Assembly: GCA_020633825.1 (NCBI GenBank) | Contig: JACKCV010000002.1 | Span: forward strand, 139,553 to 203,552 | Source: Fibrobacteria bacterium | GTDB lineage: Bacteria > Fibrobacterota > Fibrobacteria > UBA5070 | Direction of reading: 5' to 3' | DNA: 64,000 nt | Part shown: piece after piece, positions 1 to 64,000 of the stretch | How positions within the stretch are numbered: the stretch's first letter is position 1 | Layout of the letters: each line of letters opens with the position of its first letter | The notes under the pieces: generated by a model | Told to the model about the DNA's origin: nothing | Databases searched by the model: none | The model's input: only the letters and a program-made list of their open reading frames with translations | Program-made: the position numbers and the translations under genes

Positions 1-1350
1 GAGAGCCAGCCCTGGCTGGCGCGGAAGTTCTACGCCTGGAAGCGCGATCTTGCGGTCTCGGATCTCGAATCCCCTCCTCCCGACCGCGATTCCACCTGGG
101 ACGCGGTGGTTTCGGTGCGCGTGAAGGGCGTGGAGCCGGGAAAGGACCTGGAACTCTCGGGGACGGGGCGGTCCTTGCGGCGGGCGGTCGAGCCTTTCCT
201 CGTCAACCGGGGCGTGTCGCTGGGGATCGTGAATTCCCGAGGCATCTGGTTCCCCATCTACCAGAGGGAAGGCCAGGAGACCGCACCGGTCCGGGGGGTC
301 CCCTTGTCCCGGGCGGTCTTCGACGCGTTGCGGCGCGGGCCCCGCGGCCTGCTCTGGCGCGGATCGGGGGGCGAAGGGGATCCGCTGCCGCACGGAAATC
401 TCGTCAACGTGCGCCCCATCAAGGTCTGGGGCGGCCTGGAATGGCTCCTGGTCCTGCATCTTCCGCGACGGGAAGTGACCGCTCCCCTGATCGCCCAGTT
501 CGGCTGGACGGCGTTGGTGTTCCTCGGACTGAGCGCGGTGTGGATCATCCTCGCCTGGTCGCTTCTGCGGAGGGATCTGCGGCTGACCCACCTGGAAGCG
601 GATCTCCAACGGTTGCAGGAGTTGCGACGCAAGGACGAACAGCTTCTGTACGCCGAGAAGCTGGCCACGGTGGGCGTTCTGGTGTCGGGGCTCGCCCACG
701 AGATCGGGACTCCGTTGGGCATCGTGTCCATGCGCCTGCAACTTCTCAAGCGGCGCACCGCCGAGGGCCACGAGGATCGCAAGACCCTCGACACCGCCCT
801 GGAGCAGCTCGATCGCGTGACCGGTCTCATCCGGCAACTCCTGGATTTCGCGCGTTCCAAACCGGGATCGCCCCAACGGGTGATCCTGTCCGAAGTCGCC
901 CGCTCGGTGGTCGATCTGGTGGAACCCCTCGCTCGCAGGCGCAATGCGCGCCTGGAGCTGGATCTGCCCGAAGGGCTTCCAGCCATCTCGGGAAGTCCGG
1001 AAGGGCTCCAGCAGGTCCTGCTCAACCTGGTGATGAACGCCCTGCAGGCGGTGGGCGACCACGGAACCGTGGCGATCTCCGGCCACCTCGAGGACGAGTG
1101 CGTGGTCCTGGCGGTCGACGACGACGGTCCGGGAATTCCTCCGGAGCACCGCGTGGCCGTCTTCGATCCCTTCTTCACCACCAAGAGGCAGGGCGAGGGA
1201 TCCGGGTTGGGGCTCACCGTCGTCCTCGGACTGGTGCAGCGCATGGGCGGGGAATTGCGGGTGGGCACGAGTTCCCTGGGCGGTGCGCGCTTCGAGGCCA
1301 CGCTGCCGGAGTGGACCCAGGAGGGCGGCACCTCGGTGAACTACTCTTGA
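1..1350 (+). CDS. Sensor histidine kinase (5'-partial: periplasmic sensor region, TM helix, HisKA, HATPase_c)
   Basis: Frame is open from nt 1, so the gene starts upstream of the window; ORF track lists 106..1350. TM 'TALVFLGLSAVWIILAWSLL'; H-box 'LAHEIGTPLGIV'; G-boxes 'DDDGPGIP' and 'GSGLGLTVV'. Confidence 0.8.
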   Translation, partial: ESQPWLARKFYAWKRDLAVSDLESPPPDRDSTWDAVVSVRVKGVEPGKDLELSGTGRSLRRAVEPFLVNRGVSLGIVNSRGIWFPIYQREGQETAPVRGVPLSRAVFDALRRGPRGLLWRGSGGEGDPLPHGNLVNVRPIKVWGGLEWLLVLHLPRREVTAPLIAQFGWTALVFLGLSAVWIILAWSLLRRDLRLTHLEADLQRLQELRRKDEQLLYAEKLATVGVLVSGLAHEIGTPLGIVSMRLQLLKRRTAEGHEDRKTLDTALEQLDRVTGLIRQLLDFARSKPGSPQRVILSEVARSVVDLVEPLARRRNARLELDLPEGLPAISGSPEGLQQVLLNLVMNALQAVGDHGTVAISGHLEDECVVLAVDDDGPGIPPEHRVAVFDPFFTTKRQGEGSGLGLTVVLGLVQRMGGELRVGTSSLGGARFEATLPEWTQEGGTSVNYS

Positions 1351-1357
1351 GCCCCTC

Positions 1358-2752
1358 ATGAGCCGAATCGCGATCCACGACGTCGTCGTCGTCGACGACA
1401 TCCTCGAAATGGCCGAGGCCCTGCGCGACCTGCTCCAGGCCGAGGGCATCTCCGCCGAGGCCGTGAACGACCCCACGGTGGCCTTGGCCCGGGCCCGGGA
1501 CGGGAAGGCCAGGGTGATCCTGTCCGACGTCAACATGCCCGTGATGACCGGGCTCGAACTGGTCCGGGAGATCCGCAGGGCGGACAACTCCGTCCCGGTG
1601 CTCCTGATCACCGCCTTCGCGCGCTTGGAGGACGCGATGGACGCCGTGCGCGCCGGGGCCTACCACTACCTGACCAAACCGGTGCGCGACGAGGACCTGC
1701 TGCTGTGGGTCCGTCGCGCCCTGGAAGAAGTGCGGATGCGTCAGGAATTGGCTGGTCTGCAGGGGCAGGACGAGACCTTGCGATCGCACAACGCGCGCAT
1801 GCAGCGCATGCTGTCGCAGATCCCGCGACTGGCGCAACTCTCCGGGACGGTCCTGGTGACGGGGGAGTCCGGCACGGGGAAGGAGCGCGTGGCGAGGTCC
1901 CTGCATTTCCTGTCCCATCGCGCGGAGAAGCCTTTCGTTCCGGTCAACTGCGGGGCGATCCCGGAAAACCTGATCGAATCCGAGCTGTTCGGGCACGAGG
2001 AAGGCGCGTTCACCGGTGCGATGAGGAATCGGGAGGGACTTCTCCGGGTAGCCGGCGAAGGGACGCTCTTCCTCGACGAGATCGGCGAACTGCCACTGCT
2101 CATGCAGGCGAAATTGCTTCGCGTCCTCCAGGAGGGAACCTACCGTCCCGTCGGAGCCGGACGGGAGAAGGCGTTCGAGGCGCGCGTGGTGGCGGCCACC
2201 AACCGCGATCTCGCCGAGGAGGTGCGCCGGGGTCGATTCCGCGAGGACCTCTTCTACCGCTTGAATGTCATCCCCTTGCACCTGCCTCCCCTCCGGGAGC
2301 GTCCCGAGGACATCGTGCCTCTCGCCCAGCGCTTCCTGGATCGCCATTCCCGCAGGGCGGGAGGGGAAGTGAGGAAATTGTCCAGGGACTCCCGCGACCT
2401 CCTGGAGCGACATCCCTGGCCGGGGAACATCCGCGAACTCGCCAACGCCATGGAGCGGGTCGTGGCCTTCGCGGAATCCGTCACGATCGAGCCGTGGGAC
2501 CTCGAATTCCTCGCCCAGGGCCAAGCGCGCCTGGCCGGAGAGAACCCTCTCACGATGGATTGGCCCTCCCTGGAGGAGTTGGAGCGCCGATACATCGACC
2601 GCGTCCTCCGGAGGACCGGCGGGCATCGGGGACGCGCCTGCGAAATCCTCGGGATGGATCCGAAAACACTCTACCGGAAGCTCCAGAAATCGGGCGAACT
2701 GGGGGATGGGTCGGGCAGGATGCCCGATTCCTCCGCAGGGGAAGAGGATTGA
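1358..2752 (+). CDS. Sigma-54-dependent response regulator (NtrC family: REC + AAA+ sigma-54 interaction + Fis-type HTH)
   Basis: REC 'VVVVDD...' with conserved D; Walker A 'GESGTGKE'; 'ESELFGHEEGAFTGA' GAFTGA motif; C-terminal HTH 'ACEILGMDPKTLYRKLQK'. Starts 7 nt after the kinase stop. Confidence 0.9.
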   Translation: MSRIAIHDVVVVDDILEMAEALRDLLQAEGISAEAVNDPTVALARARDGKARVILSDVNMPVMTGLELVREIRRADNSVPVLLITAFARLEDAMDAVRAGAYHYLTKPVRDEDLLLWVRRALEEVRMRQELAGLQGQDETLRSHNARMQRMLSQIPRLAQLSGTVLVTGESGTGKERVARSLHFLSHRAEKPFVPVNCGAIPENLIESELFGHEEGAFTGAMRNREGLLRVAGEGTLFLDEIGELPLLMQAKLLRVLQEGTYRPVGAGREKAFEARVVAATNRDLAEEVRRGRFREDLFYRLNVIPLHLPPLRERPEDIVPLAQRFLDRHSRRAGGEVRKLSRDSRDLLERHPWPGNIRELANAMERVVAFAESVTIEPWDLEFLAQGQARLAGENPLTMDWPSLEELERRYIDRVLRRTGGHRGRACEILGMDPKTLYRKLQKSGELGDGSGRMPDSSAGEED

Positions 2753-2780
2753 AATACGGGGCTTGTTGCTGATTTGTCAT

Positions 2781-2797
2781 TGGCACGAACGATGCTT
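2781..2797 (+). promoter_or_regulatory. Putative sigma-54 (-24/-12) promoter TGGCACG-N4-ATGC
   Basis: TGGCAC with GG-N10-GC spacing, 55-75 nt upstream of the lipoprotein ATG and directly downstream of the NtrC-family activator gene. Confidence 0.45.
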
Positions 2798-2854
2798 TAT
2801 TCCGTCCCAGAGAGACATTTGTCTCACGAAACACCACTCCCACAAGGATTCATC

Positions 2855-3028
2855 ATGAAGAAGTTCGCCTTCGCCGCCGTCGTTGCTCTCACCTTCGTTG
2901 CTTGCCAGAAGAAGGAAGAGGCTGCTCCCGTCGTCGACACCACCGCCGTGGCCGCCGCTCCCGCCGACTCCGCCGTTGCCGACTCCGCCAAGGTCGACTC
3001 CGCCGTCGTCGATTCCGCCAAGAAGTAA
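2855..3028 (+). CDS. Small lipoprotein (58 aa) with DSA(V/K)(A/V) tandem peptide repeats
   Basis: ATG at 2855 with AAGGA RBS; signal + lipobox 'VALTFVAC'; repeats 'DSAVADSAKVDSAVVDSAKK'. Confidence 0.6.
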   Translation: MKKFAFAAVVALTFVACQKKEEAAPVVDTTAVAAAPADSAVADSAKVDSAVVDSAKK

Positions 3029-3033
3029 TTGGG

Positions 3034-3095
3034 CCGCCCTCCTTCGGAGGGCTGTCGCGATTCGAACCTCGGATCCTCGGATTCGGGGTTTTTTC
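3034..3095 (+). terminator. Putative intrinsic terminator (GCCCTCC-UUCG-GGAGGGC hairpin, downstream T6)
   Basis: 7-bp GC stem with UUCG tetraloop right after the stop at 3028; T6 run at ~3086. Confidence 0.35.
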
Positions 3096-3144
3096 GTATC
3101 TGCCGTTTAGATTTCGAGATCCAACCCTGCGGAGGATTTTCAGC

Positions 3145-5862
3145 ATGAAGCGTCCTGTCAAGATCGTCGCCATCCTATTGGTCGTCGCCGCCGTCGCCGC
3201 GGGGGCCGTGGCTGGAGCCCTGGCGGTGCTGTTTCCGCCCCAGAAGGTGAAGGAACTCGTGTTGGAGAAGGCTGGGCACGTCCTGCATCGCGAGGTGAAG
3301 CTCCAAAGCGCCTCCCTGCGGTTCTTCCCCTTCCTGGGGGTCTCCCTGGAGGGGTTCGAAGTCGCCAACAACCCCGACAGCGGGTTCGCGACCGCCCCCC
3401 TTGTCAGCCTCAAGAGCCTCGATGTGAAGCTCTCGACCATGTCGCTCCTGCGCATGGCGCCCGTCGTGGACGGGATCGTCCTGCAGGAACCGCGCATCCG
3501 CGTCGAGATCCTGGCCGATGGCAGGACGTCGTTGGACGGACTGGGAGGGGACCGCACCCCCAAAAAGGCGCCCTCCAAGTCGGATTCCGTCAAAGCCCTG
3601 CGTCTGCCCTTCCCGCTTTCCGTGCGCAAGGTCGCCATCGAGGATGGCAGCGTGGCCTGGCTCGATCGCCGGGACGGTCGGGAAGTGGTCCTGGGGGACA
3701 TCGACCAGGAGGTCTCCCTGCAGACCGACGCCGCTCTGGAGAACGTGCACACCGTCGGACGCCTCGATTTCCAGGATGTATCGGTTTCCGGCCCCGGAAT
3801 GCCCGTGCGCAAGGGGGGCATCCACCTGTTCGTGGCGCACGATCTGAACCTCAACCTGCCCGGAGCGGTGGTGGAGATCGCCTCGATCAAGGCCGGTGTG
3901 CAGGACATGTCGGTCGAGATTTCCGGGAAGGCCAGCAACATCCTCCGTTCTCCCGGGATTGACCTGCGCGTGCGTACCGCCGAACCCATCGACTTGAAGA
4001 AGCTCCTGGCGGAGGTTCCCAAGGAGGTGTCGCCGGAACTTTCCAAGCTGTCCCTGCAGGGGGCTTTCGACATGGACCTCACCGCCCGGGGCGAAGTGGT
4101 GGCCGGGTCGGTGCCGACCGTCGACGGGACCATGCATGTCCGCGGGCTCTCCGCTTCGGTGCAGGGGGTTCCCGCCCGCCTCGAGAATTTCGGGATGGCC
4201 ATCCATCTCCTGGGGACCACGACGGTCGAGATCGACTCCACGTCCTGGACCCTCAACGGGGACAAGGGGCATCTGCTCCTGGCCATCGACAGTCTTCCCG
4301 TCGGTGGCGATTCCCTGAGGGTGCCGGTGCTGCGCAATCTGGATGCCCAGGGATCGGTGGACCTCGCCGCTTTCGCCCAGGTCGCTTCTCCGCTGGCTCC
4401 CGTTCTCGACACCCTCTCTCCCTCCGGGACGGTGATCTGGAAGGTCGCCGCCAAGGGGCGTCTCGATCCCGCCAACCCCACGGGGCTCGCCGTTTCCGGG
4501 GATGTCGGATTCAAGGGCGTCGAGGCTTCCCTGCCGGGCGCCGCCGATCGCATGAAGGTCAACGGGTCCTTCGGACTCGACAACACCTCCGCGAAGCTGG
4601 ATCTGGCCGTTGTGTCCGGCCCCACGGACCTCGACGTGAAGGGGCGTGTCGTCGACTGGCTGGTCCTGGCTCTGCCCAAATTGGCCTCCGCTCGTGTCGC
4701 CAAGGCCGACCTCAAGGTGAAGTCCACCCTGATCGATCTCGACCGCCTCCTGCCGCCGCCCGACACCAGTTCGACGCCCGCAGCTTCCTCGAAGCCGCTG
4801 GAGCTTCCCAAGCTGCCGCCGATCTCCCTCCAGGCGACCTTCGACGCCTCGACCATCAAGCTGATGGGGCTGTCGATCACGGGGATCCGCAGCCGCACCG
4901 ACCTGCAGGGCGGGAAATTGGTGGAGACCATGGACGGGTCCGTCGCCAAGGGGCGGATCCGTCAGGATTTGACGGCCTCCCTGGGCGATCCGTCGAACCT
5001 TTCGGCGAAGTTCTCCACCAACCTGACCGGGGTCCAGATGCACGATCTGCTGGTGGCGGTGAAGCCTCGCCTTCCCAAGGGGCTCATCACGCAGATGGCC
5101 GACAAGATCTTCGGCACGGGCAACGTCGCCGTCACGGGTTCCGTCGACGGTCCCCCTTCCCGGATCGAATCCCTGCTGCGCGCCGACCTCTCGATGGACC
5201 TCAAGGACGGGAAGCTCGTCGACGTGCCGCTGTTCACCCGCCTGGGCCAGGGCATGAAGAAGGTCTGGTCGGGGGCCCCGTCCCTGGAAGTCCTCGAGTT
5301 CGCCTCGATGGTGCTCACCGCGCAGTTGCGCGACGAGCGCATCGAGATCAAGGACATGACCATGGATGGAGCGGACATCGGGCTGATCCAAGTCAAGGGA
5401 TTCATCGCGAAGGACCAGTCCCTGGATCTGAAGGTCGACACCCACATGCCGGAAGCCGCGGGAGGCGCCTTGCAAGGGGGTGCGGGAGTGGTGGTCTCCG
5501 CGAGCGGTCCGGTGGCATCCGCCCTGGGGATCGATCCCGGCCAGGCTCTTCCGCAGGACGACCAGGGCCGCGTCATCCTCGCCTGGACCGTGACCGGCAC
5601 CTTCAACGACCCCAAGGTCCGTCCCGATGCCAAGGCCCTGACCGACGGAGCGAAATCGGCGGCCAAGGCGGCGTTGGACGCGGCCAAGGCCAAGGCCGAA
5701 GCCGAAGCCAAGCGGGTCAAGGACGAAGCCGAAGCCGAGGCACGGCGGATCAAGGCGGAGGCGGAAGCCAAGGCCAAGGCGGAAATCGAATCGCGCAAGA
5801 ACGAGGCGACGAACAAGGCCAAGGATGCCGTGAAGGGGCGCTTGAAAGGCTTCGGTCTCTGA
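3145..5862 (+). CDS. AsmA family protein (outer-membrane biogenesis / lipid-transport family)
   Basis: GGAGGA RBS then ATG; N-terminal anchor 'MKRPVKIVAILLVVAAVAAGAVAG'; ~900 aa; C-terminal A/E/K-rich coiled coil. Confidence 0.75.
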   Translation: MKRPVKIVAILLVVAAVAAGAVAGALAVLFPPQKVKELVLEKAGHVLHREVKLQSASLRFFPFLGVSLEGFEVANNPDSGFATAPLVSLKSLDVKLSTMSLLRMAPVVDGIVLQEPRIRVEILADGRTSLDGLGGDRTPKKAPSKSDSVKALRLPFPLSVRKVAIEDGSVAWLDRRDGREVVLGDIDQEVSLQTDAALENVHTVGRLDFQDVSVSGPGMPVRKGGIHLFVAHDLNLNLPGAVVEIASIKAGVQDMSVEISGKASNILRSPGIDLRVRTAEPIDLKKLLAEVPKEVSPELSKLSLQGAFDMDLTARGEVVAGSVPTVDGTMHVRGLSASVQGVPARLENFGMAIHLLGTTTVEIDSTSWTLNGDKGHLLLAIDSLPVGGDSLRVPVLRNLDAQGSVDLAAFAQVASPLAPVLDTLSPSGTVIWKVAAKGRLDPANPTGLAVSGDVGFKGVEASLPGAADRMKVNGSFGLDNTSAKLDLAVVSGPTDLDVKGRVVDWLVLALPKLASARVAKADLKVKSTLIDLDRLLPPPDTSSTPAASSKPLELPKLPPISLQATFDASTIKLMGLSITGIRSRTDLQGGKLVETMDGSVAKGRIRQDLTASLGDPSNLSAKFSTNLTGVQMHDLLVAVKPRLPKGLITQMADKIFGTGNVAVTGSVDGPPSRIESLLRADLSMDLKDGKLVDVPLFTRLGQGMKKVWSGAPSLEVLEFASMVLTAQLRDERIEIKDMTMDGADIGLIQVKGFIAKDQSLDLKVDTHMPEAAGGALQGGAGVVVSASGPVASALGIDPGQALPQDDQGRVILAWTVTGTFNDPKVRPDAKALTDGAKSAAKAALDAAKAKAEAEAKRVKDEAEAEARRIKAEAEAKAKAEIESRKNEATNKAKDAVKGRLKGFGL

Positions 5863-5948
5863 GCCCTCGATCCTCTTCCGCGGGGGCGCATGCCCCCGGT
5901 CCCCTTCCCGGTCTGCGTCTCGAGGCCTCCACGCGCCGCCGGATCTTC

Positions 5949-6590
5949 GTGGGGGATGTCCACGGGTGCTTCGACGAACTCCAGGATCTGATCGAAGAAG
6001 TCGGCTGGAGCCCCGAGGACGAATGGATCCTGGTGGGGGACCTTCTCAACAAGGGGCCCGATTCCCTCGGCGTGCTCGAATGGGCGAAGGATTCGGGAGC
6101 GCGGACCTTGTTGGGAAACCACGAAGGGAAGTTGCTCTCCTGCCTCGACAAGCCCCACGAGTCCTTGACATCCAAGGAGAGGGCTCTGCTGGCCTCCCTG
6201 GGGGAGAGTCCGCAGGAATTCGGGGATTGGATTCGAACCTGGCCGCGATGGATTGAATGGCCGGACCTGGTGGCCGTCCACGCCGGACTGGAACCAGGGG
6301 TCTCCCGGCTGGAAGCCATGCGCGAGCGCATCGTCCTGACTGTCCGGACCTGGGATGGGTGTGGGGAGGAGCTCGATCGCATCGGCGATCCCGCCTGGTA
6401 CGCGGTCGTCGACTGGCCGGTTCCGGTGGTCTTCGGGCACTGGGCCGCGGGGGGATTGGTGGATCTTCCTGTTTGCAAGGGCCTGGACACCGGATGCGTC
6501 TATGGTGGAAAGCTCACGGCCTGGAGTCCCGACGAACATCGGTTCTGGCAGGTCCCCGCCCATCGGGAATGGATCCCCTTCCGGGACTGA
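5949..6590 (+). CDS. ApaH-like metallophosphoesterase (symmetrical Ap4A hydrolase / PPP-family phosphatase)
   Basis: GTG start; 'GDVHGCFDEL', 'GDLLNKGPDSLGVL', 'LGNHEGKLL' match ApaH/PPP motifs. Confidence 0.75.
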   Translation: MGDVHGCFDELQDLIEEVGWSPEDEWILVGDLLNKGPDSLGVLEWAKDSGARTLLGNHEGKLLSCLDKPHESLTSKERALLASLGESPQEFGDWIRTWPRWIEWPDLVAVHAGLEPGVSRLEAMRERIVLTVRTWDGCGEELDRIGDPAWYAVVDWPVPVVFGHWAAGGLVDLPVCKGLDTGCVYGGKLTAWSPDEHRFWQVPAHREWIPFRD

Positions 6591-6692
6591 ACCGATTCCG
6601 GACCCCGGGATCTCCTCGATGACCTTCGGAGAGGTTCGAGCAGGCTCGCTCGGTCGACCGCCGAGGATCCGATGCGTTTTTAGGTTGGAGCC

Positions 6693-7433
6693 ATGGATAC
6701 CATGCGGATCGGATTGGCCCAGTTGGATCAGGCCTTCGAGGACAAGGAGACCACCAAGGCGAGGATCGCTGATCTTCTCGGGGGGGATCCCATCGATCTT
6801 CTGGTGTTGCCGGAGATGACTCTCACGGGGTTCTCGATGGATTCCCGGCAGACCACCCTCACCGCGGAAGACCACGCTTGGTTCCAGGACCTGGCTCGGC
6901 GCGGCGGCCACGCCATCATCTACGGCGGGGTCGAAGACGGATGCAATTGCTTGAACCTGGTGGATCGTCGGGGGCTCCGGGCCCGTCCCTACGGAAAGCG
7001 CCACCTGTTCGGGCTGGGTGGGGAGCGCGAGGCTTACCTTCCCGGATCGGACCGGATCGTGTGGGAGCTGGAGGGGTGGAGGATCCTTCCCGCGGTCTGC
7101 TACGATCTGCGGTTTACCTACCACTTCTGGGACCTCGCGTCGGAAATCGACGCAGTGGTCGTTTCGGCCAATTGGCCGGCCTCCCGCCGCGGGCACTGGA
7201 GGGCCTTGCTACAGGCCCGCGCCATCGAGAACCTGGTTCCCGTGCTGGGCTGCAACCGAATCGGGCGCGACCCGATGGTCCGCTACTGCGGCGATTCGCT
7301 GGTCTTCGACGCCATGGGGGAGGTCGTGGCCGATGCCGGAGCGGAAGCCACGCTGCTGCGCTGCACGTTGGAACGCGAGCGGACTCGCGAGGTCCGCAGG
7401 AAACTCCCCTTCCTGAACGATCGCCTGGCCTGA
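6693..7433 (+). CDS. Carbon-nitrogen hydrolase (nitrilase superfamily, omega-amidase/YafV-like)
   Basis: E-K-C triad context: 'LPEMTLTGF', 'GKRHLF', 'ILPAVCYDLRF'. Confidence 0.8.
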   Translation: MDTMRIGLAQLDQAFEDKETTKARIADLLGGDPIDLLVLPEMTLTGFSMDSRQTTLTAEDHAWFQDLARRGGHAIIYGGVEDGCNCLNLVDRRGLRARPYGKRHLFGLGGEREAYLPGSDRIVWELEGWRILPAVCYDLRFTYHFWDLASEIDAVVVSANWPASRRGHWRALLQARAIENLVPVLGCNRIGRDPMVRYCGDSLVFDAMGEVVADAGAEATLLRCTLERERTREVRRKLPFLNDRLA

Positions 7434-7503
7434 AGCGGCGCGCGTCCACCCTCCCGATGGCCCCGACCCGAAGGGGGACGCGGGGGAGCGACGGAACCGC
7501 GGA

Positions 7504-8385
7504 TCACTCCAGGTTGAGCCCCTGTTCCCGGATGGCCTCGAGTTCTTCCTTCATGGAGATCACCAGGGACGTGATGGCCGCCTCCTGGCACTTGGAGCCG
7601 GTGGTGTTGGTTTCACGAAGCATCTCCTGCAGCAGGAAGCCGATGCGCTTGCCGACGGCTCCTCCGTCCCGGATGGTCTTCCGGAATGCGGCGATGTGGG
7701 TCGCCAGGCGTGTCATCTCTTCCTGGACATCCAGGCGTTCCGACATGTGGCCGATCTCCTGGGCGATGCGGGCCGGGTCGATTTCTCGTCCATCGAGATA
7801 TTCCGCGATCCGTGCCTCGAGGTTCTCCCGGACCTTCTCCAGATGGGTCCGGGCGAGGGCCGGGATGGACGTGGAGGCTTCCTCGATGCGGTCGAGTCGG
7901 GCGAGGATGTCGGATTCCAGGCTCGCGCCCTCGCGCAGGCGGAAGGCGTCGAATTCCGACAGGGCAGTCGCGAGCGTATCGAGGAGCGGTTGGCGGAAGG
8001 CTTCGATGGAGGGCTCGGCTTCGGTTTCCGGGCGCCGGGACCCGGCCCAGGCGAGGACATCGGACAGGGTGACCGATGCGGCGGGGAACCCGGCGGCTTC
8101 GGCTTCGAGGCGAAGTTCCTGCGCGAGCTTGGCCAGGTGTCCCGCACCCTTGGATGGAGTGCTGGATCCGAGTTCCTCCATGTTGGCCGAAACCGTGAGG
8201 GAGCCGCGGCCGACCTGGCCCGCCAGCGCTTCCCGCAGAGCCGGTTCGAGAGGATGGAGCATCCGCGGCAACTTGATCTGGGCTTCCAGGAACCGGCCGT
8301 TGACCGAGCGCAGGTCGAGGGTGATCCGGTGGGTGGAGGTCTCGACGGACGCGGTCCCGTATCCTGTCATGCTGCGAATGGCCAT
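7504..8385 (-). CDS. yicC: YicC family protein
   Basis: N-terminus 'MAIRSMTGYG' is characteristic of YicC; ~293 aa. Start chosen inside the longer ORF 7504..8526. Confidence 0.8.
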   Translation of the reverse strand: MAIRSMTGYGTASVETSTHRITLDLRSVNGRFLEAQIKLPRMLHPLEPALREALAGQVGRGSLTVSANMEELGSSTPSKGAGHLAKLAQELRLEAEAAGFPAASVTLSDVLAWAGSRRPETEAEPSIEAFRQPLLDTLATALSEFDAFRLREGASLESDILARLDRIEEASTSIPALARTHLEKVRENLEARIAEYLDGREIDPARIAQEIGHMSERLDVQEEMTRLATHIAAFRKTIRDGGAVGKRIGFLLQEMLRETNTTGSKCQEAAITSLVISMKEELEAIREQGLNLE

Positions 8386-8542
8386 CGGGAGGGCTCCTTG
8401 GAAGAACGATCGTGGGTTGGTCGGAGCCCAAAGGTACCTCCACCCGGACGATCGATTCCCGAGTTCTTTCCCAGAGGGAAAGCATGATCGGGGCGATTCT
8501 ATAAGGTGGATCTTTTCATCTGTCAATCAAGAAATGCGTGGT

Positions 8543-8557
8543 GCGACAAATTGCCGC
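8543..8557 (+). promoter_or_regulatory. Candidate RegA/PrrA-type box GCGAC-N5-GCCGC (imperfect dyad) in divergent promoter region
   Basis: Sits in the AT-richer 245-nt region between yicC and the Rieske/cyt-b operon; fits the GCGNC-N5-GNCGC pattern recalled for PrrA/RegA sites. Confidence 0.2.
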
Positions 8558-8630
8558 ATTGTTCATCGGGGGCAAGTCAATGATCATTGCTAGCCAACGA
8601 TGACCGCCCAAATCCACGGAAAGGCGACCC

Positions 8631-9791
8631 ATGATTGACCCTCTTCTCCGCATCGGAGGCGCCCTGGTGATGGCCGGGAACATGCCTCCGGCGGATTCGC
8701 TCGCGCTCCCGGCTCCGGTCTGGCTCCTCAAGACCCTGCACGACCTCACCCTCGCCTTGCACTTCGGTGCCCTCCACCTCCTGGTGGGCGGATTGGCCCT
8801 GGTGGTGGTCTGGAACCTGGTCGGTCATCTGCGCAAGGACGAGGCGACCCGCAGGTCTTCCGAAGTGGTCGCCCGGAAACTCCCCGTGGTGACCACCTAC
8901 GTGATCAACCTCGGGGTTCCACCGCTCCTGTTCGCCCAGGTCCTCTACGGCCAGGCGCTCTACACCAGTTCCGTCCTGATGGCCGCCTGGTGGTTTTCCG
9001 CCGTGTTCCTCATCATGGGCGCCTACGCGATCCTGTACCGCATGGCCTACCTGGCCGACAAGGAGCGCCCGTTCTGGTGGTGGGCGATCGCGGCCGCGGC
9101 GGTCCTTTCCTTCGTCGGACGTCTCTTCTCCGGAAACATGACCCTCATGCTGCGCTCCGAGTCCTGGAACGCCCTCTACGCGGCCGATCCCCACGGCATG
9201 TCGCTTCCCGCCGATCCCACCACCTGGCCCCGCCTGATCCTCATGTTCCTTTCCTTCATCGGATTGGGAGCCCTGGGCACGTCCCTGTGGGCCAACATCG
9301 ACAATGCGCGCGGAGTGGCCGCGGCGTTGCGCCGCAAGAGCGCCCTGGTCGCGGTGGTGGTCCTTCCCGCCGTGCTGTTCGCGGGGCTGCGAGCCATGGG
9401 GGTCCAGCCCGTCGGTGTGCAATCCGCGGTCTTGGGATCCCCCCTGGGACATGCGCTTTCGTGGGTCTGGATCGGCTCCATCGCCACCGCCTTCCTGGTC
9501 GCCGCCGCGCTGGCCTGGAAACCCGTCGGTTGGATCTCCTGGTTGGGGACGGTCCCCGCCTTGGGAGCTTTGGCGAGCCTGACCATCGTCCGCGACCTCG
9601 TTCGCGATGCCACGCTCGGTCCGCAAGGTTTGGACGTCTGGGCCTCGGTGGTGCACACCAACTGGACCTTGGTCTGGATCTTCCTCGTGACCCTGGTCCT
9701 GGGGCTCGCCTTCGTGGCCTGGATCGGCGTCGTCATCGGGCGCGCCACACCCGCATCCTCGCTCACTTCCGCGGAGGGATCCCATGTCTGA
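8631..9791 (+). CDS. Polytopic membrane protein (~10 TM, uncharacterised), first gene of Rieske/cyt-b operon
   Basis: Hydrophobic helices throughout; stop overlaps the Rieske start by 8 nt (translational coupling). Confidence 0.6.
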   Translation: MIDPLLRIGGALVMAGNMPPADSLALPAPVWLLKTLHDLTLALHFGALHLLVGGLALVVVWNLVGHLRKDEATRRSSEVVARKLPVVTTYVINLGVPPLLFAQVLYGQALYTSSVLMAAWWFSAVFLIMGAYAILYRMAYLADKERPFWWWAIAAAAVLSFVGRLFSGNMTLMLRSESWNALYAADPHGMSLPADPTTWPRLILMFLSFIGLGALGTSLWANIDNARGVAAALRRKSALVAVVVLPAVLFAGLRAMGVQPVGVQSAVLGSPLGHALSWVWIGSIATAFLVAAALAWKPVGWISWLGTVPALGALASLTIVRDLVRDATLGPQGLDVWASVVHTNWTLVWIFLVTLVLGLAFVAWIGVVIGRATPASSLTSAEGSHV

Positions 9792-10266
9792 GAACCAAAA
9801 CACCTCCGGATCCACGGAACAAGGTGCCTCCTCCGAACGTCGCACCTTCCTGAAGGTCGCGGCTTGCGGCGTGGGTGCCGCTTGGGCGGGGATGGTGGGA
9901 TACCCGATCTACCGCTACATCGCCTCGCCCGTCGAAGAAGCCGCATCCGCCGATGTGGTGACGGAAGTCGAGGTCGAGAAAGGGGCGGAGCTTCCCAAGA
10001 ATGCGGCCTTGATGTTCAAGTTCGGCACCAAGCCGGCGATGCTGATCCACCACGACGACGACACCTGGTCGGCGTTCCTGGCGGTCTGCACCCACCTGGG
10101 ATGCACTCCGGCCTACCAGCCGGAAGAGAAGCGGATCTTCTGTCCCTGCCATTCGGGGGTCTACGACGCCCATTCCGGCGCCAATGTGGCCGGCCCTCCG
10201 CCCAAGCCCCTTCCCCAGTTCAAGGTCGCTGTCGCCGACGGAAAGGTTGTGGTGTCCCGTGCCTGA
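9784..10266 (+). CDS. Rieske [2Fe-2S] iron-sulfur protein with Tat signal
   Basis: 'SERRTFLK' twin-arginine signal; 'CTHLGC' and 'CPCHSG' Rieske boxes. Confidence 0.9.
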   Translation: MSENQNTSGSTEQGASSERRTFLKVAACGVGAAWAGMVGYPIYRYIASPVEEAASADVVTEVEVEKGAELPKNAALMFKFGTKPAMLIHHDDDTWSAFLAVCTHLGCTPAYQPEEKRIFCPCHSGVYDAHSGANVAGPPPKPLPQFKVAVADGKVVVSRA

Positions 10267-11356
10267 GTCCCTCGGTCCGAAAGTCTACTCCTGGCTCGAT
10301 GAGCGCTTGGGATTGTCGCCCATTCTCGAGCTCGCCCTGAAGAAGCGGGTTCCCGACCACAAGCACTCCTTCTGGTACTACTGGGGAGGCATCACGCTGT
10401 TCTTCTTCATCGTGATGTGTTTCACAGGCGTCCTCCTGCTGCTGTATTACCGTCCCGGCGACGGGGCCTACGAATCGGTCCAGCAGATCAACACCCAGAT
10501 CAAGTTCGGATGGCTCATCCGCTCCATCCACTCCTGGTCGGCCAATCTCATGGTGGCGGCCGCATTCGTGCACATGTTCAGCACCTTCTTCATGAAGGCC
10601 TACCGGGCACCGCGCGAATTCCTCTGGTGGTCGGGCTTCGGTCTGCTCAGCCTGGCCATGGTCTTCGGATTCTCGGGGTACCTCCTGCCGATGGACGACC
10701 TCGCCTACTTCGCGACCAAGGTGGGATTGTCCATCCCGGCGGTGATGCCGGTCGTCGGTCCTTGGATCGCCGATCTCGTGCGCGGTGGACCGGACATCAC
10801 GGCCTACACGATTTCCCGCTTCTTCGCCTTGCACGTGGTGATCCTCCCCGCGTTGTTCATTCCCCTGCTGCTTCTCCACCTCGGTCTGGTCCAGCAGCAC
10901 GGCATGTCGATCCCGGAATCGGAGCAGCAGAAGCCCGAAGCCGAGCGCAAGTCCATCCCGTTCTTCCCGAACTTCGTGTTCAAGGACCTCGCCGTCTGGC
11001 TGGTGGCCCTCAATGTCCTGGCCTTGTTGGCCGTGGCCTTCCCTTGGCCTCTGGGACCGGCGGCCGATCCGTTGGCGCCGGCTCCGGCCGACATCCATCC
11101 GGAGTGGTACTTCATGAGTTCCTTCCAGATCCTCAAGGCCTTCGGCGGTTGGTTCCCCGGTGTGGTCGGGGAATTCCTGGGGATCGCCTTCTTCAACGCC
11201 GGTGTCGTGTTGTGGGCCTTGGTGCCCCTGTTCGACCCGAACACGAAATCGGGCCAGTGGGGGCGTCGCGTCACCTGGTTCGGATTCGTCGTCCTCGCCG
11301 TCTTGATCGTGACCACCATTTGGGGCTACGCGGTTCTTCCCGCCGTGGCCCACTGA
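10259..11356 (+). CDS. Cytochrome b (b6-type with fused subunit-IV-like C-terminus)
   Basis: GTG start overlapping the Rieske stop (GTGCCTGA); 'FWYYWGGITLFFF', 'IRSIHSWSANLMVAAAFVHM' heme-ligand helices; 365 aa. Confidence 0.85.
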   Translation: MPESLGPKVYSWLDERLGLSPILELALKKRVPDHKHSFWYYWGGITLFFFIVMCFTGVLLLLYYRPGDGAYESVQQINTQIKFGWLIRSIHSWSANLMVAAAFVHMFSTFFMKAYRAPREFLWWSGFGLLSLAMVFGFSGYLLPMDDLAYFATKVGLSIPAVMPVVGPWIADLVRGGPDITAYTISRFFALHVVILPALFIPLLLLHLGLVQQHGMSIPESEQQKPEAERKSIPFFPNFVFKDLAVWLVALNVLALLAVAFPWPLGPAADPLAPAPADIHPEWYFMSSFQILKAFGGWFPGVVGEFLGIAFFNAGVVLWALVPLFDPNTKSGQWGRRVTWFGFVVLAVLIVTTIWGYAVLPAVAH

Positions 11357-11368
11357 GGAGACGCACCC

Positions 11369-12733
11369 ATGAACTATCCTGCCTGGGACGTACCCTATCT
11401 CGGCTCCGGATGGATGATCGGCATCGTCGCCATCATCCACATCCTGATCTCCCACTTCGCCGTGGGTGGCGGCATCTTCCTTCCCCTGACCGAGGCCAAG
11501 GCGCTTCGCGAAGGCCGCAAGGATTGGATGTTGCGCCTGAAAGGCTACTCCAAGTTCTTCCTCGTGCTCACCGGCGTGTTCGGCGCCATGACGGGCGTGG
11601 GGATCTGGTTCGCCATCGGACTGGCCAGCCCCAACGGCACCAGCGCCCTCATCCACAACTTCGTGTTCGGCTGGGCGATCGAGTGGGTGTTCTTCCTCGT
11701 GGAACTCACCTTGGCGATGGTCTACTACTACACCTGGGACCGCATTCCCGCGAAGCTCCACCTGACCATCGGATGGATCTACGCCGCGGTTTCCTGGGGA
11801 ACCCTGGTGATCATCAACGGCATCCTCACCTTCAAGCTCACTCCCGGGCCGGAGTGGATGGCGTCGGTCGGAACGGGGCGCGAATCCGAGTACTTCTTCG
11901 ACGCGTTCTTCAACGCGGGCTACCTCCCCAGCCTGGGGCTGAGGACGCTCGCCTGCCTTTCCCTGGCGGGAATCTGGTCGCTGTACTTCTTCAGCCGCCT
12001 CGACGGGGAATCCGACGGCAAGACCAAGGCCAGCATGGTGCAGTGGTCCTCGATGTTCCTGATTCCGTCCTTCCTCCTGATGCCCGTGTTCTTCGCCTGG
12101 TACGTCTTCACGATCCCGGCCGACCATCGCGCCCTGCTGGAACTCGGAATCTCCAGCGCTTCCGCCGGGACCTTCACCCACGTCACGCGCATGACCATCC
12201 TTTCGGTGGTGAGTTCCGCGACCATCGCCCTGGCGGTCATGTTCTTCGCCTGGTTCCAGCCCACGGAACTCAAGCGCGGACACGCCCTTTCCATCCTGTT
12301 TTTGGCCCTGCTCGCCACGGGTTCGACGGAAAGCGTCCGCGAATTCCTGCGCAAGCCGTTCGTGGTGAACGGGTACATGTACTCCAACGGCGTGCGCGTG
12401 AACCAGATCGAGGGATTCAATCGCGACGGCTACCTCACGGGATCGGTCTGGTCGCCGGTGTCCCCCGACGCGGCCTTCCACCACAAGTCGGTGGGGGAGA
12501 GGATGTTCCAGGGCCAGTGCATGGCCTGCCACACCCTCGACGGATACCGTCCCATCCGCAAGCTGCTGGCGGGTCGGGACACCACCTCGATCGGAAGCGT
12601 CCTGAAGATGCTCCACGACAACGCCCCGGAGAGCCCCTACCGGAAGTTCATGCCGCCTCTGGTGGGAACCGAGGAGGAGATCCGCGCCCTCCGGGATTGG
12701 CTCGCCGTGCAGGTCGCTCCGGCTTCCCACTGA
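11369..12733 (+). CDS. Integral membrane protein with C-terminal mono-heme c-type cytochrome domain (CxxCH)
   Basis: ~370-aa multi-TM N-domain plus 'FQGQCMACHTLDGYRP'; 12 nt after cyt b. Confidence 0.7.
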   Translation: MNYPAWDVPYLGSGWMIGIVAIIHILISHFAVGGGIFLPLTEAKALREGRKDWMLRLKGYSKFFLVLTGVFGAMTGVGIWFAIGLASPNGTSALIHNFVFGWAIEWVFFLVELTLAMVYYYTWDRIPAKLHLTIGWIYAAVSWGTLVIINGILTFKLTPGPEWMASVGTGRESEYFFDAFFNAGYLPSLGLRTLACLSLAGIWSLYFFSRLDGESDGKTKASMVQWSSMFLIPSFLLMPVFFAWYVFTIPADHRALLELGISSASAGTFTHVTRMTILSVVSSATIALAVMFFAWFQPTELKRGHALSILFLALLATGSTESVREFLRKPFVVNGYMYSNGVRVNQIEGFNRDGYLTGSVWSPVSPDAAFHHKSVGERMFQGQCMACHTLDGYRPIRKLLAGRDTTSIGSVLKMLHDNAPESPYRKFMPPLVGTEEEIRALRDWLAVQVAPASH

Positions 12734-12759
12734 TCCCTTCGCCCCTCCCCCCCACCGCC

Positions 12760-13308
12760 TCATCGCGGAGGGGGGAAGCGGGCGAGCTTGCGCTGCAGGG
12801 ACCGGCGGTCGATTCCCAGTTCGCGGGCCGCACGGGACACGTTCCCGTCGCAGTCGGCCAGTACGCGGTGGATGTGCTCCCATTCCACGCGATCCAGGGA
12901 GGGCGTCTCGATCCGGATCGATTCCTGCTTTCCCTCGAGGACGGCGGCGATCTGGTTCCCGTCCAGGGGTTTGGTGCGGTAGTCCGATGCGCCCGCGCGG
13001 ACGGCTTCCAGCGCCGAGGCGATGCTGCCGTAGCCGGTGAGGACCACGATGGTCGCGTCGGGCAGGATCTGTCGCAAGGCCGTCACCAGGTCGAGACCGT
13101 TCTCCTGGCCCAGGCGCAGGTCGACCAGGACGTGGTCGGGTGCGTTGCGTTGGGCGTTCTGGATGGCCGCGGCCCGGTTCGAGCATGTCCACACCTCGTA
13201 CCCGCGCCGGCGCATGGAAAGCCCCAGTCGTTCCCGATAGGCGTCCTCGTCGTCGACGATCAGGAGCTTCCCGCGGGGGCCTTCCCCCGGTTGGGCCTGG
13301 GAGGTCAC
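12760..13308 (-). CDS. RegA/ActR/PrrA-family response regulator (REC + Fis-type HTH)
   Basis: GTG start overlapping the kinase stop (GTGA); 'KLLIVDDED', 'DLRLGQENGLDL', C-terminal 'SRAARELGIDRRSLQRKL'; 182 aa. Confidence 0.85.
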   Translation of the reverse strand: MTSQAQPGEGPRGKLLIVDDEDAYRERLGLSMRRRGYEVWTCSNRAAAIQNAQRNAPDHVLVDLRLGQENGLDLVTALRQILPDATIVVLTGYGSIASALEAVRAGASDYRTKPLDGNQIAAVLEGKQESIRIETPSLDRVEWEHIHRVLADCDGNVSRAARELGIDRRSLQRKLARFPPPR

Positions 13309-14585
13309 GACCCCATCTCCGCGTCGGGCACCCGCAGTTCCGCCGTGGTTCCTTCCCCTGGGCGGGAGGTCACCTTCAAGGTTCCTCCGCAACGATCCGC
13401 GAACGTCCGCACCAGGAAAAGCCCCAGACCCATCCCCTTCCCGGGGCCCTTGGTCGACAGGAACGGCTCGCCCAGGCGCGGGAGCAGATCCGGAGGGATC
13501 CCTTCCCCCCTGTCGCGCACGGTGAAGACCGAGTCGTTGGCTTCCCGCCGAAACGACATGTCCACGACTCGACCCTCCGGAGACGCCTCCACGGCGTTCT
13601 TCACCAAGGTGACCAGGGATTGGATCAGAGGGGCTTCCGGAAGCACCATCTGGACATCCCTTTCCAGACGAGGCGGAACCAGGCGGGCGGAAAGCGAGGG
13701 ATGGAGTGCTTCGGAGAGGGCGGCGAGGATCTGGGAGAGGGACGTGCGGACGGGGCCGTCCCCGATTCCCGAAGTGGTGTGGCTGCCCAGGCGATCCAGG
13801 ATGCGTCGGCACCGGTCCACCTCCGATCGGATCAACAAGGCATCGTCGCGCCACTGGTCGGAAGGGGTGTCCGCAGGGAGGGAGGCGAGGTCCGCCGAGG
13901 CCACGGCGATGGTTCCCAACGGGGATGCCAGTTCGTGGGCCACTCCCGCCGCCAACGTGGCCAGGGATGCGAATTGGCGATCTCGCAGGGCCCGATGGCG
14001 CCATTCGCCGAGATCGCGTTCCTGAGATTCGAGGGCATGGCGGAGGTTGGCGACGAAGTAGGCGATGGAAGTTCCGACCAGGGCCAGCGCGGCCAGGTTT
14101 CCGATTCGCTCCAGACGGGGAGCGATGGGCCATGGGGGGGAGGTGGTCTGCACGAGGGCTCCGGCCACCACCAGCAGCAGGAAGAACCACATGTGGGAGC
14201 GGGGAACCAGGACGGCGGCCATCGCCAGGTGGAGAAGGAAGAACAGGGTGAACGGATTGGTGGTGCCCCCCGTGAACCACAGCATTCCCGTGAGGACCAG
14301 GGTGTCGATCCCGAGCAGGCCCGAGATCCAGGACCCCGCATGGATCCCTTCCCGTCGGGAGCGATGGTGCAGGAACATGTTGCTCAGCAAGGTGAAGCCG
14401 AGGAATCCCGACAGGGGGAGCCAGGGAAGATGGATGCCATCCAATTGCGAGGCGAAGGCGCAGGTGCTGGCCTGTCCCGCGAGGGCGGCCCACCGGAGGC
14501 GGAGCAGCCACCGCAAGCCGGGGTGGGCGTTCTCGGCGTTCGTGCCGCCGGGAAAACCGCCGAGGTTCTTCAGTCGGTTCGGCAT
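13305..14585 (-). CDS. RegB/PrrB-family redox-sensing histidine kinase
   Basis: 6-TM N-domain with 'GGTTNPF' (GGxxNPF quinone-site motif); H-box 'AGVAHELASPLGTI'; G-box 'GMGLGLFLVRTF'. Confidence 0.8.
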   Translation of the reverse strand: MPNRLKNLGGFPGGTNAENAHPGLRWLLRLRWAALAGQASTCAFASQLDGIHLPWLPLSGFLGFTLLSNMFLHHRSRREGIHAGSWISGLLGIDTLVLTGMLWFTGGTTNPFTLFFLLHLAMAAVLVPRSHMWFFLLLVVAGALVQTTSPPWPIAPRLERIGNLAALALVGTSIAYFVANLRHALESQERDLGEWRHRALRDRQFASLATLAAGVAHELASPLGTIAVASADLASLPADTPSDQWRDDALLIRSEVDRCRRILDRLGSHTTSGIGDGPVRTSLSQILAALSEALHPSLSARLVPPRLERDVQMVLPEAPLIQSLVTLVKNAVEASPEGRVVDMSFRREANDSVFTVRDRGEGIPPDLLPRLGEPFLSTKGPGKGMGLGLFLVRTFADRCGGTLKVTSRPGEGTTAELRVPDAEMGS

Positions 14586-14670
14586 GGTGCCGCCGGGCGG
14601 AGGGGAACGAGGTGGGGGCCGGTACTCGTGCGAAGTGGCGCGGTGGAGCTGGCGGGCACGGTCGGGAGGA

Positions 14671-15024
14671 TCAGAGGAGGTTGCAGGCCTGCCTGCCGTC
14701 CTGCAGGGTCGGATAGATGGGGATGATGCTCCCGAGGCTCGCGACCTGGAAGACCTCGAGGATGTCCGAGCGGTTTTCCACGAGGAACATCTGCGAGGAT
14801 TTCTTGCGGAACCCCAGGGCGTAATCGATGATCCCCGCCAGGCAACAGCTTCCGAGCAGTTCCAGACCCGTGGTGTCCATGGCCAGGGGCAGGGGTGGTT
14901 CCATCGACATCAAATCGGAGAGGACGGCCCGGAATTGCGCGAGTTGAGGCATCGCGAAATCGGTTCCCTCCAGATGGAGCACCCGGAGATTCGGGAGCGT
15001 TTCAACAGTGAAGAGACAGCCCAT
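14671..15024 (-). CDS. STAS domain protein (anti-sigma-factor antagonist-like)
   Basis: 117-aa SpoIIAA-like pattern, immediately upstream and co-directional with the RegB-like kinase. Confidence 0.45.
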   Translation of the reverse strand: MGCLFTVETLPNLRVLHLEGTDFAMPQLAQFRAVLSDLMSMEPPLPLAMDTTGLELLGSCCLAGIIDYALGFRKKSSQMFLVENRSDILEVFQVASLGSIIPIYPTLQDGRQACNLL

Positions 15025-15098
15025 GGAAGAAAGCTAGGACCCTGGTGGCGGCTGTCAACCGACCATCCACACGATTGCGCGACCTGCGGGGAGTGCGA

Positions 15099-16883
15099 TC
15101 AGGCCAACAGCCCGATCTTGCGGATGGACTCGATGGCGACATCCCTCCGCTCCCCGGTGGACAGGAGGATCGCTTCCAAGGTGGCCGGTTCCCGGCGACG
15201 GTCGACACGAAGCGGGCGCAGCCGCATGGCCCTGCCCGGCGGTGTTTTGAGCACGACCTCGATCTCGTTCTCGGTGAGTGCCGCGTATTCCGCCAATTTC
15301 ATGCAATCGGCGTAATCGAGTTCCCGCAAACCGGTGCCGGCGTAGCGCGAGCTAGATCCGGGGATGGTGCGCGAGACCATCTCCCCGTTGGGCCAGGACC
15401 ATCGATGCTCGCGCAGTTCGGGTTCCGGGGCGGGGGATTTCCACGGGTGGACCGGTGCGCTGCTGGGGTCTTCGGGAGGGAAGTACCCCAGGCTCGAAAG
15501 CAGCCTGCGGATGGTGGGTTCCTGGGTCGGATCGATCAGGAAGCCCCAGTCCGGGATGGTTTCGAGAGTGAGCGAGAGGAACGCGTCGAGCGCGCAGAGT
15601 TGGCGGTGGCGCAGCGGGTCGGCGATGCGCAGGAGCCTGGCGGATTCGAACCTGCACGCGCGACGGGTGGCGAGCCATTCCTCGAGTTGGACGAGGACCG
15701 CGGCCGGAGGCGCCAGATCCTCGAGCAGGGTCGGAATGCGTCCGGCCCAGGATTCGAGGGCGGCGGCGGCCAGCACCTTGTCCCGATCGAGCTTCCATCG
15801 GGAGACCAGGTCGGCGGACTCGCGTTTCCCGAGGAAGGACGCGTCCCGATGATGCCCGAGGGGGGACTGCGGGGCCAGGAAGATCTGCAGATCGGACGTG
15901 CACCACCAGGTGCGTTCCGCTCGTGGATGGATGGAATCGATCCACGGCCACACGAAGACCAGGTCTCCCTGGGCGCACTCCCGTTCGAGGATGCCGACCA
16001 CCAGGGCTTCCCGCAGGAGTCGGGGAAGTTGGGTCCAGCTCCGGCCGGTGGGCCCGGGAACCAGCAGGCCTTCCCGGCGGAAGAACAGGCGTGCGGCGAA
16101 GTCGGCGTCGGCCCCGTCGGGAAGATTGGTGGCGATCCAGTCCTTGATGCCGCCGGTTCGCCGCTCGCGCGACTCCCACCAGCGCAGAGCGAAGTCCGGG
16201 CGATCGTCCAGGGAGGCGAGCCAGGTCGGCAGGTCCGGGGAGGATTCCAGGGCCCCATCCCTTCGCAGCAGGAGACCCTGGTCGGAGAGGAAGTCGAGAG
16301 CCAGGTCGAGGGCCATTTCCTGCGCCCCTTCGCCGAGGTCGGACAGGTGCGAAAAAATTTCGCGCAGAGTCGGTCTGTCGCGACGATTCAGGGAACCGTC
16401 GCGGTTCAGTCGAGCTCCCCCGAGGTCGATGGCGGCGGAGAGCGATGCGATCGATTCGAGGAAGGCGCGCGAGGCGTGGCGTTGTCCCTGGGGCCTCTCG
16501 CGGGGGGGGATGTCGAAGGTCTGCGCGGCGGCCACGACGGTGGGGGTGAGGTCGATCACGGGGTGCCAGGTCGGCGGCTCCTCGCGATCCAGGATGATGA
16601 CAAATTCCGACGCAAGGGTCTCGAGATCCTGCCTGTCCTCGGGAGCGAAGGCCTCGCAGGGGATTCCGCCCTCGCCGGCGAGATGGATGTCGAGCGCGAT
16701 GGCGGCGGTGGACGGGGAGTCGCGCAGGAGCGGTTCGATCCTCTCGCCGGAAACCATCCAGGCCTCGATCTCCAGGTTGATCCTGCTGCGTTGCACCAGG
16801 CCTTCTCTGCCGAGGCGATGGGCGTGGAGGGAAGCGATTTCTCCCTGGGGAACCTGATCGAGAAGCTGACGTACAGATGGCAT
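15099..16883 (-). CDS. Hypothetical protein (594 aa)
   Basis: Minus-strand frame has balanced L/E/D/A composition; the overlapping plus ORF is G/R/P-rich. No recognisable motif. Confidence 0.4.
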   Translation of the reverse strand: MPSVRQLLDQVPQGEIASLHAHRLGREGLVQRSRINLEIEAWMVSGERIEPLLRDSPSTAAIALDIHLAGEGGIPCEAFAPEDRQDLETLASEFVIILDREEPPTWHPVIDLTPTVVAAAQTFDIPPRERPQGQRHASRAFLESIASLSAAIDLGGARLNRDGSLNRRDRPTLREIFSHLSDLGEGAQEMALDLALDFLSDQGLLLRRDGALESSPDLPTWLASLDDRPDFALRWWESRERRTGGIKDWIATNLPDGADADFAARLFFRREGLLVPGPTGRSWTQLPRLLREALVVGILERECAQGDLVFVWPWIDSIHPRAERTWWCTSDLQIFLAPQSPLGHHRDASFLGKRESADLVSRWKLDRDKVLAAAALESWAGRIPTLLEDLAPPAAVLVQLEEWLATRRACRFESARLLRIADPLRHRQLCALDAFLSLTLETIPDWGFLIDPTQEPTIRRLLSSLGYFPPEDPSSAPVHPWKSPAPEPELREHRWSWPNGEMVSRTIPGSSSRYAGTGLRELDYADCMKLAEYAALTENEIEVVLKTPPGRAMRLRPLRVDRRREPATLEAILLSTGERRDVAIESIRKIGLLA

Positions 16884-16931
16884 GTATACGGGAGATAAAT
16901 ACCTTCAACCGATGGCGACATCCCTGACGCT

Positions 16932-17720
16932 GTGAAAGGACGTTCTGAATGGGTCACGATCCATTGGCAAAGCCCGTTGAAAACCCGCAGTCCGAAGACC
17001 CCCGGGACAACGCCTCCCGAACGGAATCCGACCATGGGGCGGAAGGTTTCCTGGCTCGTGGCGAGGAGGCCTGCGGTCGTGGTGCGTGGGTCGAGGCGCG
17101 GGGGGGGGTGGGGGGGGGGCGCGGGCGCGGAGGGGGGGGGGGGGGGGGCCCGCGACCTGGATCCGTGGGGATGGAAACCCCTCCAGGGGATCGGGATCGC
17201 GCTTTTCTGGTTGGGGAAGAGGGACGATGCCTGGAAGCACCTCGTGGAAGCGTTGCGGAGGGCTCCCGACGAGCCGGACAACGTCGCCAACGTGCTGGAC
17301 GTCGCTCGATCGCTGGGCAGGGAAGCGGAAGCCGAGGCCATCCTCGCCGAACTTCGTCGTTCCCTGCCCGCACCCACCGCGGCTTCGCCTGCCGAGCCCT
17401 TTTGCGTGAAGGGTGAGGAAATGCTCGGTGCCGAGCTCTGGCGGGAGGCCGTGCAACCGTTCCTCCAAGCCATCGACAGCGATCCCGAGCGGTCCCGGGC
17501 CTGGAGCGGGCTGGGCATCGCCTGCTTCCGGGATGGGAAGGCGAAGGCGGCCACGGCCTTCTTCGAAATCGCCCTCCGCCTCGATCCGACGGACCAGGAC
17601 GCCGTCCTCAACTGGGCCGAAGCGTGCGGTCGTCCCGGAGACGACCTCGAATCCTTCCTGGTTTCCGCGGGCGTCTCCCCGGATCTTGCCGCGCGGGCTC
17701 GCGCCGAGGTCTCCGGTTGA
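16932..17720 (+). CDS. TPR-repeat protein (N-terminus uncertain; long poly-G tracts in the 5' part)
   Basis: TPR-like helices 'AWSGLGIACFRDGKAKAATAFFEIALRLDPTDQDAVLNWAEA'; residues before the G tract are low complexity. Confidence 0.5.
   Translation: MKGRSEWVTIHWQSPLKTRSPKTPGTTPPERNPTMGRKVSWLVARRPAVVVRGSRRGGGWGGGAGAEGGGGGARDLDPWGWKPLQGIGIALFWLGKRDDAWKHLVEALRRAPDEPDNVANVLDVARSLGREAEAEAILAELRRSLPAPTAASPAEPFCVKGEEMLGAELWREAVQPFLQAIDSDPERSRAWSGLGIACFRDGKAKAATAFFEIALRLDPTDQDAVLNWAEACGRPGDDLESFLVSAGVSPDLAARARAEVSG
17101..17150. repeat. Homopolymeric G tracts G9-T-G9-C-GCGGGCGCGG-A-G17
   Basis: Read directly from the sequence; within/near the 5' end of the TPR gene. Confidence 0.9.
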
Positions 17721-19042
17721 AGCTGGGAGCACGACCCGCCGCGAAGGACCTCCCTCTTTCGATCTGCCTGATCGTCAAGAACGAGGAGGCGAACCTCCCG
17801 GCGTTGCTGGAATCCCTCGCAGGCCTGGGGGCCGAGTTGATCGTGGTGGATACGGGATCCACCGATCGAACGGTGCAGATCGCCCAGTCCGCGGGGGCGA
17901 AGGTTCGCCATTTCTCCTGGACCGGGGATTTCGCCGCGGCACGGAACGTCTCCCTCGAGGCCGCGACCCGTTCCTGGGTGATGTGGATGGATGCGGACGA
18001 TCGCCTACCCGCCTCCAGTCGGCCGGCGCTTCAGGCCCTGGTGGCGGCCCGACCGGAGAAGGCGTGGGCCTTTCTCGTGAAAAACACCACCAACGGGGGC
18101 GCCACGGGTTCCGAGTTCTCCCAGATCCGCCTGTTTCCCAACCACCCTCGCATCCGATTCACGGGCGCCGTCCACGAGCAGGTGTTCCCGGCTCTGGCCG
18201 CCCTGGGCATTCCCTTCGAGTACTCCACCCTGGTGGTGCACCACACGGGGTACATCGATGCCGATACGGTGCGGGCCAAACAAGTTCGGAACCGGGAAAT
18301 CCTCGAACGGGAGGTGGTGCGCAACGGCGGCCACGCCATCACGCTCTACCAGTTGGGGGCCGCCCACGCCGATCTCGGCAACGCCGTCGAAGCCGAACGA
18401 CGGTTTCGCGAATCCTTGAAGGCGGTGGAGAACGGCGACCCCGACGTCCATCTGAAATCCCTGGTCCCGGCCTACGCGGCGACCTTGTTCACCAAGAAGG
18501 AGGACTGGGCGGGAGCGCGTCGATTGCTCGAGGAATTGCTCGATCCCGACGTTTCCCTGTGGCATCCCAGCCAGATCGCCATTGCCGCGCAGGTCTGGTT
18601 GCGGACCGGTTCCATCGAGGAAGCGGTGGGTTGGTTCGAGAAAGCCTACACGCCCCCGCAGGCGAAGGTGCTCCTGCCGGTGGATCCCAAGGTCGCGTCG
18701 GTGCAGCCCCTGCAGAACCTTGCCGAATATTGGAAGGGAGTGGGGAACGAGCCTCTGGCCACGGAAATCCTGCTGTTGCTGAAATCGGTCCTGGAAAACC
18801 GTTTTCCGCCGCGACGTGCCATCCCCGACGCGTACATGCGCCACGGGCAGGCCTCGCGCGCCGCCGAACTCTACGCCTGGTGCATCGATCGCGACGGGGA
18901 CGACCCCGCCCTGTGGGCCCCCTTGGTCCGAGCCACGGCCATCGCAGGGGATCCCGAGAACGCGGCGCGCTTCCTGGACGCCGGATTGGAGCGATGGCCT
19001 GGGGACGAGGGCCTTCGCGCTCTGGCGCGCGGGGAGTTCTGA
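17717..19042 (+). CDS. GT2-family glycosyltransferase with C-terminal TPR domain
   Basis: 'LSICLIVKNEEANLPALL', 'VVDTGSTDRT', 'WVMWMDADD'; TTG start overlapping the upstream stop (TTGA). ORF track extends to 17624, so the start is uncertain. Confidence 0.7.
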   Translation: MKLGARPAAKDLPLSICLIVKNEEANLPALLESLAGLGAELIVVDTGSTDRTVQIAQSAGAKVRHFSWTGDFAAARNVSLEAATRSWVMWMDADDRLPASSRPALQALVAARPEKAWAFLVKNTTNGGATGSEFSQIRLFPNHPRIRFTGAVHEQVFPALAALGIPFEYSTLVVHHTGYIDADTVRAKQVRNREILEREVVRNGGHAITLYQLGAAHADLGNAVEAERRFRESLKAVENGDPDVHLKSLVPAYAATLFTKKEDWAGARRLLEELLDPDVSLWHPSQIAIAAQVWLRTGSIEEAVGWFEKAYTPPQAKVLLPVDPKVASVQPLQNLAEYWKGVGNEPLATEILLLLKSVLENRFPPRRAIPDAYMRHGQASRAAELYAWCIDRDGDDPALWAPLVRATAIAGDPENAARFLDAGLERWPGDEGLRALARGEF

Positions 19043-19157
19043 ATCGTCCTTCCCCTCCCCGGCCGGGGTGGAGGAAGGTACCCCTCGCCCCCGGCGAGGG
19101 CTGCCGCGCCCAGGTCGAGCCCGGGGCTTGGAAGGCGTTCCCGCGGCGGGACCTCCC

Positions 19158-20630
19158 TCAGTCTCCTTCGACGAGTCGCTCGACCCCGGGCAATCCCCCG
19201 GCCCAGGCGGGAGCTCCCCGGGCGAATCTCCTGACCTCCTCTTCCCTGCCGGCCGCGAGTTCCTTCTCGAGGATGTCCGCGATGCGATGGAACAATTCCT
19301 GGCGCGGGAAGCCTGGATCGATGCGCCAAGGCGCGGCTCCGGAGCGGATGTCCTCCACCAGGCGTGAGGAGGCCTCGTCGACATCCCGGGGGGGATGGTC
19401 CGGTGGGAGGCCGCCGACACGTCGCTTCAGATCGCGGTGACGGAGGATGGACGGGTTGGTTCCGCGTACCGTCCGAGCCAGGAGATTCGAGGCCGATTCG
19501 CGATCTCCCAGGAGGAGGAAGGCGGCCGCCAAGTCGGCGACCGTTTCGGCATCGTCGGAGTTCGCTTTCAGCGCCGATTCCATGGAAGGAAAGGCGGCCT
19601 CGACCTGGCCCATGGCGACGAGAAGGAGAGCCCGCAGCGAGGGAAGGCTCGAGGAGCGGTCCAAGGCCTCTTCCATCCGTCCGAGTCCGAACAGCAGACG
19701 CGCCTCGAGCCGCGCGTCGGGTGCCGCATCGAGCCATTCGAGAGCTCCAACCCTGTTTCCGCGCGCCTCTTCGAGGCGGGCGACGGCGGTCCGGAAGTCG
19801 GAATCCCCCTGGCACTCCTCCTCGAATTCCCGCGCGCATTCGAGGGCAGCACCCAACTCGCCGTTCGCCCACAGGTCCAGACTCGCTCCCGCCACGGCCC
19901 GCGGCCACCAGGGCCATTGCCGCCGGAGGGAGGTGCCGCGTCGCCGCGCGTCCTCGATGCAGGCCGTCCACGCCTGGGACGTCTCCCATTCGAGGAGTGG
20001 ATCGAAGAGCCCCTCCAAGGTGACGGCGAGCTTGAACAGGTCGTAGGCGTCGGAGGCGCCGCGGTCCCTGCTGGATCGAAGAATGCGAAGGTTCCGCTCC
20101 AGCTTCCCCCGGGAGGCGACCACATCGTCCTGGTAGCCGTGGTGGATCAGGCGAAGGTCGAGGGGGGATGGGGCCGGGAGGGAGGATTCGGCCAGCGCAT
20201 CCAGGATGGTCTCGTGCAGGGCGTGCGTGTAGCGCAGCCGTGGGTCGCGGCGAAACAGGCGGGGTTGCCGGACGACCTCGATCCCCCCACCCCCCCGGAG
20301 TTCGACTTCGACCAGGTGGCAGACCGCCGGACCGGCTCCCAGGCTCTCCAATGCCGAGCGCCGGGGAGGGCACAGCTCCTCGTCGGCGTCGATCTGGAGG
20401 ATCCATTCCCCGCGGGCCATCTCCAGGCAGGCGTTGCGCGCCCGGCTGAAATCGTCCATCCATTCGACCGACCCGATCCGGGCCCCGTGGGAGCGGGCGA
20501 TCTCGAGGGTCCGGTCCTTCGATCCGGTGTCGAGCAGGCAGATCTCGTCGACGATCCCGTGGAGGGAGGCGAGGCAACGGTCGAGGAATCGTTCCTCGTC
20601 GCGGACGATCAGGCAGGCGGAGATGGTCAT
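19158..20630 (-). CDS. GT2-family glycosyltransferase with C-terminal TPR domain (paralog, convergent)
   Basis: ATG at 20630; 'MTISACLIVRDEERFL', 'LLDTGSKDRT', 'ILQIDADEEL'; 490 aa. Confidence 0.8.
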   Translation of the reverse strand: MTISACLIVRDEERFLDRCLASLHGIVDEICLLDTGSKDRTLEIARSHGARIGSVEWMDDFSRARNACLEMARGEWILQIDADEELCPPRRSALESLGAGPAVCHLVEVELRGGGGIEVVRQPRLFRRDPRLRYTHALHETILDALAESSLPAPSPLDLRLIHHGYQDDVVASRGKLERNLRILRSSRDRGASDAYDLFKLAVTLEGLFDPLLEWETSQAWTACIEDARRRGTSLRRQWPWWPRAVAGASLDLWANGELGAALECAREFEEECQGDSDFRTAVARLEEARGNRVGALEWLDAAPDARLEARLLFGLGRMEEALDRSSSLPSLRALLLVAMGQVEAAFPSMESALKANSDDAETVADLAAAFLLLGDRESASNLLARTVRGTNPSILRHRDLKRRVGGLPPDHPPRDVDEASSRLVEDIRSGAAPWRIDPGFPRQELFHRIADILEKELAAGREEEVRRFARGAPAWAGGLPGVERLVEGD

Positions 20631-20770
20631 GCCCGGGAATCCTAGTTCCCGACGCGGGTCCTCCCCAAACGCAAAGGACCGCCCTCCCGTGGAAGGGAGA
20701 GCGGCCCTATCGTCGGGACGACCTCCGGACCGGGTCTCGAGCCCCGGTGCCGGAGGGCGAGCCAGCGCGA

Positions 20771-21595
20771 CTACCTCAGAAGACTCATGACGCCTTGCGG
20801 GAGCTGGTTGGCCTGGGCCAGCATGCTCTGGGCGGAATTGGTCAGGATCTGGTTGCGAGTGAACTTCGTGGTTTCCGTGGCGAAGTCCGTGTCGCGGATC
20901 CGACTTTCGGCGTCCGTCATGTTCGTGATCGAAACACCAAGGTTCGAGACGGTCTTTTCGAGCCGGTTCATCGCCGCACCCACATCGGAGCGCATGGAAA
21001 GAACGGACGTGAGAGCCGTATCGATGCTGTTGATCGCCGACTGCGCCGCCGACTGCGTACTGACCGCGCCGAGGCTGAGATCGCCGGCAAGGTTGGTCGC
21101 AAGGGAGAAGCTGATGGTCGAAGAACTGGCCGCGTTGCCCGACGAACCGGCGGCGGACACCTGGAAGGAGAAGGTCGACGTGGTCGACAGCAGATCCACA
21201 CCGTTGTAGGTGGTGGACTGTGCGATCCGCGTGATTTCCGACTTCAGTGCCGTGAATTCCGCCTGGATGTAGGAGCGGTCGGTATTGGTGTAGGTTCCGT
21301 TGGAGGATTGGATCGCCAGCTCGCGCATGCGTTGCAGGGAGTTGGTGATTTCCTGGGTCCCGGATTCCGCGATCTGGAGCATGGCCAGGGAGTCGTTCGA
21401 ATTTCGCTGGGCCGTCTGGCTGCCGCGGATCTGCGAACGCAGGCCCTCGGAGACGGAAAGACCGGCGGCATCGTCGGCGGCTCTGTTGATGCGAAGGCCC
21501 GTGGAAAGCTTCTCCAGGGACTTCGACATGGCCATGTTCGTCGTCGCGAGCGAATTCTGGGCATTCGTCGCGTTGACGTTGTTGTAGATGCGCAT
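20771..21595 (-). CDS. fliC: Flagellin (274 aa)
   Basis: N-terminus 'MRIYNNVNATNAQNSL...LSTGLRINRAADDAAGLSVSEGLRSQI'; C-terminus 'LAQANQLPQGVMSLLR'; GGAGG RBS. Confidence 0.92.
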   Translation of the reverse strand: MRIYNNVNATNAQNSLATTNMAMSKSLEKLSTGLRINRAADDAAGLSVSEGLRSQIRGSQTAQRNSNDSLAMLQIAESGTQEITNSLQRMRELAIQSSNGTYTNTDRSYIQAEFTALKSEITRIAQSTTYNGVDLLSTTSTFSFQVSAAGSSGNAASSSTISFSLATNLAGDLSLGAVSTQSAAQSAINSIDTALTSVLSMRSDVGAAMNRLEKTVSNLGVSITNMTDAESRIRDTDFATETTKFTRNQILTNSAQSMLAQANQLPQGVMSLLR

Positions 21596-21700
21596 GATGC
21601 ACCTCCATGTGGTCGTTCAAGACAGGACAGCGTCCTTGCCGTCCATCCCGGATCCCTCCGGACGCCCGCCTCGCGGTTGGAGACCGGAGTTCCCCTCATA

Positions 21701-21730
21701 CTTATCGGATGAATCATTCTTGCGTTTTAG
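21701..21730 (-). promoter_or_regulatory. Sigma-28 (FliA)-like promoter TAAAACGC-N12-TCCGATAA upstream of flagellin 1
   Basis: Minus-strand reading 'CTAAAACGCAAGAATGATTCATCCGATAAG', ~105-135 nt upstream of the ATG. Confidence 0.5.
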
Positions 21731-21836
21731 CCTTTATTCATCGGCATTCGCGAGTCGGCTAGACAGAAAACGACAAAGACCGCGCAGCCCGAAGGCGGCG
21801 CGGTCCCGAGTGCCTGGAAGGCTCTTCAGGGGGTCA

Positions 21837-22661
21837 TCAACGCAGCAGGCTCATGACGCCCTGCGGGAGCTGGTTGGCCTGGGACAACATGCTCTGCGCG
21901 GAGTTGGTCAAGATCTGATTGCGGGTGAACTTCGTGCTCTCCATCGCGAAGTCGGTGTCGCGGATGCGGCTTTCCGCGTCGGTCATGTTGGTGATGGCCA
22001 CGCCGAGGTTCGAGACGGTCTTCTCCAGGCGGTTCATGGCGGCACCCACGTCCGACCGCATCGAAAGCACCGAGGTCAGGGCCGTGTCGATGCTGGTGAT
22101 GGCCGTCTGCGCCGCCGACTGGGTGCTGACCGCACCGAGGGAGAGGTCTCCCGCGAGATTGGTTGCCAGGGAGAAGCTGATCGTCGAGGAGCTCGCCGAG
22201 GCTCCGGCGGATCCGGCCGCGGAGACCTGGAAGGAGAAGGTCGAGGTGGTGGAGAGCAGATCGACGTTATTGTAGGTCGTGCTCTGGGCGATGCGGGTGA
22301 TTTCCGACTTCAAGGCCGTGTATTCGGCCTGGATGTAGGAACGGTCCGTGTTGGTGTAGGTGCCGTTGGAGGACTGGATGGCCAATTCCCGCATGCGCTG
22401 CAGGGAGTTGGTGATCTCCTGGGTTCCGGATTCCGCGATCTGGAGCATGGCGAGAGCGTCGTTGGAATTCCGCTGGGCCGTCTGGCTGCCGCGGATCTGC
22501 GAACGCAGACCTTCGGAGACCGACAGACCGGCGGCATCGTCGGCGGCTCTGTTGATGCGTAGACCGGTGGAAAGCTTCTCCAGGGACTTCGACATGGCCA
22601 CGTTGGCGGTGGCGAGCGAGTTCTGGGTTCCAATGGCGTTGACGTTGTTGTAAATGCGCAT
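21837..22661 (-). CDS. fliC: Flagellin (274 aa; ~95% identical to copy 1)
   Basis: 'MRIYNNVNAIGTQNSL...'; start picked inside ORF 21837..23042; GGAGG RBS. Confidence 0.92.
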   Translation of the reverse strand: MRIYNNVNAIGTQNSLATANVAMSKSLEKLSTGLRINRAADDAAGLSVSEGLRSQIRGSQTAQRNSNDALAMLQIAESGTQEITNSLQRMRELAIQSSNGTYTNTDRSYIQAEYTALKSEITRIAQSTTYNNVDLLSTTSTFSFQVSAAGSAGASASSSTISFSLATNLAGDLSLGAVSTQSAAQTAITSIDTALTSVLSMRSDVGAAMNRLEKTVSNLGVAITNMTDAESRIRDTDFAMESTKFTRNQILTNSAQSMLSQANQLPQGVMSLLR

Positions 22662-22783
22662 GATGTCCAACCTCCGTGTCGGGCGTATGCAGGTGACGAC
22701 GCTTCCGGGAGAGGCTCCCGGAAGTTCCCTTCTTCGGTGGTTTCCTCCATCCTTGGAGGTCCCTTCCGACTCTTCTTCCATTC

Positions 22784-22810
22784 TTTCGGCGATTTGGCGG
22801 CGCGACTTGA
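22784..22810 (-). promoter_or_regulatory. Weak sigma-28-like promoter TCAAGTCG-N12-GCCGAAAG upstream of flagellin 2
   Basis: Minus-strand reading of 'ctttcggcgatttggcggcgcgacttga'; partial match to consensus. Confidence 0.3.
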
Positions 22811-23076
22811 GGGTTTTTTGGCGATCCAGGGGGGAAGGACGGAGCGATGCCGCCTCCCTGCGGTCCTGGGGAGGGAGGCGTCTCCGCGCCGCCGAGGAGG
22901 GGCAACCGCGCCGCGGAGGCGTCTTCGGGGGAATGCGTAGCTCCCGACCGATCGGTCGATCCCGGGGGGGGGCGGGGCGTTCGGCCAGAAAGGCCAAAGC
23001 CCGCCCCGGTAGATCCGGGACGGGCTCGAGGGATCTCCCCAAGGGAGGAGGGAGGAGAGGGGAGACCCCGTTTCGA

Positions 23077-23883
23077 TCACTTCAAGAGGGACATCACGTT
23101 GTTGGGCAGCTGGTTGGCCTGGGCCAGCATGCTGGTGGCCGACTGGTTGAGAATCTGGTTGCGCGTGAACTGGGTGGACTCGGTGGCGAAGTCCGTGTCG
23201 CGGATGCGGCTTTCCGCGTCGGCGTAGTTGGTGATCATCACGCCCAGGTTGTTCACCGTCTTCTCCAGCCGATTCATGGTGGAGCCGATGGTGGAGCGCA
23301 GCGACAGCACCGAGGTCAGGGCCGTGTCGATGGTGGAGATCGCGGCTTGGGCCAGGCTCTGGCCGGAAACCGCACCCAGGGTGAGTCCGGTCAGGTCCAC
23401 GGCGGTGAAGGAGATGGTCGAGGAGTTCCCCGATCCGGCCGAGGAGACCTGGAAGGAGAACGGAGTGGAACCGGCCAGCAACTGCACGTCGTTGTAGGTG
23501 ACGGACTGCGCGATGCGGGTGATTTCGGAGGCGAGCGCGTCGTATTCGGCCTGGATGTACTGGCGCTCGTGGTTGGTGTAGGTTCCGTTGGCCGATTGGA
23601 TGGCCAGTTCCCGCATGCGCTGCAGGGAGTTGGTGATCTCCTGCGTTCCACCTTCGGCGATCTGCAGCATCGCCAGCGCATCGTTGGAGTTGCGGCGGGC
23701 CATGTCGGAGCCGCGGATCTGCGAACGCAGCCCTTCGGACACGGACAGGCCGGCGGCGTCGTCGGCGGCGCGGTTGATGCGAAGTCCGGTGGACAACTTC
23801 TCCAGGCTCTTGGACATCAGGCGGTTGGATGTCATCAGCGAGTTCTGGGTGTTGATGGAGTCGACGTTGTTATAGATGCGCAT
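23077..23883 (-). CDS. fliC: Flagellin (268 aa; diverged third copy)
   Basis: 'MRIYNNVDSINTQNSLMTSNRLMSKSLEKLSTGLRINRAADDAAGL...NNVMSLLK'; start picked inside ORF 23077..23991. Confidence 0.9.
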   Translation of the reverse strand: MRIYNNVDSINTQNSLMTSNRLMSKSLEKLSTGLRINRAADDAAGLSVSEGLRSQIRGSDMARRNSNDALAMLQIAEGGTQEITNSLQRMRELAIQSANGTYTNHERQYIQAEYDALASEITRIAQSVTYNDVQLLAGSTPFSFQVSSAGSGNSSTISFTAVDLTGLTLGAVSGQSLAQAAISTIDTALTSVLSLRSTIGSTMNRLEKTVNNLGVMITNYADAESRIRDTDFATESTQFTRNQILNQSATSMLAQANQLPNNVMSLLK

Positions 23884-24047
23884 GGGGAAACCTCCCTGTT
23901 TTGGAGCTTGCGGGCCGGCCCGCACGGCTTCCCTGCCGCGACGAGATCCGGAAGAAGCGGTTCGCGGTTCCGGCGCTTTGGGTGTTTCCACCCGCGCGAA
24001 CCTGCTTCCTGGATTGGTTGTTGGTTTGCCGGAAATTCATGGTGCGC

Positions 24048-25145
24048 CTACATCACGACCAGTTCGGCCTGGAGGGCGCCGGACTTCTGGATGGCCTCGA
24101 GGATCGCGATCAAGTCGCGGGGCGAGGCTCCCAGGGTGTTGAGGGCGCGGGCGAGTTCGCCCACGTTGGTGGAGGCGGGGAGGACGCGGACCTGGTCCTG
24201 GCGTTCCTCCGTCTGGATGGAAGGGGTGGCGGTGGTCCGGGTCGTGCCGGCCGCGAAGGCGTTGGGTTGGCTGGTCTGGTAGCCCGGGTCGACCTTGATG
24301 GTCAAGGATCCGTGGGTGACGGCGACCTCGTCGATGAGGACGTCCGATCCGGCGACGATGGTGCCGGTGCGTTCGTTGACCACGATCCGGGCGGGCCGGT
24401 CCATCTCCACCCGGAGGTTTTCCAGCTTGGCGATCAGGGAGGCCCGGCCTTCCTTGGGTTCCTTGCCCGTGAACCGGACGCTCGCCGCATCTTCCGCGAT
24501 CGCGCTCCCCTTGCCGAAGGCGGTTTCGATGGAGGTGGCCAATGCGGAGGCGACCGTGAAGTCCGGGCTGCGCAGCGAAAGTCGGAGCGGTCCGTCGTCG
24601 AGACGGACGGCGAGGTTCTCCCGTTGGACGATGGCGCCGGCGGGGATGACGCCCGTGGCGGATTGTCCTTGCGAGATGCTGGCTCCGGCGAGTCCCCTCT
24701 CGATCCCGCCCGCGGTGCCCAGCGGACCTTGGGCGACGGCGTAGAGTTCGCCATCCGGCCCCTTGAGCGGAGCCATCAGGAGGACGCCGCCGGTGAGGGA
24801 GCGTGCGTCGCCCATGGAGGAGACGTGGACGTCCACGCGCCCACCGGGTTTGGCGAAGGGAGGAAGGTCGGCCGTCACCAGGACCGCCGCGACATTGCGA
24901 AGCCGGATCTGGTTGCGGTCCACTTCCAGGCCCATGTTGCGCAAGAGGTTCAAGGTGGAGCGCTGGGTCACTCCCGATCCGGGGCCGTCCCCCGTACCGG
25001 CCAGTCCGACGACGAGTCCGTAGCCGAGGAGAGGCGTGCGGGAGACGCCCTGGACATCGGCCATGTCCTTGACCCTGACCTGCTGGCTCTGGACGGAAAC
25101 CGTCAGCAGCAGCACGGCGAACGGGATGTGGAACGCGGCGCGCAT
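24048..25145 (-). CDS. flgI: Flagellar P-ring protein FlgI
   Basis: Signal peptide then 'VKDMADVQGVSRTPLLGYGLVVGLAGTGD'; 365 aa; ATG overlaps the flgH stop (TGATG). Confidence 0.9.
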   Translation of the reverse strand: MRAAFHIPFAVLLLTVSVQSQQVRVKDMADVQGVSRTPLLGYGLVVGLAGTGDGPGSGVTQRSTLNLLRNMGLEVDRNQIRLRNVAAVLVTADLPPFAKPGGRVDVHVSSMGDARSLTGGVLLMAPLKGPDGELYAVAQGPLGTAGGIERGLAGASISQGQSATGVIPAGAIVQRENLAVRLDDGPLRLSLRSPDFTVASALATSIETAFGKGSAIAEDAASVRFTGKEPKEGRASLIAKLENLRVEMDRPARIVVNERTGTIVAGSDVLIDEVAVTHGSLTIKVDPGYQTSQPNAFAAGTTRTTATPSIQTEERQDQVRVLPASTNVGELARALNTLGASPRDLIAILEAIQKSGALQAELVVM

Positions 25146-25717
25146 CAGAAGATCCAGTCCAGGAAGCGGGCGATCGGCCCCTTGCGCGCGGCCTCGGAGT
25201 CGGCGCCCCGTCCCGAGTAGGTCACCTTGGCGTCGGCCAGACGGCCGGATCTCACGGTGTTTTCGGCGGAGATGTCCTCGGGGCGCAGCAATCCGGCGAC
25301 GGTGAGGATCTCGGTCTCGTCGTTGATCACGACCTGCTTGGTCCCTTCGACCCGGAGGGTTCCGTTGGGAAGGACTTCGATCACCCTCGCGCTGACCACG
25401 GCCTGCATGCTGCCTGCGCGGGAGGTGTTTCCAAGCCCCTTGAAATCGGCGTCCAGGGCGGACTTGGCGGAGGCGTCGGGGAGGAATCCCAGGATCCCGG
25501 ATCCCGCCTGCATTCCCACCGATCCCTTGGAGCTGCTCTGGGTGTTGGTCTGGGCGGCGTTGCGGGCGGTGTTGTCCTCCTCGACGAGGACCGTGACCAC
25601 GTCGTCCACGCGCCGGCTGCGGTGGTCGCTGGTGAGCGAGAAGTCGGAAGGAAGCCTCTCCGCCGCCGAAGCGACGGAAAGTGTCATGAGCGCTGCGATC
25701 GCGGATGGGATCTTCAT
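25145..25717 (-). CDS. flgH: Flagellar L-ring protein FlgH
   Basis: 190 aa with signal peptide; 'VTVLVEEDNTARNAAQTNTQ...' and position upstream of flgI. Confidence 0.8.
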   Translation of the reverse strand: MKIPSAIAALMTLSVASAAERLPSDFSLTSDHRSRRVDDVVTVLVEEDNTARNAAQTNTQSSSKGSVGMQAGSGILGFLPDASAKSALDADFKGLGNTSRAGSMQAVVSARVIEVLPNGTLRVEGTKQVVINDETEILTVAGLLRPEDISAENTVRSGRLADAKVTYSGRGADSEAARKGPIARFLDWIF

Positions 25718-26232
25718 CGTCTCGGCTCTCCGTCGAAGGGGTGGAAGGTTTCCGTTCGACGAGACTCCTAATCCAAAGTCGTGCCAATCCTCAGAATGGA
25801 GGTCTGGAGGGCGATTTTCCGCCGGGGGTGGACAGGTTTGCCTCCCCGGCGGAAGGCGGGGGAGCGGTTTCTGCCCACCGATGGGCGGCGATCCATCCCT
25901 CGGGGTACCGATCGTGCGGGGGAAACGAAACAGGCCTCCCCGGGAACGGGAAGGCCTGCCGAAATGGGACGAGGAGGGTCAGACTGGATGGCGGTTGCAT
26001 TCCCCGATTGCTTATATCCCCGCTGCCAGAGCCTGTCTGACCTACGACCAGCCGGAGTAAACTCCAGAGGGTCCTCCTCTGTAGGAAAAAGTATCACAAG
26101 CATCTGCTGTTGGCTAGACCCAAACGAACTCCGGAATGTGGGCTTCGCCAGGAGCGAGGGATCGAGGGGGCGTGCCCGGTCCGGTCTTCTGCTTGGGCCG
26201 CCCGCGGGATGCCAGCCTGGGAAAGCAAAAAG

Positions 26233-26265
26233 GCCACCGGGGTAAACCCCGGTGGCCAAGATTCG
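26233..26265 (-). terminator. Intrinsic-terminator-like hairpin (GGCCACCGGGG-UUUA-CCCCGGUGGCC) followed by U5 on the minus strand
   Basis: Perfect 11-bp GC stem; T5 follows only on the minus strand. Confidence 0.5.
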
Positions 26266-26556
26266 GATGGCCTGCCGACCACGCGACGCATCGAAGCGGC
26301 GGTGGGGCAAGTATCGGAATGGGCTGGAGTCCTCGCCCGGATCCAGCTTGCGAGTAAAGATGCCTTCTTCCAAGTCATCCGGCGAGGGGGAATGGCGGGT
26401 CGCGCATTCTCGGGAAGGCGGGAATCGGAATTGTTCCGGCCATCCCGAAGGGGGAGGGAATGGGGGGAGGGCGACCGGTTTCTACGTTGGCGGTCCCAAC
26501 CGGGATCTCCTGTGGAGGTCTTCCGTGGTTCCAACCTCTGTCCGGGAGCAATCCTC

Positions 26557-27027
26557 ATGGCTCGCAAGTCCGCCCCCTCCAACGAAGCCTCGCTTCGCAT
26601 CATCGCCGCCGGCATCGTCGTCTCCGAGGGGGATGATGTGCAGCTCTTCTCCTGGCAGCAGGTGGTCGACCGCCTCGGCCAAGCGGACTCCGACTTGACC
26701 TTGCACATCGAATGGGGATCCGATTTCCGCGAGGACGCCTTCGACTGGGCCGAAGTCCTGACTTTCCAGGACGAGGTGGGAGCCATCCGGCACGAGGTCC
26801 AGGAAGGCGGAAAGGCCGTGGGCACCACCGAATGCATCGTCGAATTCGAAGCCGATCGCATGCGGCTCTACTACGAAGGCGAGGATGGTTCCGAGGCGGG
26901 AATCACCACGGTCTATTTCGAGGGGGCCGACGTGTTCAATCCCCTGTCGGCGGAATTCCTGCCTTTCGGCGCGCGCAAGCCGATCCCCGCGCAGGCGGTG
27001 TGGTTCTCCGGGTCGCTCGCTCTCTGA
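26557..27027 (+). CDS. Hypothetical protein (~156 aa)
   Basis: 'GGAG' RBS before 'MARKSAPSNEASLRIIAAG...'; acidic, balanced composition. Internal start chosen within ORF 26110..27027. Confidence 0.45.
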   Translation: MARKSAPSNEASLRIIAAGIVVSEGDDVQLFSWQQVVDRLGQADSDLTLHIEWGSDFREDAFDWAEVLTFQDEVGAIRHEVQEGGKAVGTTECIVEFEADRMRLYYEGEDGSEAGITTVYFEGADVFNPLSAEFLPFGARKPIPAQAVWFSGSLAL

Positions 27028-27034
27028 GCCCGGC

Positions 27035-27880
27035 CTAGATCCGGTCCAGCGCGTCCTGGACCGCACCCCTCCATGGATCCCCGAACAGCACGAGGTGGTT
27101 CAGGAGGTGGAGGAGATTGTAGAGCGGAATCCGTTCGGTCCAGCGCGGATCGAGGTCGTGGGTGCGTGTGGCGGTGCGGAGGAAGCGCGGGGGAATCCCA
27201 CCGAAGAGCGCGGTCATGGCCAGGTCGGCTTCCTGCCAGCCGTAGTGGGTGGCGGGATCGATGAGACAAGGGGCGCCCTGTTCATCGCAGAGGATGTTCC
27301 CCGACCAGAGGTCTCCGTGGATCAGGACGGCGGGGCTGGAGGGGACGCGCTCCCGGAGGGAATCGGTCACTTTCTCGACCTTCCGCAAGGTTTCCTTGTC
27401 GAGGAGTCCGCGGTCGAAGGCCGCGGCGGCCAGGGGTCTCAATCGTCTTCCTGCGAAGAAGGCCCATCCATCGTCCGACCAGCGATTGTCCAGTTCGGTG
27501 GAGCCCAGCCAGGTGGGACCGTGGAACCCGAAGGCCGGGCCGCGGACCGAATGCAGGACGGCCAGCTGCTCGGCCAGGCGATCCCAGAACTCCGGGGACG
27601 GTTCGGTGCGGTGGATCCATTCCAGGACCAGCAGTCCAGGTTCGCAGTGGAGCACTTCGGGAATGCGAGGGGCGCCCGGGATGCGCAGAGCGGCCAAGGC
27701 GAGGGATTCCGCTTCGCTGGAATCATCCCCGACCGTCGGGGAGGGCTGTTTCGCCACGGCTTGCTGCCCATCCTGCCAGAGGATGTGGTGCACGCGGGCA
27801 CCGGCATCGTTGGCGATGGATCTGGTTTCGGGAGTCCCGCTTCGGTAGTTTCGGAGCCCTTGGACAAGGGATGGGGCCAT
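27035..27880 (-). CDS. Fructosamine-kinase-family / aminoglycoside-phosphotransferase-fold protein kinase
   Basis: 'LIHGDLWSGNIL' catalytic loop; 'PLYNLLHLLNHLVLFG' typical of the FN3K family. Confidence 0.8.
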   Translation of the reverse strand: MAPSLVQGLRNYRSGTPETRSIANDAGARVHHILWQDGQQAVAKQPSPTVGDDSSEAESLALAALRIPGAPRIPEVLHCEPGLLVLEWIHRTEPSPEFWDRLAEQLAVLHSVRGPAFGFHGPTWLGSTELDNRWSDDGWAFFAGRRLRPLAAAAFDRGLLDKETLRKVEKVTDSLRERVPSSPAVLIHGDLWSGNILCDEQGAPCLIDPATHYGWQEADLAMTALFGGIPPRFLRTATRTHDLDPRWTERIPLYNLLHLLNHLVLFGDPWRGAVQDALDRI

Positions 27881-27968
27881 TTTCCAGGTCCTCGCGTGGA
27901 TCGTAGGTGGGGATGCTGGTCGAGGAACACTATATTTTCAGCGAACACCCGCGCAGGAATCCGGAGAC

Positions 27969-28487
27969 ATGAGCGACAAGGACCAGGTCCGGAAGCGGAT
28001 CAACACATTCATAGACCCCAAGAACTACGAGTCCGACTTGACTTCGGACGTTCTCAAGCTGATCAAGAGCGTCTACGACGACTTTCGATTGCAGGGCGTT
28101 CCCACGGCCAAGGCCGCGGAGCAGACCCGAATCGAAATCCAGTCCTGGAAGTACTTGTTCCGGGTGAGGAAGTCGGAGTTTGCCGACCTCCTCCAACAGA
28201 TCGAGGGGATTTGCTCCAAGACCGATTTTTCTCGGTTGGAAACCCCTCCTCTCGACCTCGTCGAGGGGGAATCCAACAAGATCAAGGTCTACTACCGAGG
28301 GAAGAAGTTCCAACTTCAGGTGCCCAAGGGATACCAGATCCAGCCGGAGCACCTCGAACGGATGCGCAAGACCGTGGTCGAGCTGTATTTCGACAACATC
28401 GACGATTTCGGGGACCGCACCCTCAAGGCGACCATGACGGTCCAGCGTCTCGAAACCCTGCCGCGATACGACCTCTGGTTCGAGTGA
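27969..28487 (+). CDS. Hypothetical protein (172 aa), markedly lower-GC and K-rich
   Basis: Sequence is visibly AT-richer than its flanks; lone plus-strand gene between two minus-strand genes. Confidence 0.6.
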   Translation: MSDKDQVRKRINTFIDPKNYESDLTSDVLKLIKSVYDDFRLQGVPTAKAAEQTRIEIQSWKYLFRVRKSEFADLLQQIEGICSKTDFSRLETPPLDLVEGESNKIKVYYRGKKFQLQVPKGYQIQPEHLERMRKTVVELYFDNIDDFGDRTLKATMTVQRLETLPRYDLWFE

Positions 28488-28552
28488 GGGAGAGCCTTCC
28501 GAATCCCTGACCGCGGGTCCAGGTTCGGAATCGGTGCCGGAAATGACAAGAC

Positions 28553-28585
28553 CCCGCAGGTGCTCGACACCGCGGGGCCTTTTTG
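28553..28585 (+). terminator. Putative intrinsic terminator (CCCCGC...GCGGGG stem, then CCTTTTTGC)
   Basis: 6-bp GC stem followed by a T5 run, ~65 nt after the stop at 28487. Confidence 0.45.
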
Positions 28586-28673
28586 CATCGGAATGCGATC
28601 CGGATTCCCGACGCCCATCCCCGTGGAGGTCGACACCTTGGGTGGCGATTCCTCCCGGATGACGGCAGGCGGG

Positions 28674-29237
28674 TTACTTCTGCTGGATTCCTTCGAACAC
28701 GATGTCGACGACGATTTCCGGGCCGACGACTCCGTCGGGGATCGACGCGCCGATTCCGAAGTCCTTGCGCTGGATCTTCAGGGTGCCCTCGAGGCCCAGG
28801 CGGGTGTTCTTCCAAGGATCCTCGATCGGCCCGCTGACGGTGAAGGGGATGGACACCGTGCGCTTCACCCCGTGCATGGTCAGGTCGCCGGTCATGGTTC
28901 CCTTCCCGTTCTTTCCAACCACCTTCGTGGAGACGAATTCGATCTGGGGAAACTTCGCCGCGTCGAAGAAATCTTCCGCACGAAGGTGCTCGTCGCGCTT
29001 GCTGTTGCGGGTGTTGATCGAGGCGACCTGGATGGTTGCCTTGGCCTCCAGGGAGGAAAGATTCTTGGGATCCCCGGAGAGGGTGATCTGCATGGAGTCG
29101 AAATTGCCGCGCGTGTTCGAGACCAGGAGGTGCCTGGCCGAAAAATCGACGCTGGAATGCGACGCGTCGAAATTCCAGGTCTGGGCGGTGGTGGCGGTTG
29201 CCAGGAACAGGCCGATGGACAGGATCAAGGATTTCAT
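28674..29237 (-). CDS. YceI family periplasmic protein
   Basis: Signal peptide 'MKSLILSIGLFLATATTAQ'; YceI-like 'WNFDASHSSVDFSARHLLVSNTRGNF'. Start trimmed from ORF 28674..29273. Confidence 0.8.
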   Translation of the reverse strand: MKSLILSIGLFLATATTAQTWNFDASHSSVDFSARHLLVSNTRGNFDSMQITLSGDPKNLSSLEAKATIQVASINTRNSKRDEHLRAEDFFDAAKFPQIEFVSTKVVGKNGKGTMTGDLTMHGVKRTVSIPFTVSGPIEDPWKNTRLGLEGTLKIQRKDFGIGASIPDGVVGPEIVVDIVFEGIQQK

Positions 29238-29306
29238 GGGATGCCCTTTGGTGCGATTGAGAAGCATACGCAATAGCGTGAGATGTAAGCTACGCTCCCT
29301 TGGGGC

Positions 29307-29337
29307 AAAAAACCATGTCTATACATGGATTTTTTTT
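29307..29337. terminator. Bidirectional terminator-like element A6-CCATGTCTATACATGG-T8
   Basis: 6-bp inverted repeat flanked by an A run and a T run, so both strands see a hairpin followed by a U run. Confidence 0.45.
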
Positions 29338-29531
29338 CAAGCGGCCACGGGTGATCCAAATTCCCGCCACCGGCAAGGTTTTCCCCGGAAAGGGGGGGGG
29401 GTAGGAATGCGGTCGGGTTTTGGAGTTGCGAAACCGACGGGGGATCCGCAGTCGGGCGGACCAGTTGAAGATGGAGTTTTCCCAGGCCCTGACGGGGGGC
29501 TTGCGACCCCGAGGCGGAGCGGAGCCAGCCT

Positions 29532-30818
29532 CTAGGGGGAGCTGCGCACCTTCCCGCGATTGTCGAAGACGACATGCCCGGATCCGTCGGAGCTTTTCCA
29601 GGTTCCCTGCGAGGTTCCGCCGGTCATCCTGCCTTGGAAACGGAGGGTGTCGCCGGAAGCGCGGATCACACGCAGTTCGATGGTTCCGTCGGTGAAGGGG
29701 GCGTCCGGTTCCAGCGGATGGTCCGGCTGGGCGTCGAGGAATACTTGACGTCCATCGGCCCCATGCAGCCGATGGCTGGTCAATCTCACCAGCCGGTCCC
29801 CTTGGCGATCCACGGGATCGAGGCTCGTTCGGACGAGCACGGTTTCCAGGAGGGTGTCGCGGGACAGGACGCGCACCTTCCGGAAGATCGCGGTATCCCC
29901 CGGGAAGAATGTGGAATCCTGTCGCGACCCGAACACCGCCTGTTCCACCCATGCGTCGCCGTCCCTTTCCAAGCGGGAGCGGAAACGTCGCGGATAGTTC
30001 CGCGATTCCTCGCGGAAAGCCTGGATCACACTGGATTCGGTCCGGATGCCGCCGGTTCCCAGAACCTGCCTCCGGTCCAGGGTGACCAATCCGGAGTCGG
30101 TCGGATGGGTGTAGATCGGGCCGGATGTGTCGGGCCAGGGGAGGACGGACCACCGGTCGAGGGTGTCGCCGTTTTCCCGAACGACCATGCGACTTCCGCT
30201 CCACAGCCCGTTGTCCGCTCCTGCCGCGTAGGACGAGTCGGGCCCGCCGTCGATGACGAGGTTGGTGGTGGTGACCAATCCTCCGAGGCGTTCCTTCCGG
30301 AGGATCCGGATCGGCAATCGGCTGCCGAGCAACGGGAATCCGGTCAGGGTGGTATCCGCCGGACGGTAGGTTTCGCGGACGCCCACGAGCCCCAAGGGGC
30401 CGGTGGAATCCTTGACCAGGATCCGGACGAGGGAGTCGGCCGGGCGGATCACGAGGGAGTCGTATTTCCTCCCTCCTTCTTCGGGGCATTCCACGGAGAA
30501 GATCACCGCCCAATCCCCGGAAAGGGTGGTGGTGGATTCCGGACGGCACTCCAGGAGCACCCGGCGAGCGGCTGCGGGTGCGGCCGACGCGATGTCCGAG
30601 TTGGTCCCCGAAATGGTGCCGGGAGAGGCGTTTTCCAGGGCGTTCCAGGATCGACTCGAATCGAGGCTTTCCACCAGGGCCGCTCCGAGGGCCTCCAGGC
30701 TGTTGGGGAAATCCTCGCCGCCGGCCGTGCGTTCCCCGGAGGAGCTTCCGCAGGAGGCGAGCCAAGGTGCGAGGGAGAGGCCGAGGGCCAGGAGCAGGAT
30801 TCTGGGGGTTGCCTTCAT
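29532..30818 (-). CDS. Lipoprotein, hypothetical (428 aa)
   Basis: 'MKATPRILLLALGLSLAPWLASC' lipobox; GGGAGG RBS. Start trimmed from ORF 29532..31601. Confidence 0.6.
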   Translation of the reverse strand: MKATPRILLLALGLSLAPWLASCGSSSGERTAGGEDFPNSLEALGAALVESLDSSRSWNALENASPGTISGTNSDIASAAPAAARRVLLECRPESTTTLSGDWAVIFSVECPEEGGRKYDSLVIRPADSLVRILVKDSTGPLGLVGVRETYRPADTTLTGFPLLGSRLPIRILRKERLGGLVTTTNLVIDGGPDSSYAAGADNGLWSGSRMVVRENGDTLDRWSVLPWPDTSGPIYTHPTDSGLVTLDRRQVLGTGGIRTESSVIQAFREESRNYPRRFRSRLERDGDAWVEQAVFGSRQDSTFFPGDTAIFRKVRVLSRDTLLETVLVRTSLDPVDRQGDRLVRLTSHRLHGADGRQVFLDAQPDHPLEPDAPFTDGTIELRVIRASGDTLRFQGRMTGGTSQGTWKSSDGSGHVVFDNRGKVRSSP

Positions 30819-31654
30819 GCTTTCCTCCCGGGATCGTTGGAGCGCGACCGGGGGAAGAACTGCAGGGAGAGCTGCATCACGCGGTCGGGGGATCGGTCCT
30901 CCTTGAGCAGACGGAAGACCTCTTCCCGGAAACTGTCGATCTTGTCGCGGATCTGGCGCTGGGTGGACTCGGAGACCGTGAGAAGGATGGAGGAGATGTG
31001 CCTCTGGTCCGGGCGGAACCTGCCGATCGCTTCCCCGGCATGGTCGATCCAGGTCCGGTTCAGGTTCCTGACGAGTTCCCCGAGGTGGGGGGGCGGTTCG
31101 ACGAAGGTGTCCACGACTTCCCGGCCCCTGTGGGGATCGTCGCGGACGAGGCCCCATTGGACGAGGTCCTGGATCATCTTCGACACCTGGTGGGGAGGCA
31201 GCGGCGGATCGAGGAACGCGCCGACCTCGGCCGGTTCGCTGCGCGAGGGGAGGCATTGGAGGGCCGCTCGCAACAAGGGGTAGCGATAGTCCTGGTAGTA
31301 CCTGGAGTGGGCGGGATTCATGCGGGTGAACGTGGAACGGTTCCTGCGGGTCAGAATTTGTCTGTAGCAGTCCTCGCGCTCCGACAGGGATCGGGTCTGG
31401 CCGAACCGGACCAGGAGACGGAAGTATTCCGCCTCCTTGGGACGCAGCCCGAATCCGGCGATCATCTTCTCCATGGCGACCTGGGAAAGCTTGCGCCTCC
31501 CCTTGATCACGTCCCCGAGGAACCCGGGGTTGGTGAGTCCGGCATCGCGCGCGAAGGCCCTGGTGCTGTACCTGCGGTTCCTCGAGAGCTTCTCCTCCCA
31601 CAGGTGCGCCAGAAGCTTGCGGAAGTCGTCATGTTCGTAGATGTCCAGCGCCAT
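30815..31654 (-). CDS. TIGR02147-like protein (Fibrobacter-type paralogous family, putative HTH)
   Basis: 'YEHDDFRKLLAHLWEEKLSRNRRYSTRAFARDAGLTNPGFLGDVIKGRRKLS...YFRLLVRFGQT' resembles the TIGR02147 N-terminal signature (from memory). Confidence 0.5.
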   Translation of the reverse strand: MALDIYEHDDFRKLLAHLWEEKLSRNRRYSTRAFARDAGLTNPGFLGDVIKGRRKLSQVAMEKMIAGFGLRPKEAEYFRLLVRFGQTRSLSEREDCYRQILTRRNRSTFTRMNPAHSRYYQDYRYPLLRAALQCLPSRSEPAEVGAFLDPPLPPHQVSKMIQDLVQWGLVRDDPHRGREVVDTFVEPPPHLGELVRNLNRTWIDHAGEAIGRFRPDQRHISSILLTVSESTQRQIRDKIDSFREEVFRLLKEDRSPDRVMQLSLQFFPRSRSNDPGRKA

Positions 31655-32006
31655 GTCGACCTCCTTTCGTTCCTGCGGGGTCTCCTGGAGGAGCCCTTCC
31701 CAAGGGAATCTACATCGGAAAGACTGAAAGTGGGGAAAAGTGATTACATAAATCGCGAATGAATGCGTGGTATTTGCGTGAAATCAGGTGTGGTGTTGTG
31801 CAGGTGAAATCAGTAGTTACAATATCTGGTTACATGTCTGCGGGATCTCATCCCGTGGGAATTCGGTGGGGTCCCCCATTGCCTGGAGCCGGAACCCGCT
31901 CGACGGGGGCGGAGCCGGAAGGGGAGCGGAGACTCCTGAAACGCAAAACGGAACGCCCGTGGTCAGCCGAGCGCTCCGTTGCGGTCCACGACGAGGCGAA
32001 CTTTCC

Positions 32007-32669
32007 CTAGTTGGAATCGATCACCCAGTTGATCGAGGCTCCCCAGAGGAAACTGGAGGCCTTCTGGGGGTCGCTGACCGACAGCAGACCATCCGATCCA
32101 TCCGAAGGCGTGCCGATGCGGATGTTGCCCGCCAAGCCGAGGGAGCGGGTGAGGGGTTGGCTGACCCGGACATCGAAACGATCGGAGTACCCGAAACTCA
32201 CAGGGGACCATGACGCGGAAACCACGGTCTGCCGGGGGAGGATCTTGATTCCGATCAGGCTCCCGAGGCCCACCTTCATGTCGAAGGCGGTCTCCCCATC
32301 CGAGTTGGAATTGGAAAGGACCTTCCCGGAATCCATGGCCACGAACACGTCGTATCCGAAGGACAGCCCGAGGCCGGCGACGAGTCGCTCGCTGACAAAG
32401 AGGGTCCAGGGGGTGGCGACGTCGGCGTACAGGAAGATGTTGGAGTCCCACCAGCCGAATCCCAGGTTTCCGTCGAGGCCGGCGAAGTTCCCGATCAGGG
32501 TCTGCTTGCCTTCATCGTAGACGCTCATGGTGAAATCGAGACTCGGGGCGGTGGAATTCCCCCAGTCGGCGTACTTGATCCCGAGTTCCTTGAGGGCGAT
32601 GGGCCCCGATTGGGCGAAGCCGGAGGTGGAGGCGAGGAGGAGCAGGGTGGAAAGGATGCGGGTGTTCAC
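32007..32669 (-). CDS. Outer-membrane beta-barrel-like protein (signal peptide + amphipathic beta strands)
   Basis: 'MNTRILSTLLLLASTSGFAQ' signal; alternating hydrophobic pattern; GTG start overlaps the upstream stop (GTGA). Confidence 0.5.
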   Translation of the reverse strand: MNTRILSTLLLLASTSGFAQSGPIALKELGIKYADWGNSTAPSLDFTMSVYDEGKQTLIGNFAGLDGNLGFGWWDSNIFLYADVATPWTLFVSERLVAGLGLSFGYDVFVAMDSGKVLSNSNSDGETAFDMKVGLGSLIGIKILPRQTVVSASWSPVSFGYSDRFDVRVSQPLTRSLGLAGNIRIGTPSDGSDGLLSVSDPQKASSFLWGASINWVIDSN

Positions 32670-33563
32670 AGGCGCGCTCCCACGGTGAAGAAGGTCTGGG
32701 TCCCGGCATAGTCGTCGTACTTGTCATCGAAGGTGGACGTGAATCCGAAGCCGCCTCGGAGGAAAGCGCGATTGCCGAGATTCAGGGTGGGTTGCACCTC
32801 GAGATTCCAACCGGCGAATCCGATGGTGGCCGAGGTTTCCACGAATGCGAGGGCATGGATCGGCGCCATCAGCCCCAGTCCGAATCCCAGCAGCGTGGGA
32901 TATCCCAGATTCGTGTTGATGTTCACGAGCCAGGGGCTTTCGTCGTCTCCGTAGTCGAGGTTGATGCCGAGGTCGAACCGGACCCGATCCTCCGTCGCAT
33001 CGACGTTGAGGGTCCAGGGATCTCCTGCGTCCGCCGCCTGGTAGGTGACCGTGCGCCCGGTGCGGTTGGCCTCCTGCTGGGCGGCTGCTCCCTGCGCACC
33101 TCCGGCGATCACGGCGGCCAGGTATCCCGAACCTTCGCGATAGTGGAAACCGAAGTTGGATTCCGAGCCCAGCACGCGGACGTAGCCGATCTCGCAGAAG
33201 GTCCGCCCGTAGATCTTCGTCCCGGTCGGGCGTTGCATGATCTTGTAGAAGACGGGGGTGGAGGGCTCCTTCTTGGGTTCGGCCTTGGCGACCACGGGGG
33301 GGAGGTGGAGGGGGCGGCTCGTCCACCGCAGCGGGGGCAAGGGGCGCCTGGTCCGGCTCCGGTGTCTCCGCGGGATCGCTCTCTGTGGTCGCAGGTGGAG
33401 AAGCTGCCTCCGCTTCCGGGGTGGGCGCCTCCTCGGTCACCCCGGTCGGGGAATCCGCGGCGGAGGCGGTTTCCGGGGACGGCGGCTCCGCGATTTCCTG
33501 GGCCATGGGGGAGGCGGCTCCGATCAAGCCGCTGGCAAGACAAAGAGTGAGTGTTTTTCTCAT
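32666..33563 (-). pseudogene. OMP-like paralog split by a +1 frameshift at a C7/G7 homopolymer (signal peptide + P/E/A/T linker in one frame, beta-barrel part in the next)
   Basis: ORFs 32724..33581 and 32666..33340 meet at 'ccacgggggggagg' (~33294-33300); removing one G/C fuses them into one secreted protein. Confidence 0.5.
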
Positions 33564-33688
33564 TCCCAAATAATTGACCACAAAAACATCGTTGTCAATC
33601 AGAAAACTGGAAACCGAAGTTCAAGTTTCCGTCCTCAAGCCTTTGAGCAAGGTGGATTCAGGAAACTCAAAGATTGACCCCGGTTTCC

Positions 33689-34075
33689 TCAGGCCGGAAA
33701 AGCTGCGATGGCATCGATCTCGATGCGGCTCCCGCGTGGGAGCGCGGACACCTGGATCGTGGAACGCGCGGGTGCCGGAGAATTCGAAAAGTGTCGCGCG
33801 TAGACTTCGTTCACCGCGGCGAATTCCGCCAGATCCACCAGGTAGATGGTGGTTCGGACCACGTGGCCGAGGTCGAGGCCGGCTTCGGCCAGGACCGCGC
33901 GAAGATTGGCCAGGACCCTTTCCGCCTGCTCGGCGGCGGAGGTGCCCACGATCTCTCCGGTTCCTGGATCGAGGGGAATCTGGCCACTGAGGAAGAGCCA
34001 GTCTCCCGCTCGAACCGCTTGGCTGTAGGGGCCGATGGGAGCAGGTGCCTGCGGGGAAAGAACGGCTTCAAACAT
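33689..34075 (-). CDS. ridA: RidA/YjgF family reactive-intermediate deaminase
   Basis: 'PAPIGPYSQAVRAGDWLFLSGQIPLDP' and C-terminal 'PRGSRIEIDAIA'. Confidence 0.85.
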   Translation of the reverse strand: MFEAVLSPQAPAPIGPYSQAVRAGDWLFLSGQIPLDPGTGEIVGTSAAEQAERVLANLRAVLAEAGLDLGHVVRTTIYLVDLAEFAAVNEVYARHFSNSPAPARSTIQVSALPRGSRIEIDAIAAFPA

Positions 34076-34126
34076 TTTGGACCTCCTGATCGTGAATTTT
34101 CCAGACTGAAAGTTATCCTTGTGGAT

Positions 34127-35524
34127 ATGGAACTCCGACGTACCAAGATCCTTGCCACCATCGGTCCTGCCTCCGACTCCCCTGAGATGCTGCGACAGTT
34201 ATTTCAAACGGGTGTCACGGCTTGCCGCCTGAATTTCTCACACGGAACCCATGGGGATCACGCCGCGCGCATCGCCAAGATTCGCCAGGTCGCCGACGAA
34301 ATGGGGATCGCGGTTCCCATCGTGATGGACCTCTGCGGCCCCAAGGTGCGCACCGACACCAAGACCTACGATCTCGTGGTCGGGGACACCTGGCGACTGG
34401 TCCCCATCGAAGGCGACCCCTCCCAGGGGAAGATCGGAATCAGTCATCCGACCCTCGCCAAACTGGTTCCTCCGGGGCAACCCATCGTCCTGGACGATGG
34501 ACATCTCGAGCTGGTCGTCACCGCGATCGAAGGCGACGACATCGTCTGCAAGGTCGTCACCGGTGGGCATCTGAAGTCGCGGAAATCCGTGAACACCCCC
34601 GATTGCGACAACGGGCTCGACGTCCTCTCCGAGAAGGACAAGAAGGACCTCATCTTCGGGCGCGACCAGGGCCTGGACTGGGTCGCCGTCTCCTTCGTCC
34701 GCCACGGCGCCGACATCCAGAGCGTCCGCGAGCATCTGGCCAGCATCGGATGGCCCGACCCCCCCATCATCGCCAAGATCGAAACCCCTCTCGCCGTGCA
34801 GGCCCTCGACGACATCGTCCGTCTTTCCGACGGCATCATGGTGGCGCGCGGCGACCTCGGGATCGAATGCCCCATCGAGAGCGTCCCGATCCTGCAGAAG
34901 CGTGCCGTGCGTCTCGCCCATCGCGCCGCCAAGCTTTGCGTGGTCGCGACCCAGATGCTCGACTCCATGGAGCGCAATCCCCGTCCCACCCGCGCCGAGG
35001 CCTCCGACGTCGCCAACGCCGTGTTCGAAGGAGCCCAGGTGGTGATGCTCTCCGGGGAGACCGCCGGTGGCCAGCACCCTCTCGCCGCCGTCCAGACCAT
35101 GGACCGGATCCTGCGCGGCGCGGAGGCGGTGACAGACACCCCGCCCACCCTTCCCGAGATCTCCAACCAGACCATGGAGATCGTGGCGGGTTCCGTCCGG
35201 CTGTCCGAACACACCAAGGCCCCCTGCATCGCCATTTTCTGTCATACCATGGAGATCGCCCGCCAGATCGCCGGGTTCCATTGCGGCGCCCACGTCATCG
35301 CGGCCTGCTTCGACGAACAGATCTACCGGCAGGTGAGCCTGTTCTACGGGATCATCCCCTTCCGGCTCCCCCGGACGAACAGCATCGACGAGGCCATCAC
35401 GCGGGTGCTCGACGAGATCCAGGAACGCAACCTCGGCGCCGCCGGGGATCGCATCGTGTTCATGTACAGCCAGCCCTTCGGGACGCGGTTGCACAACACG
35501 ATCCGACTCGTGCAGATGCCCTAG
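34127..35524 (+). CDS. pyk: Pyruvate kinase
   Basis: 'MELRRTKILATIGPAS', 'NFSHG', 'IIAKIETPLAV', 'MVARGDLGIE'. Internal start in ORF 33674..35524. Confidence 0.9.
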   Translation: MELRRTKILATIGPASDSPEMLRQLFQTGVTACRLNFSHGTHGDHAARIAKIRQVADEMGIAVPIVMDLCGPKVRTDTKTYDLVVGDTWRLVPIEGDPSQGKIGISHPTLAKLVPPGQPIVLDDGHLELVVTAIEGDDIVCKVVTGGHLKSRKSVNTPDCDNGLDVLSEKDKKDLIFGRDQGLDWVAVSFVRHGADIQSVREHLASIGWPDPPIIAKIETPLAVQALDDIVRLSDGIMVARGDLGIECPIESVPILQKRAVRLAHRAAKLCVVATQMLDSMERNPRPTRAEASDVANAVFEGAQVVMLSGETAGGQHPLAAVQTMDRILRGAEAVTDTPPTLPEISNQTMEIVAGSVRLSEHTKAPCIAIFCHTMEIARQIAGFHCGAHVIAACFDEQIYRQVSLFYGIIPFRLPRTNSIDEAITRVLDEIQERNLGAAGDRIVFMYSQPFGTRLHNTIRLVQMP

Positions 35525-35683
35525 CATCGTCGAAGGGGAAATCCGGTCCTCGCGATCCCTGCCATCCCATGACGGATGGCGGGGATTTTTCGTTTGTGTT
35601 CCAGCTGTGACAATTTGCTTAACTTTGCAGTGCGGGAGATGCACCCCACGCGTCGCCCGGGACTCACCAACCTGGAAAAGAAG

Positions 35684-37189
35684 ATGAAACATTTCCTGCT
35701 CCCCATCGGCCTCGCGGCAAGCATCCTCTCGGCAGCCGAGCCGACCACTCCTTCCCTTGAGAACACGGTCGGCATCGGAGCTGGTGTTGGTGGTCAGATC
35801 TACAACGGCACGTTCGGGGAGGGAACCACCCTGACCGCGCGCGGGCTGGTCCGATACCATCCCCTGGAGTGGCTCGGGGCGAGGCTCGCGTGGGAGTACG
35901 GAAACCTGTCCAACGGGCAGGAATACTCCACCCAGGATCTGTCCCAGGTGTCCCTGGACCTCGTCCTCCAGCCGCAGGGGCGTTCGATGGGCGGATTCCG
36001 TCCCTACCTCGCTTCGGGCGTGTCCTACATGTTCGGCACCTCCACCTTGGAGAACGCACGGGGCGAAGCCGTGCAGAACAAGGATCTCACCGGGAACCTT
36101 TCGATCCCCGTCGAACTCGGGGCCGAGTTCCTCATCGACGAGAACTGGTCGATCTGGGGCTACGCCGCCTCCTACATCCACGCCCAGGAATGGGATCGAC
36201 TGGATGGAGAGCGCAGCGGGGAGGGGTACTTCGAGAATCGGGACGATGTGTACAGGGTGGGACTGGGTGCCACGTTCCGGTTCGGCATCCGCCTCGACGA
36301 GGATGGGGACATGGTCGTCGACGGACTCGACAAATGTCCCGGTACCCCCGCGAAGGTGAAGGTCGATCTGCAAGGGTGCCCGGTGGACAACGATTCGGAC
36401 CGGGTGCCCGATTACATGGACAAGTGCCCCGGTACTCCCAAGGCTTCCAATGTCGATTCCCTGGGGTGCCCGCTCGATGCCGACAAGGATGGGGTCGCCG
36501 ATTACGTCGATGTCTGTCCCAAGACCCCGACGGGCGTTCTGGTGGACTCCCGCGGGTGCCCGCTGGACGCCGACAAGGATGGGGTTCCCGATTTCCAGGA
36601 CAAATGCGGTTCCACCCCCGCCGGAGTGAAGGTCGATGCCCGAGGCTGCCCCGCGGACCTGGACAAGGATGGGGTCACCGACGACAAGGATGCTTGCCTC
36701 GGAACTCGTCCGGGGGTGAAAGTCGATGCCAAAGGCTGTCCCCTCGACCAGGACAAGGATGGCGTGGTCGACGATCAGGACAAGTGCCCCGGCACGAAAG
36801 CGGGGGAAAAGGTCGATTCCGTCGGATGCCCGCTCCTGGTGATCGAAAAAGGCGCTCGCCTGACCCTCGATGGGATCGTGTTCAAGACCGGTTCCGCCGA
36901 AATCGACAGTGTGAGCTTCCCCACGCTCGGTCGTGCCGCCGAAGCCCTGGCCAAGGCCCCGACGGTGGTCGTGGAGATCGCCGGATTCACCGACAATGTC
37001 GGCAAGGATGCCGCCAATCGCAATCTGTCGCGCCAGAGGGCCGAGGCGGTTCGGACCTATCTCGTCAAGCTCGGGGCCCCCAAGAAGTCCCTGACCGCCA
37101 AGGGGTACGGGGCGGCCGAGCCGGTCGCGGACAATGGCACGGAAGCTGGTCGAGCCCAGAACCGCCGGATCGAATTCCGCGTCAAGTAA
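35684..37189 (+). CDS. OmpA-family protein: N-terminal beta-barrel, thrombospondin type-3 (Ca-binding) repeats, C-terminal OmpA/MotB domain
   Basis: Signal 'MKHFLLPIGLAASILSA'; repeated 'DxDKDGVxDxxDKCPGT'; C-terminus 'VVEIAGFTDNVG...NRRIEFRV'. Confidence 0.85.
   Translation: MKHFLLPIGLAASILSAAEPTTPSLENTVGIGAGVGGQIYNGTFGEGTTLTARGLVRYHPLEWLGARLAWEYGNLSNGQEYSTQDLSQVSLDLVLQPQGRSMGGFRPYLASGVSYMFGTSTLENARGEAVQNKDLTGNLSIPVELGAEFLIDENWSIWGYAASYIHAQEWDRLDGERSGEGYFENRDDVYRVGLGATFRFGIRLDEDGDMVVDGLDKCPGTPAKVKVDLQGCPVDNDSDRVPDYMDKCPGTPKASNVDSLGCPLDADKDGVADYVDVCPKTPTGVLVDSRGCPLDADKDGVPDFQDKCGSTPAGVKVDARGCPADLDKDGVTDDKDACLGTRPGVKVDAKGCPLDQDKDGVVDDQDKCPGTKAGEKVDSVGCPLLVIEKGARLTLDGIVFKTGSAEIDSVSFPTLGRAAEALAKAPTVVVEIAGFTDNVGKDAANRNLSRQRAEAVRTYLVKLGAPKKSLTAKGYGAAEPVADNGTEAGRAQNRRIEFRVK
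36330..36820 (+). repeat. ~69-bp tandem repeats (x~7) encoding TSP3 units within the ompA-family gene
   Basis: Recurrent 'ggctgccc..gacaaggatggggt...gac..gtgccc' units visible at DNA level. Confidence 0.7.
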
Positions 37190-37325
37190 CGGTCGCCCCG
37201 TGCTGGTCGACTCCGCGCCGGATCCCGCTGAAACGCCTGTCGAGGGTGGCCTTTTCGCCGCCCCCATCGATGGGGCGGTCGTCAGACTCCTCCATGCGGC
37301 CTTCCTGCTGCGCGGGGGGGAGGCG

Positions 37326-38591
37326 ATGGCTCGCGAATTCTGGTCCGGCCATCCCCTCGACACCCCGGATGGATCCGTTCTGACGGGTGCGTCCCTGCAC
37401 GAGAGGGTCTGGTCCGAGGCGAGTCGATACCCCTGCGATTGGATCGTCCGTGTCCTGGATTCCATCGAATCCTTCTGCCTTCGCCATGGGATCGGTCATT
37501 TGGAATGGATCCGGCAGACACTCGTGGAAGTCCACGACGGATGCCTGCTTTCGTCCAAGTCCTGCCTCAGGATGGTGGGAAGACACCTCGGCGAATTCCT
37601 CGGAGGGGAAGATCTGCACGACACCCTCCTGCGGCTGTTGCACTCCGAGACGCGCGGGAGCGGGATCGAATTGCGCCTGGTTCGTCGCGACGATTCGTCC
37701 GAGAAGCGAGGAGCCTGGATCCAAGCCCGGTTCACCGGATCCTGCGGTGAAATCAAATCCAGTGCCGTGGCTTCCTGGCTCGCCATGGTGCTGGAAGTCC
37801 TCCCCAGGAGGTTCGGTGGCGCCAGTTTCGACAGCGTTCGAATCCTGGCGGACACCCGCTCCATGATCGATGCGCTCACCTGGTCCGGGCGTTTGCCCGA
37901 TGTGCGGAAATCCGGCGGCAAGTGGATCGGCCCCAAAGGAATCCTCTCCGAATCCGTGGAGACAGCCCAGTGGGCACGCGGAATCGGTCTGCCGGAAATC
38001 GTCGAGGATTGCGAGGCCTCCGGAAATGCCGACCAGGTCCTGCAGGATTGGAGGTGTTCCCAGCGGAAACGCAAGATCCTGTCGACGGGATCCCTGCTGG
38101 GCGCTCCCTGGTGCTTGTTCCGCGTGGAATGGACTCGGGAGCCTTCCGCTCTCGCCGCGTCCTTGGGGCATCTGATCCGCGAGGTCACGGAGGATCGGTT
38201 GAACGAGTCCTGGATGCGCGCCGAGGCCTTGCACGAAAAGATGATCGCGGCCGATCGACACCGGTTGGAGTTCGTGTACCACCTCGGGGACGAGACCATC
38301 TCCTGCAATGGAAATCACCTGCTGCGCGGTGTTCCCGCGAAGATCCTGCAGAAGGTGCTGATCGCGCATACCGTCACAGGGCGCACGCTCTTCGAGCACC
38401 GGGAGTTCCGGCGCGACCCGGATTTGAACCTGGATCCAGCCAACCCCAACCTGGAAAGTCGACTGCGGTTGCTTTCGCAGAGGCTCGAAGATCGATTGCC
38501 CGGCTTCCGGCTATGCAAGGCGGGACGCGGGAAGTTTCAAATTGAAACGGATGTCGGGTTGGCGTACATGGAAGACGTCCCCATTACTTAA
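37326..38591 (+). CDS. Hypothetical protein (~420 aa)
   Basis: Co-directional after the OmpA-family gene; start guessed at 'MAREFW'. No recognisable motif. Confidence 0.4.
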   Translation: MAREFWSGHPLDTPDGSVLTGASLHERVWSEASRYPCDWIVRVLDSIESFCLRHGIGHLEWIRQTLVEVHDGCLLSSKSCLRMVGRHLGEFLGGEDLHDTLLRLLHSETRGSGIELRLVRRDDSSEKRGAWIQARFTGSCGEIKSSAVASWLAMVLEVLPRRFGGASFDSVRILADTRSMIDALTWSGRLPDVRKSGGKWIGPKGILSESVETAQWARGIGLPEIVEDCEASGNADQVLQDWRCSQRKRKILSTGSLLGAPWCLFRVEWTREPSALAASLGHLIREVTEDRLNESWMRAEALHEKMIAADRHRLEFVYHLGDETISCNGNHLLRGVPAKILQKVLIAHTVTGRTLFEHREFRRDPDLNLDPANPNLESRLRLLSQRLEDRLPGFRLCKAGRGKFQIETDVGLAYMEDVPIT

Positions 38592-38933
38592 GCTTTTCTT
38601 ATGCTTTTCTTAAGTGGGTGGCGGCATACATTATAAACATCATACCGCCAGTTCCCTGCGGGTGGGCGGGTCGGTTCTCCAAAAGAATCGGCCCGCCTTT
38701 TTTTTGCGGAAATTCGACGCTGGTTGTGCTTCGTTCACGGTTTGAGCACAGATTCGTCGTCTGATTCCACTTCGATCCGGGAAACACCCTGCCAGTCCAA
38801 GGACTCGGGTGTAAACTGTCACGGATTGTAGCTGGATCCAGTGAGATCGCTCCCTCTGGTTCCAGGTCCTGGCGGGCCTCTCACACCGTCTGAAAATGGC
38901 CCCAAGGTTTGGTTTCGAACGCTCGAGGTTTTC

Positions 38934-41900
38934 ATGACTCGCATTCGTGGTCTGGGTTTGCTTCTTGGTATTGCCATGGTTCTGGGGATTCCCAGTTCTT
39001 CGATGGCCGGGAAGACGTTGATGTTCCTGATGGACGAGTACATCATTTCCAACACCGACTCGGTGGCGGGAACCCCTCAAGTTTGGATCCAGCACTACGA
39101 TTCGGCCGCCGCCAATGTGGGGTACTACTACGGCGCCAAGGACCTCTTCCTGACCCAGACCGACGCGTACGCCAAACCGATTCCGGTCCACAGTGCCGAG
39201 CCGGACTCCATTCCCTATCCCCGGCAGCTGGAGCGTTGGTGGTATTCGCTGCCGGATTTCAACTCGGCCCAATTCCGCGAGGGCAAGGTCCGTCTGACCA
39301 TGCAGTACATGATGGTCATGCACCGGTGGCTCAATGGAAATCCCAGCCGGATGCAGATCGATACCCAGTCCAATCGCGGCAATTCCACCACCTCGGAACT
39401 GAATACCCCGACCTCTCGCGAGATCGACAACTGCATCGATACCCTCCATGGGGACACCATCTGGATTCGGCATACGGCATCCGACAACGACTCCGTCGGG
39501 ACCATTTCCAACAACCCCAGTGCCGCTTCCATGCGTTGCTACGACCACAATCCCTTCTTCAAGAAGGTTGGAACGGTCCACGTCCTGAATCCCTGGCCGG
39601 GGAAAACCGTTTGGGCGCAGGTGGGGACGGAATGGTACCCGCTCTACGCCGAGCCGGGGCGGGCGGGTTGGGTGACGGCCTCCCTCTGGCAGGATCCGCG
39701 GACCGCGGCACCCTTCGTGGTTCGATTCGCCAATGGGGACCCTCGGGTCTCGTCCGCGGTGACGTACATGGATGCGGGCGGACTTGCCGGAAACGCCTCG
39801 GGCATCGGTTTGGATTTCACGGCCAATGCCGGCAAGAGCGTCTGGGTGATTCCGCCGACCGGGGCGCTTCCGGCTCCCACCGTTTCCACGGTCCAGCCGG
39901 CGAAGAAGCTCACGCTCATGATTCACCGGCCGGCTTGGAACGCCTCCGCGGTCCGTGTGATGTGGAAGGGGATGGATGCCAGGTTCATCGCCTCCAGCAC
40001 CGAGTATTGCGATTGGTTCAGCATGGACTTCTACGAGGGAGCCGTTCCCGAGCAGATCGTTCTGCGCCAACCCTTCGTGGATTCCCTCTTCGGGCAGAAC
40101 GGCTTGGCTGCAGCCCCGGCGCTGATGAGCAACTTCACCGACTGGATCACGGTGAATCCCGTCCTGGCCGCCAGCGGGACCTTGTGGCTCGAGACCGACG
40201 GCAACCGGGCGACCTTCCTCGGGACGGCTCCCGCCACCGCCACCATCTGCAACGAAAAGATCCTGGCCTTTTCGGCCTGGGACTTCTCCAAGATCTACAA
40301 CCCCTACAAGCCCTTCACCGAAGGGCTCGGATACAAGACGGACAACTGCCCGACCTCTGGAGGCAAGGAAACCAAGGGACTGGTCCTTCCCACCCTCAAC
40401 AGCAAGGGGGTTCCCACCTGGAGCGGCAAGGTCGACTGCAACATCGGCAACACCCTCGATGGTCCCCAGTACTGGTTCGACACCTTGGTCCGGGGAGGTG
40501 TTCCGATGAATTCCTTCACCTGCGTGCCGCTGCCCCTGACCCTGGACGCCACCGGATACTACAAGTACTCCAATCCGACGTTCTTTCCCCTGGACACCTT
40601 CACGACGTTGCGTGACGGAACACCCAACCGGTTCAACGACAAGGAATACAACAGCCGGAACAACAACTTCGGCTTCTGCATGCACGCCAAGGCTTCGTTC
40701 GAATACGTTCCGGGCTTGCAGTTCCGGTTCCGCGGGGACGACGACGTCTGGGTCTTCATCGACAAGAAACTCGCCATGGACATCGGCGGGCAGCATGGTC
40801 CCGTGGACGGGGACATCAAGCTCGACAATCTCGGCCTGAGCGAGGGCAAGTCCTACCAGTTCGACATGTTCTACTGCGAACGCCACGAACTCGGCTCGTC
40901 CATCCTGATCCAGACCACCATGAACCTGGTCCCGACCATCGATGTCGAATTCGACAGTTCGGGGGCGAAGCCGGGGGTGTACGACTACATCTCCTGGATC
41001 AAGGAGACGACCAATCGCGCCGACATCTGCCCGGAGCTGGGGGCGGCCACCGCCACCAACAAGCGCAGAGGCCCGGCCATCTACACCCTGGTGAGTCCCG
41101 ACCTCACGGAAATCACCCTGGATTCCCTGGTGGCGACGCAGTACCCGGGATTGGTGATCACCGACCTGAACTCCCACATCGCCATCGACACGGCGGCCCT
41201 GAAGAAATCGGGTCGGCTGGTCACCAGCGGTCTGTACCAGATCCGGATCAACGTCGGATCCGAGGAACGCATCGTTCCATTCACCATTTCCTCCGACGCC
41301 GTGCAGGTGTTCGGGGTGTTGCTGGACCGGAATGGAGACGGTCAGCCCGACAGCGTGGTCCTGAAGACGGACGACCAGGCGGCGTCGTTCCGTGTACCGG
41401 TTTCGGCGACCCTGCGATGGGCCGACCGCTCGGGGGTACCCGATTCGGTTTCGGTCCCCTCCACCAATCTCCACAAATATCCCGGGGATTCCACTCTGAC
41501 CGGTGGCTTCCTCCTCCCGTCCCGAACCAGTTGCCCCCCCGCCGGATGCACCGGGAACATGGGAGCCGTCTACACCGCCAACGGGGGCGACACGGTCTAC
41601 AACCCGATCGTCGAACTCCGGGATGGAATGGCTCCCGTCGCCGACAGTGCTTGGCTGATCTACGACTCCACGGGATTGGGCAAGGATACCTTGTTCGTGA
41701 TCGCCTCCGAAGCCTTGGTCGCCACCATGAAGGCTGCACTTCCCGTGGGCGATTCGGCCTTCGTCCTGACTGGTCGATCGATTGCCGCACGGCCGGTCCC
41801 CGGGACCGCCATCCTGGTCGGGAACCTCCTGAAACTTCCCATCGATCCCGCGACCAATCCCATCCAGCCCGGGGATTCCATCCGCCTGGGTGGATGGTCG

Positions 41901-44900
41901 GGCGACGTGTTCGCCAATTCGCCGCGTGAACTCTCGCGCTGGGTTCCCTTGTACGCCAATCCCGTCGCGAAGTCCTGGATGCTCGATGTCGATGGAAACG
42001 GCGCCCCCGATTCCGTGGGGATCATGGTCCGCGGGACTCTCCGTTCGGCCACCGCCGCGAAGATCCACTGGAAGACCGCCGCAGGTGTGGACACCGTGAT
42101 CCAGATGACCACCCCGACGGGAATCGGGACCGGTCTTAGGCTCCCCCCCGACATTCTCGCCAATGCGACCCTCTGCACCGGATGCTTCATGGAAGTCACC
42201 ATGGGCGGGGTGGACCAGCGGATCGTTCTTCTCGACTCCGTTCCCGCGGTGGCCTTGTCGGCCAAACTCCGCTACGGGGTCAGCAAGGACACCCTGCTGG
42301 TGGAAGTGTCGGAACCCTTCGCGATCGGAAACGCTCCCGGGGAAGGGACGGTGGCGGTGAAGGCGGCAGGGTCTGCCTCCATCCCGGGCACCCTGGTTGC
42401 GGGGCAGGCCACGGCCGGCCCCCGTTGGCTCACCCTGGTGGTGGACACCGGAGCCGTGCAAGCCGATTCCGTGCGTCTGCGCGCCTGGATCCTGGGCAAC
42501 CTGAACGTCCCGGTCGGGGCCGTCTCTCCCTACGTCCCGCTCGTCTACGGTCCCCAGCCCATCTCGGTGGCCTTGTTCGATCGCAACGGGGACGGAAAAG
42601 CCGATTGGGTGCGCTTCCACATGGTCCGCTCCGCGACCGGTGCTCCGAACCCGGCAGGGTTCGCCGTCTCCTGGGCCGGAGCCGTGGCTCGGGCGGCATC
42701 CCTTCCGAAATCCGCCGACGGTAGGACTTGGTCCGGTCCGATCGGCCCTCTTCCCTTCGGCACGGCCTGCGACGCGGGATGCCTGGGATGGGTGACGACC
42801 ATTGCCGGCGATTCCCTCTCGTTCCGATCCGCGGTCGAGGACTCGGTGCCGCCCGTCGCCGTTTCCGCCCGCCTGGGATACGGCTTGGCCGGCGATCCCG
42901 ACACCCTCGACGTCACGGCTTCGGAGCCCCTTCTCGCGGGAGCCGCGGGAGCTTGGGTGGAGACGGGAACCAACCGCTCCCTCGTCCATGGAACCCTGGT
43001 CGCCACCCCCTCCTCCAGCTCGGTGCAGGGGAAGAGGATGGTCCTCCTCGTTCCTTCGGGGACGGTTTCCGACGGCGATTCCCTCTTGCGCCTGGGGGCG
43101 CGAATGGGAGATTCCGGACGCGCATTCGTCGGCGACACCTCCGCCTGGGTACCCCTCGCCTCGTCGGTCAAGGGTGTGGCGCTCCTCCTCGATTCCGACC
43201 AGGATGGTGCACCGGACTCGATCCAGTTCGACGTGCGTGGAAGGCTCGCGGCCGGATCCGCCCGCATCGGCTGGTCCGAGGACGCCTCCGGCAAGGCCGA
43301 CGTCGTGGTGCCTTCCGGAATGGCCGGCTCCTGGGGTGGCCCCCTGGTCAAGGCGCTTCCCGTGGGAGCCACTTCCTGCCAGGTCTCGGCAGGTTGCACG
43401 GTCACGCTCGCCGATGGCACCGTGTTGCCGTTGCTGGACGGGGTTCCTCCCGTCGCGACCAAGGCCCGGTACCGGTTCGGCGCCAATGCCAACGACCCCG
43501 ACACCCTGATCGTGGACGGATCCGAAACCCTCCAACTCCAAGCCGCTGGGAACGCCTGGCTGGATTGGGGGATTCCAGGCACCCGTCGCGAGCCTGTTCC
43601 CAGTCTGCAGGCGGGTTTGGTCAACTCCAACCCCCGCTCCATCGTGGCGCTGGTGCGACTTCCCGAAGGCGTGGAGATCACCGCGACGCATGCCGGATTC
43701 GCCGTGGCTCCCCAACTCCAGGGTTTCGCGGATCTCCTCGGCAATCAGCCTGGCACCTTCAGCCCGATGGTCCCGATCGAGTTCGGTCCTCCGCCGATGA
43801 TCGGTGTCCTCGCCGATCGCAACGGCGACGGCTATCCCGAAGGTGTGAGGTTCACCATCCTGCGCAAGACTCCGGCGCCTCCCGCCGCCGATTCCTTCAC
43901 GGTCCGGTGGAACGACGAGAAGGGAACTCCGCTCACGCGCCGGATCGCCGCCTCCAGCTTGACCTGGGACGGATCGACCAGTTGGGTGGGCGACCTCGCC
44001 ACGCCCTTCCCCTACGGAGCCACCTCCTGCCTCGGATCCTGCGGCGGAGCGGCTCTCGATCCGGCCGGTGCCAGCCTGCCTCTGCGGACCCTGATCGACT
44101 CGATCCCGCCGGTTCCCGTCCAGGCGTCCTACCGGTACAGTCTGCCGGAGGAAGCCCGCGACACCTTGCGGGTCGTCCTGTCGGAGCCATGGGCCAATCC
44201 CGATCCGAACAACTCCCGTTTGACCGATGCCATCGTCGCCTTGGGCGGCGCGGGGAATTCCAACCCTCTCACGTCCGCGCTCTCGTGGTCCCTGGCCGAG
44301 GATGGCAAAACGCTGATCTTCGTCTTGGATCCCATGAAGACGGTCGTGGGTGCCAAGGACAGTGTCCGGCTGGTCGGACTCCCGACCGCTCGCGTCCACG
44401 ACGCCGCTTCGAATGCCCCCGGAGCCGTGGCTCCGTGGTTCCCGATCGACTTCGGACTTCGTCCCCCCTGGCTCTACGTCGGCCCATGGCCTGGATTCAT
44501 CAAGCGGCCCGCCGACGAAGTGTGGTCCACCTATCCGGCCGGGACACCGCCGCTCACCGTGGAATGGCGTCCCGTCAAAGGCTCGTCCAGCAATCCCGTC
44601 CCCGCCGGGGATTGGAAGTTGCTGGCCGGCTCCGGTCCCGATTCCTCCCGCTCCCTGGGCCTTCTCCTGAACTTGAACCGACCCGTGGACGGGCACCTGT
44701 ACATCTACGACAACATCGGCATCCACGTCACCGACATCTCCCTGGACATGATCGCCAAGGCGTGGGCCGATGGTGGTTCCCCGGATGCGAGCCGTCAGGT
44801 GGTGATCCGTTGGAAGGGAATCGACAAGACCGGGGCGCTTTCCTCTCCCGGTGTGTACCTGTGGCGTCTGATCCTTTGGCAGATCCCGGATGATCCCCAT

Positions 44901-44951
44901 GCCGAGAAGGAGATCACCAACACGATCTACACCTTCGGATGGGCTCCTTGA
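38934..44951 (+). CDS. Giant secreted protein (~2005 aa) with fibro-slime/PA14-like domain and five ~207-aa tandem repeats
   Basis: Signal 'MTRIRGLGLLLGIAMVLGIPSSSMA'; 'FRFRGDDDVWVFIDKKLAMDIGGQHG...YQFDMFYCERHELGSSILIQTTM' matches the fibro-slime (TIGR02148-like) signature. Confidence 0.8.
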   Translation: MTRIRGLGLLLGIAMVLGIPSSSMAGKTLMFLMDEYIISNTDSVAGTPQVWIQHYDSAAANVGYYYGAKDLFLTQTDAYAKPIPVHSAEPDSIPYPRQLERWWYSLPDFNSAQFREGKVRLTMQYMMVMHRWLNGNPSRMQIDTQSNRGNSTTSELNTPTSREIDNCIDTLHGDTIWIRHTASDNDSVGTISNNPSAASMRCYDHNPFFKKVGTVHVLNPWPGKTVWAQVGTEWYPLYAEPGRAGWVTASLWQDPRTAAPFVVRFANGDPRVSSAVTYMDAGGLAGNASGIGLDFTANAGKSVWVIPPTGALPAPTVSTVQPAKKLTLMIHRPAWNASAVRVMWKGMDARFIASSTEYCDWFSMDFYEGAVPEQIVLRQPFVDSLFGQNGLAAAPALMSNFTDWITVNPVLAASGTLWLETDGNRATFLGTAPATATICNEKILAFSAWDFSKIYNPYKPFTEGLGYKTDNCPTSGGKETKGLVLPTLNSKGVPTWSGKVDCNIGNTLDGPQYWFDTLVRGGVPMNSFTCVPLPLTLDATGYYKYSNPTFFPLDTFTTLRDGTPNRFNDKEYNSRNNNFGFCMHAKASFEYVPGLQFRFRGDDDVWVFIDKKLAMDIGGQHGPVDGDIKLDNLGLSEGKSYQFDMFYCERHELGSSILIQTTMNLVPTIDVEFDSSGAKPGVYDYISWIKETTNRADICPELGAATATNKRRGPAIYTLVSPDLTEITLDSLVATQYPGLVITDLNSHIAIDTAALKKSGRLVTSGLYQIRINVGSEERIVPFTISSDAVQVFGVLLDRNGDGQPDSVVLKTDDQAASFRVPVSATLRWADRSGVPDSVSVPSTNLHKYPGDSTLTGGFLLPSRTSCPPAGCTGNMGAVYTANGGDTVYNPIVELRDGMAPVADSAWLIYDSTGLGKDTLFVIASEALVATMKAALPVGDSAFVLTGRSIAARPVPGTAILVGNLLKLPIDPATNPIQPGDSIRLGGWSGDVFANSPRELSRWVPLYANPVAKSWMLDVDGNGAPDSVGIMVRGTLRSATAAKIHWKTAAGVDTVIQMTTPTGIGTGLRLPPDILANATLCTGCFMEVTMGGVDQRIVLLDSVPAVALSAKLRYGVSKDTLLVEVSEPFAIGNAPGEGTVAVKAAGSASIPGTLVAGQATAGPRWLTLVVDTGAVQADSVRLRAWILGNLNVPVGAVSPYVPLVYGPQPISVALFDRNGDGKADWVRFHMVRSATGAPNPAGFAVSWAGAVARAASLPKSADGRTWSGPIGPLPFGTACDAGCLGWVTTIAGDSLSFRSAVEDSVPPVAVSARLGYGLAGDPDTLDVTASEPLLAGAAGAWVETGTNRSLVHGTLVATPSSSSVQGKRMVLLVPSGTVSDGDSLLRLGARMGDSGRAFVGDTSAWVPLASSVKGVALLLDSDQDGAPDSIQFDVRGRLAAGSARIGWSEDASGKADVVVPSGMAGSWGGPLVKALPVGATSCQVSAGCTVTLADGTVLPLLDGVPPVATKARYRFGANANDPDTLIVDGSETLQLQAAGNAWLDWGIPGTRREPVPSLQAGLVNSNPRSIVALVRLPEGVEITATHAGFAVAPQLQGFADLLGNQPGTFSPMVPIEFGPPPMIGVLADRNGDGYPEGVRFTILRKTPAPPAADSFTVRWNDEKGTPLTRRIAASSLTWDGSTSWVGDLATPFPYGATSCLGSCGGAALDPAGASLPLRTLIDSIPPVPVQASYRYSLPEEARDTLRVVLSEPWANPDPNNSRLTDAIVALGGAGNSNPLTSALSWSLAEDGKTLIFVLDPMKTVVGAKDSVRLVGLPTARVHDAASNAPGAVAPWFPIDFGLRPPWLYVGPWPGFIKRPADEVWSTYPAGTPPLTVEWRPVKGSSSNPVPAGDWKLLAGSGPDSSRSLGLLLNLNRPVDGHLYIYDNIGIHVTDISLDMIAKAWADGGSPDASRQVVIRWKGIDKTGALSSPGVYLWRLILWQIPDDPHAEKEITNTIYTFGWAP
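41300..44400 (+). repeat. Five diverged protein-level tandem repeats (~620 nt each) inside the giant gene
   Basis: Each unit has a 'D(R/V/S)(N/D)GDGxPD' motif and '(D/E)S(V/I)PPVAVSARLxYG...DTLxVxxSEP'. Anchors at ~41322, 41985, 42580, 43192, 43812. Confidence 0.6.
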
Positions 44952-44988
44952 GGATTCCTGGACGCTAGGCCCTCCGCCTCTTCCCGTC

Positions 44989-45026
44989 GACCCCATCGGA
45001 TGCCTTCCGGTGGGGTCTTTCTTTTC
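44989..45026 (+). terminator. Intrinsic terminator (11-bp stem with 1 mismatch GACCCCATCGG/CCGGTGGGGTC, 7-nt loop, TTTCTTTTC)
   Basis: Located 38 nt after the giant gene stop. Confidence 0.6.
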
Positions 45027-45145
45027 TAGATCCTTCCCCCGGCACGATCCTTCACCAAGGAGTCTCCCTGACCTCGAACGTCCCACCCCCGGGAGCGCGC
45101 CCATCGCCTTCCCGGTCGCATGGTCCCTCCCTCCCTCGACAGTCG

Positions 45146-46654
45146 GTGGCATGGGTGCTGGCCGTCCTCCTTGGCCTCCTCCCGGGTTGCCAGATCCGGA
45201 CCGTGTCCTCGGAGCTGGAAGATTCCGACCGCGTGGCCTACGATCCCCAGGCGGAGCCCGGAGGAGGGATCCTCAAGCTCCGGATCCCGGAACCGGGACG
45301 GGATGCGGAGGAAGTGCTCGAGCCCGTCCCGCACGCCGAGACACCGCCCGGACAGCTTGCCGGAAATTGGTCGGAGGAGCTCGCGCTGGTTCCGACCCCC
45401 GTCTGGTCCTATTCGAAGGAGTACTGGTGGGGCTGGTTGCTGCTCCATCTGTTCGCCATCGAAAGGGACCGGTTGGTGGATCCCCGTCGCTGGAGGACGC
45501 AGGGTCTGGAGTCCCTCTACGTCGCGAGCACCCGCACGGGAGGGACCCACGACCGCTTCACCCGCTACATCCCGCCCGCGCAAGCCTCCCAGGTGACCTC
45601 CTACCTCACCGGAGAATCGAAGGAGCACGCCTTCGGATTCTTCCTGCGCGCCCTCGCCGGAGACACCGCCGTCGTCGGTTCGGTGGTCGCGGGAAGCCCG
45701 GCCCACCAAGCCGGGTTGCGAAGGGACGATCGACTCCTCGAGCTCGATGGCGAGGAATACCGCAGCCGGGTCGCCACCATCGATCGGACCCGGCCGCAGA
45801 AGCATTCCCTGTCCTTCTACCGACCCGCGGACGGCAGGGTCCGGACCGTCGACATGACCACCTCCGTGGTCCGGTTCCCGTCGGTGTGGGCCGATACCCT
45901 CGACGGCGGAGTCGGATACGTCCAGATCATCCAATTCCTGTCCGAACCTCAGGATCGGACGGATTCGGTTTTCGTCTCGGCCCTCGCGGAGATGCAGGCG
46001 ATCCGGAGGGAGGGGAGGGGCTGGATCCTCGATCTGCGAGGAAACGGTGGAGGGACGATCGCCTCCTCCCAGGGCGTGGCGGGAGCCCTCCTCGGGGAGG
46101 GCGTTCCCCTCGTGCGCGTGACGGATCGCGACTTGCAGACCGGGCCTTCCCGGCTCCAGGGGGTCACCCGGACGCGTTTCCTGGAAAGCACGGCGGAATG
46201 GAAGGTCCCGGTGCCACCGGGAACCGTCCTCGTGCTCCAGGACCAGGGGACCGCATCCGCCTCGGAAATCCTGATCAACGGATTGAGGGAGAATCTCCCT
46301 GCGCAGGCGATGATCAGCTTCGGAACCCTGTCCTACGGCAAGGGGATCGGACAGGTGTACCTGGAGTCCCCCTTGGGGGGCCTCTATGCCGTGACCTGCA
46401 TGCACATCGATCCACTCCAGGCACCTCGATACCATGGCGTCGGCATCGAACCCGATCGCAAGACGACCTCCGACGAGGCCCTCCGGACTGCGCTGCTCGA
46501 ATTCGCCGATCCCGCCGGTGCCGCCCGTCTCGCGCCTGCGGCACTGGTCGGAGGTGGGGAACGATTCGCCTTGGACTGGAATCGGAGGCGGGCGAGTCGA
46601 AAGGTCGCGCCGTTGCGGACCGTCTCGCTTCCGGGGGGTGTGGGGATCTTCTGA
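45146..46654 (+). CDS. S41-family C-terminal processing peptidase (lipoprotein, PDZ-containing)
   Basis: Lipobox 'LLGLLPGC'; 'LDLRGNGGG', 'GTASASEILINGL', 'YGKGIGQ' S41 motifs; GTG start. Confidence 0.85.
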   Translation: MAWVLAVLLGLLPGCQIRTVSSELEDSDRVAYDPQAEPGGGILKLRIPEPGRDAEEVLEPVPHAETPPGQLAGNWSEELALVPTPVWSYSKEYWWGWLLLHLFAIERDRLVDPRRWRTQGLESLYVASTRTGGTHDRFTRYIPPAQASQVTSYLTGESKEHAFGFFLRALAGDTAVVGSVVAGSPAHQAGLRRDDRLLELDGEEYRSRVATIDRTRPQKHSLSFYRPADGRVRTVDMTTSVVRFPSVWADTLDGGVGYVQIIQFLSEPQDRTDSVFVSALAEMQAIRREGRGWILDLRGNGGGTIASSQGVAGALLGEGVPLVRVTDRDLQTGPSRLQGVTRTRFLESTAEWKVPVPPGTVLVLQDQGTASASEILINGLRENLPAQAMISFGTLSYGKGIGQVYLESPLGGLYAVTCMHIDPLQAPRYHGVGIEPDRKTTSDEALRTALLEFADPAGAARLAPAALVGGGERFALDWNRRRASRKVAPLRTVSLPGGVGIF

Positions 46655-46846
46655 TTCCAGGAAGGGAAACGATCCGCACAACGGGGATGCCGGGGACAAC
46701 CCCGTCACGCGTCTGGAGGGGGCTTCCCTGCGATGGAATGAGGTTCGGAATCCGCGTCGGGCTGGGCGCCCTCCCCCCATGGCCGGGAAAGCCCACGGAA
46801 ATCGGCGGGAGCGATTCCCGCGTATCCCGTTCGTGAGAGGGTTCGA

Positions 46847-47374
46847 TCAGCGACGCATTTGCACGGGGAAGCCGTCGAGTCGGAAGGATTTCAGATCGAC
46901 CCGGGCGGCATCGGCCGCTTCCCGACTGGGGAAGTTGCCCCAGCGGATCTTGTGCATTCCGTTTTCCTCGACCAGGACCAAGGTGCCGGGGCCGAGGATC
47001 TTCTCCAACCGGCCTTTCTCCTTGGTGGCCGCCTCGAGGTTGGAGAGGGCCGCGATCTGGATTTTCCAGACCGGTGCGAGGTCGGGGGGCGTCTCCGAGG
47101 CCACGGCGGCGACGGGGGCGGGCTCCACGGGGATCTCCGGCGAGACGGGTGCGACGGGGGCGGCGGCCACGGGTGGCGGCGGCGGGGGGGCGGCGGAGTT
47201 GGGTGCCGGTGCGGGTTCCACGGCGGGCGATTGGGGAATCTGCGTCGCCGGAGCGGGTAGCGAAGGGCTCGCGGGGGGCGTCGCCTTGGAACCTCCGGGC
47301 AGGGGGATCCAGGGGCGTGAATCGAGTTCCCCACGCAAAACGGTCGCGTCACCGGCGAGAAGGGACAAAATCAT
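46847..47374 (-). CDS. SPOR-domain protein (TM anchor, Pro-rich linker, C-terminal SPOR)
   Basis: C-terminus 'VWKIQIAALSNLEAATKEKGRLEKILG...KIRWGNFPSREAADAARVDLK'; start may lie a few codons further upstream. Confidence 0.7.
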   Translation of the reverse strand: MILSLLAGDATVLRGELDSRPWIPLPGGSKATPPASPSLPAPATQIPQSPAVEPAPAPNSAAPPPPPPVAAAPVAPVSPEIPVEPAPVAAVASETPPDLAPVWKIQIAALSNLEAATKEKGRLEKILGPGTLVLVEENGMHKIRWGNFPSREAADAARVDLKSFRLDGFPVQMRR

Positions 47375-47431
47375 GCTGGTTGTGATGAGGATGGTCGGAA
47401 GCACGGATCGAAGTCTAGAATTCCTTGTCTC

Positions 47432-48883
47432 GTGAAACGATTCGTAGTGAGATGGATGAGTGGGGAAAGCCTCCCTCGGGAGGTGCACATTCCCGTTTGG
47501 GTTCCCGCCGCGCCCATGGTGGCCTTGCTGGTCGGATCCTTGGCCTTGTGGGGGCTCTGGCATTCTCCCTGGTCCCCCTCCCGCCTGGGGAATCAATTGG
47601 AACTTCTTCGCCAGGACAACCTGCGGTTGGAGAGCCAGAGGGATCGGGCGGAACAGGGGTTGAGCCAAGCGGAGGGAGCCTTGAAAGGAATCGAGGCCTT
47701 GATCCAGGAGGGACCTCCGCCGCGCACGACGCGTCCGGAAGATTCCGCCGAGGCGACGGTCACCAAGGGGGTTCTCGGCTTTTTCGGGGGTGCGGACCGA
47801 GTCGCGCCCGATGTGGCCCGCTTGCTCGAGGACTCCCGCCGGATTCGCGGGGATTGGGAGCACCTCCTTCTGGCCCTCGAGAGGCGTCCCGATGTGACGG
47901 CGAGGTTGCCGACCATCCGCCCCGTGCGCGCGGATGCCCCCGAGGTCTCTCCGTTCGGTCCCGCGCAGGATCCGTTCACGGGACTGCATATGGATGCCAC
48001 GGGTGTGGCCTGGGGGGTTCCCGTGGGCACTCCCGTGTGGGCGACCGGAGCCGGTCGGGTCGTGGCGGTCGATCGCCAGATGCGATGGGGGCAGATCGTG
48101 GAAATCGACCATGGCCGCGACATCCGGACGTTCTACGGCCATCTCTCCCAGGTTTCGGTCCGCGAGGGGGATCTGGTCCTCAGGGGACAGGTGATCGGCT
48201 TGAGCGGGAGGAGCGGGGCGACTCTCGGTCCTCGACTCTTCTACGCGATCTTCCAGGGACGCGAAGTCCGCAACCCATGGGACTTCATCCTTCCCGATCC
48301 TCCCCGCGATTCCCTGCGCGAAGACGATGGATTCCTTCGGAAGGAATGGAAGACCGTCTCCGCCTCGAAGGAATCAGAGGGAGCCGGTCAGGATCAATCG
48401 GATGCCAGCGGCTTCGGCGAAGGGAAGAAGTCCCCATCCCGCAAGCGCGCCCAGGCCCGCGAACCCGATCCCGCGAAGCAGGACAATCCACCAACGGGAC
48501 CCGCCACCGGGACCCGACCAGAAAAGATTGACCGTCTCGAAGGAAAGTCCTCCCAGCCCCAGCAGGATGGTGGCGCCGCCCGCGATCCAAAAACCGGTTC
48601 CCCAGCCAAGGGAAGGGTCGAACCAACGCGCCCAGGCGAAGGAGAGGCAAGCCAGAACTTGCAACCCGAGAAGGTAGAGACCACCCAAGGACCAGAACAT
48701 GGTGACAAGGGTAGCACCGGATCCTCGGCCACGACAACCACCATCGAAGGGGATGCCGGAGCAAAGAGACCGCCGGCGCCAGCGGCGGAGCCACCAACTC
48801 CCGCACCCCCTGCCCCCAAGCCCTCGACACCCATCCCCGAACCTCCTCCGCAGGCCGAGCCACCTCCCTCGGCCGCTCCGTAG
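47432..48883 (+). CDS. EnvC-like M23/LytM-domain protein (coiled-coil N-terminus, apparently degenerate LytM active site, ~170-aa disordered P/E/K-rich tail)
   Basis: 'GLHMDATGVAWGVPVGTPVWATGAGRVVAV...IVEIDHGRDIRTFYGHLSQV'; HxxxD present, but the usual HxH reads 'GHL'. Confidence 0.7.
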   Translation: MKRFVVRWMSGESLPREVHIPVWVPAAPMVALLVGSLALWGLWHSPWSPSRLGNQLELLRQDNLRLESQRDRAEQGLSQAEGALKGIEALIQEGPPPRTTRPEDSAEATVTKGVLGFFGGADRVAPDVARLLEDSRRIRGDWEHLLLALERRPDVTARLPTIRPVRADAPEVSPFGPAQDPFTGLHMDATGVAWGVPVGTPVWATGAGRVVAVDRQMRWGQIVEIDHGRDIRTFYGHLSQVSVREGDLVLRGQVIGLSGRSGATLGPRLFYAIFQGREVRNPWDFILPDPPRDSLREDDGFLRKEWKTVSASKESEGAGQDQSDASGFGEGKKSPSRKRAQAREPDPAKQDNPPTGPATGTRPEKIDRLEGKSSQPQQDGGAARDPKTGSPAKGRVEPTRPGEGEASQNLQPEKVETTQGPEHGDKGSTGSSATTTTIEGDAGAKRPPAPAAEPPTPAPPAPKPSTPIPEPPPQAEPPPSAAP

Positions 48884-48893
48884 GGATGACCTC

Positions 48894-49799
48894 CTAACCG
48901 GGGTGGGGCGAGGCGATGCTCCCCGAATCGATTCCTCCGTGGATCTCCACGGGAATCCCTTCCGATTCCAGGCGAGCCCCCAGCGACAGGAGCCAATCGG
49001 AGGGCACGGGACGACACCCTTCGCGACTGGTGGCACGGGCGATGGTGTGGAGCTGGACACCCTTCAAGGGAGCGCATCGCTGGATCCGCAGGATCCTCGA
49101 CATCCAGGCATCGACCTCGCCCGGTTCGGGAAGGGTCCCTTCGAATTCCATCCACAATGTCTGGATCTTCAAGGGATAGAGTCGGACGGCGGTCTCCAGG
49201 TTGCTCTGGATCCGTTCCAGAGGAACCCGGGAAACGCTGACTCTTGCGAAACCCTCCTCGGTCCCGGCATCGAGCTTTCCCCAGATTTCGCCGTCCAGGG
49301 TGGTCAATGCCTCCAAGCCGCGCTGCACTTCGGTCCGATCGAGAAGGGTGGCGTTGGTGATCAGGACCAATTTCCAGGGGGAGCCTCCCGCTTCGCGCCA
49401 CCGCTTCTGGGTTCCCAGCAGTCGCCGGGACGCTTCGGGGAAGGAGGGGTCGAGGGTGGGCTCGCCATCTCCGGACAAGGCCACATCCCGCAGGATTCGA
49501 CGAGAGGGCGGGACCAGCGGGAACAGGTCCGCGAGGCCGGTATGCGCCACCCGTCCGAGCATGGTTTCGATTTCCCGGTCGAGCAGATCCAGATCGACCG
49601 CGGCACGGGCCGCGGGAACCCTTCGGTCGACCTGGCAGTAGGGGCAGTCGAAGTTGCACCTCCGGTCGAGGTTCAGGTTCACTCCCAGGGACAGTCCGCC
49701 GGAACGCCGGGAGAGGACCGGATAGACATGGCGGAACCCCTCGAAGGAACGCGGGTGGTGGGCGAACGCGGCCAGGAGCGGCGACGGTGAATCTTCCAT
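48894..49799 (-). CDS. Radical SAM domain protein
   Basis: 'CNFDCPYC' CxxxCxxC cluster near the N-terminus; 301 aa. Confidence 0.75.
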   Translation of the reverse strand: MEDSPSPLLAAFAHHPRSFEGFRHVYPVLSRRSGGLSLGVNLNLDRRCNFDCPYCQVDRRVPAARAAVDLDLLDREIETMLGRVAHTGLADLFPLVPPSRRILRDVALSGDGEPTLDPSFPEASRRLLGTQKRWREAGGSPWKLVLITNATLLDRTEVQRGLEALTTLDGEIWGKLDAGTEEGFARVSVSRVPLERIQSNLETAVRLYPLKIQTLWMEFEGTLPEPGEVDAWMSRILRIQRCAPLKGVQLHTIARATSREGCRPVPSDWLLSLGARLESEGIPVEIHGGIDSGSIASPHPG

Positions 49800-49843
49800 C
49801 CCTCAAAGTTACGAGTCCTCGGGCGACCACCTACCTTTGGGGG

Positions 49844-50914
49844 ATGGAAGACGATCTCTCGCGCATCGACCGTGCCTTTTCCCTGGCGAAGCTCGCCAAA
49901 GGCACCACGGGCCCGAATCCCTCCGTGGGGGCTGTGCTGTGGGACTCCAAGGGACGCCTGGTCGCCGAAGCCGCGACCAGCCCCACCGGACGCCCGCATG
50001 CCGAACGTCGTGTCCTGGAATCGGCCAGGAAACGGGCCGAAGGGGGGACGATGGCGGTCACCCTGGAGCCTTGCGTGGCCTTCCCGGGGAAGAAGAGTCC
50101 TCCTTGCGCCGCCGCCATCATCCTCTCCGGGGTGGAACGGGTCCTCGTCGGGTGTCCGGATCCTAACCCTCTGGTGTCGGGGAAGGGGATCCATGCGCTC
50201 CGTCGCGCGGGGATCCAGGTGGATCTCCTCGATCCCCAGGGCCGGATCGCGGACTTCTACGCCGGCTTCGGCACCTGGGTCGCCAAAAAACGTCCTCGAG
50301 TGACCCTGAAGATCGCCTTGTCCTCCGATGGCCGGGCCAACCCCTCCCCCGGAAGGAGGGGAGCCATCACGGGCGAGGCGGCGCGTCGGTTCGTCCATGA
50401 ATTGCGGTCGACCAGCGACGCCGTCCTGGTGGGGGCGTCCACCGTGGCCATCGACGACCCGCTCCTGACGGTGCGCGATGTCGACGGTCCCTCCCCGCGC
50501 CCTCTGGTGCTGGCAGGCTCCCGCGGCATGCCACGGAGCCGATCGCTCTGGAAGGATCCCCGGACGGTCGTGTTCGCCTCGACGCCTCCCTCGGGAGTGC
50601 CTGGACACGTCTCCGTGGTCGAGGTCCCCGGAGTGGAGGGACGCTGCGATCTCCAGGCAGTTCTCGATCGCTGCGGAGCCGAGGGGATCCACGACCTGCT
50701 CGTCGAACCCGGCCCCGGTCTCCTGGGCGCCTTCCTGCGGTCGCGATTGTGGGATCGTCTCTGGGTGTTGCGTTCCCCGCTTCCCCAACCGGGGGGGGAA
50801 TGTTTCGATCCCGATGGCCTCCTCCCCGAGGGGGCACCATCCCAGGAGCGCGACCTCGGATCCGATCGGGCCTTCCTCTTCGAGAGGGACGGCTCCGAGG
50901 AGGAAGAGGCGTGA
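49844..50914 (+). CDS. ribD: Riboflavin biosynthesis protein RibD (deaminase + reductase)
   Basis: 'HAERRVLE...TLEPCVAFPGKKSPPC' zinc-deaminase motif; C-terminal RibD reductase-like domain. Internal start in ORF 49787..50914. Confidence 0.85.
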   Translation: MEDDLSRIDRAFSLAKLAKGTTGPNPSVGAVLWDSKGRLVAEAATSPTGRPHAERRVLESARKRAEGGTMAVTLEPCVAFPGKKSPPCAAAIILSGVERVLVGCPDPNPLVSGKGIHALRRAGIQVDLLDPQGRIADFYAGFGTWVAKKRPRVTLKIALSSDGRANPSPGRRGAITGEAARRFVHELRSTSDAVLVGASTVAIDDPLLTVRDVDGPSPRPLVLAGSRGMPRSRSLWKDPRTVVFASTPPSGVPGHVSVVEVPGVEGRCDLQAVLDRCGAEGIHDLLVEPGPGLLGAFLRSRLWDRLWVLRSPLPQPGGECFDPDGLLPEGAPSQERDLGSDRAFLFERDGSEEEEA

Positions 50915-50970
50915 ACGGGGGGTGTGCTCCCCGTCAAAACCATCCGGTCCGCGAGGGCTCCGGGTTCGGG

Positions 50971-51468
50971 ATGCGGGGGGCGACAAAAAATGTCTCCTTC
51001 TCCGGGGGCCGCCGCAGGACGATCCACCGGTCCGGGGCGTTCCTGGGGATGCTCCTGGCGGGCCTGGTCTCGCCAGCGGACGCCGACTTCTACTTCAACG
51101 GACCGCGGAACGAGGATTGGCTGATCGTCAGCCCGCAGATCGGCAGGACTCTCGGCACCTCCGGCGGATGGATGGGAGGATGCAACGTATCCTGGTACGC
51201 CACCGCCGTCGGGGTGGGGGGAGTCGGAGCCGGGCTGCTCGCCTCGGAAGACCAGGTCCAGGCCGAGATCCTCGCGAAGGTTGCGCTGATGGGGGTCGCC
51301 GGTGGGAGCGCCGGCATCGTTCTCGATGGGGGCGCGGCGGGATTCACCGGGGATCTGTGGGGCTCGGCCCTCCTGGCCGGGGTCCGCTGGAGGTATACCC
51401 GGATCCGGGAGGAATCACGGTACGGCGTGCTTGTCTTCCTCCCGTTGTGGTACTTGAACCTGGAATAA
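50971..51468 (+). CDS. Small secreted Gly-rich hypothetical protein (~165 aa)
   Basis: Signal-like 'RRRTIHRSGAFLGMLLAGLVSPADA' then Gly/Ala-rich beta-strand-like segments. Internal start in ORF 50749..51468. Confidence 0.4.
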   Translation: MRGATKNVSFSGGRRRTIHRSGAFLGMLLAGLVSPADADFYFNGPRNEDWLIVSPQIGRTLGTSGGWMGGCNVSWYATAVGVGGVGAGLLASEDQVQAEILAKVALMGVAGGSAGIVLDGGAAGFTGDLWGSALLAGVRWRYTRIREESRYGVLVFLPLWYLNLE

Positions 51469-51590
51469 GGTTGCCGCCCGAACTGGATGGGCGGGGCCAA
51501 GGTCCCGGTGGCTGAACGGGTGCGATCCTTCCGGTTCCGTGGACACCTTCGTCGGTCGGTCCACCGATCCCAGGCGCTACCTTTGTGCCC

Positions 51591-52085
51591 ATGAAGTGCA
51601 TCGAAACGCTGCGTCGAGTCCGGAAAGCCCTTGATCTTCAACCAGAGGATCTCCACAGGATCTTTTCGATCGCCGACCAGGTGCTCGAGCCCGACCTTCT
51701 GCAGGAGATCCTCAAGCCGGTGGAGGAGGAAACCTCCGACTCCGGTTCGAGCGAGATCCTCGCCGCCTTCCTGGAAGGGTTGATCGTCGACCGGAGGGGG
51801 CCCGGGCCTCGCGATCCCCAGGCGGCCCTCGCCCAGCGAGTCGCGCTGGACAACAGCGACATCCTCAAGAAGTTGCGCATCGCCCTGGACATGCGCCACA
51901 ACGAGGTGGTCGCCACCCTGGCGCGTGTGGGAGCCAATCCCACCAAGACCGATGTGGCCTCCTGGTTCCGCGCCAAGGGGCACGCCCAATACCGGGTCGC
52001 CTCCGACAGCGTGCTGCGCTACTTCCTCGAGGGCTACCGCCCCCCACGACGCCCGCGGCTTCCCAAGACCGCCTTCGGCGCGTGA
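51591..52085 (+). CDS. DUF1456 (YehS-like) family protein
   Basis: Two half-domains; 'NSDILKKLRIALDMRHNEVV...FRAKGHAQYRVASDSVLRYFLEGY' aligns with E. coli YehS from memory. Confidence 0.65.
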   Translation: MKCIETLRRVRKALDLQPEDLHRIFSIADQVLEPDLLQEILKPVEEETSDSGSSEILAAFLEGLIVDRRGPGPRDPQAALAQRVALDNSDILKKLRIALDMRHNEVVATLARVGANPTKTDVASWFRAKGHAQYRVASDSVLRYFLEGYRPPRRPRLPKTAFGA

Positions 52086-52095
52086 TCCTCCGGCC

Positions 52096-52755
52096 TCAGG
52101 TGGTGTAGCGGGAGCAGGTTTCCCGCAGAGCCAGGAGGTCGGAGCGGATGCCCTCGAAGTCGCCTTCCTTCAGGCGGGAAGGAGGAAACACCGACCCTCC
52201 GAAAGCCAGCGCGTCGGCACCGCTTCGCAGGTATTCCGACGCATTGGACGCGTTCACCCCGCCGCAGGCCAGGAGCGGGACGTCGCGGAAGGGGCCTCGC
52301 AGCTCCTTGATGTAGGTGGGCCCACCAGCAGTGTGGGACGGGAACACCTTGACCATCGAGCCCCCTGCCCGGATGGCGTTCCAGACTTCCTGGGGCGTGA
52401 AGGCTCCAGGAAGGGTGGGGATGCCGTTCTCGTCTGCCCAAGCCTGCACTTCGGGGACCAGGCAGGGCGAAACCAGGAAGGACGCACCGGATTTCACGGC
52501 GAGTCGGGCTTCGGAAACCGAGAGGACGGTTCCTGCTCCGACCATCACCTCCGACCCGAGCAGATCCCGGAGCCGTTCGATCTGTCGACCCGCGTTGGGA
52601 GTGTTCATGGTGACTTCGACGAACCCGATGCGGGTTTCGGAAATCACTTCCGCGAGATGGATCAGGGACGTGTCGGGGATGCCGCGCAGGATGGCCAGAA
52701 GCCTGGATGCGCGAAGCCGCGAGCGGAATTCCTCCTTGAACGGGTGGTCGACCAT
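52096..52755 (-). CDS. eda: KDPG / KHG aldolase (Eda)
   Basis: 'VEVTMNTPNA', 'GAGTVL', 'SPCLVPEV', 'GGSMVKVFP' motifs; 219 aa. Start trimmed from ORF 52096..53238. Confidence 0.85.
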   Translation of the reverse strand: MVDHPFKEEFRSRLRASRLLAILRGIPDTSLIHLAEVISETRIGFVEVTMNTPNAGRQIERLRDLLGSEVMVGAGTVLSVSEARLAVKSGASFLVSPCLVPEVQAWADENGIPTLPGAFTPQEVWNAIRAGGSMVKVFPSHTAGGPTYIKELRGPFRDVPLLACGGVNASNASEYLRSGADALAFGGSVFPPSRLKEGDFEGIRSDLLALRETCSRYTT

Positions 52756-53705
52756 CAGTCGAGCCCCGAGGAGACCATGCGCTCGAAGAAGAGACGGTAG
52801 TTCTCGGCATCCTCGCCCTTGCGGACATCCAGAGCTTCCTGGGGATGCATGTTCAGCTGCCCGGCGATCATGTGGGGAATGATGTAGCCCCATTCGTGCT
52901 TCTGGCGAAGGGGGATGAATTCCTTCGCGACGAGATCGAGCACCGGACGGATGTCGAATTTCGGGTTCTTCAAGAAGCCCAGGAGGAGTTCCAGCGTGCA
53001 ATTGCCCGCGGCTCGTCCCATTCCGTACACGGTGGCGTCGAGGTAGTTGACGTTGTGGATGATGGCTTCGATGGTGTTGGCGAAGGCGAGCTGCTGGTTG
53101 TTGTGCCCGTGGAAGCCAAGCTCCTTGGTCTTGATCCATTTGCGGGCGCGATGGACCAGCTTCTCGATGTCCTCCTGGTAGAACGATCCGAAGGAATCGA
53201 CCAGGTAGATCACCTCCGCATGCGACTCCTTGTCGCATTGGTCCATGGCCTCGTCGAGCTCGGGACCGCGGTCGCGGGAAAGCGCCATCAGGTTGATGCA
53301 GGTCTCGTAGCCGAGGTCGTGGAATTGGTTGGCCATGGCGATGGCCTTGTCGACGCCCTTCACGTAGCTCGCCACGCGCACCATGTGGTAGGGACTTTCC
53401 GAGGCGGGCTTGATGGACTCCATGTCCACGCGACCCACGTCGGCCATCACCGAGATCTTGGCGCCGCCTTCGACGCCTTGGGTCACCGAGCGGATGTCAT
53501 CGTCGGAGCAGAACTTCCAAGGTCCGAAGGATGGATCGGGGAAGAGGGCGCGGCTGTTCTTGTAGCCGATCTCGAAATAATCCACGCCGGCGGCGGACAC
53601 GCCCTGGTAGACGCGGCGGACGAAATCGACGCTGAAGTCGTGGCGGTTGACCAGTCCGCCATCGCGGATGGTGCAATCGAGGACCTTGATCTGTTCGCGG
53701 TACAT
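52755..53705 (-). CDS. HMGL-like / DRE-TIM metallolyase-family aldolase (pyruvate-carboxyltransferase fold)
   Basis: 'VLDCTIRDGGL', 'HGHNNQQLAFANTIEAI'; stop overlaps the eda ATG (TGATG). Confidence 0.7.
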   Translation of the reverse strand: MYREQIKVLDCTIRDGGLVNRHDFSVDFVRRVYQGVSAAGVDYFEIGYKNSRALFPDPSFGPWKFCSDDDIRSVTQGVEGGAKISVMADVGRVDMESIKPASESPYHMVRVASYVKGVDKAIAMANQFHDLGYETCINLMALSRDRGPELDEAMDQCDKESHAEVIYLVDSFGSFYQEDIEKLVHRARKWIKTKELGFHGHNNQQLAFANTIEAIIHNVNYLDATVYGMGRAAGNCTLELLLGFLKNPKFDIRPVLDLVAKEFIPLRQKHEWGYIIPHMIAGQLNMHPQEALDVRKGEDAENYRLFFERMVSSGLD

Positions 53706-54049
53706 GGGCCACTCCGGAAATCAAATGTGAGACACGGAAAGGTAGGTCTTTGTGGGAGGCAGGGCGTTCGGCCGGATCGTGTCCCCATCCGGGAGTGGTC
53801 TCGACTCCCCTCGGGCGACGCTCGGGATGGCGCCTCCGCATCACCCATGGCTCCGCGGGGAAGGAGAGGGGGCAACTCAGCCGCGATTGGCCGGCGGCAT
53901 GGCGACCCTGCTTCGCTTCGAGAGGACGATCCCGGTTCTTCGATCGGTCGCTTGGCGTTCGCCAAGCGGGCCCATCCGGCATTTCCCCGACCTCCCGGGG
54001 GGGGATTCCAGGGGGAAGCGGGGCGCATTCCCGGAAGGCGGGCCGACGA

Positions 54050-54793
54050 TTACTTGCCGGCGCCCAGCCCGAAGAGGAGCATGGCGGCACTGGCGAGTAC
54101 GAGCAGGCCCAGTTGAATCGGGCTGGTGGCAACATCCAGCGGGATGGTGAGGAAAAGCCACTTGAAGTCGTTCCGGCCGTTTCCCCTAGGAGGGCGAACC
54201 AGGACCTGGTTTCGCAGCGAGTGGAGAGACAGCTTTTCGTCCCTCACAGCGGAATTGAAGGTGTAGAGGATTCTGGAATCTAGACCCGTGTGCCAAACGC
54301 GACGAGATTCACCTCGGCCGGGATCGCGGATGTCGAGGATCAAAAGGGCGGTGACGAGGTTTCTGGAACGGGTGGGATGGAAGGGGATGGGGGAGTCGGA
54401 TACGACAAGCTGCAGGCGCTGGGGAGTGGAAACGTCGTCGCATTCGAGCGGAAGTTGATCGGTGAGCTCCGCCCCGGGTGAAAGGTCCAGGTAGAGCGGG
54501 GCAGAGGCCGCATTCAGGCGGTAGATGGGGCGTTGGGCGCAAGCCCGATCTCCACGAATCTCCACGGGAAGCTCGGTGGGAATCCAATCCAGGGCCGGGG
54601 CTTTCCAGGAGCTGGATTCGTCGCGGCGATCGATTTGATCCACCAGATGCATGGAGAAGCATCCGCTGAGGAGCGAGGCCATCGCAAGTAGGGGGGCGAA
54701 TCCGGTGGCACGTCTCGTATGCGAGGACGGGGGCGATTTCTCGGAGGTCGCCGCATGTGAACCGATCGAGAAGTCCGGAAGCCCGCGTTTCAT
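54050..54793 (-). CDS. Hypothetical lipoprotein with C-terminal hydrophobic anchor
   Basis: 'LLAMASLLSGC' lipobox; C-terminus 'IQLGLLVLASAAMLLFGLGAGK'; ATG overlaps the upstream stop (ATGA). Confidence 0.5.
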   Translation of the reverse strand: MKRGLPDFSIGSHAATSEKSPPSSHTRRATGFAPLLAMASLLSGCFSMHLVDQIDRRDESSSWKAPALDWIPTELPVEIRGDRACAQRPIYRLNAASAPLYLDLSPGAELTDQLPLECDDVSTPQRLQLVVSDSPIPFHPTRSRNLVTALLILDIRDPGRGESRRVWHTGLDSRILYTFNSAVRDEKLSLHSLRNQVLVRPPRGNGRNDFKWLFLTIPLDVATSPIQLGLLVLASAAMLLFGLGAGK

Positions 54794-55596
54794 GGGTTCT
54801 CCCGCTGGAGGGTTCGTACATCGAGGTCGACGGAAATCCTTTCCACCGATGCCTGGTCGGAAGGAGGCGCGGCGGAATCCTTGGCGGTGGGAAGAACAAC
54901 ACGAAGATGCAGGATGTGCTCCTCGCCTGGAAGCCAGATCAATTCGGGGTGGAGATAGGCGAGTCCATCGCAGGAAGGCGAGTCGTTGGTTGACTCGTCG
55001 GTGCGAGGGACCTCCCACCAGCCTTGGCAACCGGCGCTGCACCAGATCCGCTCCAACCAAGCCATGGCGGGAGTCTGCCCCACGGATTGGAGTTCGAGTC
55101 GCAAGGCGGTCTTGGACTCCTCGGATCGGGACGGTGAAGCCAGACGGCTTGCTTCCTCCAAAACGGGGGCGATGGCATCCGATGGCACCGGAATGGAAAG
55201 GGTGTCGAAAATCTCGTCGGCAGTGCGCAGGAGGAGGGTGAGTCGGGCCGGAAAGGATGGGGTGCCCAGGCAGGGGTCGTGGTAGAAGGCCGCATCGAGA
55301 GAGATGCCCGGTGGCAAGAGTGGATCCCCCACGAGACGGGGTGCGCCCACCTTCGATCGAGGATCGGCTTCCTCGGAGGCCAGGACGGTCCGGAAGACCC
55401 ATCCGTCGTGATCGGAAGGCGGCTCGATCCGCAGGTGCCTGATATTGGTTTCCAAGGGACATGCTCGGACACTCGCGGGTGGCGTCCAGGGTATGCCCTT
55501 TCCAGGCAGATCCACGCGGATGGACCCCGATGCAGCACACGATGCGAAAACTGTTGCAACGACCGCCAGGAAAGGGGCTGGCAGGCGCAGCTTCAT
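54790..55596 (-). CDS. Hypothetical lipoprotein (268 aa)
   Basis: 'MKLRLPAPFLAVVATVFASC' lipobox; ATG overlaps the map stop (ATGA). Confidence 0.55.
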   Translation of the reverse strand: MKLRLPAPFLAVVATVFASCAASGSIRVDLPGKGIPWTPPASVRACPLETNIRHLRIEPPSDHDGWVFRTVLASEEADPRSKVGAPRLVGDPLLPPGISLDAAFYHDPCLGTPSFPARLTLLLRTADEIFDTLSIPVPSDAIAPVLEEASRLASPSRSEESKTALRLELQSVGQTPAMAWLERIWCSAGCQGWWEVPRTDESTNDSPSCDGLAYLHPELIWLPGEEHILHLRVVLPTAKDSAAPPSDQASVERISVDLDVRTLQRENP

Positions 55597-56381
55597 GGAA
55601 GCGTGAGGATCTCGGTTCCGTTTTCGGTCAGGGCGATGGTGTGCTCGAACTGGGCCGAAAGGCGGCCATCGGAAGTGACGGCGGTCCATCCATCTTCCAG
55701 CAACCTGGTTTTCCAGGCGCCCTGGTTGATCATCGGCTCGATGGTGAACACCATTCCGCGCCGCAGGCGAGGCCCCTGGCGGTCGCGATAGTGCAGAACC
55801 GAAGGCTCCTCGTGGAAACGCCTGCCGATCCCGTGTCCGCAATACTCGCGAACCACCCCGTACCCTTCGGCTTCGGCGAGGTCCTGGATGGCGGCTCCGA
55901 TGTCCCCGAGGAAGGCTCCTTCGCGCGCGGCCTGGATGCCGACGTCGAGGCATCGCCGGGTGGTTTCGACGAGGTGACGCGCTTCCGGCGAAGGCGTCCC
56001 GACGAAGTAGGTGTTCGAGCAGTCCCCGTGGTATCCGTCGAGAGTGACGGTGATGTCGAGATTCACGATATCGCCGTCGGCGAGGATCTGGCGCTCGGAC
56101 GGGATGCCATGGGTCACCACCTCGTTGACCGAGGTGCAGATGGAACAGGGAAATCCACCTGGTCCGATCTTCGGATTGCGGGGGTCGGTGGGACGCCCGG
56201 GATAGTTCAGCGGACTCGGGTAGGCGCCGTGATCGAGGATGAATTCCCGGACCTTGGTGTCGATCTCCAGGGTGCTGACACCCGGAGCGACCAGGGTGCC
56301 GGCGTACTCGAGGGTCTTGGCGGCGAGATTCCCCGCGCGGCGCATGTGCCGGATTTCTTCCGGAGTCTTGAGTCGGATCAT
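55593..56381 (-). CDS. map: Methionine aminopeptidase type I
   Basis: 'MIRLKTPEEIRHMRRAG', 'CTSVNEVVTHGIP', 'DIVNLDITV', 'GHGIGRRFHEEP', 'FTIEPM'. Confidence 0.9.
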   Translation of the reverse strand: MIRLKTPEEIRHMRRAGNLAAKTLEYAGTLVAPGVSTLEIDTKVREFILDHGAYPSPLNYPGRPTDPRNPKIGPGGFPCSICTSVNEVVTHGIPSERQILADGDIVNLDITVTLDGYHGDCSNTYFVGTPSPEARHLVETTRRCLDVGIQAAREGAFLGDIGAAIQDLAEAEGYGVVREYCGHGIGRRFHEEPSVLHYRDRQGPRLRRGMVFTIEPMINQGAWKTRLLEDGWTAVTSDGRLSAQFEHTIALTENGTEILTLP

Positions 56382-56512
56382 TTCCGACCCAATATAGGTC
56401 CCGCTTCGGGGGAGGGGGATCGCGGCACCGGTTCCGGGCAGGAGGTCGACCACCTGCCTGGGGGAAAACGGAGTGGTTCCGAAGAGCTAGATTCCTGTCT
56501 CCAGGAGGAAGC

Positions 56513-57475
56513 ATGTCGGAAGTCCAGAATCTCAGCGCCGTCCTTTCCGGCGTCCACGTTGCCTTGTTCACCCCCTTGAAGGACGACGATCCACGTCGTC
56601 TGCGGAATTCGATCGACTACAACAAGGCCGCGGGGATGATCGAGGACATCCTCGCCGCGGGCGTCGATGGCATCGTCCCCATCGGGACCACCGGCCAGAG
56701 TCCCACGGTGACCCCAGCCCAGCACCTGGACTTCGTGCGCTTCGTGATCGAGAAGGTGGCGGGGCGGGCACGCCTGATCGCGGGCGCGGGTTCGAACTGC
56801 ACCCGCGAATCGGTCGACATGGTCAAGGAGATCCAGCGGGTCGCCCCCGGAACTCCCTGCCTGTGCGTGACGGGCTACTACAACAATCCTCCGCAGCAAG
56901 GGATCGTCGACCATTTCGAGACCCTGGCCGAGGAGACCGGCGCTCCCCTCGTCCTCTACAACGTCCCTTCCCGGACGTCTTCCTACATCGAACCGGCGAC
57001 CTTGATCCATCTGGCCCGCCACCCTCTGGTCATCGGCGTGAAGCAGGCCGTCGACTTCTGGTCGGAAGGGAACTTCCGCCAGGACACGATCTCCGTGATC
57101 GAAGCGACCCGCGACCTGGACTTCGCCGTGGTTTCCGGCGAGGATGACGGATTCCTCCCCCTCCTGGAGATCGGAGGCAAGGGGATCGTGAGCGCCACCG
57201 GGAACATCCCCGAGGCCGCGCGCCTCTACCTGAGGATGTACCGCAGCTTCCTGGCCGGCGACCTCGAAGGGGCGAAGGGCTGTCGCGAGGAGCTTCTGGG
57301 CTTCGTGCGCTGGGTCTTCGCGCGCAAGAATCCCATTCCGCTGGGCACCCTCTTCGGCTCCCCGCTCTTCCTCCCCCTCGTCGACATGGCCCGCACGCCG
57401 GGCGGCGAGGAGGATGTCGAACGCATGCTGTCCTGGGCCGCCGTCGCCGCGCCGTCCCTGGAGAAGTGGCGTTGA
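56513..57475 (+). CDS. DapA/DHDPS-NAL family protein (4-hydroxy-tetrahydrodipicolinate synthase-like)
   Basis: 'GTTGQSP', 'GYYNNPPQQG', 'LYNVPSRT', Schiff-base Lys in 'IGVKQA'. Confidence 0.8.
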   Translation: MSEVQNLSAVLSGVHVALFTPLKDDDPRRLRNSIDYNKAAGMIEDILAAGVDGIVPIGTTGQSPTVTPAQHLDFVRFVIEKVAGRARLIAGAGSNCTRESVDMVKEIQRVAPGTPCLCVTGYYNNPPQQGIVDHFETLAEETGAPLVLYNVPSRTSSYIEPATLIHLARHPLVIGVKQAVDFWSEGNFRQDTISVIEATRDLDFAVVSGEDDGFLPLLEIGGKGIVSATGNIPEAARLYLRMYRSFLAGDLEGAKGCREELLGFVRWVFARKNPIPLGTLFGSPLFLPLVDMARTPGGEEDVERMLSWAAVAAPSLEKWR

Positions 57476-58425
57476 CGGAAACTGTCGGAAAGATCCTGGT
57501 CACCGGTGCCGGCGGATTCGTCGGCTCGTGGATGGTCAGGAGGCTGCTCGACTCGGGTGCGGATGTCGTGGCCGGGGTGCACAACCTGAGGCACGACATC
57601 GACCTCGGTGTGGAGACCGCGGTACTCGACCTCGACGACGCGTCCTCCGTTTTCACCTTGATCGAGCGCGTCCGACCCGCTGGCATCGTGCATCTGGCCG
57701 GTCTGGCCTCTCCCCACATCGCCAATTCCCGGCCCGAGGTCGCCCATCGGGTGAATTTCCTGGGGACATTGCGCCTGCTCGAGGCCTGCAAATCGGCCAA
57801 GCTGGGGTGTCCCGTGGTGATCGCGGGATCGGCGACGGTGTACGGCAGGGTGGAACTCGATGAACTCCCGCTGCGGGAAACCCAGCCATTGCGTCCCGCC
57901 GACCACTATTCCCTTTCCAAGGCCGGGCAGGAGAGCCTCGCGTCGCTGTACTCCGGGGAGTTTCCGGTGATGGTCGCGCGTCCCTTCAACCACACCGGTC
58001 CCGGACAGGTTCGCGACTTCGCGCTGCCGGCCTTCGCCGCCCAGATCGCACGTATCGAGTCGGGAAGGCAGGAGCCGGTGCTGCATGTCGGGGACCTCAG
58101 CGCGGAGAGGGAGTTCCTCCACGTTTCCGATGTGGTGGACGCCTACGCGATCCTCCTGGCCCGCAGGGTTTCCGGGACCTACAACGTGTGCACAGGCAAC
58201 GCGCTTCCGATGAAAGCCTGGCTCGATCGCCTGGTGGCGCAGGCCAAGGTGCCCATCTCCATCACAACCGATCCGCGACGGGTCTTCCCCCAAGGGAACC
58301 CTCGACTCGCCGGGGACTCCGGGAGATTGCGGGCCCTGGGGTGGAGTCCGCGTTTTACCGGGGACGAGATCCTCGCGGACCTTCTCGCCTATTGGCGCTC
58401 GAGGATCGCATCGGGGGAGGAGTGA
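57466..58425 (+). CDS. NAD-dependent epimerase/dehydratase (SDR; GDP-sugar reductase/epimerase-like)
   Basis: 'VTGAGGFVGS' Rossmann motif; 'YSLSK' catalytic YxxxK; GTG start overlaps the dapA-like stop. Confidence 0.8.
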   Translation: MALTETVGKILVTGAGGFVGSWMVRRLLDSGADVVAGVHNLRHDIDLGVETAVLDLDDASSVFTLIERVRPAGIVHLAGLASPHIANSRPEVAHRVNFLGTLRLLEACKSAKLGCPVVIAGSATVYGRVELDELPLRETQPLRPADHYSLSKAGQESLASLYSGEFPVMVARPFNHTGPGQVRDFALPAFAAQIARIESGRQEPVLHVGDLSAEREFLHVSDVVDAYAILLARRVSGTYNVCTGNALPMKAWLDRLVAQAKVPISITTDPRRVFPQGNPRLAGDSGRLRALGWSPRFTGDEILADLLAYWRSRIASGEE

Positions 58426-61400
58426 GGGCGTTCTTCCGGCGCTGGTTGCCCTGGTTCTTCCTCCTGGGATTCGGCCTGGGAGTCTGGTATGGATGGGTGC
58501 GCCTGCAGCGTCTGGCGCGCGAGTTCCTCGACGGGGAACATCAGGTCGCCGGGTGGACGGTGAGGGCCTTCGGCGCCCGTAACAAGGGGATCGAGACCTT
58601 CCAGGCCGACTCCATCCTTGTTTCCGGGCCTTCGGCCGAACTCCTGGTGATGGCACCACGCCTATCCTGGTTCCGGGACCCGGTGGGCCACGGTCACCGC
58701 TTCCCATTCCTGGTCCGATTGGAGGTCCGTCTCCTGCAGGTCTTCCTCCTGCCGACGCCGCCCTCGGAGCCGGACTCCTCCCAGTCGGAGGAGCCTCGAT
58801 CTCGCCCCAAATTTCCTTCCGTCCTTCGGATTCCGGTGGCCTTGGAGGTCGTGCTGGATTCGATGGAGTTGGAAAAGGAGGGACGTTTCAAACTGCGGGC
58901 CGGTGGAATCTCCCTGGCGACGGTCGGTCCGGCGGGTGCCGAATTCTCGTGGCGAAACCTTGGCGAGGCGCGTGCCCAGGCCTGGGCCGATGGCGCGACG
59001 AGTCTTGGATGGGGCGAAGATTCCCTCTTGTACACCGCGCGAATCGGGGTCGCCACTCCGGCGGGAACGCGCGACTCGCTGTCGCTTCGCGCGGCGTTGC
59101 CCCTGGATGCCACCCAGGAGCTCGGTGAGGCAGAATTGCAACTGGACGTCGGATCGTTGAGGGATTGGGCGGCGCTCGTCCCCGCCTTGGAGAAGACCCC
59201 GTCGGTCGATTCCCTGTCGATCGGAGCCCGATACCGTCGGGAGGCCGACAAGGGCGTGCGTTGGGAGGCCAGGGTCTCCACCCGCACGGGATCGTTCCTC
59301 TTCATCCCGGGCCTGGATTGGAACCTGAGCCTGACCTCCACCGACGATTCGACCCGACTGGACTTGATGGCGGACGGAGTGCCGGGGGAACGGATCGCGG
59401 CGCGTCTGTCCACGACGGGAGACCCCTTGGCCGCCTTGCGTCGCGATGGATTCTCCGGAGTCGTCGACGTGCAGGGGATCGGATACACCCTGGTCGGCTA
59501 TCCCCATCCCTTCGACGGCAGCATCCAGGTGAAATCCATCGGAAGCCAAGGCGGCGAGGGAACGGTTCGTTTCGCCTCGGGAAGCGTCGTCACCGGTGGC
59601 GCGACCTGGAAGGGGCTGCATTGGCATTGCACGGGGGACATCGCTCCCCAGGAGCCTTGGGCAGTGGCCTGGACCCCCGGTCTGGGCCTTGAAGGCGGTG
59701 CCCGCGTGGTGGGGCGCGATACGGTGGGGGCCGCCTTGTTCCGGGTGGTGGGGAAGTCGCCTCGCTACCATGTCATCCGGACGGACTCGATGTTCGCGGA
59801 AGTGCTGCTGGACCTCAGGAGTGTCCGCCTGCCCCGCGTGCGATTCTGGAAGTCGGACAATTCCTGGTCCGGCGATGGCGTCGTCGACTGGAAGGAGCGG
59901 TACTACAGATTCGGACTTCTGCCCGATTCGCGTCCCGGGTGGGCACGGGTCGACGGAGACTTCCACGGCGGTGTGGTCGCGGAAACGGAGTCGTTCCCCG
60001 CGGAGACGCTGCCCGTGGAAGATCCTCGGGCGGTCGTGCCCTATCCCGTCTCCGCTTCGGCCCGCTTCCAGCGCGTCCCCCCGCGGGGGGCGGATTCCGC
60101 CTCCATGTTGCTGCAGGGATTGTTGCAGGCGCTGCCCGGGCGGGATTCCCTGGAACTGCGGCTTTCCGCGGCCCAATCGGGGGACTATTTCTGGCTGGAC
60201 TCGCTGCGCCTTCTCCTCGGGGGATCCTCCGCGCTGGCGAAGTTCGCGGCCGAACGGACCGAGGACGGATGGTCTCCCCGGGGAGTCAGTTCCCGGTTCG
60301 AACATTTCGACCTGCTGCGGATTTCCGAGATCTGGCCGGGTCTTCCCAGGGTCCTGGGAACCCTCGACGGGGACATCGAAATCTCCTCCGAGGATGGCGT
60401 GGCCGCCCAGGCGCGCCTGGAAGGTCTCGGGTTGGGCGAGCCCGGCCACGAAACCATCCTTCCCGACCTGTCGGTCTGGGGGAGGAAGGACACCCTGCAT
60501 GTCGGGGGCTGGTGGCCGGTGGCCGGGGCCCGGGATCCCTTCCGATTCACCGTCACCGACATCCTCTCCCAGGACATCGGCCTCCATCTGTTGGCATTCC
60601 ACGGGGACGTCGTCCGTGCACGCGCCGATGGACGTCTTCGGGAGCGTCGTCGCCTGGAGGCCGACCTCCGTCTCGACGGGGGGATCGCCATTCCCGGGAC
60701 GGAGGCGCGTTGGGAGGACATCTTCGCGGTGGGGCGCCTGACGGCGGCCAAGGAGGATACGGGGCTCTCCTGGAAGGCGAGCCTGGAGGGGCGCGAAGGC
60801 CTTCTTCGGGCGGTGAAGGGCCTTCCCTTGCGTTCGCGCTTCTCCCTGCGCGCCGATGCCGGAGGGGTCTCCATCGATTCCCTGTCCCTGCGCGGAGAAC
60901 GCTCCGGCGAGATTTCGGTTCGAGGGCGATACGCCTTCGCCGAAAAGACCTTCATTGGCAACGGAAGGGCCCGGGATTTCAAGCTGGATCTCGGGGAGGG
61001 GATGCGTTTGCGTCTGGACCAGATGGACATGGTCGCGACCGCCGACCGGCGTCTGACCGCCGATCTGTCCGGGGTGTCCTGGCAACAGACCTGGAAGGAC
61101 AAGGGCGGTCTTTGGGTCGACGTCGAAAGGGCCAAGCTCGGACTGCTGCAAGCCAAGGATTGGCGGAAGCTGCAGGGTCAGGCGCAGGTGCGGAAACTGC
61201 TCTTCACGAGGGATCTCGCCGATCCTCGCAGCCTGGCTTCGATGGCCGGGGACGCCCTGACGGGGCAATCCCGCAACGATACGCGCACCAGAGGAGGGCT
61301 GGACGAGATCCCCCTGCTCCTCGACGTACGGTTGTGGGGTGGGGGAGACAGCGTCCGCATCGCGAACAATCTGGCACGGGCCTCGTTGTCCTTCGATCTC

Positions 61401-62261
61401 CAGGCGACGGGACCCACCGACGCCGTCGTGCTCAGTGGGACTCTCGACGCCGATCCGGAAGGGTCGTCCTTCGGGTATCTCGGCAAGACCTTCGACCTGG
61501 AGGAATTCCACTCCGAATGGAATTCCAGCCCCCTCCTCTCCGGGCGCTACGCGCTGCAGGGGAGTCGATCGATCCTCTCGACCTGTCCGGAGTCGAATCG
61601 GCAGGAAACGCAACGAGGTCCCGCCAACCTGGATTCCTGCCGTCTGAAGGTTTCCTCCGAGGGGACCTTGGGGGATCCCCGACTTCGGCCGCTCACTTCG
61701 GATTGCGGGGCCGGTGGGGCCGATGAAGGCGCGGTCCAGGCAGCCATCGCCCTGGCGCGGGACTGCTATCCCGAGGATCCGGGAAGCGGAACCGGCACCT
61801 TCGGGGGTGCCGCCAAGGATGCCGCGATCGACATCGGGATCCAATTGGGAATCGGCCAGGTCAACGACGTCCTGCGCTCGGAGCTCGCTCGCCAGCGTCG
61901 CCAGGGAAGGGTGTTCCTCCCCGATTCGATGGCGCTCACGGATGTCCCCATCGGCGGGGTCCGGGACCAGCTGGGCCTCCTGGCGCTGTACCGTCTGTCG
62001 GACGCGGTGGATGCCGAAGGCGAATACCGGCACACCTTCGTCCAGACGGCATCCTCGGGTTCCTCGCCCATCCTCGCCGACGACTACCTGCTCCGGTTGC
62101 GCTGGCGCCCACCCCTGGCTTGGATCGACGAGCAGAGGATCGCCGAACGGTTGCGCAACCATCTCGTCGTCCAGTTGGAGTTCGGGCAGGCGCTGGACGA
62201 TCTTTCCCAGAGGGAGACGACCCTGCGGCCGTCGCTCCGGTACAGATGGGAGTTCTGGTGA
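58422..62261 (+). CDS. TamB-like / AsmA-family translocation-and-assembly-module protein (~1279 aa)
   Basis: GTG start overlapping the upstream stop (GTGA); N-terminal anchor 'RRWLPWFFLLGFGLGVWYGWV'; very long beta-rich periplasmic protein. Confidence 0.65.
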   Translation: MRAFFRRWLPWFFLLGFGLGVWYGWVRLQRLAREFLDGEHQVAGWTVRAFGARNKGIETFQADSILVSGPSAELLVMAPRLSWFRDPVGHGHRFPFLVRLEVRLLQVFLLPTPPSEPDSSQSEEPRSRPKFPSVLRIPVALEVVLDSMELEKEGRFKLRAGGISLATVGPAGAEFSWRNLGEARAQAWADGATSLGWGEDSLLYTARIGVATPAGTRDSLSLRAALPLDATQELGEAELQLDVGSLRDWAALVPALEKTPSVDSLSIGARYRREADKGVRWEARVSTRTGSFLFIPGLDWNLSLTSTDDSTRLDLMADGVPGERIAARLSTTGDPLAALRRDGFSGVVDVQGIGYTLVGYPHPFDGSIQVKSIGSQGGEGTVRFASGSVVTGGATWKGLHWHCTGDIAPQEPWAVAWTPGLGLEGGARVVGRDTVGAALFRVVGKSPRYHVIRTDSMFAEVLLDLRSVRLPRVRFWKSDNSWSGDGVVDWKERYYRFGLLPDSRPGWARVDGDFHGGVVAETESFPAETLPVEDPRAVVPYPVSASARFQRVPPRGADSASMLLQGLLQALPGRDSLELRLSAAQSGDYFWLDSLRLLLGGSSALAKFAAERTEDGWSPRGVSSRFEHFDLLRISEIWPGLPRVLGTLDGDIEISSEDGVAAQARLEGLGLGEPGHETILPDLSVWGRKDTLHVGGWWPVAGARDPFRFTVTDILSQDIGLHLLAFHGDVVRARADGRLRERRRLEADLRLDGGIAIPGTEARWEDIFAVGRLTAAKEDTGLSWKASLEGREGLLRAVKGLPLRSRFSLRADAGGVSIDSLSLRGERSGEISVRGRYAFAEKTFIGNGRARDFKLDLGEGMRLRLDQMDMVATADRRLTADLSGVSWQQTWKDKGGLWVDVERAKLGLLQAKDWRKLQGQAQVRKLLFTRDLADPRSLASMAGDALTGQSRNDTRTRGGLDEIPLLLDVRLWGGGDSVRIANNLARASLSFDLQATGPTDAVVLSGTLDADPEGSSFGYLGKTFDLEEFHSEWNSSPLLSGRYALQGSRSILSTCPESNRQETQRGPANLDSCRLKVSSEGTLGDPRLRPLTSDCGAGGADEGAVQAAIALARDCYPEDPGSGTGTFGGAAKDAAIDIGIQLGIGQVNDVLRSELARQRRQGRVFLPDSMALTDVPIGGVRDQLGLLALYRLSDAVDAEGEYRHTFVQTASSGSSPILADDYLLRLRWRPPLAWIDEQRIAERLRNHLVVQLEFGQALDDLSQRETTLRPSLRYRWEFW

Positions 62262-64000
62262 GCAGATTCCGTCACATCGCGACCGTGGTCCTGCTCGCGC
62301 TGGCCGCGCGTGCGGCGGCCCAGGTGCGCCTGGAGATTCCCGATGCCGGAATCCTCGGGCGGGGGCGCATCTCCGATCTGGTCGACGTGTCCGCCGACCT
62401 GGTGGCCATGGATCCCTCCGGGCGGACCCGGTGGATCGTCTCGGGACAATCGGCGATCCTCGGGGCGGCGCGGCAACAGGGATTCCTCGAGGCCGATTGT
62501 CGGATGGAGATCGTCTCCCTGGACAGTGTGGAGAACCTCGCGAAGGTCCTGGTGGTGCTCGACCAGGGGGCACGTTTCCATTTCCGGCATCCACGCGTGG
62601 TCCTGGACGACTCCGGGGAGGCTCCCTCCCCGGAGCCGAGATCGCTTCCGGTGGACCACGGCGAGGTCTACTTGCAGGAGAAGGTTTCCGAGCAACTCCA
62701 ATGGGTCGTGGAGTGGTACAAGCACCGGGGCTGGCTCGACGCGACCGCGACGCCCTCGGTCCATGCCGACACCCTCGCGGATTCGGTGGATTTCGTGGTG
62801 CATGTCGAGCCGGGAAGGGCGGCCGTGTTCGGCCAGTTCCTCGGACGGGTGGAAGGGCGGACGGCCACCGACACGGGATTCCTCCGCGACCTGTGGGGCG
62901 TGCGGCCGGGAGATACGCTGCGATCGGAGATGCTCTCGCGCTTCACCCGGAAGATCTACCGGACACGCCTGTTCTCCACCGTGCGCCTGGAGCGCAAACC
63001 CCTTCCGGAGGACCCATCCCGCACCCAGGTCGACCTGATCCTCAAGGAACGGGCTCCCGGGGCCGTCGAGGGGGCGCTGTCGTGGGAGCCGACCTTCGGA
63101 TGGGCCCTCGAAGCGTCCATGCGCCACCGCAACGTGCTGGGCCGGTTCCACGAATTGTCCGCCACGGGGGCCGTGGCGCAGTTCCAGCAGAAGGTCCGCG
63201 CCGGGTACGCGACCCCGCTCCTGTTCGGATCGCCCATCTCGCTGGACTACGGCATCCAAGTCAAGCAGCAGGATGCGGGGCTGGTCGACGACGAGGTCGA
63301 TCGGGAACTTTCGCTCTCCAACGACGGGACCTTCTCCTATCCTCCCACCGATTGGGCGTCCATTTCTCTCTCGCTCTCGGCGGAACGCCTCTCCAAACGC
63401 TTCCTCACCGGGGCCGAGAACCAACAGTACCAGTACGCGGTCGTCGCGGGCGGATTGCTCGACTTCCGCGACGAACCCTTCGACCCGATCTCCGGATGGA
63501 GTCTGCGGGGGGTGGTCGGAAACGGCGGCCAGTTCGGTTTCGACTCCACCTACAGCTGGGTCCAGGGGCAGGGGAAGCTCTGGGTTCCCCTGTTCTGGCG
63601 TTTCCTGTCTGCGGGAGTCGTGGAAGGCGGGCGATTCCTGAATTCGACCACCGTCGACGGTGCGGGAATCTTCTGGCAGGGCGGAAGCCGCTCCGTGAGG
63701 AGCTATCGGTTCAACCAGGCCAAGGTGGTCGTGGGGGCCGGCGAGGCCCTGCGTCCCCGCTATCTCCGCGCGTCGAGCGAACTGCGGGTGAATCTTCCCT
63801 GGAACGTCCAGGTGGTCGGGTTCGAGGATTGGGCGCGTCTGTGGAACGAAGGGGAGGAGCCCGACCTCGAGGACCTGTCCAAGGCCTGGATCGGGTACGG
63901 AATGGGATTGCGCTACCGGGTGAGTCTGCTCTCCCTCAGGCTGGACTACGCCCTGGGGCGGGGAGACGAGCGTTGGGCGTTCGATCTCGCTCAAGCCATC
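62258..64000 (+). CDS. Omp85-family protein (BamA/TamA-like; POTRA + beta-barrel), 3'-partial
   Basis: GTG start overlapping the tamB-like stop; signal 'VVLLALAARAAAQ'; runs off the window end, which is why the ORF track omits it. Confidence 0.7.
   Translation, partial: MSRFRHIATVVLLALAARAAAQVRLEIPDAGILGRGRISDLVDVSADLVAMDPSGRTRWIVSGQSAILGAARQQGFLEADCRMEIVSLDSVENLAKVLVVLDQGARFHFRHPRVVLDDSGEAPSPEPRSLPVDHGEVYLQEKVSEQLQWVVEWYKHRGWLDATATPSVHADTLADSVDFVVHVEPGRAAVFGQFLGRVEGRTATDTGFLRDLWGVRPGDTLRSEMLSRFTRKIYRTRLFSTVRLERKPLPEDPSRTQVDLILKERAPGAVEGALSWEPTFGWALEASMRHRNVLGRFHELSATGAVAQFQQKVRAGYATPLLFGSPISLDYGIQVKQQDAGLVDDEVDRELSLSNDGTFSYPPTDWASISLSLSAERLSKRFLTGAENQQYQYAVVAGGLLDFRDEPFDPISGWSLRGVVGNGGQFGFDSTYSWVQGQGKLWVPLFWRFLSAGVVEGGRFLNSTTVDGAGIFWQGGSRSVRSYRFNQAKVVVGAGEALRPRYLRASSELRVNLPWNVQVVGFEDWARLWNEGEEPDLEDLSKAWIGYGMGLRYRVSLLSLRLDYALGRGDERWAFDLAQAI

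Follow-up and report, generated by a model that had tools for sequence, protein, structure and literature searches.

The window, that is, the whole 64-kb stretch of DNA analysed here from a Fibrobacteria MAG, carries on its minus strand the genes for a sensor histidine kinase and a response regulator, preceded by a gene for a STAS-domain protein. A respiratory operon of four genes (8631-12733, plus strand) is convergent with the two-component genes, the stop codons of the operon and of the regulator gene being 26 bp apart. The intergenic region in front of the operon (8386-8630) contains a 17-bp palindrome.

The kinase gene (13305-14585, minus strand) encodes a 426-amino acid protein that was placed in the RegB/PrrB/ActS family on the basis of its domains, its signature residues and an AlphaFold2 model. 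Pfam searches revealed a C-terminal HATPase_c domain (E 1.1e-21) and a weak HisKA match. In the AlphaFold2 model (pLDDT 84.4), the N-terminal part forms six helices (residues 22-48, 55-76, 83-105, 111-126, 129-146 and 157 onwards), and the heptapeptide GGTTNPF (residues 106-112) is located in the loop joining helices 3 and 4, which bears out the six-TM kinase with this motif that an earlier sequence-only reading of the DNA had described. In RegB, a GGXXNPF heptapeptide in the short TM3-TM4 loop forms the quinone site, with N110 and F112 in the Rhodobacter capsulatus protein (PMC3000548).

The kinase was then compared with 88 relatives from at least six phyla. Since G106, G107, N110, P111 and F112 were kept in 87-88 of the 88 homologous kinases, the GGTTNPF match is not fortuitous. 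Helix 1 carries R31 and Q38, numbered as in the literature; they were retained in 82 and 76 of the 88 kinases, respectively, and both were invariant in A1 and A6. The H-box His217, within AHELASPLGTI, pairs with AAHELGTPLATI of ActS and was present in all 88 kinases, and the redox box R258-C259-R260, within SEVDRCRRIL, pairs with SERCRDIL of ActS, its Cys being present in 87 of them. R. capsulatus RegB likewise carries cationic residues on both sides of its redox-box C265. Nowhere in the sensor part was conservation across this set higher than at the quinone-site residues (GGxxNPF, R31 and Q38) and the redox-box Cys. When aligned with the PGAP-named references ActS of Sinorhizobium meliloti, ActS of Rhizobium and RegB of Azospirillum, R31, Q38, GGxxNPF, H217 and R-C259 were all invariant, so that the alignment to RegB/PrrB proposed with the sequence-only reading yielded both the redox-box Cys and the heptapeptide. 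All RegB-defining features listed in PMC3000548 and PMC8191878 were found in the kinase.

The regulator gene (12760-13308, minus strand) encodes a protein of 182 amino acids composed of a REC domain (Response_reg, residues 16-124, E 1.8e-22), whose D63 occupies the acceptor Asp position of ActR/RegA, and a Fis-type HTH (HTH_8/Fis, residues 138-178, E 5.6e-13) that includes EWEHIHRVLADCDGNVSRAARELGIDRRSLQRKLA. The HTH matched the PrrA effector domain (1umq, E 1.9e-10) with 25 of 44 positions identical, as well as the Burkholderia pseudomallei protein 3rqi. Within the HTHs of alphaproteobacterial RegA, PrrA and RegR, sequences are identical to one another; the core WEHIxR…NVS…AR.L…RR(S/T)LQRxLA is retained in the protein studied here, although its recognition helix begins with D instead of H. 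The stop codon of the kinase gene and the start codon of the regulator gene share a GTGA (13305-13308) with a GGAG Shine-Dalgarno sequence upstream, which couples the regulator translationally to the kinase. Both the size and domain composition of the regulator and its start by GTGA overlap had been predicted correctly.

Kinase and regulator thus form a pair, and both are homologous to the RegB/RegA family. The top NCBIfam match of the kinase was the ActS/PrrB/RegB model NF033792 (194.2 bits, E 3.4e-57), with a full-length alignment (model positions 10-415 of 423) that includes the TM domain, whereas the runner-up family reached 83 bits over the kinase core only. That of the regulator was the ActR/PrrA/RegA model NF033791 (169.1 bits, E 8.4e-50), also at full length (positions 3-171 of 173), with the next family at 87 bits. 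Other NCBIfam families matched only generic domains of the two proteins. The assignment to RegB/RegA made beforehand therefore stood, although both scores fall short of the NCBIfam equivalog cut-offs of 350 bits (kinase) and 250 bits (regulator). A neighbour-joining tree built on the kinase core set the RegB-like sequences, the Fibrobacterota kinase among them, apart from four other kinases (91 of 100 bootstraps), as expected if the family placement was right, and the non-proteobacterial clade holding the Fibrobacterota kinase was monophyletic in 100 of 100. Judged by its sequence, the kinase is a divergent clade member of the RegB family that lies outside the curated equivalog boundary, and not a PGAP-nameable RegB.

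The convergent operon begins with a gene for a polytopic membrane protein of 386 amino acids (8631-9791) without any Pfam match. It is followed by a Rieske [2Fe-2S] subunit with a Tat signal (9784-10266), a cytochrome b in which b6-like and subunit-IV-like parts are fused (10259-11356; 365 amino acids as called, the longest ORF starting from 10184) and a CydA-like membrane protein of 454 amino acids with a C-terminal CxxCH cytochrome c domain, of the OR-C1a type (11369-12733), all on the plus strand. We know of no biochemical characterisation of this four-gene OR-C cassette so far. PF01654 covered only the first ~190 positions of the CydA-like protein, the invariant residues of which are H24, H29, E105, E112, H131, C384xxC387H388 and M428. 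The OR-C type has been described elsewhere (bioRxiv 10.1101/2021.01.16.426971). The 386-amino acid protein may be an OR-C1b-type partner subunit; its comparison with the CydA-like protein gave an hhalign probability of 49% and nothing by BLASTP. A Pirellulales homologue of this membrane protein matches PF01654, one hint of CydA paralogy (OR-C1b). The adjacent operon had been called 'bc-type', which holds for its adjacency and for the Rieske and cytochrome b genes; it also encodes, however, a cytochrome-bd-like/cytochrome c protein, and it is convergent, not divergent.

The palindrome TGCGACAAATTGCCGCA (8542-8558) is a predicted site, proposed here as a RegA-type operator. Its centre is situated 81 bp upstream of the first start codon of the operon, and it occurs once in the window, against 0.04 copies expected. 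The orthologous promoters of the Fibrobacterota loci L003, L004/L005 and L007 have kept it, and it is the sole conserved block in four promoters that are otherwise divergent (the corresponding kinases are 44-50% identical). A conserved ATCNTTG box is found ~45 bp downstream of it. With the motifs as quoted in PMC5506826, the palindrome fits all 15 positions of the RegA motif SSGNVRDNHYSNCSS, 11 of the 12 positions of the PrrA motif YSCGGC(5)GWCRMA and 10 of the 11 specified positions of the RegR motif GNGRCRTTNNGNCGC.

Across 88 loci (1.2 Mb) we found 9 exact copies of the palindrome; allowing one mismatch raised the count to 24, and allowing two raised it to 43, whereas Markov controls gave 0, 0.07 and 1.2, respectively. 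The palindrome is specific, and it is also linked by position to the two-component system, 24 of the 43 sites being located at most 400 bp away from it, either upstream of the kinase start or downstream of the regulator stop. It was absent from canonical ActSR/RegBA loci and from paralogue loci. Upstream of the same cassette, it was absent in Fontisphaera (Verrucomicrobia), Hydrogenedentes and Armatimonadota.

Other candidate elements in the window were discarded. No autoregulatory site was found near the STAS, kinase and regulator genes, where the best matches to the palindrome had 4-5 mismatches. A near-site with 3 mismatches (53221-53237) falls within HMGL-like coding sequence, and we attributed it to chance. 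The loose consensus GCGNC-N5-GNCGC occurred 6 times against 5.25 expected; without enrichment in a genome of 65% GC, a loose RegA consensus alone is uninformative. A terminator scan of the window returned nothing above background, and its 'terminator-like' match at 8538-8557 is the palindrome itself.

Because the palindrome is conserved in the operon promoter, fits RegA-family motifs and is enriched beside the system, these in silico observations support direct control of the operon by the RegA-type regulator. The sequence-only reading had suggested redox control of the neighbouring operon from the gene layout, and the RegA-type palindrome lends that suggestion independent support. We therefore consider it likely that this is a RegB/RegA-family redox two-component system whose regulator would bind the palindrome and tune the adjacent operon. 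According to this proposal, the quinone site of the six-helix kinase domain (GGTTNPF together with R31 and Q38 of helix 1) and the redox-box C259 of its cytoplasmic part would jointly report the reduction state of the respiratory quinone pool and of the cell, the signal presumably being the quinone and thiol redox state. Under reducing conditions the kinase would autophosphorylate on H217 and pass the phosphate to D63 of the regulator. A regulator dimer, which is the probable palindrome-binding protein, would then bind TGCGACAAATTGCCGCA in front of the four-gene operon and adjust transcription of these genes as the state of the electron transport chain changes. Activation would fit as the sign of this regulation, given the position of the palindrome ~45 bp upstream of the ATCNTTG box.

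Since system and operon are convergent, adjacency alone is weak evidence for such control. It could reflect gene order inherited within one lineage, with a RegB/RegA-family system that does not control the operon and a palindrome that serves a different factor or a different purpose. Several loci would agree with this: in Verrucomicrobia, Myxococcota, Acidobacteriota and others the system has no adjacent operon of this kind, the cassette occurs in three other phyla without the system or the palindrome, and in L003 a MarR-type gene is located directly upstream of the operon. We nevertheless find this explanation unlikely. Across phyla, palindrome and kinase-regulator pair go together, as the sites directly beside the pair indicate, and the palindrome matches the three published RegA-family motifs in the form quoted above. 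Moreover, in the four Fibrobacterota loci its only copy is that of the cassette promoter, even though two CotH genes have been inserted between system and operon in L004 and L007. The system adjoins the operon in all four of these loci; homologues of the bd-like/cytochrome c protein are encoded just downstream of the regulator in one Verrucomicrobia and one Pirellulales locus, and proteobacterial paralogues of the system adjoin cyo and cyd oxidase operons.

The RegB/RegA architecture might also serve an input other than quinone-pool redox, such as copper or haem-copper oxidase status, oxygen or another membrane signal. In other phyla, genes for copper uptake or for TonB receptors are often found next to the palindrome, and its neighbours there include MbnP, CopD, YtkA-like, MauG-like dihaem peroxidase and CcmH genes and many TonB-dependent receptors. 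In addition, work on quinone sensing by RegB was done with ubiquinone, which the organism probably does not use, so that the quinone sensed by this host is probably a different one. Against a different input stands the conservation of the quinone-site residues and the redox-box Cys, unsurpassed in the sensor part over the whole set of 88 kinases. In Rhodobacter, senC/prrC is located between regB and regA; copper-related targets are therefore compatible with redox sensing, as copper-delivery genes also accompany the canonical system. On balance, an input of this other kind appears improbable.

The STAS gene (14671-15024, minus strand) raises the question of a third component. It encodes 117 amino acids and, as had been noted, is situated directly upstream of the kinase gene on the same strand, at a distance of 85 bp. 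PF01740 matched the protein with 26.8 bits (cut-off 22.6), TIGR00377 with 32.6 bits against a cut-off of 53.45, and no PDB sequence match was obtained. If it were an integral component, it would provide a partner-switching input that modulates the kinase. In favour of this, the gap between the STAS and kinase genes has no recognisable promoter, and a putative promoter TTGACA-N16-TAGCTT (15031-15058, minus strand; read by eye), which ends 6 nt before the STAS ATG and is conserved in L003, may drive the STAS, kinase and regulator genes jointly. A generic sigma-70 scan found no promoters and did not report this element either. L003 also keeps the STAS-kinase-regulator order together with an upstream protein of 574-594 amino acids of unknown function, and the D-T-T-G-L motif of the STAS protein, which resembles a phospho-site, is conserved. 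However, no STAS gene precedes the kinase in L004, in L007 or in any of 80 genome loci of other phyla, and the 64-kb window yielded no partner of the RsbW, RsbU or SpoIIE type. In L007, the kinase is preceded by small ORFs, none of them with a Pfam match. To our knowledge, RegBA systems have no STAS component. With the link kept only in L003, the closest relative, and no partner genes in the window, we rejected the STAS protein as a part of the system, a role that seems very improbable; it is a neighbour, and a function in the two-component system is unsupported.

That the kinase is merely a generic histidine kinase, with its regulator and a fortuitous GGTTNPF, has a negligible probability: its NCBI name, 'HAMP domain-containing histidine kinase', and its score under the equivalog cut-off point that way, but no HAMP domain was found in the Pfam search, the tree groups it with RegB-like sequences, and the full-length match to the RegB model, TM domain included, together with the invariant signature residues, rules this explanation out.

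The closest systems are RegB/RegA of R. capsulatus, PrrB/PrrA of Cereibacter sphaeroides, ActS/ActR of S. meliloti, RegS/RegR of Bradyrhizobium japonicum and RoxS/RoxR of Pseudomonas aeruginosa. The Fibrobacterota system shares with them a six-TM kinase with GGxxNPF between TM3 and TM4, R31 and Q38 in TM1, the H-box His and the R-C-R redox box; a regulator of about 180 amino acids with REC and Fis-type HTH domains, the D63 acceptor and the recognition helix xRR(S/T)LQRxL; a regulator gene immediately downstream of the kinase gene; an inverted-repeat operator of the GCG type, which is predicted here; and respiratory-chain genes as targets or neighbours. It differs in its host, a member of Fibrobacterota within a non-proteobacterial clade, in its sequence (the kinase shares 26-28% identity with ActS/RegB and the regulator 45-49% with PGAP-named ActR/RegA, both scoring under the equivalog cut-offs), in the absence of a senC/prrC-type gene between kinase and regulator, in the D for H in the recognition helix and in having a crisp 17-bp palindrome as predicted operator instead of a degenerate motif. 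RegB-like paralogues of Alphaproteobacteria (Azospirillum, Thioclava plasmids), named only 'ATP-binding protein', have the same architecture and signature residues and directly adjoin terminal-oxidase operons (cyoBCD-SURF1, cydAB-cydDC), but they form a separate branch of the tree, carry the recognition helix RRTLARKL and lack the 17-bp palindrome at up to 3 mismatches. ArcB/ArcA of Escherichia coli, whose kinase is silenced by oxidised quinones via redox-active cysteines and which controls respiratory genes (PMC3000548), is a functional analogue with an unrelated architecture (two TM helices, a PAS domain, a hybrid phosphorelay and an OmpR-type regulator).

RegB/RegA is the textbook global redox regulator of Proteobacteria, and its RegA-type motifs there are notoriously degenerate. 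As published trees already hold homologues from Acidobacteria, Planctomycetes and Verrucomicrobia, going by the legend of S3 Fig in PMC8191878, a member from Fibrobacterota is expected and not surprising. The system is an ordinary member of the known RegB/RegA family, and what is new is the palindrome upstream of the operon. We tentatively propose, at somewhat less than even confidence, that a deep RegBA clade outside Proteobacteria, with members in Fibrobacterota, Verrucomicrobiota, Planctomycetota, Acidobacteriota, Myxococcota and Binatia, uses TGCGRCAAWTTGYCGCA as its operator. Within Fibrobacterota this operator would connect the sensing of the quinone pool to an uncharacterised respiratory cassette, whose bd-like oxygen reductase with fused cytochrome c (OR-C) would be fed directly by Rieske/cytochrome b, without cytochrome c1, and in other phyla the same operator would be found at copper-acquisition, ACIII and cytochrome-biogenesis genes. 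If this is true, the regulon becomes predictable and OR-C enzymes gain an experimental entry point. The presumed operator of the clade is sharply defined, so that regulons would become predictable by sequence in many uncultured phyla. The predicted target is a widely conserved cassette of four genes (a membrane protein, Rieske, cytochrome b and an OR-C-type bd-like/cytochrome c protein), and RegBA-type control of it would suggest redox or oxygen shifts as the conditions for its activity.

The gene arrangement given by the sequence-only reading proved accurate. On the minus strand of the window (G+C content of 60-68%), the gene of a 426-aa histidine kinase (13305-14585) is followed by that of a 182-aa response regulator carrying REC and HTH_8 domains (12760-13308), whose GTG start, preceded by GGAG, overlaps the TGA stop of the kinase gene as GTGA, and a 117-aa STAS protein (14671-15024; PF01740, score above the cut-off) is encoded upstream on the same strand. 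The STAS protein holds a conserved D-T-T-G-L motif, and a TTGACA-N16-TAGCTT box on the minus strand (15031-15058), ending 6 nt before the STAS ATG, is conserved in the closest relative, the Fibrobacterota locus L003 (8508-8585). The kinase genes of L003 and of two further Fibrobacterota loci, L004 and L007, have similar TAGRT-type boxes 7-12 nt ahead of their start codons; these near-start boxes suggest that transcripts of this lineage are leaderless or near-leaderless. Linkage of STAS and kinase genes was found only in L003, and no partner-switching kinase or phosphatase is encoded in the window. We regard the STAS gene as a neighbour, possibly co-transcribed with the kinase-regulator pair, rather than as a demonstrated component. 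Directly upstream of it lies the gene of a 594-aa protein with no Pfam or NCBIfam match (15099-16883, minus strand); a protein of this kind (574-594 aa, 57% identity) is encoded at the same place in L003 (6789-8513). Elsewhere in the window, three tandem flagellin genes and flgH (20771-25717) were observed, with flagellin genes also near the L003 locus, and this lineage of Fibrobacteria appears to be flagellated. The window further contains two very long ORFs, one of 2036 aa (38841-44951; only a weak PA14 match) and one of 1357 aa (58188-62261; no Pfam match).

The kinase is 100% identical to an annotated protein of a 'Fibrobacteria bacterium' MAG. Its best NCBIfam match was the ActS/PrrB/RegB model NF033792 (E 3.4e-57), with a score of 194 bits that falls short of the 350-bit curated equivalog cut-off, and for this reason its NCBI name is only generic; JGI labels many of its homologues RegB. 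The alignment spanned model positions 10-415 of 423, membrane domain included, while the second-best family, ZraS (83 bits), matched the catalytic core only. RegB is defined by six transmembrane helices, R31 and Q38 in TM1, a fully conserved GGXXNPF heptapeptide in the TM3-TM4 loop that includes N110 and F112, an H-box histidine, and a redox box with Cys265 (PMC3000548, PMC8191878). In the kinase, R31 and Q38 are present with numbering identical to that of the literature RegB, residues 106-112 read GGTTNPF, H217 lies within AHELASPLGTI, and R258-C259-R260 within SEVDRCRRIL. An AlphaFold2 model (pLDDT 84.4) recovered the six N-terminal helices read from the sequence. The loop joining helices 3 and 4 holds the heptapeptide, H217 lies on a helix continuing from TM6, and C259 on the second DHp helix. 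In the alignment to RegB that had been proposed, the signature residues were invariant with respect to PGAP-named ActS/RegB proteins of Sinorhizobium meliloti, Rhizobium and Azospirillum, and among 88 kinase homologues, drawn from Verrucomicrobiota, Myxococcota, Planctomycetota, Acidobacteriota, Binatia and other groups, 76-88 retain them. Clustering with non-RegB families was not seen: a neighbour-joining tree built on the kinase core grouped canonical RegB/ActS, the alphaproteobacterial paralogues and a non-proteobacterial clade together, apart in 91 of 100 bootstraps from a small outgroup of four unrelated kinases. The non-proteobacterial clade, which includes the window kinase, was monophyletic in all 100.

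The regulator matched ActR/PrrA/RegA best among NCBIfam families, over its full length, with 169 bits against a cut-off of 250. Its best solved relative was the Burkholderia pseudomallei regulator 3rqi (E 2.9e-36), and the PrrA effector domain 1umq was matched as well. Identity to ActR/RegA was 45-49%, with D63 aligned to the acceptor aspartate. The HTH was nearly invariant over 84 regulators (EWEHIQRVL.DC.GN.S.AAR.LG.HRRSLQRKL) and close to the PrrA sequence WEHIQRIYEMCDRNVSETARRLNMHRRTLQRILA; D replaces H before RRSLQR in regulators of Fibrobacterota and some Verrucomicrobia. Kinase and regulator genes stand directly one after the other, in that order, in nearly all of the 88 loci. A second two-component system is encoded at 106-2752, where the gene of a HisKA/HATPase kinase precedes that of a sigma-54-dependent NtrC-type regulator (REC-AAA-HTH_8).

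The neighbouring plus-strand operon (8631-12733) had been called bc-type, which holds for its Rieske protein (9784-10266) and fused b6/subunit-IV-type cytochrome b (ending at 11356) but is incomplete, since a CydA-like haem c protein is also encoded. This fourth product (454 aa; 11369-12733) matches only the first ~190 CydA positions at its N-terminus and carries a C-terminal CxxCH; the first gene (8631-9791) encodes a 386-aa polytopic membrane protein, which may be the OR-C1b-type partner. The CydA-like protein agrees with the published description of OR-C1a-type members of the cytochrome bd superfamily, which have about eight helices, only the first four of them common with CydA, no quinol site and a haem c domain at the C-terminus (bioRxiv 10.1101/2021.01.16.426971). 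In an alignment including Verrucomicrobia and Pirellulales homologues, H24, H29, E105, E112, H131, C384xxC387H388 and M428 were invariant, and identity was 57-79% across Fibrobacterota, Hydrogenedentes, Verrucomicrobia, Planctomycetes, Acidobacteria and Armatimonadota. The whole cassette (a 370-390-aa membrane protein, Rieske protein, fused cytochrome b and OR-C1a-type protein) is present in L003, L004 and L007 and is kept as a unit in Fontisphaera (Verrucomicrobia), a Hydrogenedentes MAG and an Armatimonadaceae MAG (L091, L092 and L093). The four-gene cassette contains no cytochrome c1 gene, and plausibly forms a quinol-to-oxygen chain with the fused cytochrome c in place of cytochrome c1. 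Rieske goes unmentioned in the main text of the preprint in which OR-C was defined (bioRxiv 10.1101/2021.01.16.426971).

Pair and operon are neighbours in all four available Fibrobacterota loci (window, L003, L004/L005 and L007), whose kinases share just 44-50% identity; two inserted CotH genes separate pair and operon in L004 and L007. Because the operon is convergent with the regulator gene, with 26 bp between the operon end and the regulator stop, adjacency alone is weak evidence of control. Comparison of the four operon promoters revealed one conserved island, a 17-bp palindrome reading TGCGACAAATTGCCGCA in the window (8542-8558), TGCGGCAAAATGCCGCA in L003 and TGCGGCAATTTGCCGCA in L004 and L007. 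The 64-kb window contains a single copy, where 0.04 would be expected, and in Fibrobacterota the sole local copy is in the respiratory operon promoter, centred 73-216 bp ahead of the start codon (in the window, 81 bp). As quoted in PMC5506826, the R. capsulatus RegA motif SSGNVRDNHYSNCSS is matched at 15/15 positions, the R. sphaeroides PrrA motif YSCGGC(5)GWCRMA at 11/12, and the B. japonicum RegR motif GNGRCRTTNNGNCGC at 10/11 specified positions; the palindrome also agrees with the 'GCG inverted repeat' described in PMC4263372. An ATCNTTG/CCATCTTG element (8583-8589), 24 nt downstream of the palindrome, is likewise conserved in all four promoters. This box may be a -10-type element; in that case the palindrome, as putative operator, would lie near -45, a typical activator position.

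The palindrome TGCGRCAAWTTGYCGCA was also observed recurrently beside RegBA-like pairs of Verrucomicrobia, Myxococcota, Acidobacteriota and Planctomycetota, as at L013 9829-9845, L048 9811-9827, L050 3575-3591 and L089 7946-7962. Across 88 non-redundant loci (1.2 Mb), 9 sites were exact, 24 carried no more than one mismatch and 43 no more than two, compared with 0, 0.07 and 1.2 in first-order Markov controls. Of these 43 sites, 24 are no farther than 400 bp from the pair, either before the kinase start or after the regulator stop. The RegA motifs published for proteobacteria show far greater degeneracy. On the simplest reading, this regulator family has the palindrome as its operator; the conservation of the palindrome in the promoter and its company with the pair across phyla support the proposed control of the neighbouring operon. 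The palindrome is absent from the cassette promoters of Fontisphaera, Hydrogenedentes and Armatimonadaceae. OR-C1a homologue genes follow the regulator gene in one Verrucomicrobia and one Pirellulales locus. On two alphaproteobacterial plasmids, RegB/RegA-like paralogues named only 'ATP-binding protein' and 'response regulator', with GGxxNPF and the redox-box Cys kept, were observed immediately after cyoBCD-SURF1 (Azospirillum, L001, 3998-5858) and immediately after cydAB-cydDC (Thioclava, L002, 3875-5745).

Genes flanking the palindrome in other phyla encode an ACIII-like pair (multihaem c7 and Mo/FeS protein), CcmH, CopD, YtkA-like, MbnP and MauG-like proteins and, in Acidobacteria, numerous TonB-dependent receptors bearing a CarboxypepD_reg domain (L032 9968-13725, L040 11015-11440, L053 5473-6675, L055 9863-10312 and L080 11294-12337; also L023, L048, L050, L083, L084 and L089). 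These neighbours hint at a clade regulon coupling respiration with copper or haem acquisition, which is compatible with the known role of the RegB/RegA family, although the primary signal may be a different one.

Collectively, the first observation is confirmed and its interpretation supported. Since all sequence-defined RegB features are present, the system appears RegB/RegA-like, a family member in the broad sense, and it belongs to a divergent clade outside the proteobacteria that scores under the curated equivalog thresholds. Published trees already showed RegB beyond the proteobacteria (S3 Fig legend, PMC8191878). New here are a crisp candidate operator and the likely target of the system, a cassette that may be an undescribed bc/bd-like quinol-to-oxygen module.

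Follow-up and report, generated by a model that had tools for sequence, protein, structure and literature searches.

A G-rich block inside a TPR gene of a Fibrobacteria metagenome-assembled genome is probably a short-read G over-calling artefact

Introduction

In Campylobacter jejuni, the flagellar glycosylation locus (Cj1295, maf genes) carries polyG/polyC tracts inside open reading frames (ORFs), and the length of a tract sets the reading frame (PMC3068675, PMC4965091, PMC8355987). These tracts are single runs of about 7–13 G in an AT-rich genome, differ by ±1 between cells and are kept as tracts between strains. G runs also arise during sequencing, and the classical polyG artefact is a tail at the 3′ end of the read, which is removed by trimming and ends contigs. 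Nakamura et al. reportedly described, in Nucleic Acids Research in 2011, errors of Illumina sequencing that are sequence-specific and fall at inverted repeats and at GGC motifs. On two-colour Illumina instruments the absence of light is called as G, and signal dropout leads to G over-calling, in which T and C, as well as A, come out as G, and to polyG stretches (PMC6129281; PMC8002175).

Here we analysed a window of 64,000 nt (contig JACKCV010000002.1, positions 139,553 to 203,552) from the NCBI metagenome-assembled genome (MAG) of a Fibrobacteria bacterium, in which a sequence-only reading had drawn attention to long G tracts in a TPR-repeat gene near flagellin genes. The observation is true of the deposited sequence and most likely not of the organism.

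Results

The deposited block and its expectation by chance

The letters of the deposited window were read directly, and the block was located as follows:

17100–17148, plus strand: G-rich block (G9, T, G10, CGCGGGCGCGGA, G17)
17100–17108, plus strand: G9
17109, plus strand: T
17110–17119, plus strand: G10
17120–17131, plus strand: CGCGGGCGCGGA
17132–17148, plus strand: G17

The order in the window is GTCGAGGCGC-G9-T-G10-CGCGGGCGCGGA-G17-CCCGCGACC, and the tracts previously given as G9-T-G9...G17 are present, with the middle run being G10 and not G9. The GC content of the window was measured at 64.9%, compared to the genome value of about 70% that had been assumed. The chance of such runs was estimated from 600 windows simulated with Markov models (orders 1, 3 and 5) that had been trained on the window itself; in these, G/C runs of at least 9 nt were expected 5.1, 1.8 and 0.9 times per window, respectively, and G17 appeared in 0 of 600 windows, the longest simulated run being 15, which upholds the earlier description of G17 as extreme. 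Runs of 9–10 G or C are expected by chance in this window, and the presence of three long runs inside 49 nt lies far beyond chance.

The other long runs in the window were G9 at 22964 and G10 at 29392, and relatives carry G9 runs as well. The intergenic G10 (29392–29401) was exactly matched by an independent contig (L006) and is therefore real; the G9 (22964–22972), also intergenic and about 300 nt upstream of the second flagellin gene, lies outside the stretch covered by the fetched independent contigs. All eight G/C homopolymers of at least 8 nt in the whole window are G on the plus strand (0 C), and among runs of at least 7 nt the G:C ratio on the plus strand was 15 to 5. This excess of G over C among homopolymers may be due to skewed strand composition, to the orientation of the genes or to further errors biased towards G.

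By direct reading, G9-T-G10 alone satisfies the G-quadruplex motif (at least four runs of at least three G with short loops on one strand), so the motif that had been proposed is formally present in the deposited letters; yet the block is very probably not in the organism, and the motif is a moot point if the block is not real.

The block breaks a conserved TPR gene near flagellin genes

The genes around the block were the following:

15099–16883, minus strand: divergent conserved protein (565–609 aa in gene calls), syntenic in relatives
16949–17720, plus strand: TPR-repeat gene (227–237 aa in relatives), with a frame break at the block
17717–19042, plus strand: GT2 glycosyltransferase with C-terminal TPRs (441 aa, TTG start), syntenic in relatives
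19158–20630, minus strand: second GT2 glycosyltransferase (490 aa)
20771–21595, 21837–22661 and 23077–23883, minus strand: three tandem flagellin genes

The TPR gene runs in frame 2 from ATG 16949, which is preceded by the ribosome-binding site AAAGGA and is also the start in the gene call on the Logan contig, to 17098 (product MGHDP...AEGFLARGEEACGRGAWVEA), and in frame 0 from 17148, continuing as ARDLDPWGWKPLQGIGIALFWLGK..., to the stop codon at 17718–17720. Between the GCG codon ending at 17098 and the GCC codon starting at 17148 lie 49 nt where 18 are expected, and the frame is therefore broken by one base. The peptide GGGWGGGAGAEGGGGGA had been proposed as the N-terminus of the TPR protein, which puts the sequence upstream of the block in the wrong frame: homologues match frame 2 as far as ...AWVEA and frame 0 resumes only past the block, so GGGWGGGAGAEGGGGGA is not a real peptide. 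The upstream part of the frame behind it, which is the downstream frame, had no homology to the family, and the block is therefore inside the gene and not in a promoter. Thus, of the two placements offered earlier, N-terminus or promoter, the first stands in so far as the block lies within the ORF, 150 nt past the true start at ATG 16949, and the second does not.

A protein search returned 20 homologues (223–237 aa, 52–64% identity), all of which have exactly six residues, with the consensus KAFFEK, between W-x-E-A and A-R-E-L-D-P; this segment is the B helix of the first TPR. The DNA of relatives at the site reads GAGGC-nnn-GCC-TWC-TTC-GAG-AAR-GCC-CGC-GAG. No glycine run or G tract was present at the block site in any of the 20 homologues. 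Pfam matches after the block scored above the gathering score (TPR_16, 1.7e-11; TPR_2, 5.4e-9), and once RAVFEK was restored a TPR_19 match extended over the junction (residues 45–100, E = 7e-12), which was absent in the Gly-rich version. The repaired gene product would have about 246 aa. At NCBI the locus is annotated as MCB9496306.1, 'MAG: tetratricopeptide repeat protein', on a 629,050-bp contig, with 169 aa (window 17213–17720) and a start called past the block; the shortening to 169 aa comes about because the false insertion breaks the frame.

As deposited, the tract lies 150 nt inside an ORF in which a change of tract length would shift the frame; the frame is one base out, and the loss of one G or the gain of two would restore reading. 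These features could be read as a real contingency locus, in which slippage in G9, G10 or G17 would switch the TPR gene and the coupled GT2 gene, thereby varying flagellin glycosylation, with an ordinary allele co-existing in the population; the gene indeed heads a putative flagellin-glycosylation pair, as in Campylobacter polyG phase variation (PMC3068675, PMC8355987). However, the restored (ON) frame would have RGGVGGGRGRGGGGGG in place of the first TPR's helix B with its conserved FF, and the TPR_19 match over the junction is lost, so that the in-frame product would trade a conserved TPR core helix for 16 Gly/Arg residues. Moreover, slippage cannot turn an 18-nt normal allele into a 49-nt G block or back, and a tract is found in 0 of 20 homologues. 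The earlier proposal of a hypermutable, phase-variable tract is not borne out by these results, nor by the contig ends described below, which consist of ordinary codons.

The gene order was kept in five relatives' loci: a minus-strand gene for a protein of 574–609 aa without family match, TPR, GT2-TPR, GT2 (minus strand), three flagellins, flgI and flgH. When relatives' proteins were compared by tblastn, each of the 13–14 neighbouring genes compared gave one HSP in one frame, which indicates that the TPR N-terminus is the sole break and that the assembly has no frameshifts besides. The general homopolymer indel noise of a long-read assembly was considered as a source of the block and rejected, with neighbouring genes being in frame and the sequence being 100% identical to short-read contigs.

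The divergent gene at 15099–16883 is separated in its longest version from the TPR start by 65 nt, its minus-strand start lying no later than 16883. A Pfam and NCBIfam search of its protein gave no match, and the protein is a conserved partner of the flagellin-modification cluster, present in the MAG and in all five relatives' loci. On the other side, the TTG start of the GT2-TPR gene at 17717 overlaps the TPR stop TGA at 17718–17720 (TTGA), and the two genes are thus probably translationally coupled; an alternative GTG start at 17624, which would give a 97-nt overlap with the TPR gene, was unsupported by relatives or Logan gene calls.

The two GT2 proteins (17717–19042 and 19158–20630) both had as best NCBIfam match the SunS-family peptide S-glycosyltransferase, below cut-off (1e-13 and 4e-18, respectively), and TPR repeats were found in both. 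These SunS-like matches and TPRs are consistent with putative protein-directed glycosyltransferases acting on the adjacent flagellins. The flagellin paralogues (20771–23883) shared 74–92% identity with relatives' flagellins. Judged from context only, namely the synteny in five relatives and the flagellin neighbourhood, the TPR/GT2 pair may be described as putative flagellin-glycosylation genes; the TPR gene had been said to head a flagellin-glycosylation island, and it does head the TPR and GT2-TPR pair near the flagellins, the glycosylation role being assigned by that context.

Independent assemblies of the same organism do not reproduce the block

The window was compared with the Logan short-read assemblies of four runs (SRR12358675, SRR12358676, SRR14234111 and SRR14234115), in which an exact look-up found identical copies of FlgI, FlgH and cytochrome bd subunit I of the MAG. 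Logan contigs matched the window at 100.000% identity over 2068–17103, 17147–21434 and 23614–34855 (about 30 kb), and this identical stretch takes in G10 at 29392, G8 at 16502 and T8 at 29330. The sole difference outside the block was a SNP at 13350 (T in the MAG versus C in SRR14234115), and a single SNP across four runs indicates a nearly clonal population. Except for its first seven bases, which one run has, the stretch 17103–17146 was not reproduced by the independent contigs, and it was the only non-repeat stretch of the about 30 kb without reproduction: the left contigs (4/4) end at 17102–17109 and the right contigs (3/3) begin at 17144–17149. Every fetched contig of every run also breaks at 21434 and 23614, inside the flagellin paralogues, and these breaks are repeat-induced; the outer contig ends vary by run, which indicates coverage limits. 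The block is the only break common to all runs besides the flagellin repeats.

With left ends counted after GAGGCGCGGG (17102) and right ends before GGCCCGCGACC, the right-contig bases standing directly before GGCCCGCG, the four runs read as follows:

SRR14234115: left end CCGTCTT; on the right, no contig reaches the site
SRR12358676: left end GCG; right end AA
SRR12358675: left end none; right end none, the contig starting CCCGCG
SRR14234111: left end GGGGGGT; right end GAC

Four of the seven contig ends abutting the block thus had non-G sequence, two stopped at its edge, one had G9-T, and none was a tract length variant. Joining CCGTCTT to AAGG gives GAG GCG CGG GCC GTC TT. ... AAG GCC CGC GAC, or E-A-R-A-V-F..K-A-R-D-L-D-P, which is the family pattern, and relative to this CCGTCTT/AAGG allele the other end variants show changes to G in read orientation only. 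On the top strand CCG becomes GCG and CCGTCTT becomes GGGGGGT, and GAAGG becomes GACGG, the A to C change on the top strand being T to G in the reverse read. This strand orientation (A to C in the right contig L017, C to G in the left contigs) is consistent with errors that follow the direction of the read and concerns single contig-end bases only, and contig-end bases are the least reliable bases of de Bruijn contigs. The contig L018 of SRR14234111 carries the first seven block bases (G9-T); hence the G path occurs in two reads or more, and the MAG assembler alone did not invent it.

Two other allele reconstructions were tried, a real allele forming a perfect 12-bp palindrome (GACGGCC of L017 being the reverse complement of GGCCGTC in L011) and a third real allele from CGGGGCG of L009 (EARGAGAEK); both involve 2–3 contig-end bases, and single changes to G are simpler. 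A scan of metagenome contigs for both flanks 10–40 nt apart gave no match, and a literature search by run and protein accessions found no paper.

The contig ends bear on the contingency locus in both directions. The G9-T path is present in one independent assembly, and contigs break at the block in all four runs, as would also be expected from a true two-allele polymorphism. Against this, both alleles would have to occur in a population otherwise 99.99–100% identical over 30 kb, no tract length variant was found among the seven contig ends of four runs, and the same reads gave a clean assembly of the G10 elsewhere, so that a real G9-T-G10 should be traversable.

The same contigs bear on the possibility that the block is a fixed disruptive insertion, the TPR gene being a pseudogene in the MAG strain and the Logan runs representing a sister strain with an intact gene. 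The path was chosen by the MAG assembler, and the gene is frameshifted as deposited; however, the flanks are 100.000% identical over about 30 kb and therefore belong to the same strain, one Logan run has the start of the G path beside a normal-type right edge, and no known mutational process swaps 13 nt for G6-T-G10...G17. Together with the in-register match described next, which speaks against a real insertion, this makes a fixed insertion highly improbable.

The block matches the real downstream sequence masked by G

In all likelihood, the real sequence is GAG GCG CGG GCC GTC TT[C GAG] AAG GCC CGC GAC, which reads as E-A-R-A-V-F-E-K-A-R-D-L-D-P; the four bases in brackets, which the contigs leave out, follow if the allele is 18 nt, as in all homologues. 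The real continuation after 17102 was taken as CCGTCTTcgagAAGG, followed by the window from 17149, and the reconstructed allele has CCGTCTTCGAGAAGG for 17103–17148, such that the corrected contig would read EARAVFEKARDLDP. The stretch to be explained is then:

17103–17148, plus strand: 46 nt not reproduced, taken to be the next 45 real nt copied with G over-calls

These 45 nt read CCGTCTTcgagAAGGCCCGCGACCTGGATCCGTGGGGATGGAAAC, in which the four lower-case bases are those that we infer from the length of the allele. Every one of the block's first 25 nt is compatible in register with the real sequence, with bases otherwise turned to G: T17109, C17120, C17122 and C17126 match real bases, each real G is a G, and only 0.5% of random 25-mers of the window passed this in-register masking test. 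When the 46 nt were aligned with the next 45 real bases, five of six non-G bases matched (A17131 among them) with one 1-nt insertion (C17128), and the true base or G stood at 45 of 46 block positions. The gapped masking score was 15 (null, 4.0 ± 3.9), a value that 0.2% of random segments attained (P about 0.002). A scan of masking over all registers and both strands was a weak test, many registers reaching 24–25 of 25, and we therefore relied only on the natural register fixed beforehand and on the gapped alignment. The counterpart of the G17 run is TCCGTGGGGATGGAAAC, called as G. The contig then resumes at CCCGCGACC (17149), or position 16 in the real continuation; resumption there after 46 nt accounts for the 31 nt gained overall.

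That the non-G bases stand in register with the real downstream sequence (P about 0.002–0.005) is not to be expected of a real insertion. This is a further point against the contingency locus, which, with the evidence from homologues and contig ends, we consider very unlikely. Two observations run counter to simple masking by G: C17128 fits only with an extra 1-nt insertion, and G17-CCCGCG is a G run leading straight into correct sequence. Collectively, the block is very likely no part of the organism's genome, and is better described as a short-read G over-calling artefact. The caveat of an assembly or sequencing artefact in the sequence-only reading is thus borne out by the four independent SRA-run assemblies and by the in-register G masking.

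A strong hairpin is predicted at the site

The reconstructed allele places an inverted repeat across the site:

17090–17102, plus strand: left hairpin arm, GTCGAGGCGCGGG, continued by CCGTCT in the real sequence
17147–17163, plus strand: right hairpin arm, GGCCCGCGACCTGGATC

As single-stranded DNA the reconstructed allele had a folding energy of -19.1 kcal/mol (z = -4.2; 0 of 200 shuffles as stable), with a stem in which CGCGGGCC pairs with GGCCCGCG. The hairpin is a plausible trigger of sequence-specific read failure according to this folding model. An equally strong hairpin in the relative L003 was assembled normally, and the hairpin alone is therefore insufficient.

A palindrome is inherent in the codons for A-[FV]-F-E-K-A (GCC.TTC.GAG.AAG.GCC). 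Among relatives, the strong hairpin of L003 lies at 8078–8136 (-20.1 kcal/mol), and none was found in L001 or L004.

The hairpin would also suit an artefact of another kind, either a nanopore or PacBio stall at the hairpin called as G runs or a product of gap closing or scaffolding. A 629-kb contig would be in keeping with a long-read or hybrid assembly, and short reads would map poorly over a false 31-nt insertion, which would let it escape polishing. However, the G9-T path and the single changes to G are already found in the short-read Logan contigs, and base-by-base in-register masking by G is predicted by signal dropout and not by a stall. Such an origin is accordingly unlikely, and a long-read or gap-closing step is possible as the route by which the block entered the MAG.

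Discussion

The evidence above favours G over-calling in short reads, and a sequence of events can be proposed for it. The GC-rich hairpin of the real allele would cause some short reads entering the site to lose signal, after which most A, C and T would be called as G, as no signal means G in two-colour chemistry. Failing reads would thus give GGGGGGTGGGGGGGGGGCGCGGGCG(C)GGAG17 instead of CCGTCTTCGAGAAGGCCCGCGACCTGGATCCGTGGGGATGGAAAC, and the MAG assembler would take this false path for 46 nt before rejoining the true sequence at CCCGCGACC, probably via a common 'G-run + CCC' k-mer in the de Bruijn graph. The mis-join may have occurred where a G run and then CCC would be present both in the masked read (…AAAC|CCCT) and in the true sequence (…AAGG|CCCG). 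The outcome would be a false 31-nt insertion, a broken TPR frame and the truncated 169-aa NCBI protein. A simple 3′ polyG tail was rejected as the whole cause: it cannot yield G17 and then correct sequence on the same strand, and G17-CCCGCG therefore needs a mis-join. We infer both the physical cause (signal dropout at the hairpin, a two-colour instrument being assumed) and the exact assembly path, and the cause is less certain than the artefact reading as such.

Any real allele, with all such readings taken together, is unlikely. A real unstable G-rich allele beside the ordinary one, that is, a hairpin-associated mutational hotspot with Campylobacter-style phase variation in a free-living, high-GC, uncultured Fibrobacterota, is a distinctly unlikely case; if true, an environmental phylum would join those with SSR-type phase variation of flagellin glycosylation. 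Under the G over-calling reading, the locus illustrates that a polyG over-call can persist inside a long, otherwise perfect MAG contig, where it mimics a contingency locus or a G-quadruplex and leads to a mis-annotated, truncated GenBank protein (MCB9496306.1, 169 aa versus about 246). MAG scans for phase-variable tracts or G-quadruplex motifs should filter such blocks, for which two questions are useful: whether the non-G bases are in register with the downstream sequence, and whether the tract is present in orthologues.

Among known systems, the flagellar glycosylation locus of Campylobacter jejuni resembles the deposited locus in having a G tract in an ORF of a flagellin-modification locus, with the frame depending on tract length. 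Unlike the Campylobacter tracts, the block has three runs of up to 17 G at 65% GC, is absent from 20 homologues and shows no length variants, and independent assemblies carry the normal allele. The polyG over-calling of two-colour instruments (NextSeq, NovaSeq, MiniSeq) is similar in that there are base-to-G changes only and these are in register. It differs in that correct sequence follows the block within a 629-kb contig, such that a mis-join is needed as well, and in that two or more of the four runs are affected at one site, a recurrence that implies a sequence-specific trigger, probably the hairpin. The errors attributed to Nakamura et al. share with this site a setting of GGC motifs and a strong inverted repeat in the real allele, with errors that start right after it and may be strand-oriented; those errors are isolated substitutions on four-colour instruments, whereas here a 46-nt stretch is masked by G.

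Follow-up and report, generated by a model that had tools for sequence, protein, structure and literature searches.

A candidate GmaR-type flagellin glycosyltransferase gene behind three tandem flagellin genes in an uncultured Fibrobacteria bacterium, and a second transferase of uncertain role

Do glycosyltransferases that are encoded next to flagellin genes modify the flagellar filament? This question is raised by a MAG of an uncultured Fibrobacteria bacterium, of which we analysed a stretch of 64 kb (the window). It contains genuine genes for three short flagellins (268–274 aa) and for two soluble GT2+TPR glycosyltransferases, GT-A and GT-B, for which a sequence-only reading had proposed a joint role in flagellin O-glycosylation. 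The genes are arranged in the order flgH-flgI-fla3-fla2-fla1-GT-B, then follows the convergent GT-A, which itself lies after a gene for a TPR-only protein. The transferase genes indeed converge as had been claimed, with a GC-rich, strongly folding spacer of 115 nt between their stop codons (19043..19157; several hairpins, MFE -63.5 kcal/mol). However, the flagellin genes are not enclosed by them: both transferase genes are found to one side, and the other side is occupied by the P-ring gene flgI (24048–25145, minus strand; FlgI E 1.4e-117) and the L-ring gene flgH (25145–25717, minus strand; FlgH E 2.3e-45), which are located directly upstream of the flagellins and show the same placement relative to them in the loci L001 and L003. 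The sole glycosyltransferase gene that abuts a flagellin gene is GT-B, with a gap of 140 nt to fla1. With a probability of roughly 0.65, we read the locus as a flagellar filament island (flgH-flgI-fla3-fla2-fla1) followed by the gene for a GmaR-type flagellin glycosyltransferase, GT-B. The proposed glycosylation module thus appears to stand for GT-B, on the basis of GmaR homology, ThuS/SunS fold and flagellin synteny, but the case is weaker for GT-A.

The three flagellin genes are arranged in tandem on the minus strand, and each product contains Flagellin_N and Flagellin_C (Pfam), in agreement with the sequence-only reading. Fla1 (20771–21595, 274 aa; Flagellin_N E 1.3e-39, Flagellin_C E 1.1e-25) is encoded directly upstream of GT-B; Fla2 (21837–22661, 274 aa) shares 94% aa identity with it, and Fla3 (23077–23883, 268 aa; Flagellin_N E 1.3e-38, Flagellin_C E 6.5e-27), a D0/D1-only flagellin, is 78% identical to Fla1. 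The short Ser/Thr-rich central segments that had been described are likewise present: they comprise 44–50 residues with 34–40% Ser+Thr, compared to 21–24% in the rest of the protein (40% in Fla1, 'LLSTTSTFSFQVSAAGSSGNAASSSTISFS...', and 40% in Fla2; the Ser/Thr-rich segment of Fla3 is 44 aa long). When the orthologous flagellins of L001, L003 and L004 are included, the central segments contain 30–50% Ser+Thr vs 19–24% elsewhere. Such Ser/Thr richness is widespread among flagellins and hence a non-specific sign of glycosylation. Cys is absent from the flagellins of the window, so that an S-linkage is excluded. About 108 nt upstream of fla1 a motif scan found a sigma-28-like promoter motif, TAAA-N16-TCCGATAA (21703..21729, minus strand), which is the single match to TAAA-N14-17-CCGA[TA]A in the 64-kb window with both strands scanned; judged by the known sigma-28 consensus, the site probably functions as a promoter.

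GT-B (19158–20630, minus strand, 490 aa), the candidate flagellin O-glycosyltransferase, is built from an N-terminal GT2 domain of the GT-A fold (a fold, not the gene of that name; Pfam Glycos_transf_2, residues 4–89), helical TPR-like repeats (TPR_19, residues 337–388) and a conserved C-terminal helical extension. GT-A (17717–19042, plus strand, 441 aa, start TTG) matches Glycos_transf_2 (residues 15–105) and TPR_14/16/19, which confirms the presence of two GT2+TPR genes. Calling them paralogs is correct for the GT domain of about 200 aa (38% identity, E 1e-36), but the C-terminal halves fail to align, and the two proteins fall into separate ortholog groups. Invariant across both groups are the motifs DTGSxD, DFxxARN, DAD(E/D), HE, H(H/T)GY and KxxRN (in GT-B DTGSxD / DFxxARN / DADE / HE / HHGY). 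No TM segments were found in either protein. Searching the PDB with phmmer, we obtained the GT domain of GmaR (22ao) as the best solved-structure sequence match for both enzymes, with E 1.6e-26 for GT-B (36.5% identity over 181 positions) and E 9.9e-24 for GT-A, for which SunS follows with E 5e-15. The AF2 model of GT-B (pLDDT 91, pTM 0.85) shows a GT-A fold and then all-helical repeats (residues 195–476); in Foldseek it matches ThuS and SunS best, with 360–425 columns covering both domains and E 9e-15 to 1e-13 (for ThuS, 7msk, E 8.7e-15 and 373–425 columns; the SunS matches are 7msn and 7msp).

The link between flagellin and GT-B is conserved across Fibrobacterota. The order of flagellin(s) followed by GT-B is kept in L001, L003, L004, L091 and L093 while other neighbours differ, and a flagellin is found directly upstream on the same strand in 11 of the 15 informative GT-B-like metagenome loci (an adjacent flagellin is missing in the other 4 and in a 477-aa subgroup, L092). 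Between fla1 and GT-B, a terminator scan revealed a hairpin resembling an intrinsic terminator (20665..20708, minus strand; 14 pairs, 10 of them GC, with a T-rich tail). All nine loci examined have a GC hairpin with T tract separating the last flagellin gene from the GT-B-like gene, with only about 20 nt left between terminator and GT start in L004 and L091. Read-through of this conserved terminator past the last flagellin gene might keep the expression of GT-B low compared with that of flagellin; the terminator could instead signal that GT-B is transcribed independently.

Given a GmaR-related enzyme beside three flagellin genes, the filament is probably sugar-coated. For acceptor, donor and timing we infer the following route. 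GT-B would be a soluble cytoplasmic enzyme whose N-terminal GT-A-fold domain with its DxD motif uses a housekeeping UDP-sugar, most likely UDP-GlcNAc (as GmaR) or UDP-Glc (as SunS/ThuS), a choice suggested by analogy and not readable from the sequence. Its C-terminal TPR-like superhelix would recognise the protein substrate, and the enzyme would O-glycosylate the flagellins before their export via the flagellar type III system, at Ser/Thr of the short central segment exposed at the surface. A housekeeping donor would also explain the absence of an adjacent dedicated sugar pathway. The earlier statement that the window holds no sugar-biosynthesis genes is nearly right: there are none near the locus, and a Pfam sweep of the window detected no pse/leg/neu genes, but a single SDR gene for an NAD-dependent epimerase/dehydratase (GDP_Man_Dehyd/Epimerase, Pfam) is located at 57466–58422, 34 kb from the locus.

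GT-A, which belongs to the same superfamily as GT-B, is encoded in a separately conserved block. It is called likewise with 441 aa in independent assemblies and forms the second gene of a pair with the TPR-only gene (~16949–17720, plus strand; TPR_16, TPR_2, TPR_19; about 228 aa in orthologs), which had escaped the sequence-only reading and whose stop TGA overlaps the TTG start of GT-A, indicating translational coupling. Orthologs of the TPR-only gene precede GT-A in L001, L003, L088 and L089, and the conserved block consists of a gene for a protein of about 590 aa, the TPR-only gene and GT-A. Linkage of GT-A to flagellin was observed in the clade of the window only; in L088 and L089 the block is more than 10 kb away from any flagellin, and in the genome of L089 (GCA_016715065.1) a flagellin-GT-B-like locus is found on a different contig. 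The flagellin role of GT-A is uncertain: in the clade of the window it may perform a second flagellin modification, or glycosylate a different protein. That GT-A and GT-B form one flagellin glycosylation module, as originally suggested, is thinkable as a minority view, be it that they work one after the other, with a first sugar added and then extended, or that they divide flagellins or sites among them, with the TPR-only protein as an adaptor of GT-A. Both enzymes are GmaR-like, the convergent pair beside three flagellins is kept in the clade (window, L001 and L003), and many contigs that, judged by their length, are common to both enzymes occur in the two match lists. Moreover, deeper Fibrobacterota carry a convergent GT4 gene at the position of GT-A after the GT-B-like gene, which suggests that the locus usually includes a second transferase, and both modules are found in GCA_016715065.1, which shows that the GT-A block and flagella can occur together. 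Precedents exist in the sequential action of GT1 and GT2 on C. difficile flagellin (PMC5207246) and in the adaptor-dependent flagellin transferases Maf-2/GlfM (cited in PMC13317340). However, in L088 and L089 the conserved unit of GT-A stands apart from flagellin, GT-A and GT-B have unrelated C-terminal halves, and GT-A is encoded on the strand opposite to the flagellins and thus not co-transcribed with them.

Could the neighbourhood of transferases and flagellins be mere coincidence, the GT2-TPR proteins acting on some other protein or on a cell-envelope polymer? GT2 is a very broad family, and Bac_transf and GT4 genes are present in the contexts of the GT-A block (L088–L090). In the wider family, 80 genome loci from a broad range of phyla include 22 with a flagellin encoded within 6–10 kb of a homologous GT domain, and 63 further metagenome loci include 20, where about 1–2% would be expected by chance (a rough estimate, not computed); a flagellin is not nearby in about 70% of the distant homologous loci, so that family membership alone leaves the acceptor unfixed. 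Nevertheless, we consider coincidence unlikely: GT-B keeps its flagellin adjacency while all other neighbours change, the similarity of GT-B to GmaR and SunS (E 1e-26 to 1e-12) is far above that to polysaccharide GT2 enzymes (chondroitin synthase, E 2e-3), and both proteins are soluble with TPR domains, which are typical of protein-substrate recognition.

If the locus encodes a GmaR-type flagellin transferase, GT-B might also share the second activity of GmaR, its extra C-terminal helices (~405–490) regulating flagellar genes as an anti-repressor. GmaR unites GT domain, TPRs and a C-terminal antirepressor domain, and the conserved C-terminal extension is common to the GT-B orthologs and missing from GT-A. 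We nonetheless judge such bifunctionality to be very improbable, as the PDB sequence search at E<=0.01 recovered no GmaR chain other than the 204-aa GT domain, GT-B falls 147 aa short of the length of GmaR, and the Pfam sweep found no MogR-like gene in the window.

Phase variation had been suggested from a C6-A-C7 tract in GT-B (G7TG6 on the coding strand), which encodes Gly-Gly-Gly-Gly in a loop of the catalytic domain. The tract exists; with its 14 nt it covers 20283–20296 on the minus strand and ends one base before the position 20297 assigned to it. Its proposed variability is unsupported: the MAG and three independent assemblies show the same tract, the encoded loop is not conserved in GT-B orthologs, and the tract is unexceptional, since the window contains 20 G/C runs at least 7 long, this one included. 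Another tract, G9-T-G10 ... G17 (17100..17148, plus strand), lies within the 5' part of the TPR-only gene, whose frame, as assembled, is disrupted across this G-rich insert. It is absent from orthologs, and the Logan contigs L005 and L006 both break off precisely there, the end of L005 reading AAGGCCCGCG vs GGGGCCCGCG in the window; tract and frame disruption may be an assembly artefact. Only with a slim chance is it a true hypermutable switch in an adaptor-dependent second GmaR-type transferase (TPR-only protein plus GT-A) recruited to the flagellin locus. In that case a free-living environmental bacterium would carry a phase-variable second glycoform on its flagellin or on some other surface protein, and the locus would encode a two-enzyme, tripartite GT2-type flagellin glycosylation system analogous to Maf-2/GlfM with an unrelated fold. 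Least probable of all is a glycocin-type system in which the transferases act on a small secreted bacteriocin peptide: TIGR04195 (SunS family) is the best NCBIfam match and ThuS and SunS are the best fold matches, but the TIGR04195 scores (50.7 bits for GT-A, 65.4 bits for GT-B) stay far below the cutoff of 350 bits, the sequences are closer to GmaR, and the window genes include no precursor peptide, ABC transporter/peptidase or thiol-disulfide oxidoreductase.

How does the locus compare with known systems? The resemblance to FlmG or Maf put forward by the sequence-only reading points to the wrong families. FlmG (Caulobacter) and Maf (Campylobacter, Aeromonas, Shewanella), both flagellin nonulosonic-acid transferases, are alike in being cytoplasmic, flagellin-specific glycosyltransferases that recognise flagellin by means of a TPR module or else of a separate adaptor (PMC7591256; PMC13317340). 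However, their catalytic domains are unrelated and the domain order is opposite: FlmG has N-terminal TPRs and then a C-terminal GT-B fold, whereas here a GT2 domain of GT-A fold precedes the TPRs, and neither transferase shows a Pfam match to MAF_flag10/DUF115. FlmG and Maf also require CMP-Pse/Leg biosynthesis genes, and no genes for CMP-nonulosonic acids occur in the window. Compared by gene order, C. difficile is similar: the flagellin GlcNAc transferase gene CD0240/GT1 lies immediately downstream of fliC and a second GT extends the glycan (PMC5207246), so that the order of fliC and initiating GT plus a second GT is shared. In Clostridium FGIs, GT2+TPR genes beside flagellin already serve to predict flagellin GTs (PMC13317340), although clostridial islands usually hold sugar-modification genes and the present locus does not have any. 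The glycocin S-(and O-)glycosyltransferases SunS and ThuS (PDB 7msn, 7msp, 7msk) share with the GT-B model the combination of a GT-A domain and a helical, TPR-like C-terminal domain for substrate binding, and with its proposed activity the transfer from a UDP-hexose onto a ribosomally made polypeptide. They differ in their low identity (about 20%, with TIGR04195 scores far under the cutoff), in the glycocin gene cluster, which the window lacks, and in the likely acceptor here, a flagellin without Cys.

The closest system is GmaR (Lmo0688) of Listeria monocytogenes, a bifunctional flagellin O-GlcNAc transferase and MogR anti-repressor. Its substrate is a short (287 aa) flagellin of D0/D1 type that is modified on central Ser/Thr. 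As in GT-A and GT-B, an N-terminal GT2/GT-A domain is directly followed by TPRs, so that the order of GT before TPR pointed out earlier matches that of GmaR exactly; GmaR is also soluble, cytoplasmic and encoded in a flagellar gene cluster, and it needs no dedicated sugar pathway because UDP-GlcNAc is used. On the other hand, GmaR is longer (637 aa vs 441 aa for GT-A and 490 aa for GT-B), and the PDB sequence search detected no homolog of its C-terminal MogR-binding antirepressor domain (residues 351–637) in GT-A or GT-B. The host of the window is a diderm Fibrobacterota and not a Firmicute, and two distinct enzymes of GmaR type lie side by side. Taken together, while the second transferase may not belong to it, GT-B with its flagellins would represent a known kind of system, the GT(1-180)-TPR-antirepressor protein GmaR that transfers GlcNAc to flagellin (PMC9638930; PMC3150276), in a new lineage, the Fibrobacterota.

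The flagellin region of the window (GC ~65%) starts on the plus strand with a gene encoding tetratricopeptide repeats only (TPR-only, about 16949/17034-17720; ~228 aa in orthologs), whose TGA stop codon is overlapped by the TTG start of the glycosyltransferase gene GT-A (17717-19042, 441 aa). Facing GT-A across a GC-rich spacer of 115 nt is a second glycosyltransferase gene, GT-B (19158-20630, 490 aa). It is located on the minus strand, as are the flagellin genes Fla1 (20771-21595, 274 aa), Fla2 (21837-22661, 274 aa) and Fla3 (23077-23883, 268 aa), the P-ring protein gene flgI (24048-25145) and the L-ring protein gene flgH (25145-25717). Both glycosyltransferases (GTs) match Glycos_transf_2 and TPR families in Pfam, all three flagellins Flagellin_N and Flagellin_C. 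Since GT-A and GT-B converge across the spacer, both are located to the same side of the flagellins and GT-B alone abuts a flagellin; they do not flank the array, as an earlier, sequence-only reading had it. Where the window has just the 115-nt spacer, a relative carries a 113-aa ORF without Pfam match (L001, 11506-11847; L002, 2140-2481). A gene of the fructosamine kinase family (27035-27880, minus strand, E 2.3e-47), also present in the related contig L003, is located ~1.3 kb beyond flgH; the closeness of this protein-deglycation type of enzyme to a putative protein-glycosylation locus is probably coincidental. A DUF4423 gene (30815-31654, minus strand) occurs ~7 kb from Fla3 and turns up again, at a distance of a few kb, beside the flagellin/GT-B-like locus of distant Fibrobacterota (L004, 14114-14956; L091, 10110-10952; L093, 11842-12744). 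Further away, a very large plus-strand ORF (38841-44951, 2036 aa) with a weak PA14 match as its sole domain probably encodes a surface or adhesin-like protein.

The full order flgH-flgI-three flagellins-GT-B, followed by convergent GT-A, TPR-only, a ~600-aa protein and a STAS protein, is kept in the related metagenome contigs L001 and L003. In more distant Fibrobacterota (L004, the complete genome CP064986.1; L091, from GCA_016715065.1; L093) a single flagellin is followed after 70-80 nt by a GT-B-like gene of 515-519 aa, while the remaining neighbours differ from those in the window (T2SS/pilus, SpoU and HU upstream; a convergent GT4 downstream). Scanning metagenomes with the GT-B ortholog alignment, we found 17 full-length relatives; for 15 of them the contig extends 300 nt or more upstream, and in 11 of these 15 loci the gene immediately upstream, in the same orientation, encodes a flagellin. 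Outside the Fibrobacterota, 22 of the 80 genome loci among the matches listed, all of them distant relatives, have a flagellin no more than 10 kb away from a homologous GT domain (the close orthologs came from a protein-to-contig look-up and the metagenome scan). These 22 loci come from many phyla, including Sulfobacillus, Desulfacinum, Acidimicrobiia, Caldilineae, Gemmatimonadota, Neomarinimicrobiota and Deferribacteres. Another 20 of 63 metagenome loci have a flagellin within 6 kb. As a window of 20 kb makes up ~0.5% of a 4-Mb genome, we put the chance expectation at the order of 1-2% (our own estimate, not a computed value), and the link between GT-B and flagellin exceeds it. Taken together, we favour GT-B as a flagellin O-glycosyltransferase resembling GmaR, the flagellin O-GlcNAc transferase and antirepressor of Listeria, but lacking the antirepressor module, and give this reading a probability of roughly 0.65.

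That GT-A and GT-B jointly form a two-enzyme module for flagellin glycosylation, as had been proposed, seems rather unlikely to us. The two proteins are 38% identical across ~204 residues of the catalytic domain (E 1e-36), and DTGSxD, DFxxARN, DAD(E/D), HE, H(H/T)GY and KxxRN are invariant in a joint alignment of both ortholog groups; their description as paralogs thus holds for this domain, but not for the C-terminal halves, which could not be aligned. Both proteins lack hydrophobic segments that could span a membrane. In Fibrobacterota metagenomes the orthologs form separate series, of 494-521 aa and 38-54% identity for GT-B and of 420-457 aa and 44-70% identity for GT-A. The two are ancient relatives in one superfamily and not the result of a recent duplication. 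In two contigs with GT-A orthologs of 54-58% identity (L088, L089), the gene of a ~590-aa protein is divergent to TPR-only and GT-A, and no flagellin is found within 10 kb of this block. L089 and L091 are different contigs of one MAG (GCA_016715065.1), so that this organism has a flagellin-GT-B-like-GT4 locus and, elsewhere, a GT-A block; only in the window's own clade, therefore, is GT-A located beside flagellins. The module is supported as far as GT-B with its conserved flagellin linkage is concerned, whereas GT-A is tied to flagellin only loosely and is probably a protein-directed enzyme of the GmaR/SunS type that co-occurs with flagella. In the deeper Fibrobacterota, the GT4 (Glycos_transf_1, 540-550 aa) convergent to the GT-B-like gene (L004, 11556-13190; L091, 7566-9191; L093, 7584-9236) occupies the exact position of GT-A in the window, and the comparison suggests a second transferase as a recurrent, interchangeable partner at the flagellin/GT-B locus.

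A second alternative, a glycocin system, draws on the similarity of both GTs to the glycocin glycosyltransferases SunS and ThuS. Their top PDB sequence match is the GT domain of GmaR (22ao; E 1.6e-26 with 36.5% identity over 181 aligned positions for GT-B, E 9.9e-24 for GT-A), followed by the glycocin S-glycosyltransferases (ThuS-like 7msk, SunS 7msn/7msp). The AlphaFold2 model of GT-B, based on 39 orthologs (pLDDT 91, pTM 0.85), has a GT-A fold (the fold class, not the gene) at residues 1-190 and helical repeats up to residue 476. In a Foldseek search of the PDB the top matches were ThuS and SunS, which cover both domains (E 9e-15 to 1e-13, 360-425 columns), with TarS/TarP-type GT2 enzymes next and more than 7 orders of magnitude weaker. 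The SunS family is also the top NCBIfam model for the GTs, but with 51-65 bits they score far below its cutoff of 350 bits, and together with the gene context this led us to reject a glycocin system. The flagellins contain no cysteine, which excludes an S-linkage as in glycocins. FlmG (TPR followed by a GT-B fold) and Maf (MAF_flag10), which the sequence-only reading had offered for comparison, are different families and are excluded by domain content and order. A literature search on the GT-domain structure of GmaR and on TPR details of SunS/ThuS yielded nothing usable.

The flagellins of the window consist of D0/D1 only, with a segment of 44-50 residues between the N- and C-terminal helical domains that follows the pattern 'FSFQVS-(S/G/A-rich loop)-SSTISF...'. 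Ser and Thr make up 34-40% of this segment versus 21-24% elsewhere, confirming the short Ser/Thr-rich central segments noticed before in all three flagellins; those of L001, L003 and L004 have a like bias (30-50% versus 19-24%). Because Ser/Thr richness is common among flagellins, we regard the bias as only permissive for glycosylation. In a Pfam sweep of ~45 ORFs across the whole 64-kb window, the neighbourhood of the locus showed no genes of a nucleotide-sugar pathway. The claim that the window is free of sugar-biosynthesis genes therefore applies to the surroundings of the locus, with one exception at a distance: an SDR epimerase/dehydratase (57466-58422, plus strand; GDP_Man_Dehyd, E 1.6e-49), the sole gene of nucleotide-sugar type in the window, is located 34 kb from the flagellins, directly after a gene of the DHDPS family (DapA/N-acetylneuraminate-lyase-like; 56513-57472, plus strand). 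The gene content fits a housekeeping donor, which by analogy could be UDP-GlcNAc (as for GmaR) or UDP-Glc (as for SunS/ThuS).

Between Fla1 and GT-B we found a GC-rich hairpin of 14 bp with a T-rich tail (20708-20665, minus strand). All nine loci that were folded have an equivalent hairpin and T tract in the interval from the last flagellin to the GT-B-like gene; in L004 and L091 it is only ~20 nt away from the start codon of the GT. In the simplest reading, part of the transcription from the flagellin promoter would run on into GT-B, so that flagellin would be made in large and the enzyme in small amounts. The sole sigma-28-type motif in the window, TAAA-N16-TCCGATAA (21703-21729, minus strand), precedes Fla1 by ~108 nt; before Fla2 the motif is degenerate (CGCCGAAAG at 22783-22790), and before Fla3 no such motif is apparent. 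As the motif is intact only before Fla1, the three flagellins may, going by these sequences, be regulated differently.

Within GT-B, a C6-A-C7 tract (20283-20296) had been considered for phase variation. It encodes four glycines in a loop of the GT domain that is non-conserved and one residue longer in orthologs (GSAGRS, GSNGRS, GDEGRS etc.), and it is one of a common type of run at 65% GC (20 G or C runs of at least 7 in the window). The tract is unchanged in L005-L007, three independent assemblies that stem from different sequencing runs and have 0-2 mismatches to the window across 2.6-4.3 kb, a comparison at assembly level, with minor variants excludable by read-level data only. We thus see no evidence for a contingency switch, and phase variation at this tract seems unlikely. 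As a whole, the sequence-only reading is partly supported.

A G-rich tract, G9-T-G10...G17 (17100-17148), is located in the 5' part of the TPR-only gene (16949-17720, plus strand). Orthologs have 'WVEAKAFFEKARELDP' at this site and no G runs. The ATG at 16949 is in frame with the conserved N-terminal coding part, 'GFLARGEEACGRGAWVEAR', but not with the rest, 'ARDLDPWGWKPLQG...', so that the gene is disrupted as assembled; a change of -1 or +2 nt would bring both parts into one frame. The tract is also the exact end point of two independent Logan contigs, one of them with the ortholog-like end AAGGCCCGCG ('...EKARDLDP'; AAGG) versus GGGGCCCGCG (GGGG) in the window. Either poly-G misassembly of the MAG or a truly unstable, hypervariable tract heading the TPR-only-GT-A operon may account for this.

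Divergent to this operon in the window, L001, L003, L088 and L089 is the gene of a protein (594 aa in the window; 15099-16883, minus strand) that matches neither Pfam families nor PDB sequences. Just 14 close orthologs were found, and one ortholog has a weak Helicase_C_3 match. Its medium-confidence AlphaFold2 model (pLDDT 77) weakly resembles (TM-scores <0.3) TFIIH p52-like winged-helix repeats and, in the C-terminal domain, WYL-domain regulators. Judged by this model, the protein may bind nucleic acids and possibly regulate the divergent operon; we did not accept it as part of a glycosylation machine. Adjoining its gene are those of a STAS-domain protein, a histidine kinase and a response regulator with HTH_8 (12760-15024, minus strand); STAS is syntenic in L001 and L003, the kinase/regulator pair in L003.

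To our knowledge, proof that GT2+TPR enzymes glycosylate flagellin exists for a few Firmicutes only, e.g. for Listeria GmaR; elsewhere such a role is predicted from gene order. GT2+TPR proteins encoded beside flagellin genes are an established type of flagellin glycosyltransferase, with GmaR as the experimental example; for Fibrobacterota we found no literature on flagellin glycosylation. Across uncultured Fibrobacterota the order of flagellin and GmaR-like GT is kept, as is the terminator that separates them, and a homologous GT domain occurs near flagellin in ~30% of the sampled loci of many other phyla. This suggests that short flagellins receive a simple sugar decoration, made without a dedicated sugar pathway, far more widely than one would expect from the pathogens studied; Fla1 and GT-B are compact candidates for heterologous reconstitution. 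In a 2026 survey of Clostridium, flagellin GTs were predicted by the criterion 'GT2 domains with TPR repeats' (PMC13317340). In C. difficile, fliC is followed by an initiating and then an extending GT (PMC5207246), similar to the arrangement of flagellin and GTs in the window. GmaR, which transfers GlcNAc onto flagellin, is built of a GT domain (about residues 1-180), TPR, linker and antirepressor (PMC9638930; PMC3150276); the order of GT before TPR, thought odd in the sequence-only reading, is thus exactly that of GmaR, whereas GT-B has no antirepressor module. The locus is an incremental extension of this known system and involves no new mechanism.

Follow-up and report, generated by a model that had tools for sequence, protein, structure and literature searches.

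The locus analyzed here comes closest to three kinds of described systems: poly-G/C contingency loci, +1 translational frameshifting sites, and small outer-membrane β-barrels. For contingency loci, the PhasomeIt screen counts poly-G/C tracts from a cut-off length of 7 nt upward. Its authors caution that tracts of cut-off length may be too stable to switch efficiently and point to C. jejuni NCTC 11168, in which the tracts with documented variability are at least 8 nt long (PMC6321876). For +1 frameshifting, CC[C/U]-[C/U] sequences are especially prone to shift; in E. coli, shifts at the second codon position reach frequencies of up to ~1% (PMC4519876). Here we describe a two-gene locus of a Fibrobacteria genome in which the upstream gene (gene A) is disrupted by a frameshift at a C7 tract and the downstream gene (gene B) is intact. 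The locus lies within a 64-kb window, which is the whole stretch of DNA that was analyzed, and comprises the following features, given in window coordinates:

31850..33688, no strand: the A-B cassette, with approximate extent and boundaries, absent in the nearest sister genome
33570..33598, minus strand: promoter-like site, TTGACA-17 nt-AATTAT, with 10 of 12 consensus matches (consensus match only; 1 site vs 0.3 expected in shuffles)
33303..33563, minus strand: 5′ segment of gene A in the ATG frame, 87 codons, with the signal peptide MRKTLTLCLASGLIGAASPMA followed by QE, then a Pro/Glu/Ala/Thr-rich linker
33296..33302, minus strand: frameshift site, a coding-strand C7 made up of two Pro codons (CCC) and an additional C
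32666..33295, minus strand: 3′ segment of gene A in the +1 frame, conserved body, 209 codons plus stop
32724..33563, minus strand: C7 product as sequenced, 279 aa, signal peptide and linker followed by 190 out-of-frame, Arg-rich residues
32677..32681, minus strand: GGGAG, Shine-Dalgarno-like by sequence reading, with a presumed function, 7 nt 5′ of the gene B GTG
32666..32669, minus strand: GTGA, in which the stop of gene A (TGA) overlaps the start of gene B (GTG)
32007..32669, minus strand: gene B (H6686_05475), intact, 220 aa, with the signal peptide MNTRILSTLLLLASTSGFA followed by QS and a β-rich body
31947..31980, minus strand: terminator-like hairpin with a T-rich tail, 13 pairs of which 8 are G-C, 27 nt past the gene B stop (pattern match only)

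A frameshift at the C7 tract of gene A

The original prediction had described two minus-strand open reading frames, 32724..33581 and 32666..33340, which would be joined if one C were removed from a tract at ~33294–33300. An ORF check recovered both frames, and the sole long homopolymer between them is a coding-strand C7, read as G7 on the plus strand, at 33296–33302, 2 nt away from the position initially given. Gene A begins with the ATG at 33563 on the minus strand, and its linker closes with PPPPPPP. In the context CCC-CCC-CGU, the codon that follows is read as Arg in frame 0, whereas the +1 frame yields Val (GUG). Computation of the alleles demonstrated that the length of the tract sets the reading frame of gene A, as it does in a contingency locus: C6 produces a single ORF, as had been predicted, of 298 aa; C9 likewise produces a single ORF (299 aa), and C5 and C8 give products of ~150 aa. 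Translation of the C7 allele terminates 55 nt ahead of the gene B start. At the junction, the in-frame gene A product would read ...PPPPPPPVVAKAEPK and the out-of-frame C7 product would read ...PPPPPPPRGRQGR. The NCBI annotation at this position, H6686_05480, is a hypothetical protein of 224 aa that spans 32666..33340 from a TTG start.

Codon-usage log-odds place the switch of frame at the C7 tract. From the tract on, scores are +35.9, +50.9, and +27.6 in the body frame and −19.4, −85.1, and −40.3 in the ATG frame; 5′ of the tract, the ATG frame scores 5.4 against −45.9 for the body frame, then −13.8 against −24.3. This model was used instead of GC3 frame plots, which were dropped as confounded because the third positions of the +1 frame in the linker are the first positions of Pro, Glu, and Ala codons, which start with G or C, and because antisense and sense frames tie. 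A six-frame coding scan revealed no other convincing frameshift in the 64-kb window. Within the gene A body, no further degenerative lesions were found: all invariant columns are kept, codon scores are positive, and the frame is open to the terminal G-x-R-L. Since the body bears no further damage, the lesion appears to be recent, and gene A, if it is a pseudogene, would be a very recent one.

Two exported-protein families and their genomic setting

The gene A family was found by an exhaustive HMMER search of 1.84 billion proteins, which identified seven distant homologs (E-values from 2e-6 to 3e-4), mostly from Myxococcota. A profile search added only one relative, word-index homology searches with both gene products returned self-matches only, and no close relative of gene A, either intact or split, turned up when GTDB genomes and JGI metagenomes were scanned with its protein. 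In all seven homologs the signal peptide and the body are encoded in a single ORF, and in one of them (P0009) a Pro-rich linker of similar length follows the signal peptide, as in gene A. Relative to these intact homologs, the reading frame of gene A is disrupted, as in a pseudogene. The idea that relatives might also be split is contradicted by all seven, and because they carry signal peptide and body unsplit, one with the Pro-rich linker too, we consider gene A to be truly broken. The single-base frameshift that the original prediction saw splitting an exported barrel-like gene is thus borne out by the allele arithmetic, the codon log-odds, and the unsplit relatives.

The body of gene A contains the motifs GFHYxEG, ANRTGRTVTY, and NLGNR and ends with G-A-R-L; all members of the family terminate in an invariant G-x-R/K-L, and in every member a C-terminal aromatic β-signal residue is absent. 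The AlphaFold model of the body (pLDDT 76.3, pTM 0.64) has ~10 strands and a helix at residues 73–94. Nearly all Foldseek matches to this model are outer-membrane barrels, with TM-scores of only 0.3–0.46. The Pfam family OMP_b-brl (PF13505) is matched by one of the eight family members, at 18.6–18.9 bits, which is below the gathering cut-off of 28.7. The suggested likeness to outer-membrane proteins is weakly supported: the barrel matches and the ~10 strands speak for it, and the Pfam scores and low TM-scores speak against it. The gene A protein may reside in the outer membrane.

Genes A and B had been proposed to be tandem paralogs. This relationship did not hold up: a BLASTP comparison of A and B gave E = 0.42, hhalign profile-profile probabilities were 0.4%, 0.4%, and 1.2%, and only the signal peptides align. 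An HMM built from five syntenic B proteins gives gene B a score of 24.3 bits (E 1.2e-6), whereas 1000 shuffles scored no higher than 10.9 bits; its score for A, 7.8 bits, is within the range of shuffled sequences. The structure model of gene B has a pLDDT of 34. The overlap of the gene A stop with the gene B start, in contrast, is present as described, and the identical 4-nt overlap occurs in every relative locus (L007, L009, L010/L011, L012/L013, and L014–L016), so that the A-B pair with overlapping start and stop is found in all six lineages examined. By these comparisons, A and B appear to be two different families that are conserved partners and not duplicates, and the GTGA overlap supports translational coupling of gene B to gene A.

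Upstream of gene A, 6 nt separate the promoter-like site from the ATG, and a transcript initiated from this site would thus be almost leaderless. The pair is flanked by RidA and a TIGR02147-family gene, which in the sister MAG are adjacent, 200 nt apart. The pair is absent from all 13 Fibrobacterota loci fetched. A search around the cassette for flanking direct or inverted repeats or marks of mobile elements found none of note, and a mobile-element origin of the insertion was rejected for lack of notable flanking direct or inverted repeats. In terms of gene content and homology, the A-B pair appears to be an accessory insertion in a Fibrobacteria genome, with its relatives in Myxococcota.

Probable origin and consequences of the extra C

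Two sequencing runs yield assemblies with the C7 tract. In SRR12358676, C7 lies on an 11-kb Logan contig that matches the window at 100% identity over 8.8 kb, and in SRR14234111 it lies within the first k-mer of a Logan contig. The C10 tract at 29392–29401 is the same in all three runs, and every other homopolymer compared between runs agrees exactly. No tract allele other than C7 was found; C7 is the only complete allele in the assemblies of the two runs, and an exact look-up in ~15 billion public proteins returned no record of the products of the C5–C9 alleles from either possible start. A literature search with the run and assembly accessions returned no paper. Logan contigs of two other runs stop within 10 nt of the tract, yet cross C10 unbroken. 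Their ends lie at 1546, 1550, and 1556 (L001 coordinates, in which the tract occupies 1554–1560) and differ between runs, whereas a C6/C7 bubble in a de Bruijn graph would predict a left contig end at 1559 and a right contig start at 1555. Because of this misfit and of the difference from run to run, the contig ends are at most a possible sign of tract polymorphism. Of all 31-mers in the examined region, 28778–33560, the one richest in G lies at this site (68% G, local GC 0.80–0.82), and the balance leans toward a drop-out of coverage or quality there, although the ends could reflect tract heterogeneity.

Runs of G or C of at least 7 nt occur 20 times in the window, compared with 15.4 ± 3.8 expected from a second-order Markov model (the window is 65% GC). 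Longer runs (G9, G10, and G17) are found elsewhere in the window; an exact look-up of the protein encoded next to the G17 cluster returned no record. CCC accounts for 51% of Pro codons, and the gene A tract consists of two CCC codons that close the polyproline stretch. An in-frame C7 at 47184–47190 encodes PPPPPP in the linker of a SPOR-domain protein. Further C7 tracts of the window are located at 34759–34765 and 31087–31093. In the P0009 gene, the Pro-rich linker is written in mixed codons without a homopolymer, the other relatives have no linker, and no conserved repeat is found at the same place in gene A homologs. Thus, of the suggestion that the tract forms a contingency locus, the frame-setting role of the tract stands, but the tract is neither a compositional outlier nor conserved among homologs. 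A G7/C7 run in a GC-rich genome is not by itself evidence of a contingency locus.

We favor, with a probability of about 60%, a recent slippage frameshift that left the accessory gene A in a null or OFF state. The locus would be a self-contained two-gene operon, with promoter, gene A, gene B, and terminator, for two exported proteins whose uncharacterized families appear always to co-occur. The gene A protein would start with a signal peptide, followed by a Pro-rich linker that is optional in the family and by a barrel-like body of ~10 strands that includes a conserved helix. The gain of one C in the CCC-CCC run of the polyproline linker, most likely by replication slippage, would have changed C6 to C7. 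Ribosomes starting at the ATG would then make the signal peptide, the linker, and 190 out-of-frame residues, and since the barrel body is left without an export signal of its own, gene A is presumably null in the sequenced genotype. Gene B would retain its Shine-Dalgarno-like site and lose its coupling to the gene A stop codon. The site of the extra C could slip back, but nothing indicates that the tract evolved as an on/off switch.

The same sequence would be expected of a hypermutable C7/G7 tract at which slipped-strand mispairing toggles gene A between ON (C6 or C9) and OFF (C7 or C8), perhaps together with gene B through the lost coupling, the sequenced population being OFF. The protein concerned is exported and probably surface-located, and the tract falls within its coding frame and decides that frame by its length; at 7 nt it reaches the PhasomeIt cut-off (PMC6321876); the undamaged gene A body and the intact gene B would look alike in a reversible OFF state; and the contigs of two independent runs stop at the tract while C10 is crossed. 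We nevertheless regard such a locus as unlikely. Runs of this length are not enriched, codon choice in the polyproline stretch accounts for the tract, the only relative with the linker lacks it, and C7 is the sole complete allele assembled, the products of other alleles being off record. The tract is also of the minimum length, at which the stability warning applies and which falls short of the at least 8 nt documented in NCTC 11168 (PMC6321876), and the contig ends fall on the most G-rich 31-mer and do not fit a length-polymorphism bubble. A broader proposal, in which the C7 at the end of the seven prolines is a working switch for the barrel protein, operated by reversible C6/C7 slippage or by +1 slippage of stalled ribosomes on CCC-CGU and also tuning gene B through the overlap, seems to us similarly doubtful. 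That the true genome is C6, with an intact 298-aa gene and an error in the assembly or consensus, is very unlikely. Homopolymers are a classic place for consensus indels, the short-read contigs of two runs do not cross the site, and the 629-kb source contig may point to a long-read assembly. Against this simple error, C7 appears in the k-mer assemblies of both SRR12358676 and SRR14234111, the other homopolymers compared, including C10, are identical across runs, the 64 kb contain no other evident frameshift, and the C6 product is absent from public protein records.

The extra C might also be genuine and bypassed in translation, with some ribosomes slipping +1 on CCC-C after seven prolines to yield the full-length exported protein. 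Polyproline stalling could prolong the ribosome pause, the CCC-CGU of gene A is the slippery sequence of the model mRNA AUG-CCC-CGU-U (Arg in frame 0, Val in +1), and a +1 shift yields precisely the protein type of the family. Although the slippery P-site codon of a programmed +1 site is in place, stimulatory elements and conservation in homologs are lacking: the upstream sequence is CCUCC-like and offers no Shine-Dalgarno-like stimulator, the downstream fold reaches only −10.7 kcal/mol, and none of the homologs has the frameshift. In addition, the 7242 codons of intact genes counted here contain the CCC-C motif 46 times, CGT makes up 14% of Arg codons and is thus no rare codon, and non-programmed shifts are of low efficiency (PMC4519876), which leaves recoding only a slight chance. 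The least credible alternative requires no fusion and takes the annotated 224-aa TTG ORF, or a shorter internal start, to be the gene and the signal-peptide ORF to be unrelated. NCBI does annotate 32666..33340 as the protein H6686_05480, but 5′ of the tract the body frame is Arg-rich, has no hydrophobic segment, and has a poor codon score; the TTG is not preceded by a Shine-Dalgarno-like site; both the signal peptide and the promoter-like site are found farther upstream, in the other frame; and every relative joins an N-terminal signal peptide to the body.

Comparison with described systems

On the slippage reading, the event is an ordinary one: a metagenome-assembled genome has an accessory gene with a single-base frameshift, annotated as a truncated hypothetical protein, and H6686_05480 should be re-annotated as a frameshifted 298-aa exported protein. 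The two genes encode exported proteins that form a small pair not described before and lack a Pfam family; the pair is found mostly in Myxococcota, and its stop and start always overlap. A mixed tract length, if true, would place the locus among the few documented examples of SSR phase variation beyond host-associated pathogens.

The poly-G/C contingency loci of Campylobacter, Neisseria, and Haemophilus (PMC6321876) resemble gene A in that a tract in the 5′ part of an exported-protein gene sets the frame. In contrast to those loci, the tract of gene A belongs to a 65% GC genome with tracts at the chance rate, has the minimum length, is a by-product of Pro codons, and is unconserved, and no length variation was seen. 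The similarity to non-programmed +1 shifting of tRNA-Pro on CCC-C (PMC4519876, PMC7577736) and to the programmed +1 shift of prfB consists in the CCC-CGU, which is identical to that of the model mRNA, and in the restoration of a family-type protein by the +1 shift. Gene A differs from these +1 frameshift systems in that it has no stimulator, its motif is common in the genome, its homologs are unshifted, and the expected efficiency is at most ~1%. Small outer-membrane β-barrels (PF13505; FapF, 5o65; Omp33, 6gie; KdgM, 4fqe; NanC, 2wjq) resemble the gene A protein, which has a signal peptide and for which the model suggests an even number (~10) of antiparallel strands that may form a barrel. The gene A protein is set apart from them by Pfam scores below the gathering cut-off, TM-scores of 0.3–0.46, the G-x-R/K-L end, and membership in an uncharacterized family. 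Like gene A, FapF combines a linker and a helix with the barrel.

A single-base frameshift in gene A

The ATG at 33563 on the minus strand opens a typical signal peptide (MRKTLTLCLASGLIGAASPMAQE...), followed by an 87-codon stretch rich in Pro, Glu, Ala and Thr that ends in PPPPPPP. The final two Pro codons and one extra C form a C7 tract at 33296–33302 (G7 on the plus strand), the only run of seven between this segment and the ORF of the gene A body. The encoded product depends on tract length.

Predicted products of gene A by tract length
C7 (as sequenced): 279 aa; the ATG frame reads on through 190 Arg-rich codons and closes at 32724
C6 or C9: one continuous ORF (298 or 299 aa) that closes at 32666
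C5 or C8: about 150 aa

The original prediction held that the parts fuse only if one C is removed; C6 does give one ORF, but so does C9. The predicted location of the single-base frameshift was right, frame arithmetic and codon usage being in agreement. In a log-odds model of codon usage, built on 7242 codons from confident genes of the window, the change of frame maps to the tract. From there on, the body frame scored +35.9, +50.9 and +27.6 and the ATG frame −19.4, −85.1 and −40.3; on the upstream side the ATG frame led, with 5.4 versus −45.9 and then −13.8 versus −24.3. In 60-nt windows, the two frames cross over between 33350 and 33290. A stop upstream of 33436 closes the body frame, which lacks any hydrophobic segment ahead of the tract, so the body has no export signal of its own. 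As predicted, the downstream gene B starts by a GTGA overlap (32666–32669) between the stop of A and its own GTG, with GGGAG 7 nt ahead of that start.

The A family and its conserved partner

Seven relatives of the A body (215–310 aa, 27–44% identical where they match, E 2e-6 to 3e-4) emerged when 1.84 billion representative proteins were searched exhaustively with HMMER, and a profile search added an eighth; the named ones come from Kofleriaceae, Myxococcales, Myxococcota and Bradymonadaceae MAGs. In each, one ORF encodes an N-terminal signal peptide joined directly to the body, and one of them, P0009 (310 aa), also has a Pro-rich linker of similar length to that of the window gene. The fused 298-aa architecture is therefore the family norm, against which the window gene is frameshifted; the original prediction had allowed for relatives that are split as well, and all proved unsplit. 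The family alignment extends to an invariant C-terminal G-x-R/K-L, and the window body retains every invariant column. Gene A of the window is a broken member of a rare exported, barrel-like protein family.

The AlphaFold2 model of protein A, built from an 8-sequence alignment (pLDDT 76.3, pTM 0.64), has about ten strands and a long helix (residues 73–94 of the 224-aa ORF) that spans the most conserved motif, LAAVIAGGAQGAAAQQEANRTGRTVTY. In a Foldseek comparison with the PDB, nearly all matches were outer-membrane barrels, including FapF, Omp33, KdgM, NanC, PcoB and a designed 10-strand barrel, but at E values of 1e-3 or weaker and TM scores of 0.3–0.46. The Pfam OMP_b-brl score (18.6–18.9 bits) lies below the cut-off of 28.7, and the family C-terminus is non-aromatic. 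The modeled fold makes the predicted outer-membrane-barrel-like character of protein A plausible, although short of established. A single-sequence model of protein B reached a pLDDT of 34. Neither family has a Pfam model, and no solved structure related to A or B is detectable by sequence.

The description of A and B as tandem paralogs was rejected: BLASTP between them gave E = 0.42, and profile-profile comparisons gave probabilities of 0.4%, 0.4% and 1.2%, with the alignment confined to the signal peptides.

The pair was surveyed in all lineages with fetched DNA (the window and loci L007, L009, L010/L011, L012/L013 and L014–L016). In every one, the next gene after A encodes a signal-peptide protein of 200–251 aa, and its start overlaps the A stop by 4 nt (the L009 partner gene is truncated at the contig end); the genes flanking the pair differ among lineages. 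The partner proteins are mutually homologous (targeted phmmer E 1e-7 to 0.05), and an HMM of the five other partners matched window B at 24.3 bits (E 1.2e-6), against 10.9 bits for the best of 1000 composition-matched shuffles and 7.8 bits for A proteins. Judged by gene order and homology, B is a conserved partner of A, the two belonging to different families. The pair (32007–33563 in the window) occurs mainly in Myxococcota MAGs; in L010, two small lipoprotein-like genes flank it.

Genomic setting and origin of the A-B cassette

NCBI annotates both ORFs (H6686_05480 and H6686_05475) on a 629-kb contig of the "Fibrobacteria bacterium" MAG; the G+C content of the window is 65%. Pyruvate kinase and OmpA/thrombospondin-repeat protein genes lie on the strand opposite to A and B.

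Features of the A-B locus
33689..34075, minus strand: RidA, first in the minus-strand order RidA, A, B, TIGR02147-family gene
33598..33570, minus strand: promoter-like site TTGACA-17-AATTAT, a pattern match ahead of A
31980..31947, minus strand: terminator-like hairpin, a pattern match after B
30815..31654, minus strand: TIGR02147-family gene, of a Fibrobacter-type family (E 7.5e-54)
~31850–33688, no strand assigned: A-B cassette with its own promoter-like site and terminator-like hairpin, absent from L017, the nearest sister Fibrobacteria MAG available

Only 6 nt separate the end of the −10-like hexamer from the gene A ATG, and no Shine-Dalgarno sequence lies at a usable distance from that ATG (33563–33598, minus strand); the gene A mRNA may be leaderless or nearly so. 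A 428-aa gene at 29532–30818 (minus strand), which has no Pfam match, shows a 4-nt overlap with the TIGR02147-family stop, an arrangement kept in the sister MAG (425 aa, L017 5837..7114). The top coding score in the window belongs to a 2039-aa ORF at 38832–44951 (plus strand).

In L017, whose TIGR02147-family protein is 78% identical to that of the window, 200 nt (4801–5000) separate RidA from the TIGR02147-family gene, with A-B absent between them; the proximal upstream region of the latter gene is alignable with that of the window. Neither A nor B was present in any of the 13 Fibrobacterota loci fetched (L017 and 12 others), which points to a lineage-specific insertion here or a loss in the sister. 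No repeats flank the cassette. An insertion may have arisen by transfer from a Myxococcota-like donor. Neutral decay is plausible in an accessory, perhaps transferred gene.

Mutation, artefact, switching or recoding

We consider a recent slippage insertion, which would leave gene A null in an accessory operon, the likeliest account (probability about 0.6). That C7 is a simple consensus error, as the original prediction had contemplated, is unlikely. An 11.2-kb Logan contig of run SRR12358676 agrees with the window at 100% identity across 8.8 kb, a stretch that takes in the gene A C7, two further 7-nt runs and a C10; a contig of the separate run SRR14234111 starts with ACCTCCCCCCCGTGG, again C7. 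The C10 (29392–29401) is the same in all three runs, and a six-frame coding scan of the 64 kb turned up no second convincing frameshift.

Contigs do end at the tract: in SRR14234115 one stops 8 nt ahead of it and another starts inside it (CCCCCGTGG), and the SRR14234111 contig starts 4 nt ahead. The clustering of these three ends within 10 nt of the tract (L003 1–5, L004 1–15 and L006 1546; window 33296–33310), where local contigs of these runs measure 1.5–4.5 kb, is not due to chance. The contigs ending here pass the C10 unchanged. However, the end positions vary from run to run and fail to match a simple C6/C7 bubble. The site holds the most G-rich 31-mer (68% G) within 28778–33560, with a local GC of 0.80–0.82. 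Loss of quality or coverage explains the ends no less well than tract heterogeneity. No C5, C6, C8 or C9 product, from either start, was found among about 15 billion public proteins. At window 34855, in the pyruvate kinase gene, SRR12358676 and SRR14234115 contigs both stop at the same base, which suggests a graph branch (a shared conserved k-mer or strain variant) over random coverage loss.

The proposed contingency-locus behaviour, with C7 as a reversible switch of gene A, draws on a tract that sets the frame in a gene for an exported protein, on an undamaged body and on the unexplained contig breaks, yet it seems doubtful. G/C runs of at least 7 are about as frequent as expected (20 versus 15.4 ± 3.8 under a second-order Markov model), and far longer ones are present elsewhere in the window. 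CCC accounts for 51% of Pro codons, so C-runs arise naturally in polyproline stretches; indeed, a C7 at 47184–47190 (G7 on the plus strand; gene on the minus strand, about 46847–47350) encodes an in-frame PPPPPP in the Pro-rich linker of a protein carrying a SPOR domain at its C-terminus (Pfam E 4.5e-10), making such runs routine in this genome. The linker-bearing P0009 has no homopolymer. Length 7 is also the bottom of the screening range for phase variation: documented variability in C. jejuni NCTC 11168 concerns tracts of at least 8, and the PhasomeIt authors warn that cut-off-length tracts may switch inefficiently (PMC6321876).

Elsewhere, at 17100–17148 (plus strand), G9, one T, G10 and, after twelve more bases, G17 lie within an ORF with C-terminal TPR repeats (16932..17720), which remains open through all three runs and there encodes RGGGWGGGAGAEGGGGGARD. 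G17 is a far stronger candidate than the gene A G7, whether for hypermutability or for an uncertain length in the assembly.

A programmed +1 ribosomal shift on CCC-C, which would restore protein A, is also unlikely. Were peptidyl-tRNA-Pro to slip by +1 at the site (CCC-CCC-CGU-GGU), the next codons read would be GUG-GUC (Val-Val) and the product exactly a protein of the family type; seven consecutive prolines could add a ribosome pause. However, CCC-C turns up 46 times across 7242 codons of intact genes, CGT is not rare, a stimulatory element is absent at the site and no homologue is shifted. Some leaky expression at a low level is possible. The slippery sequence is identical to that of the model mRNA AUG-CCC-CGU-U, which is read as Arg in frame 0 and as Val in frame +1; in E. 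coli, shifts of up to about 1% have been reported at the second codon (PMC4519876).
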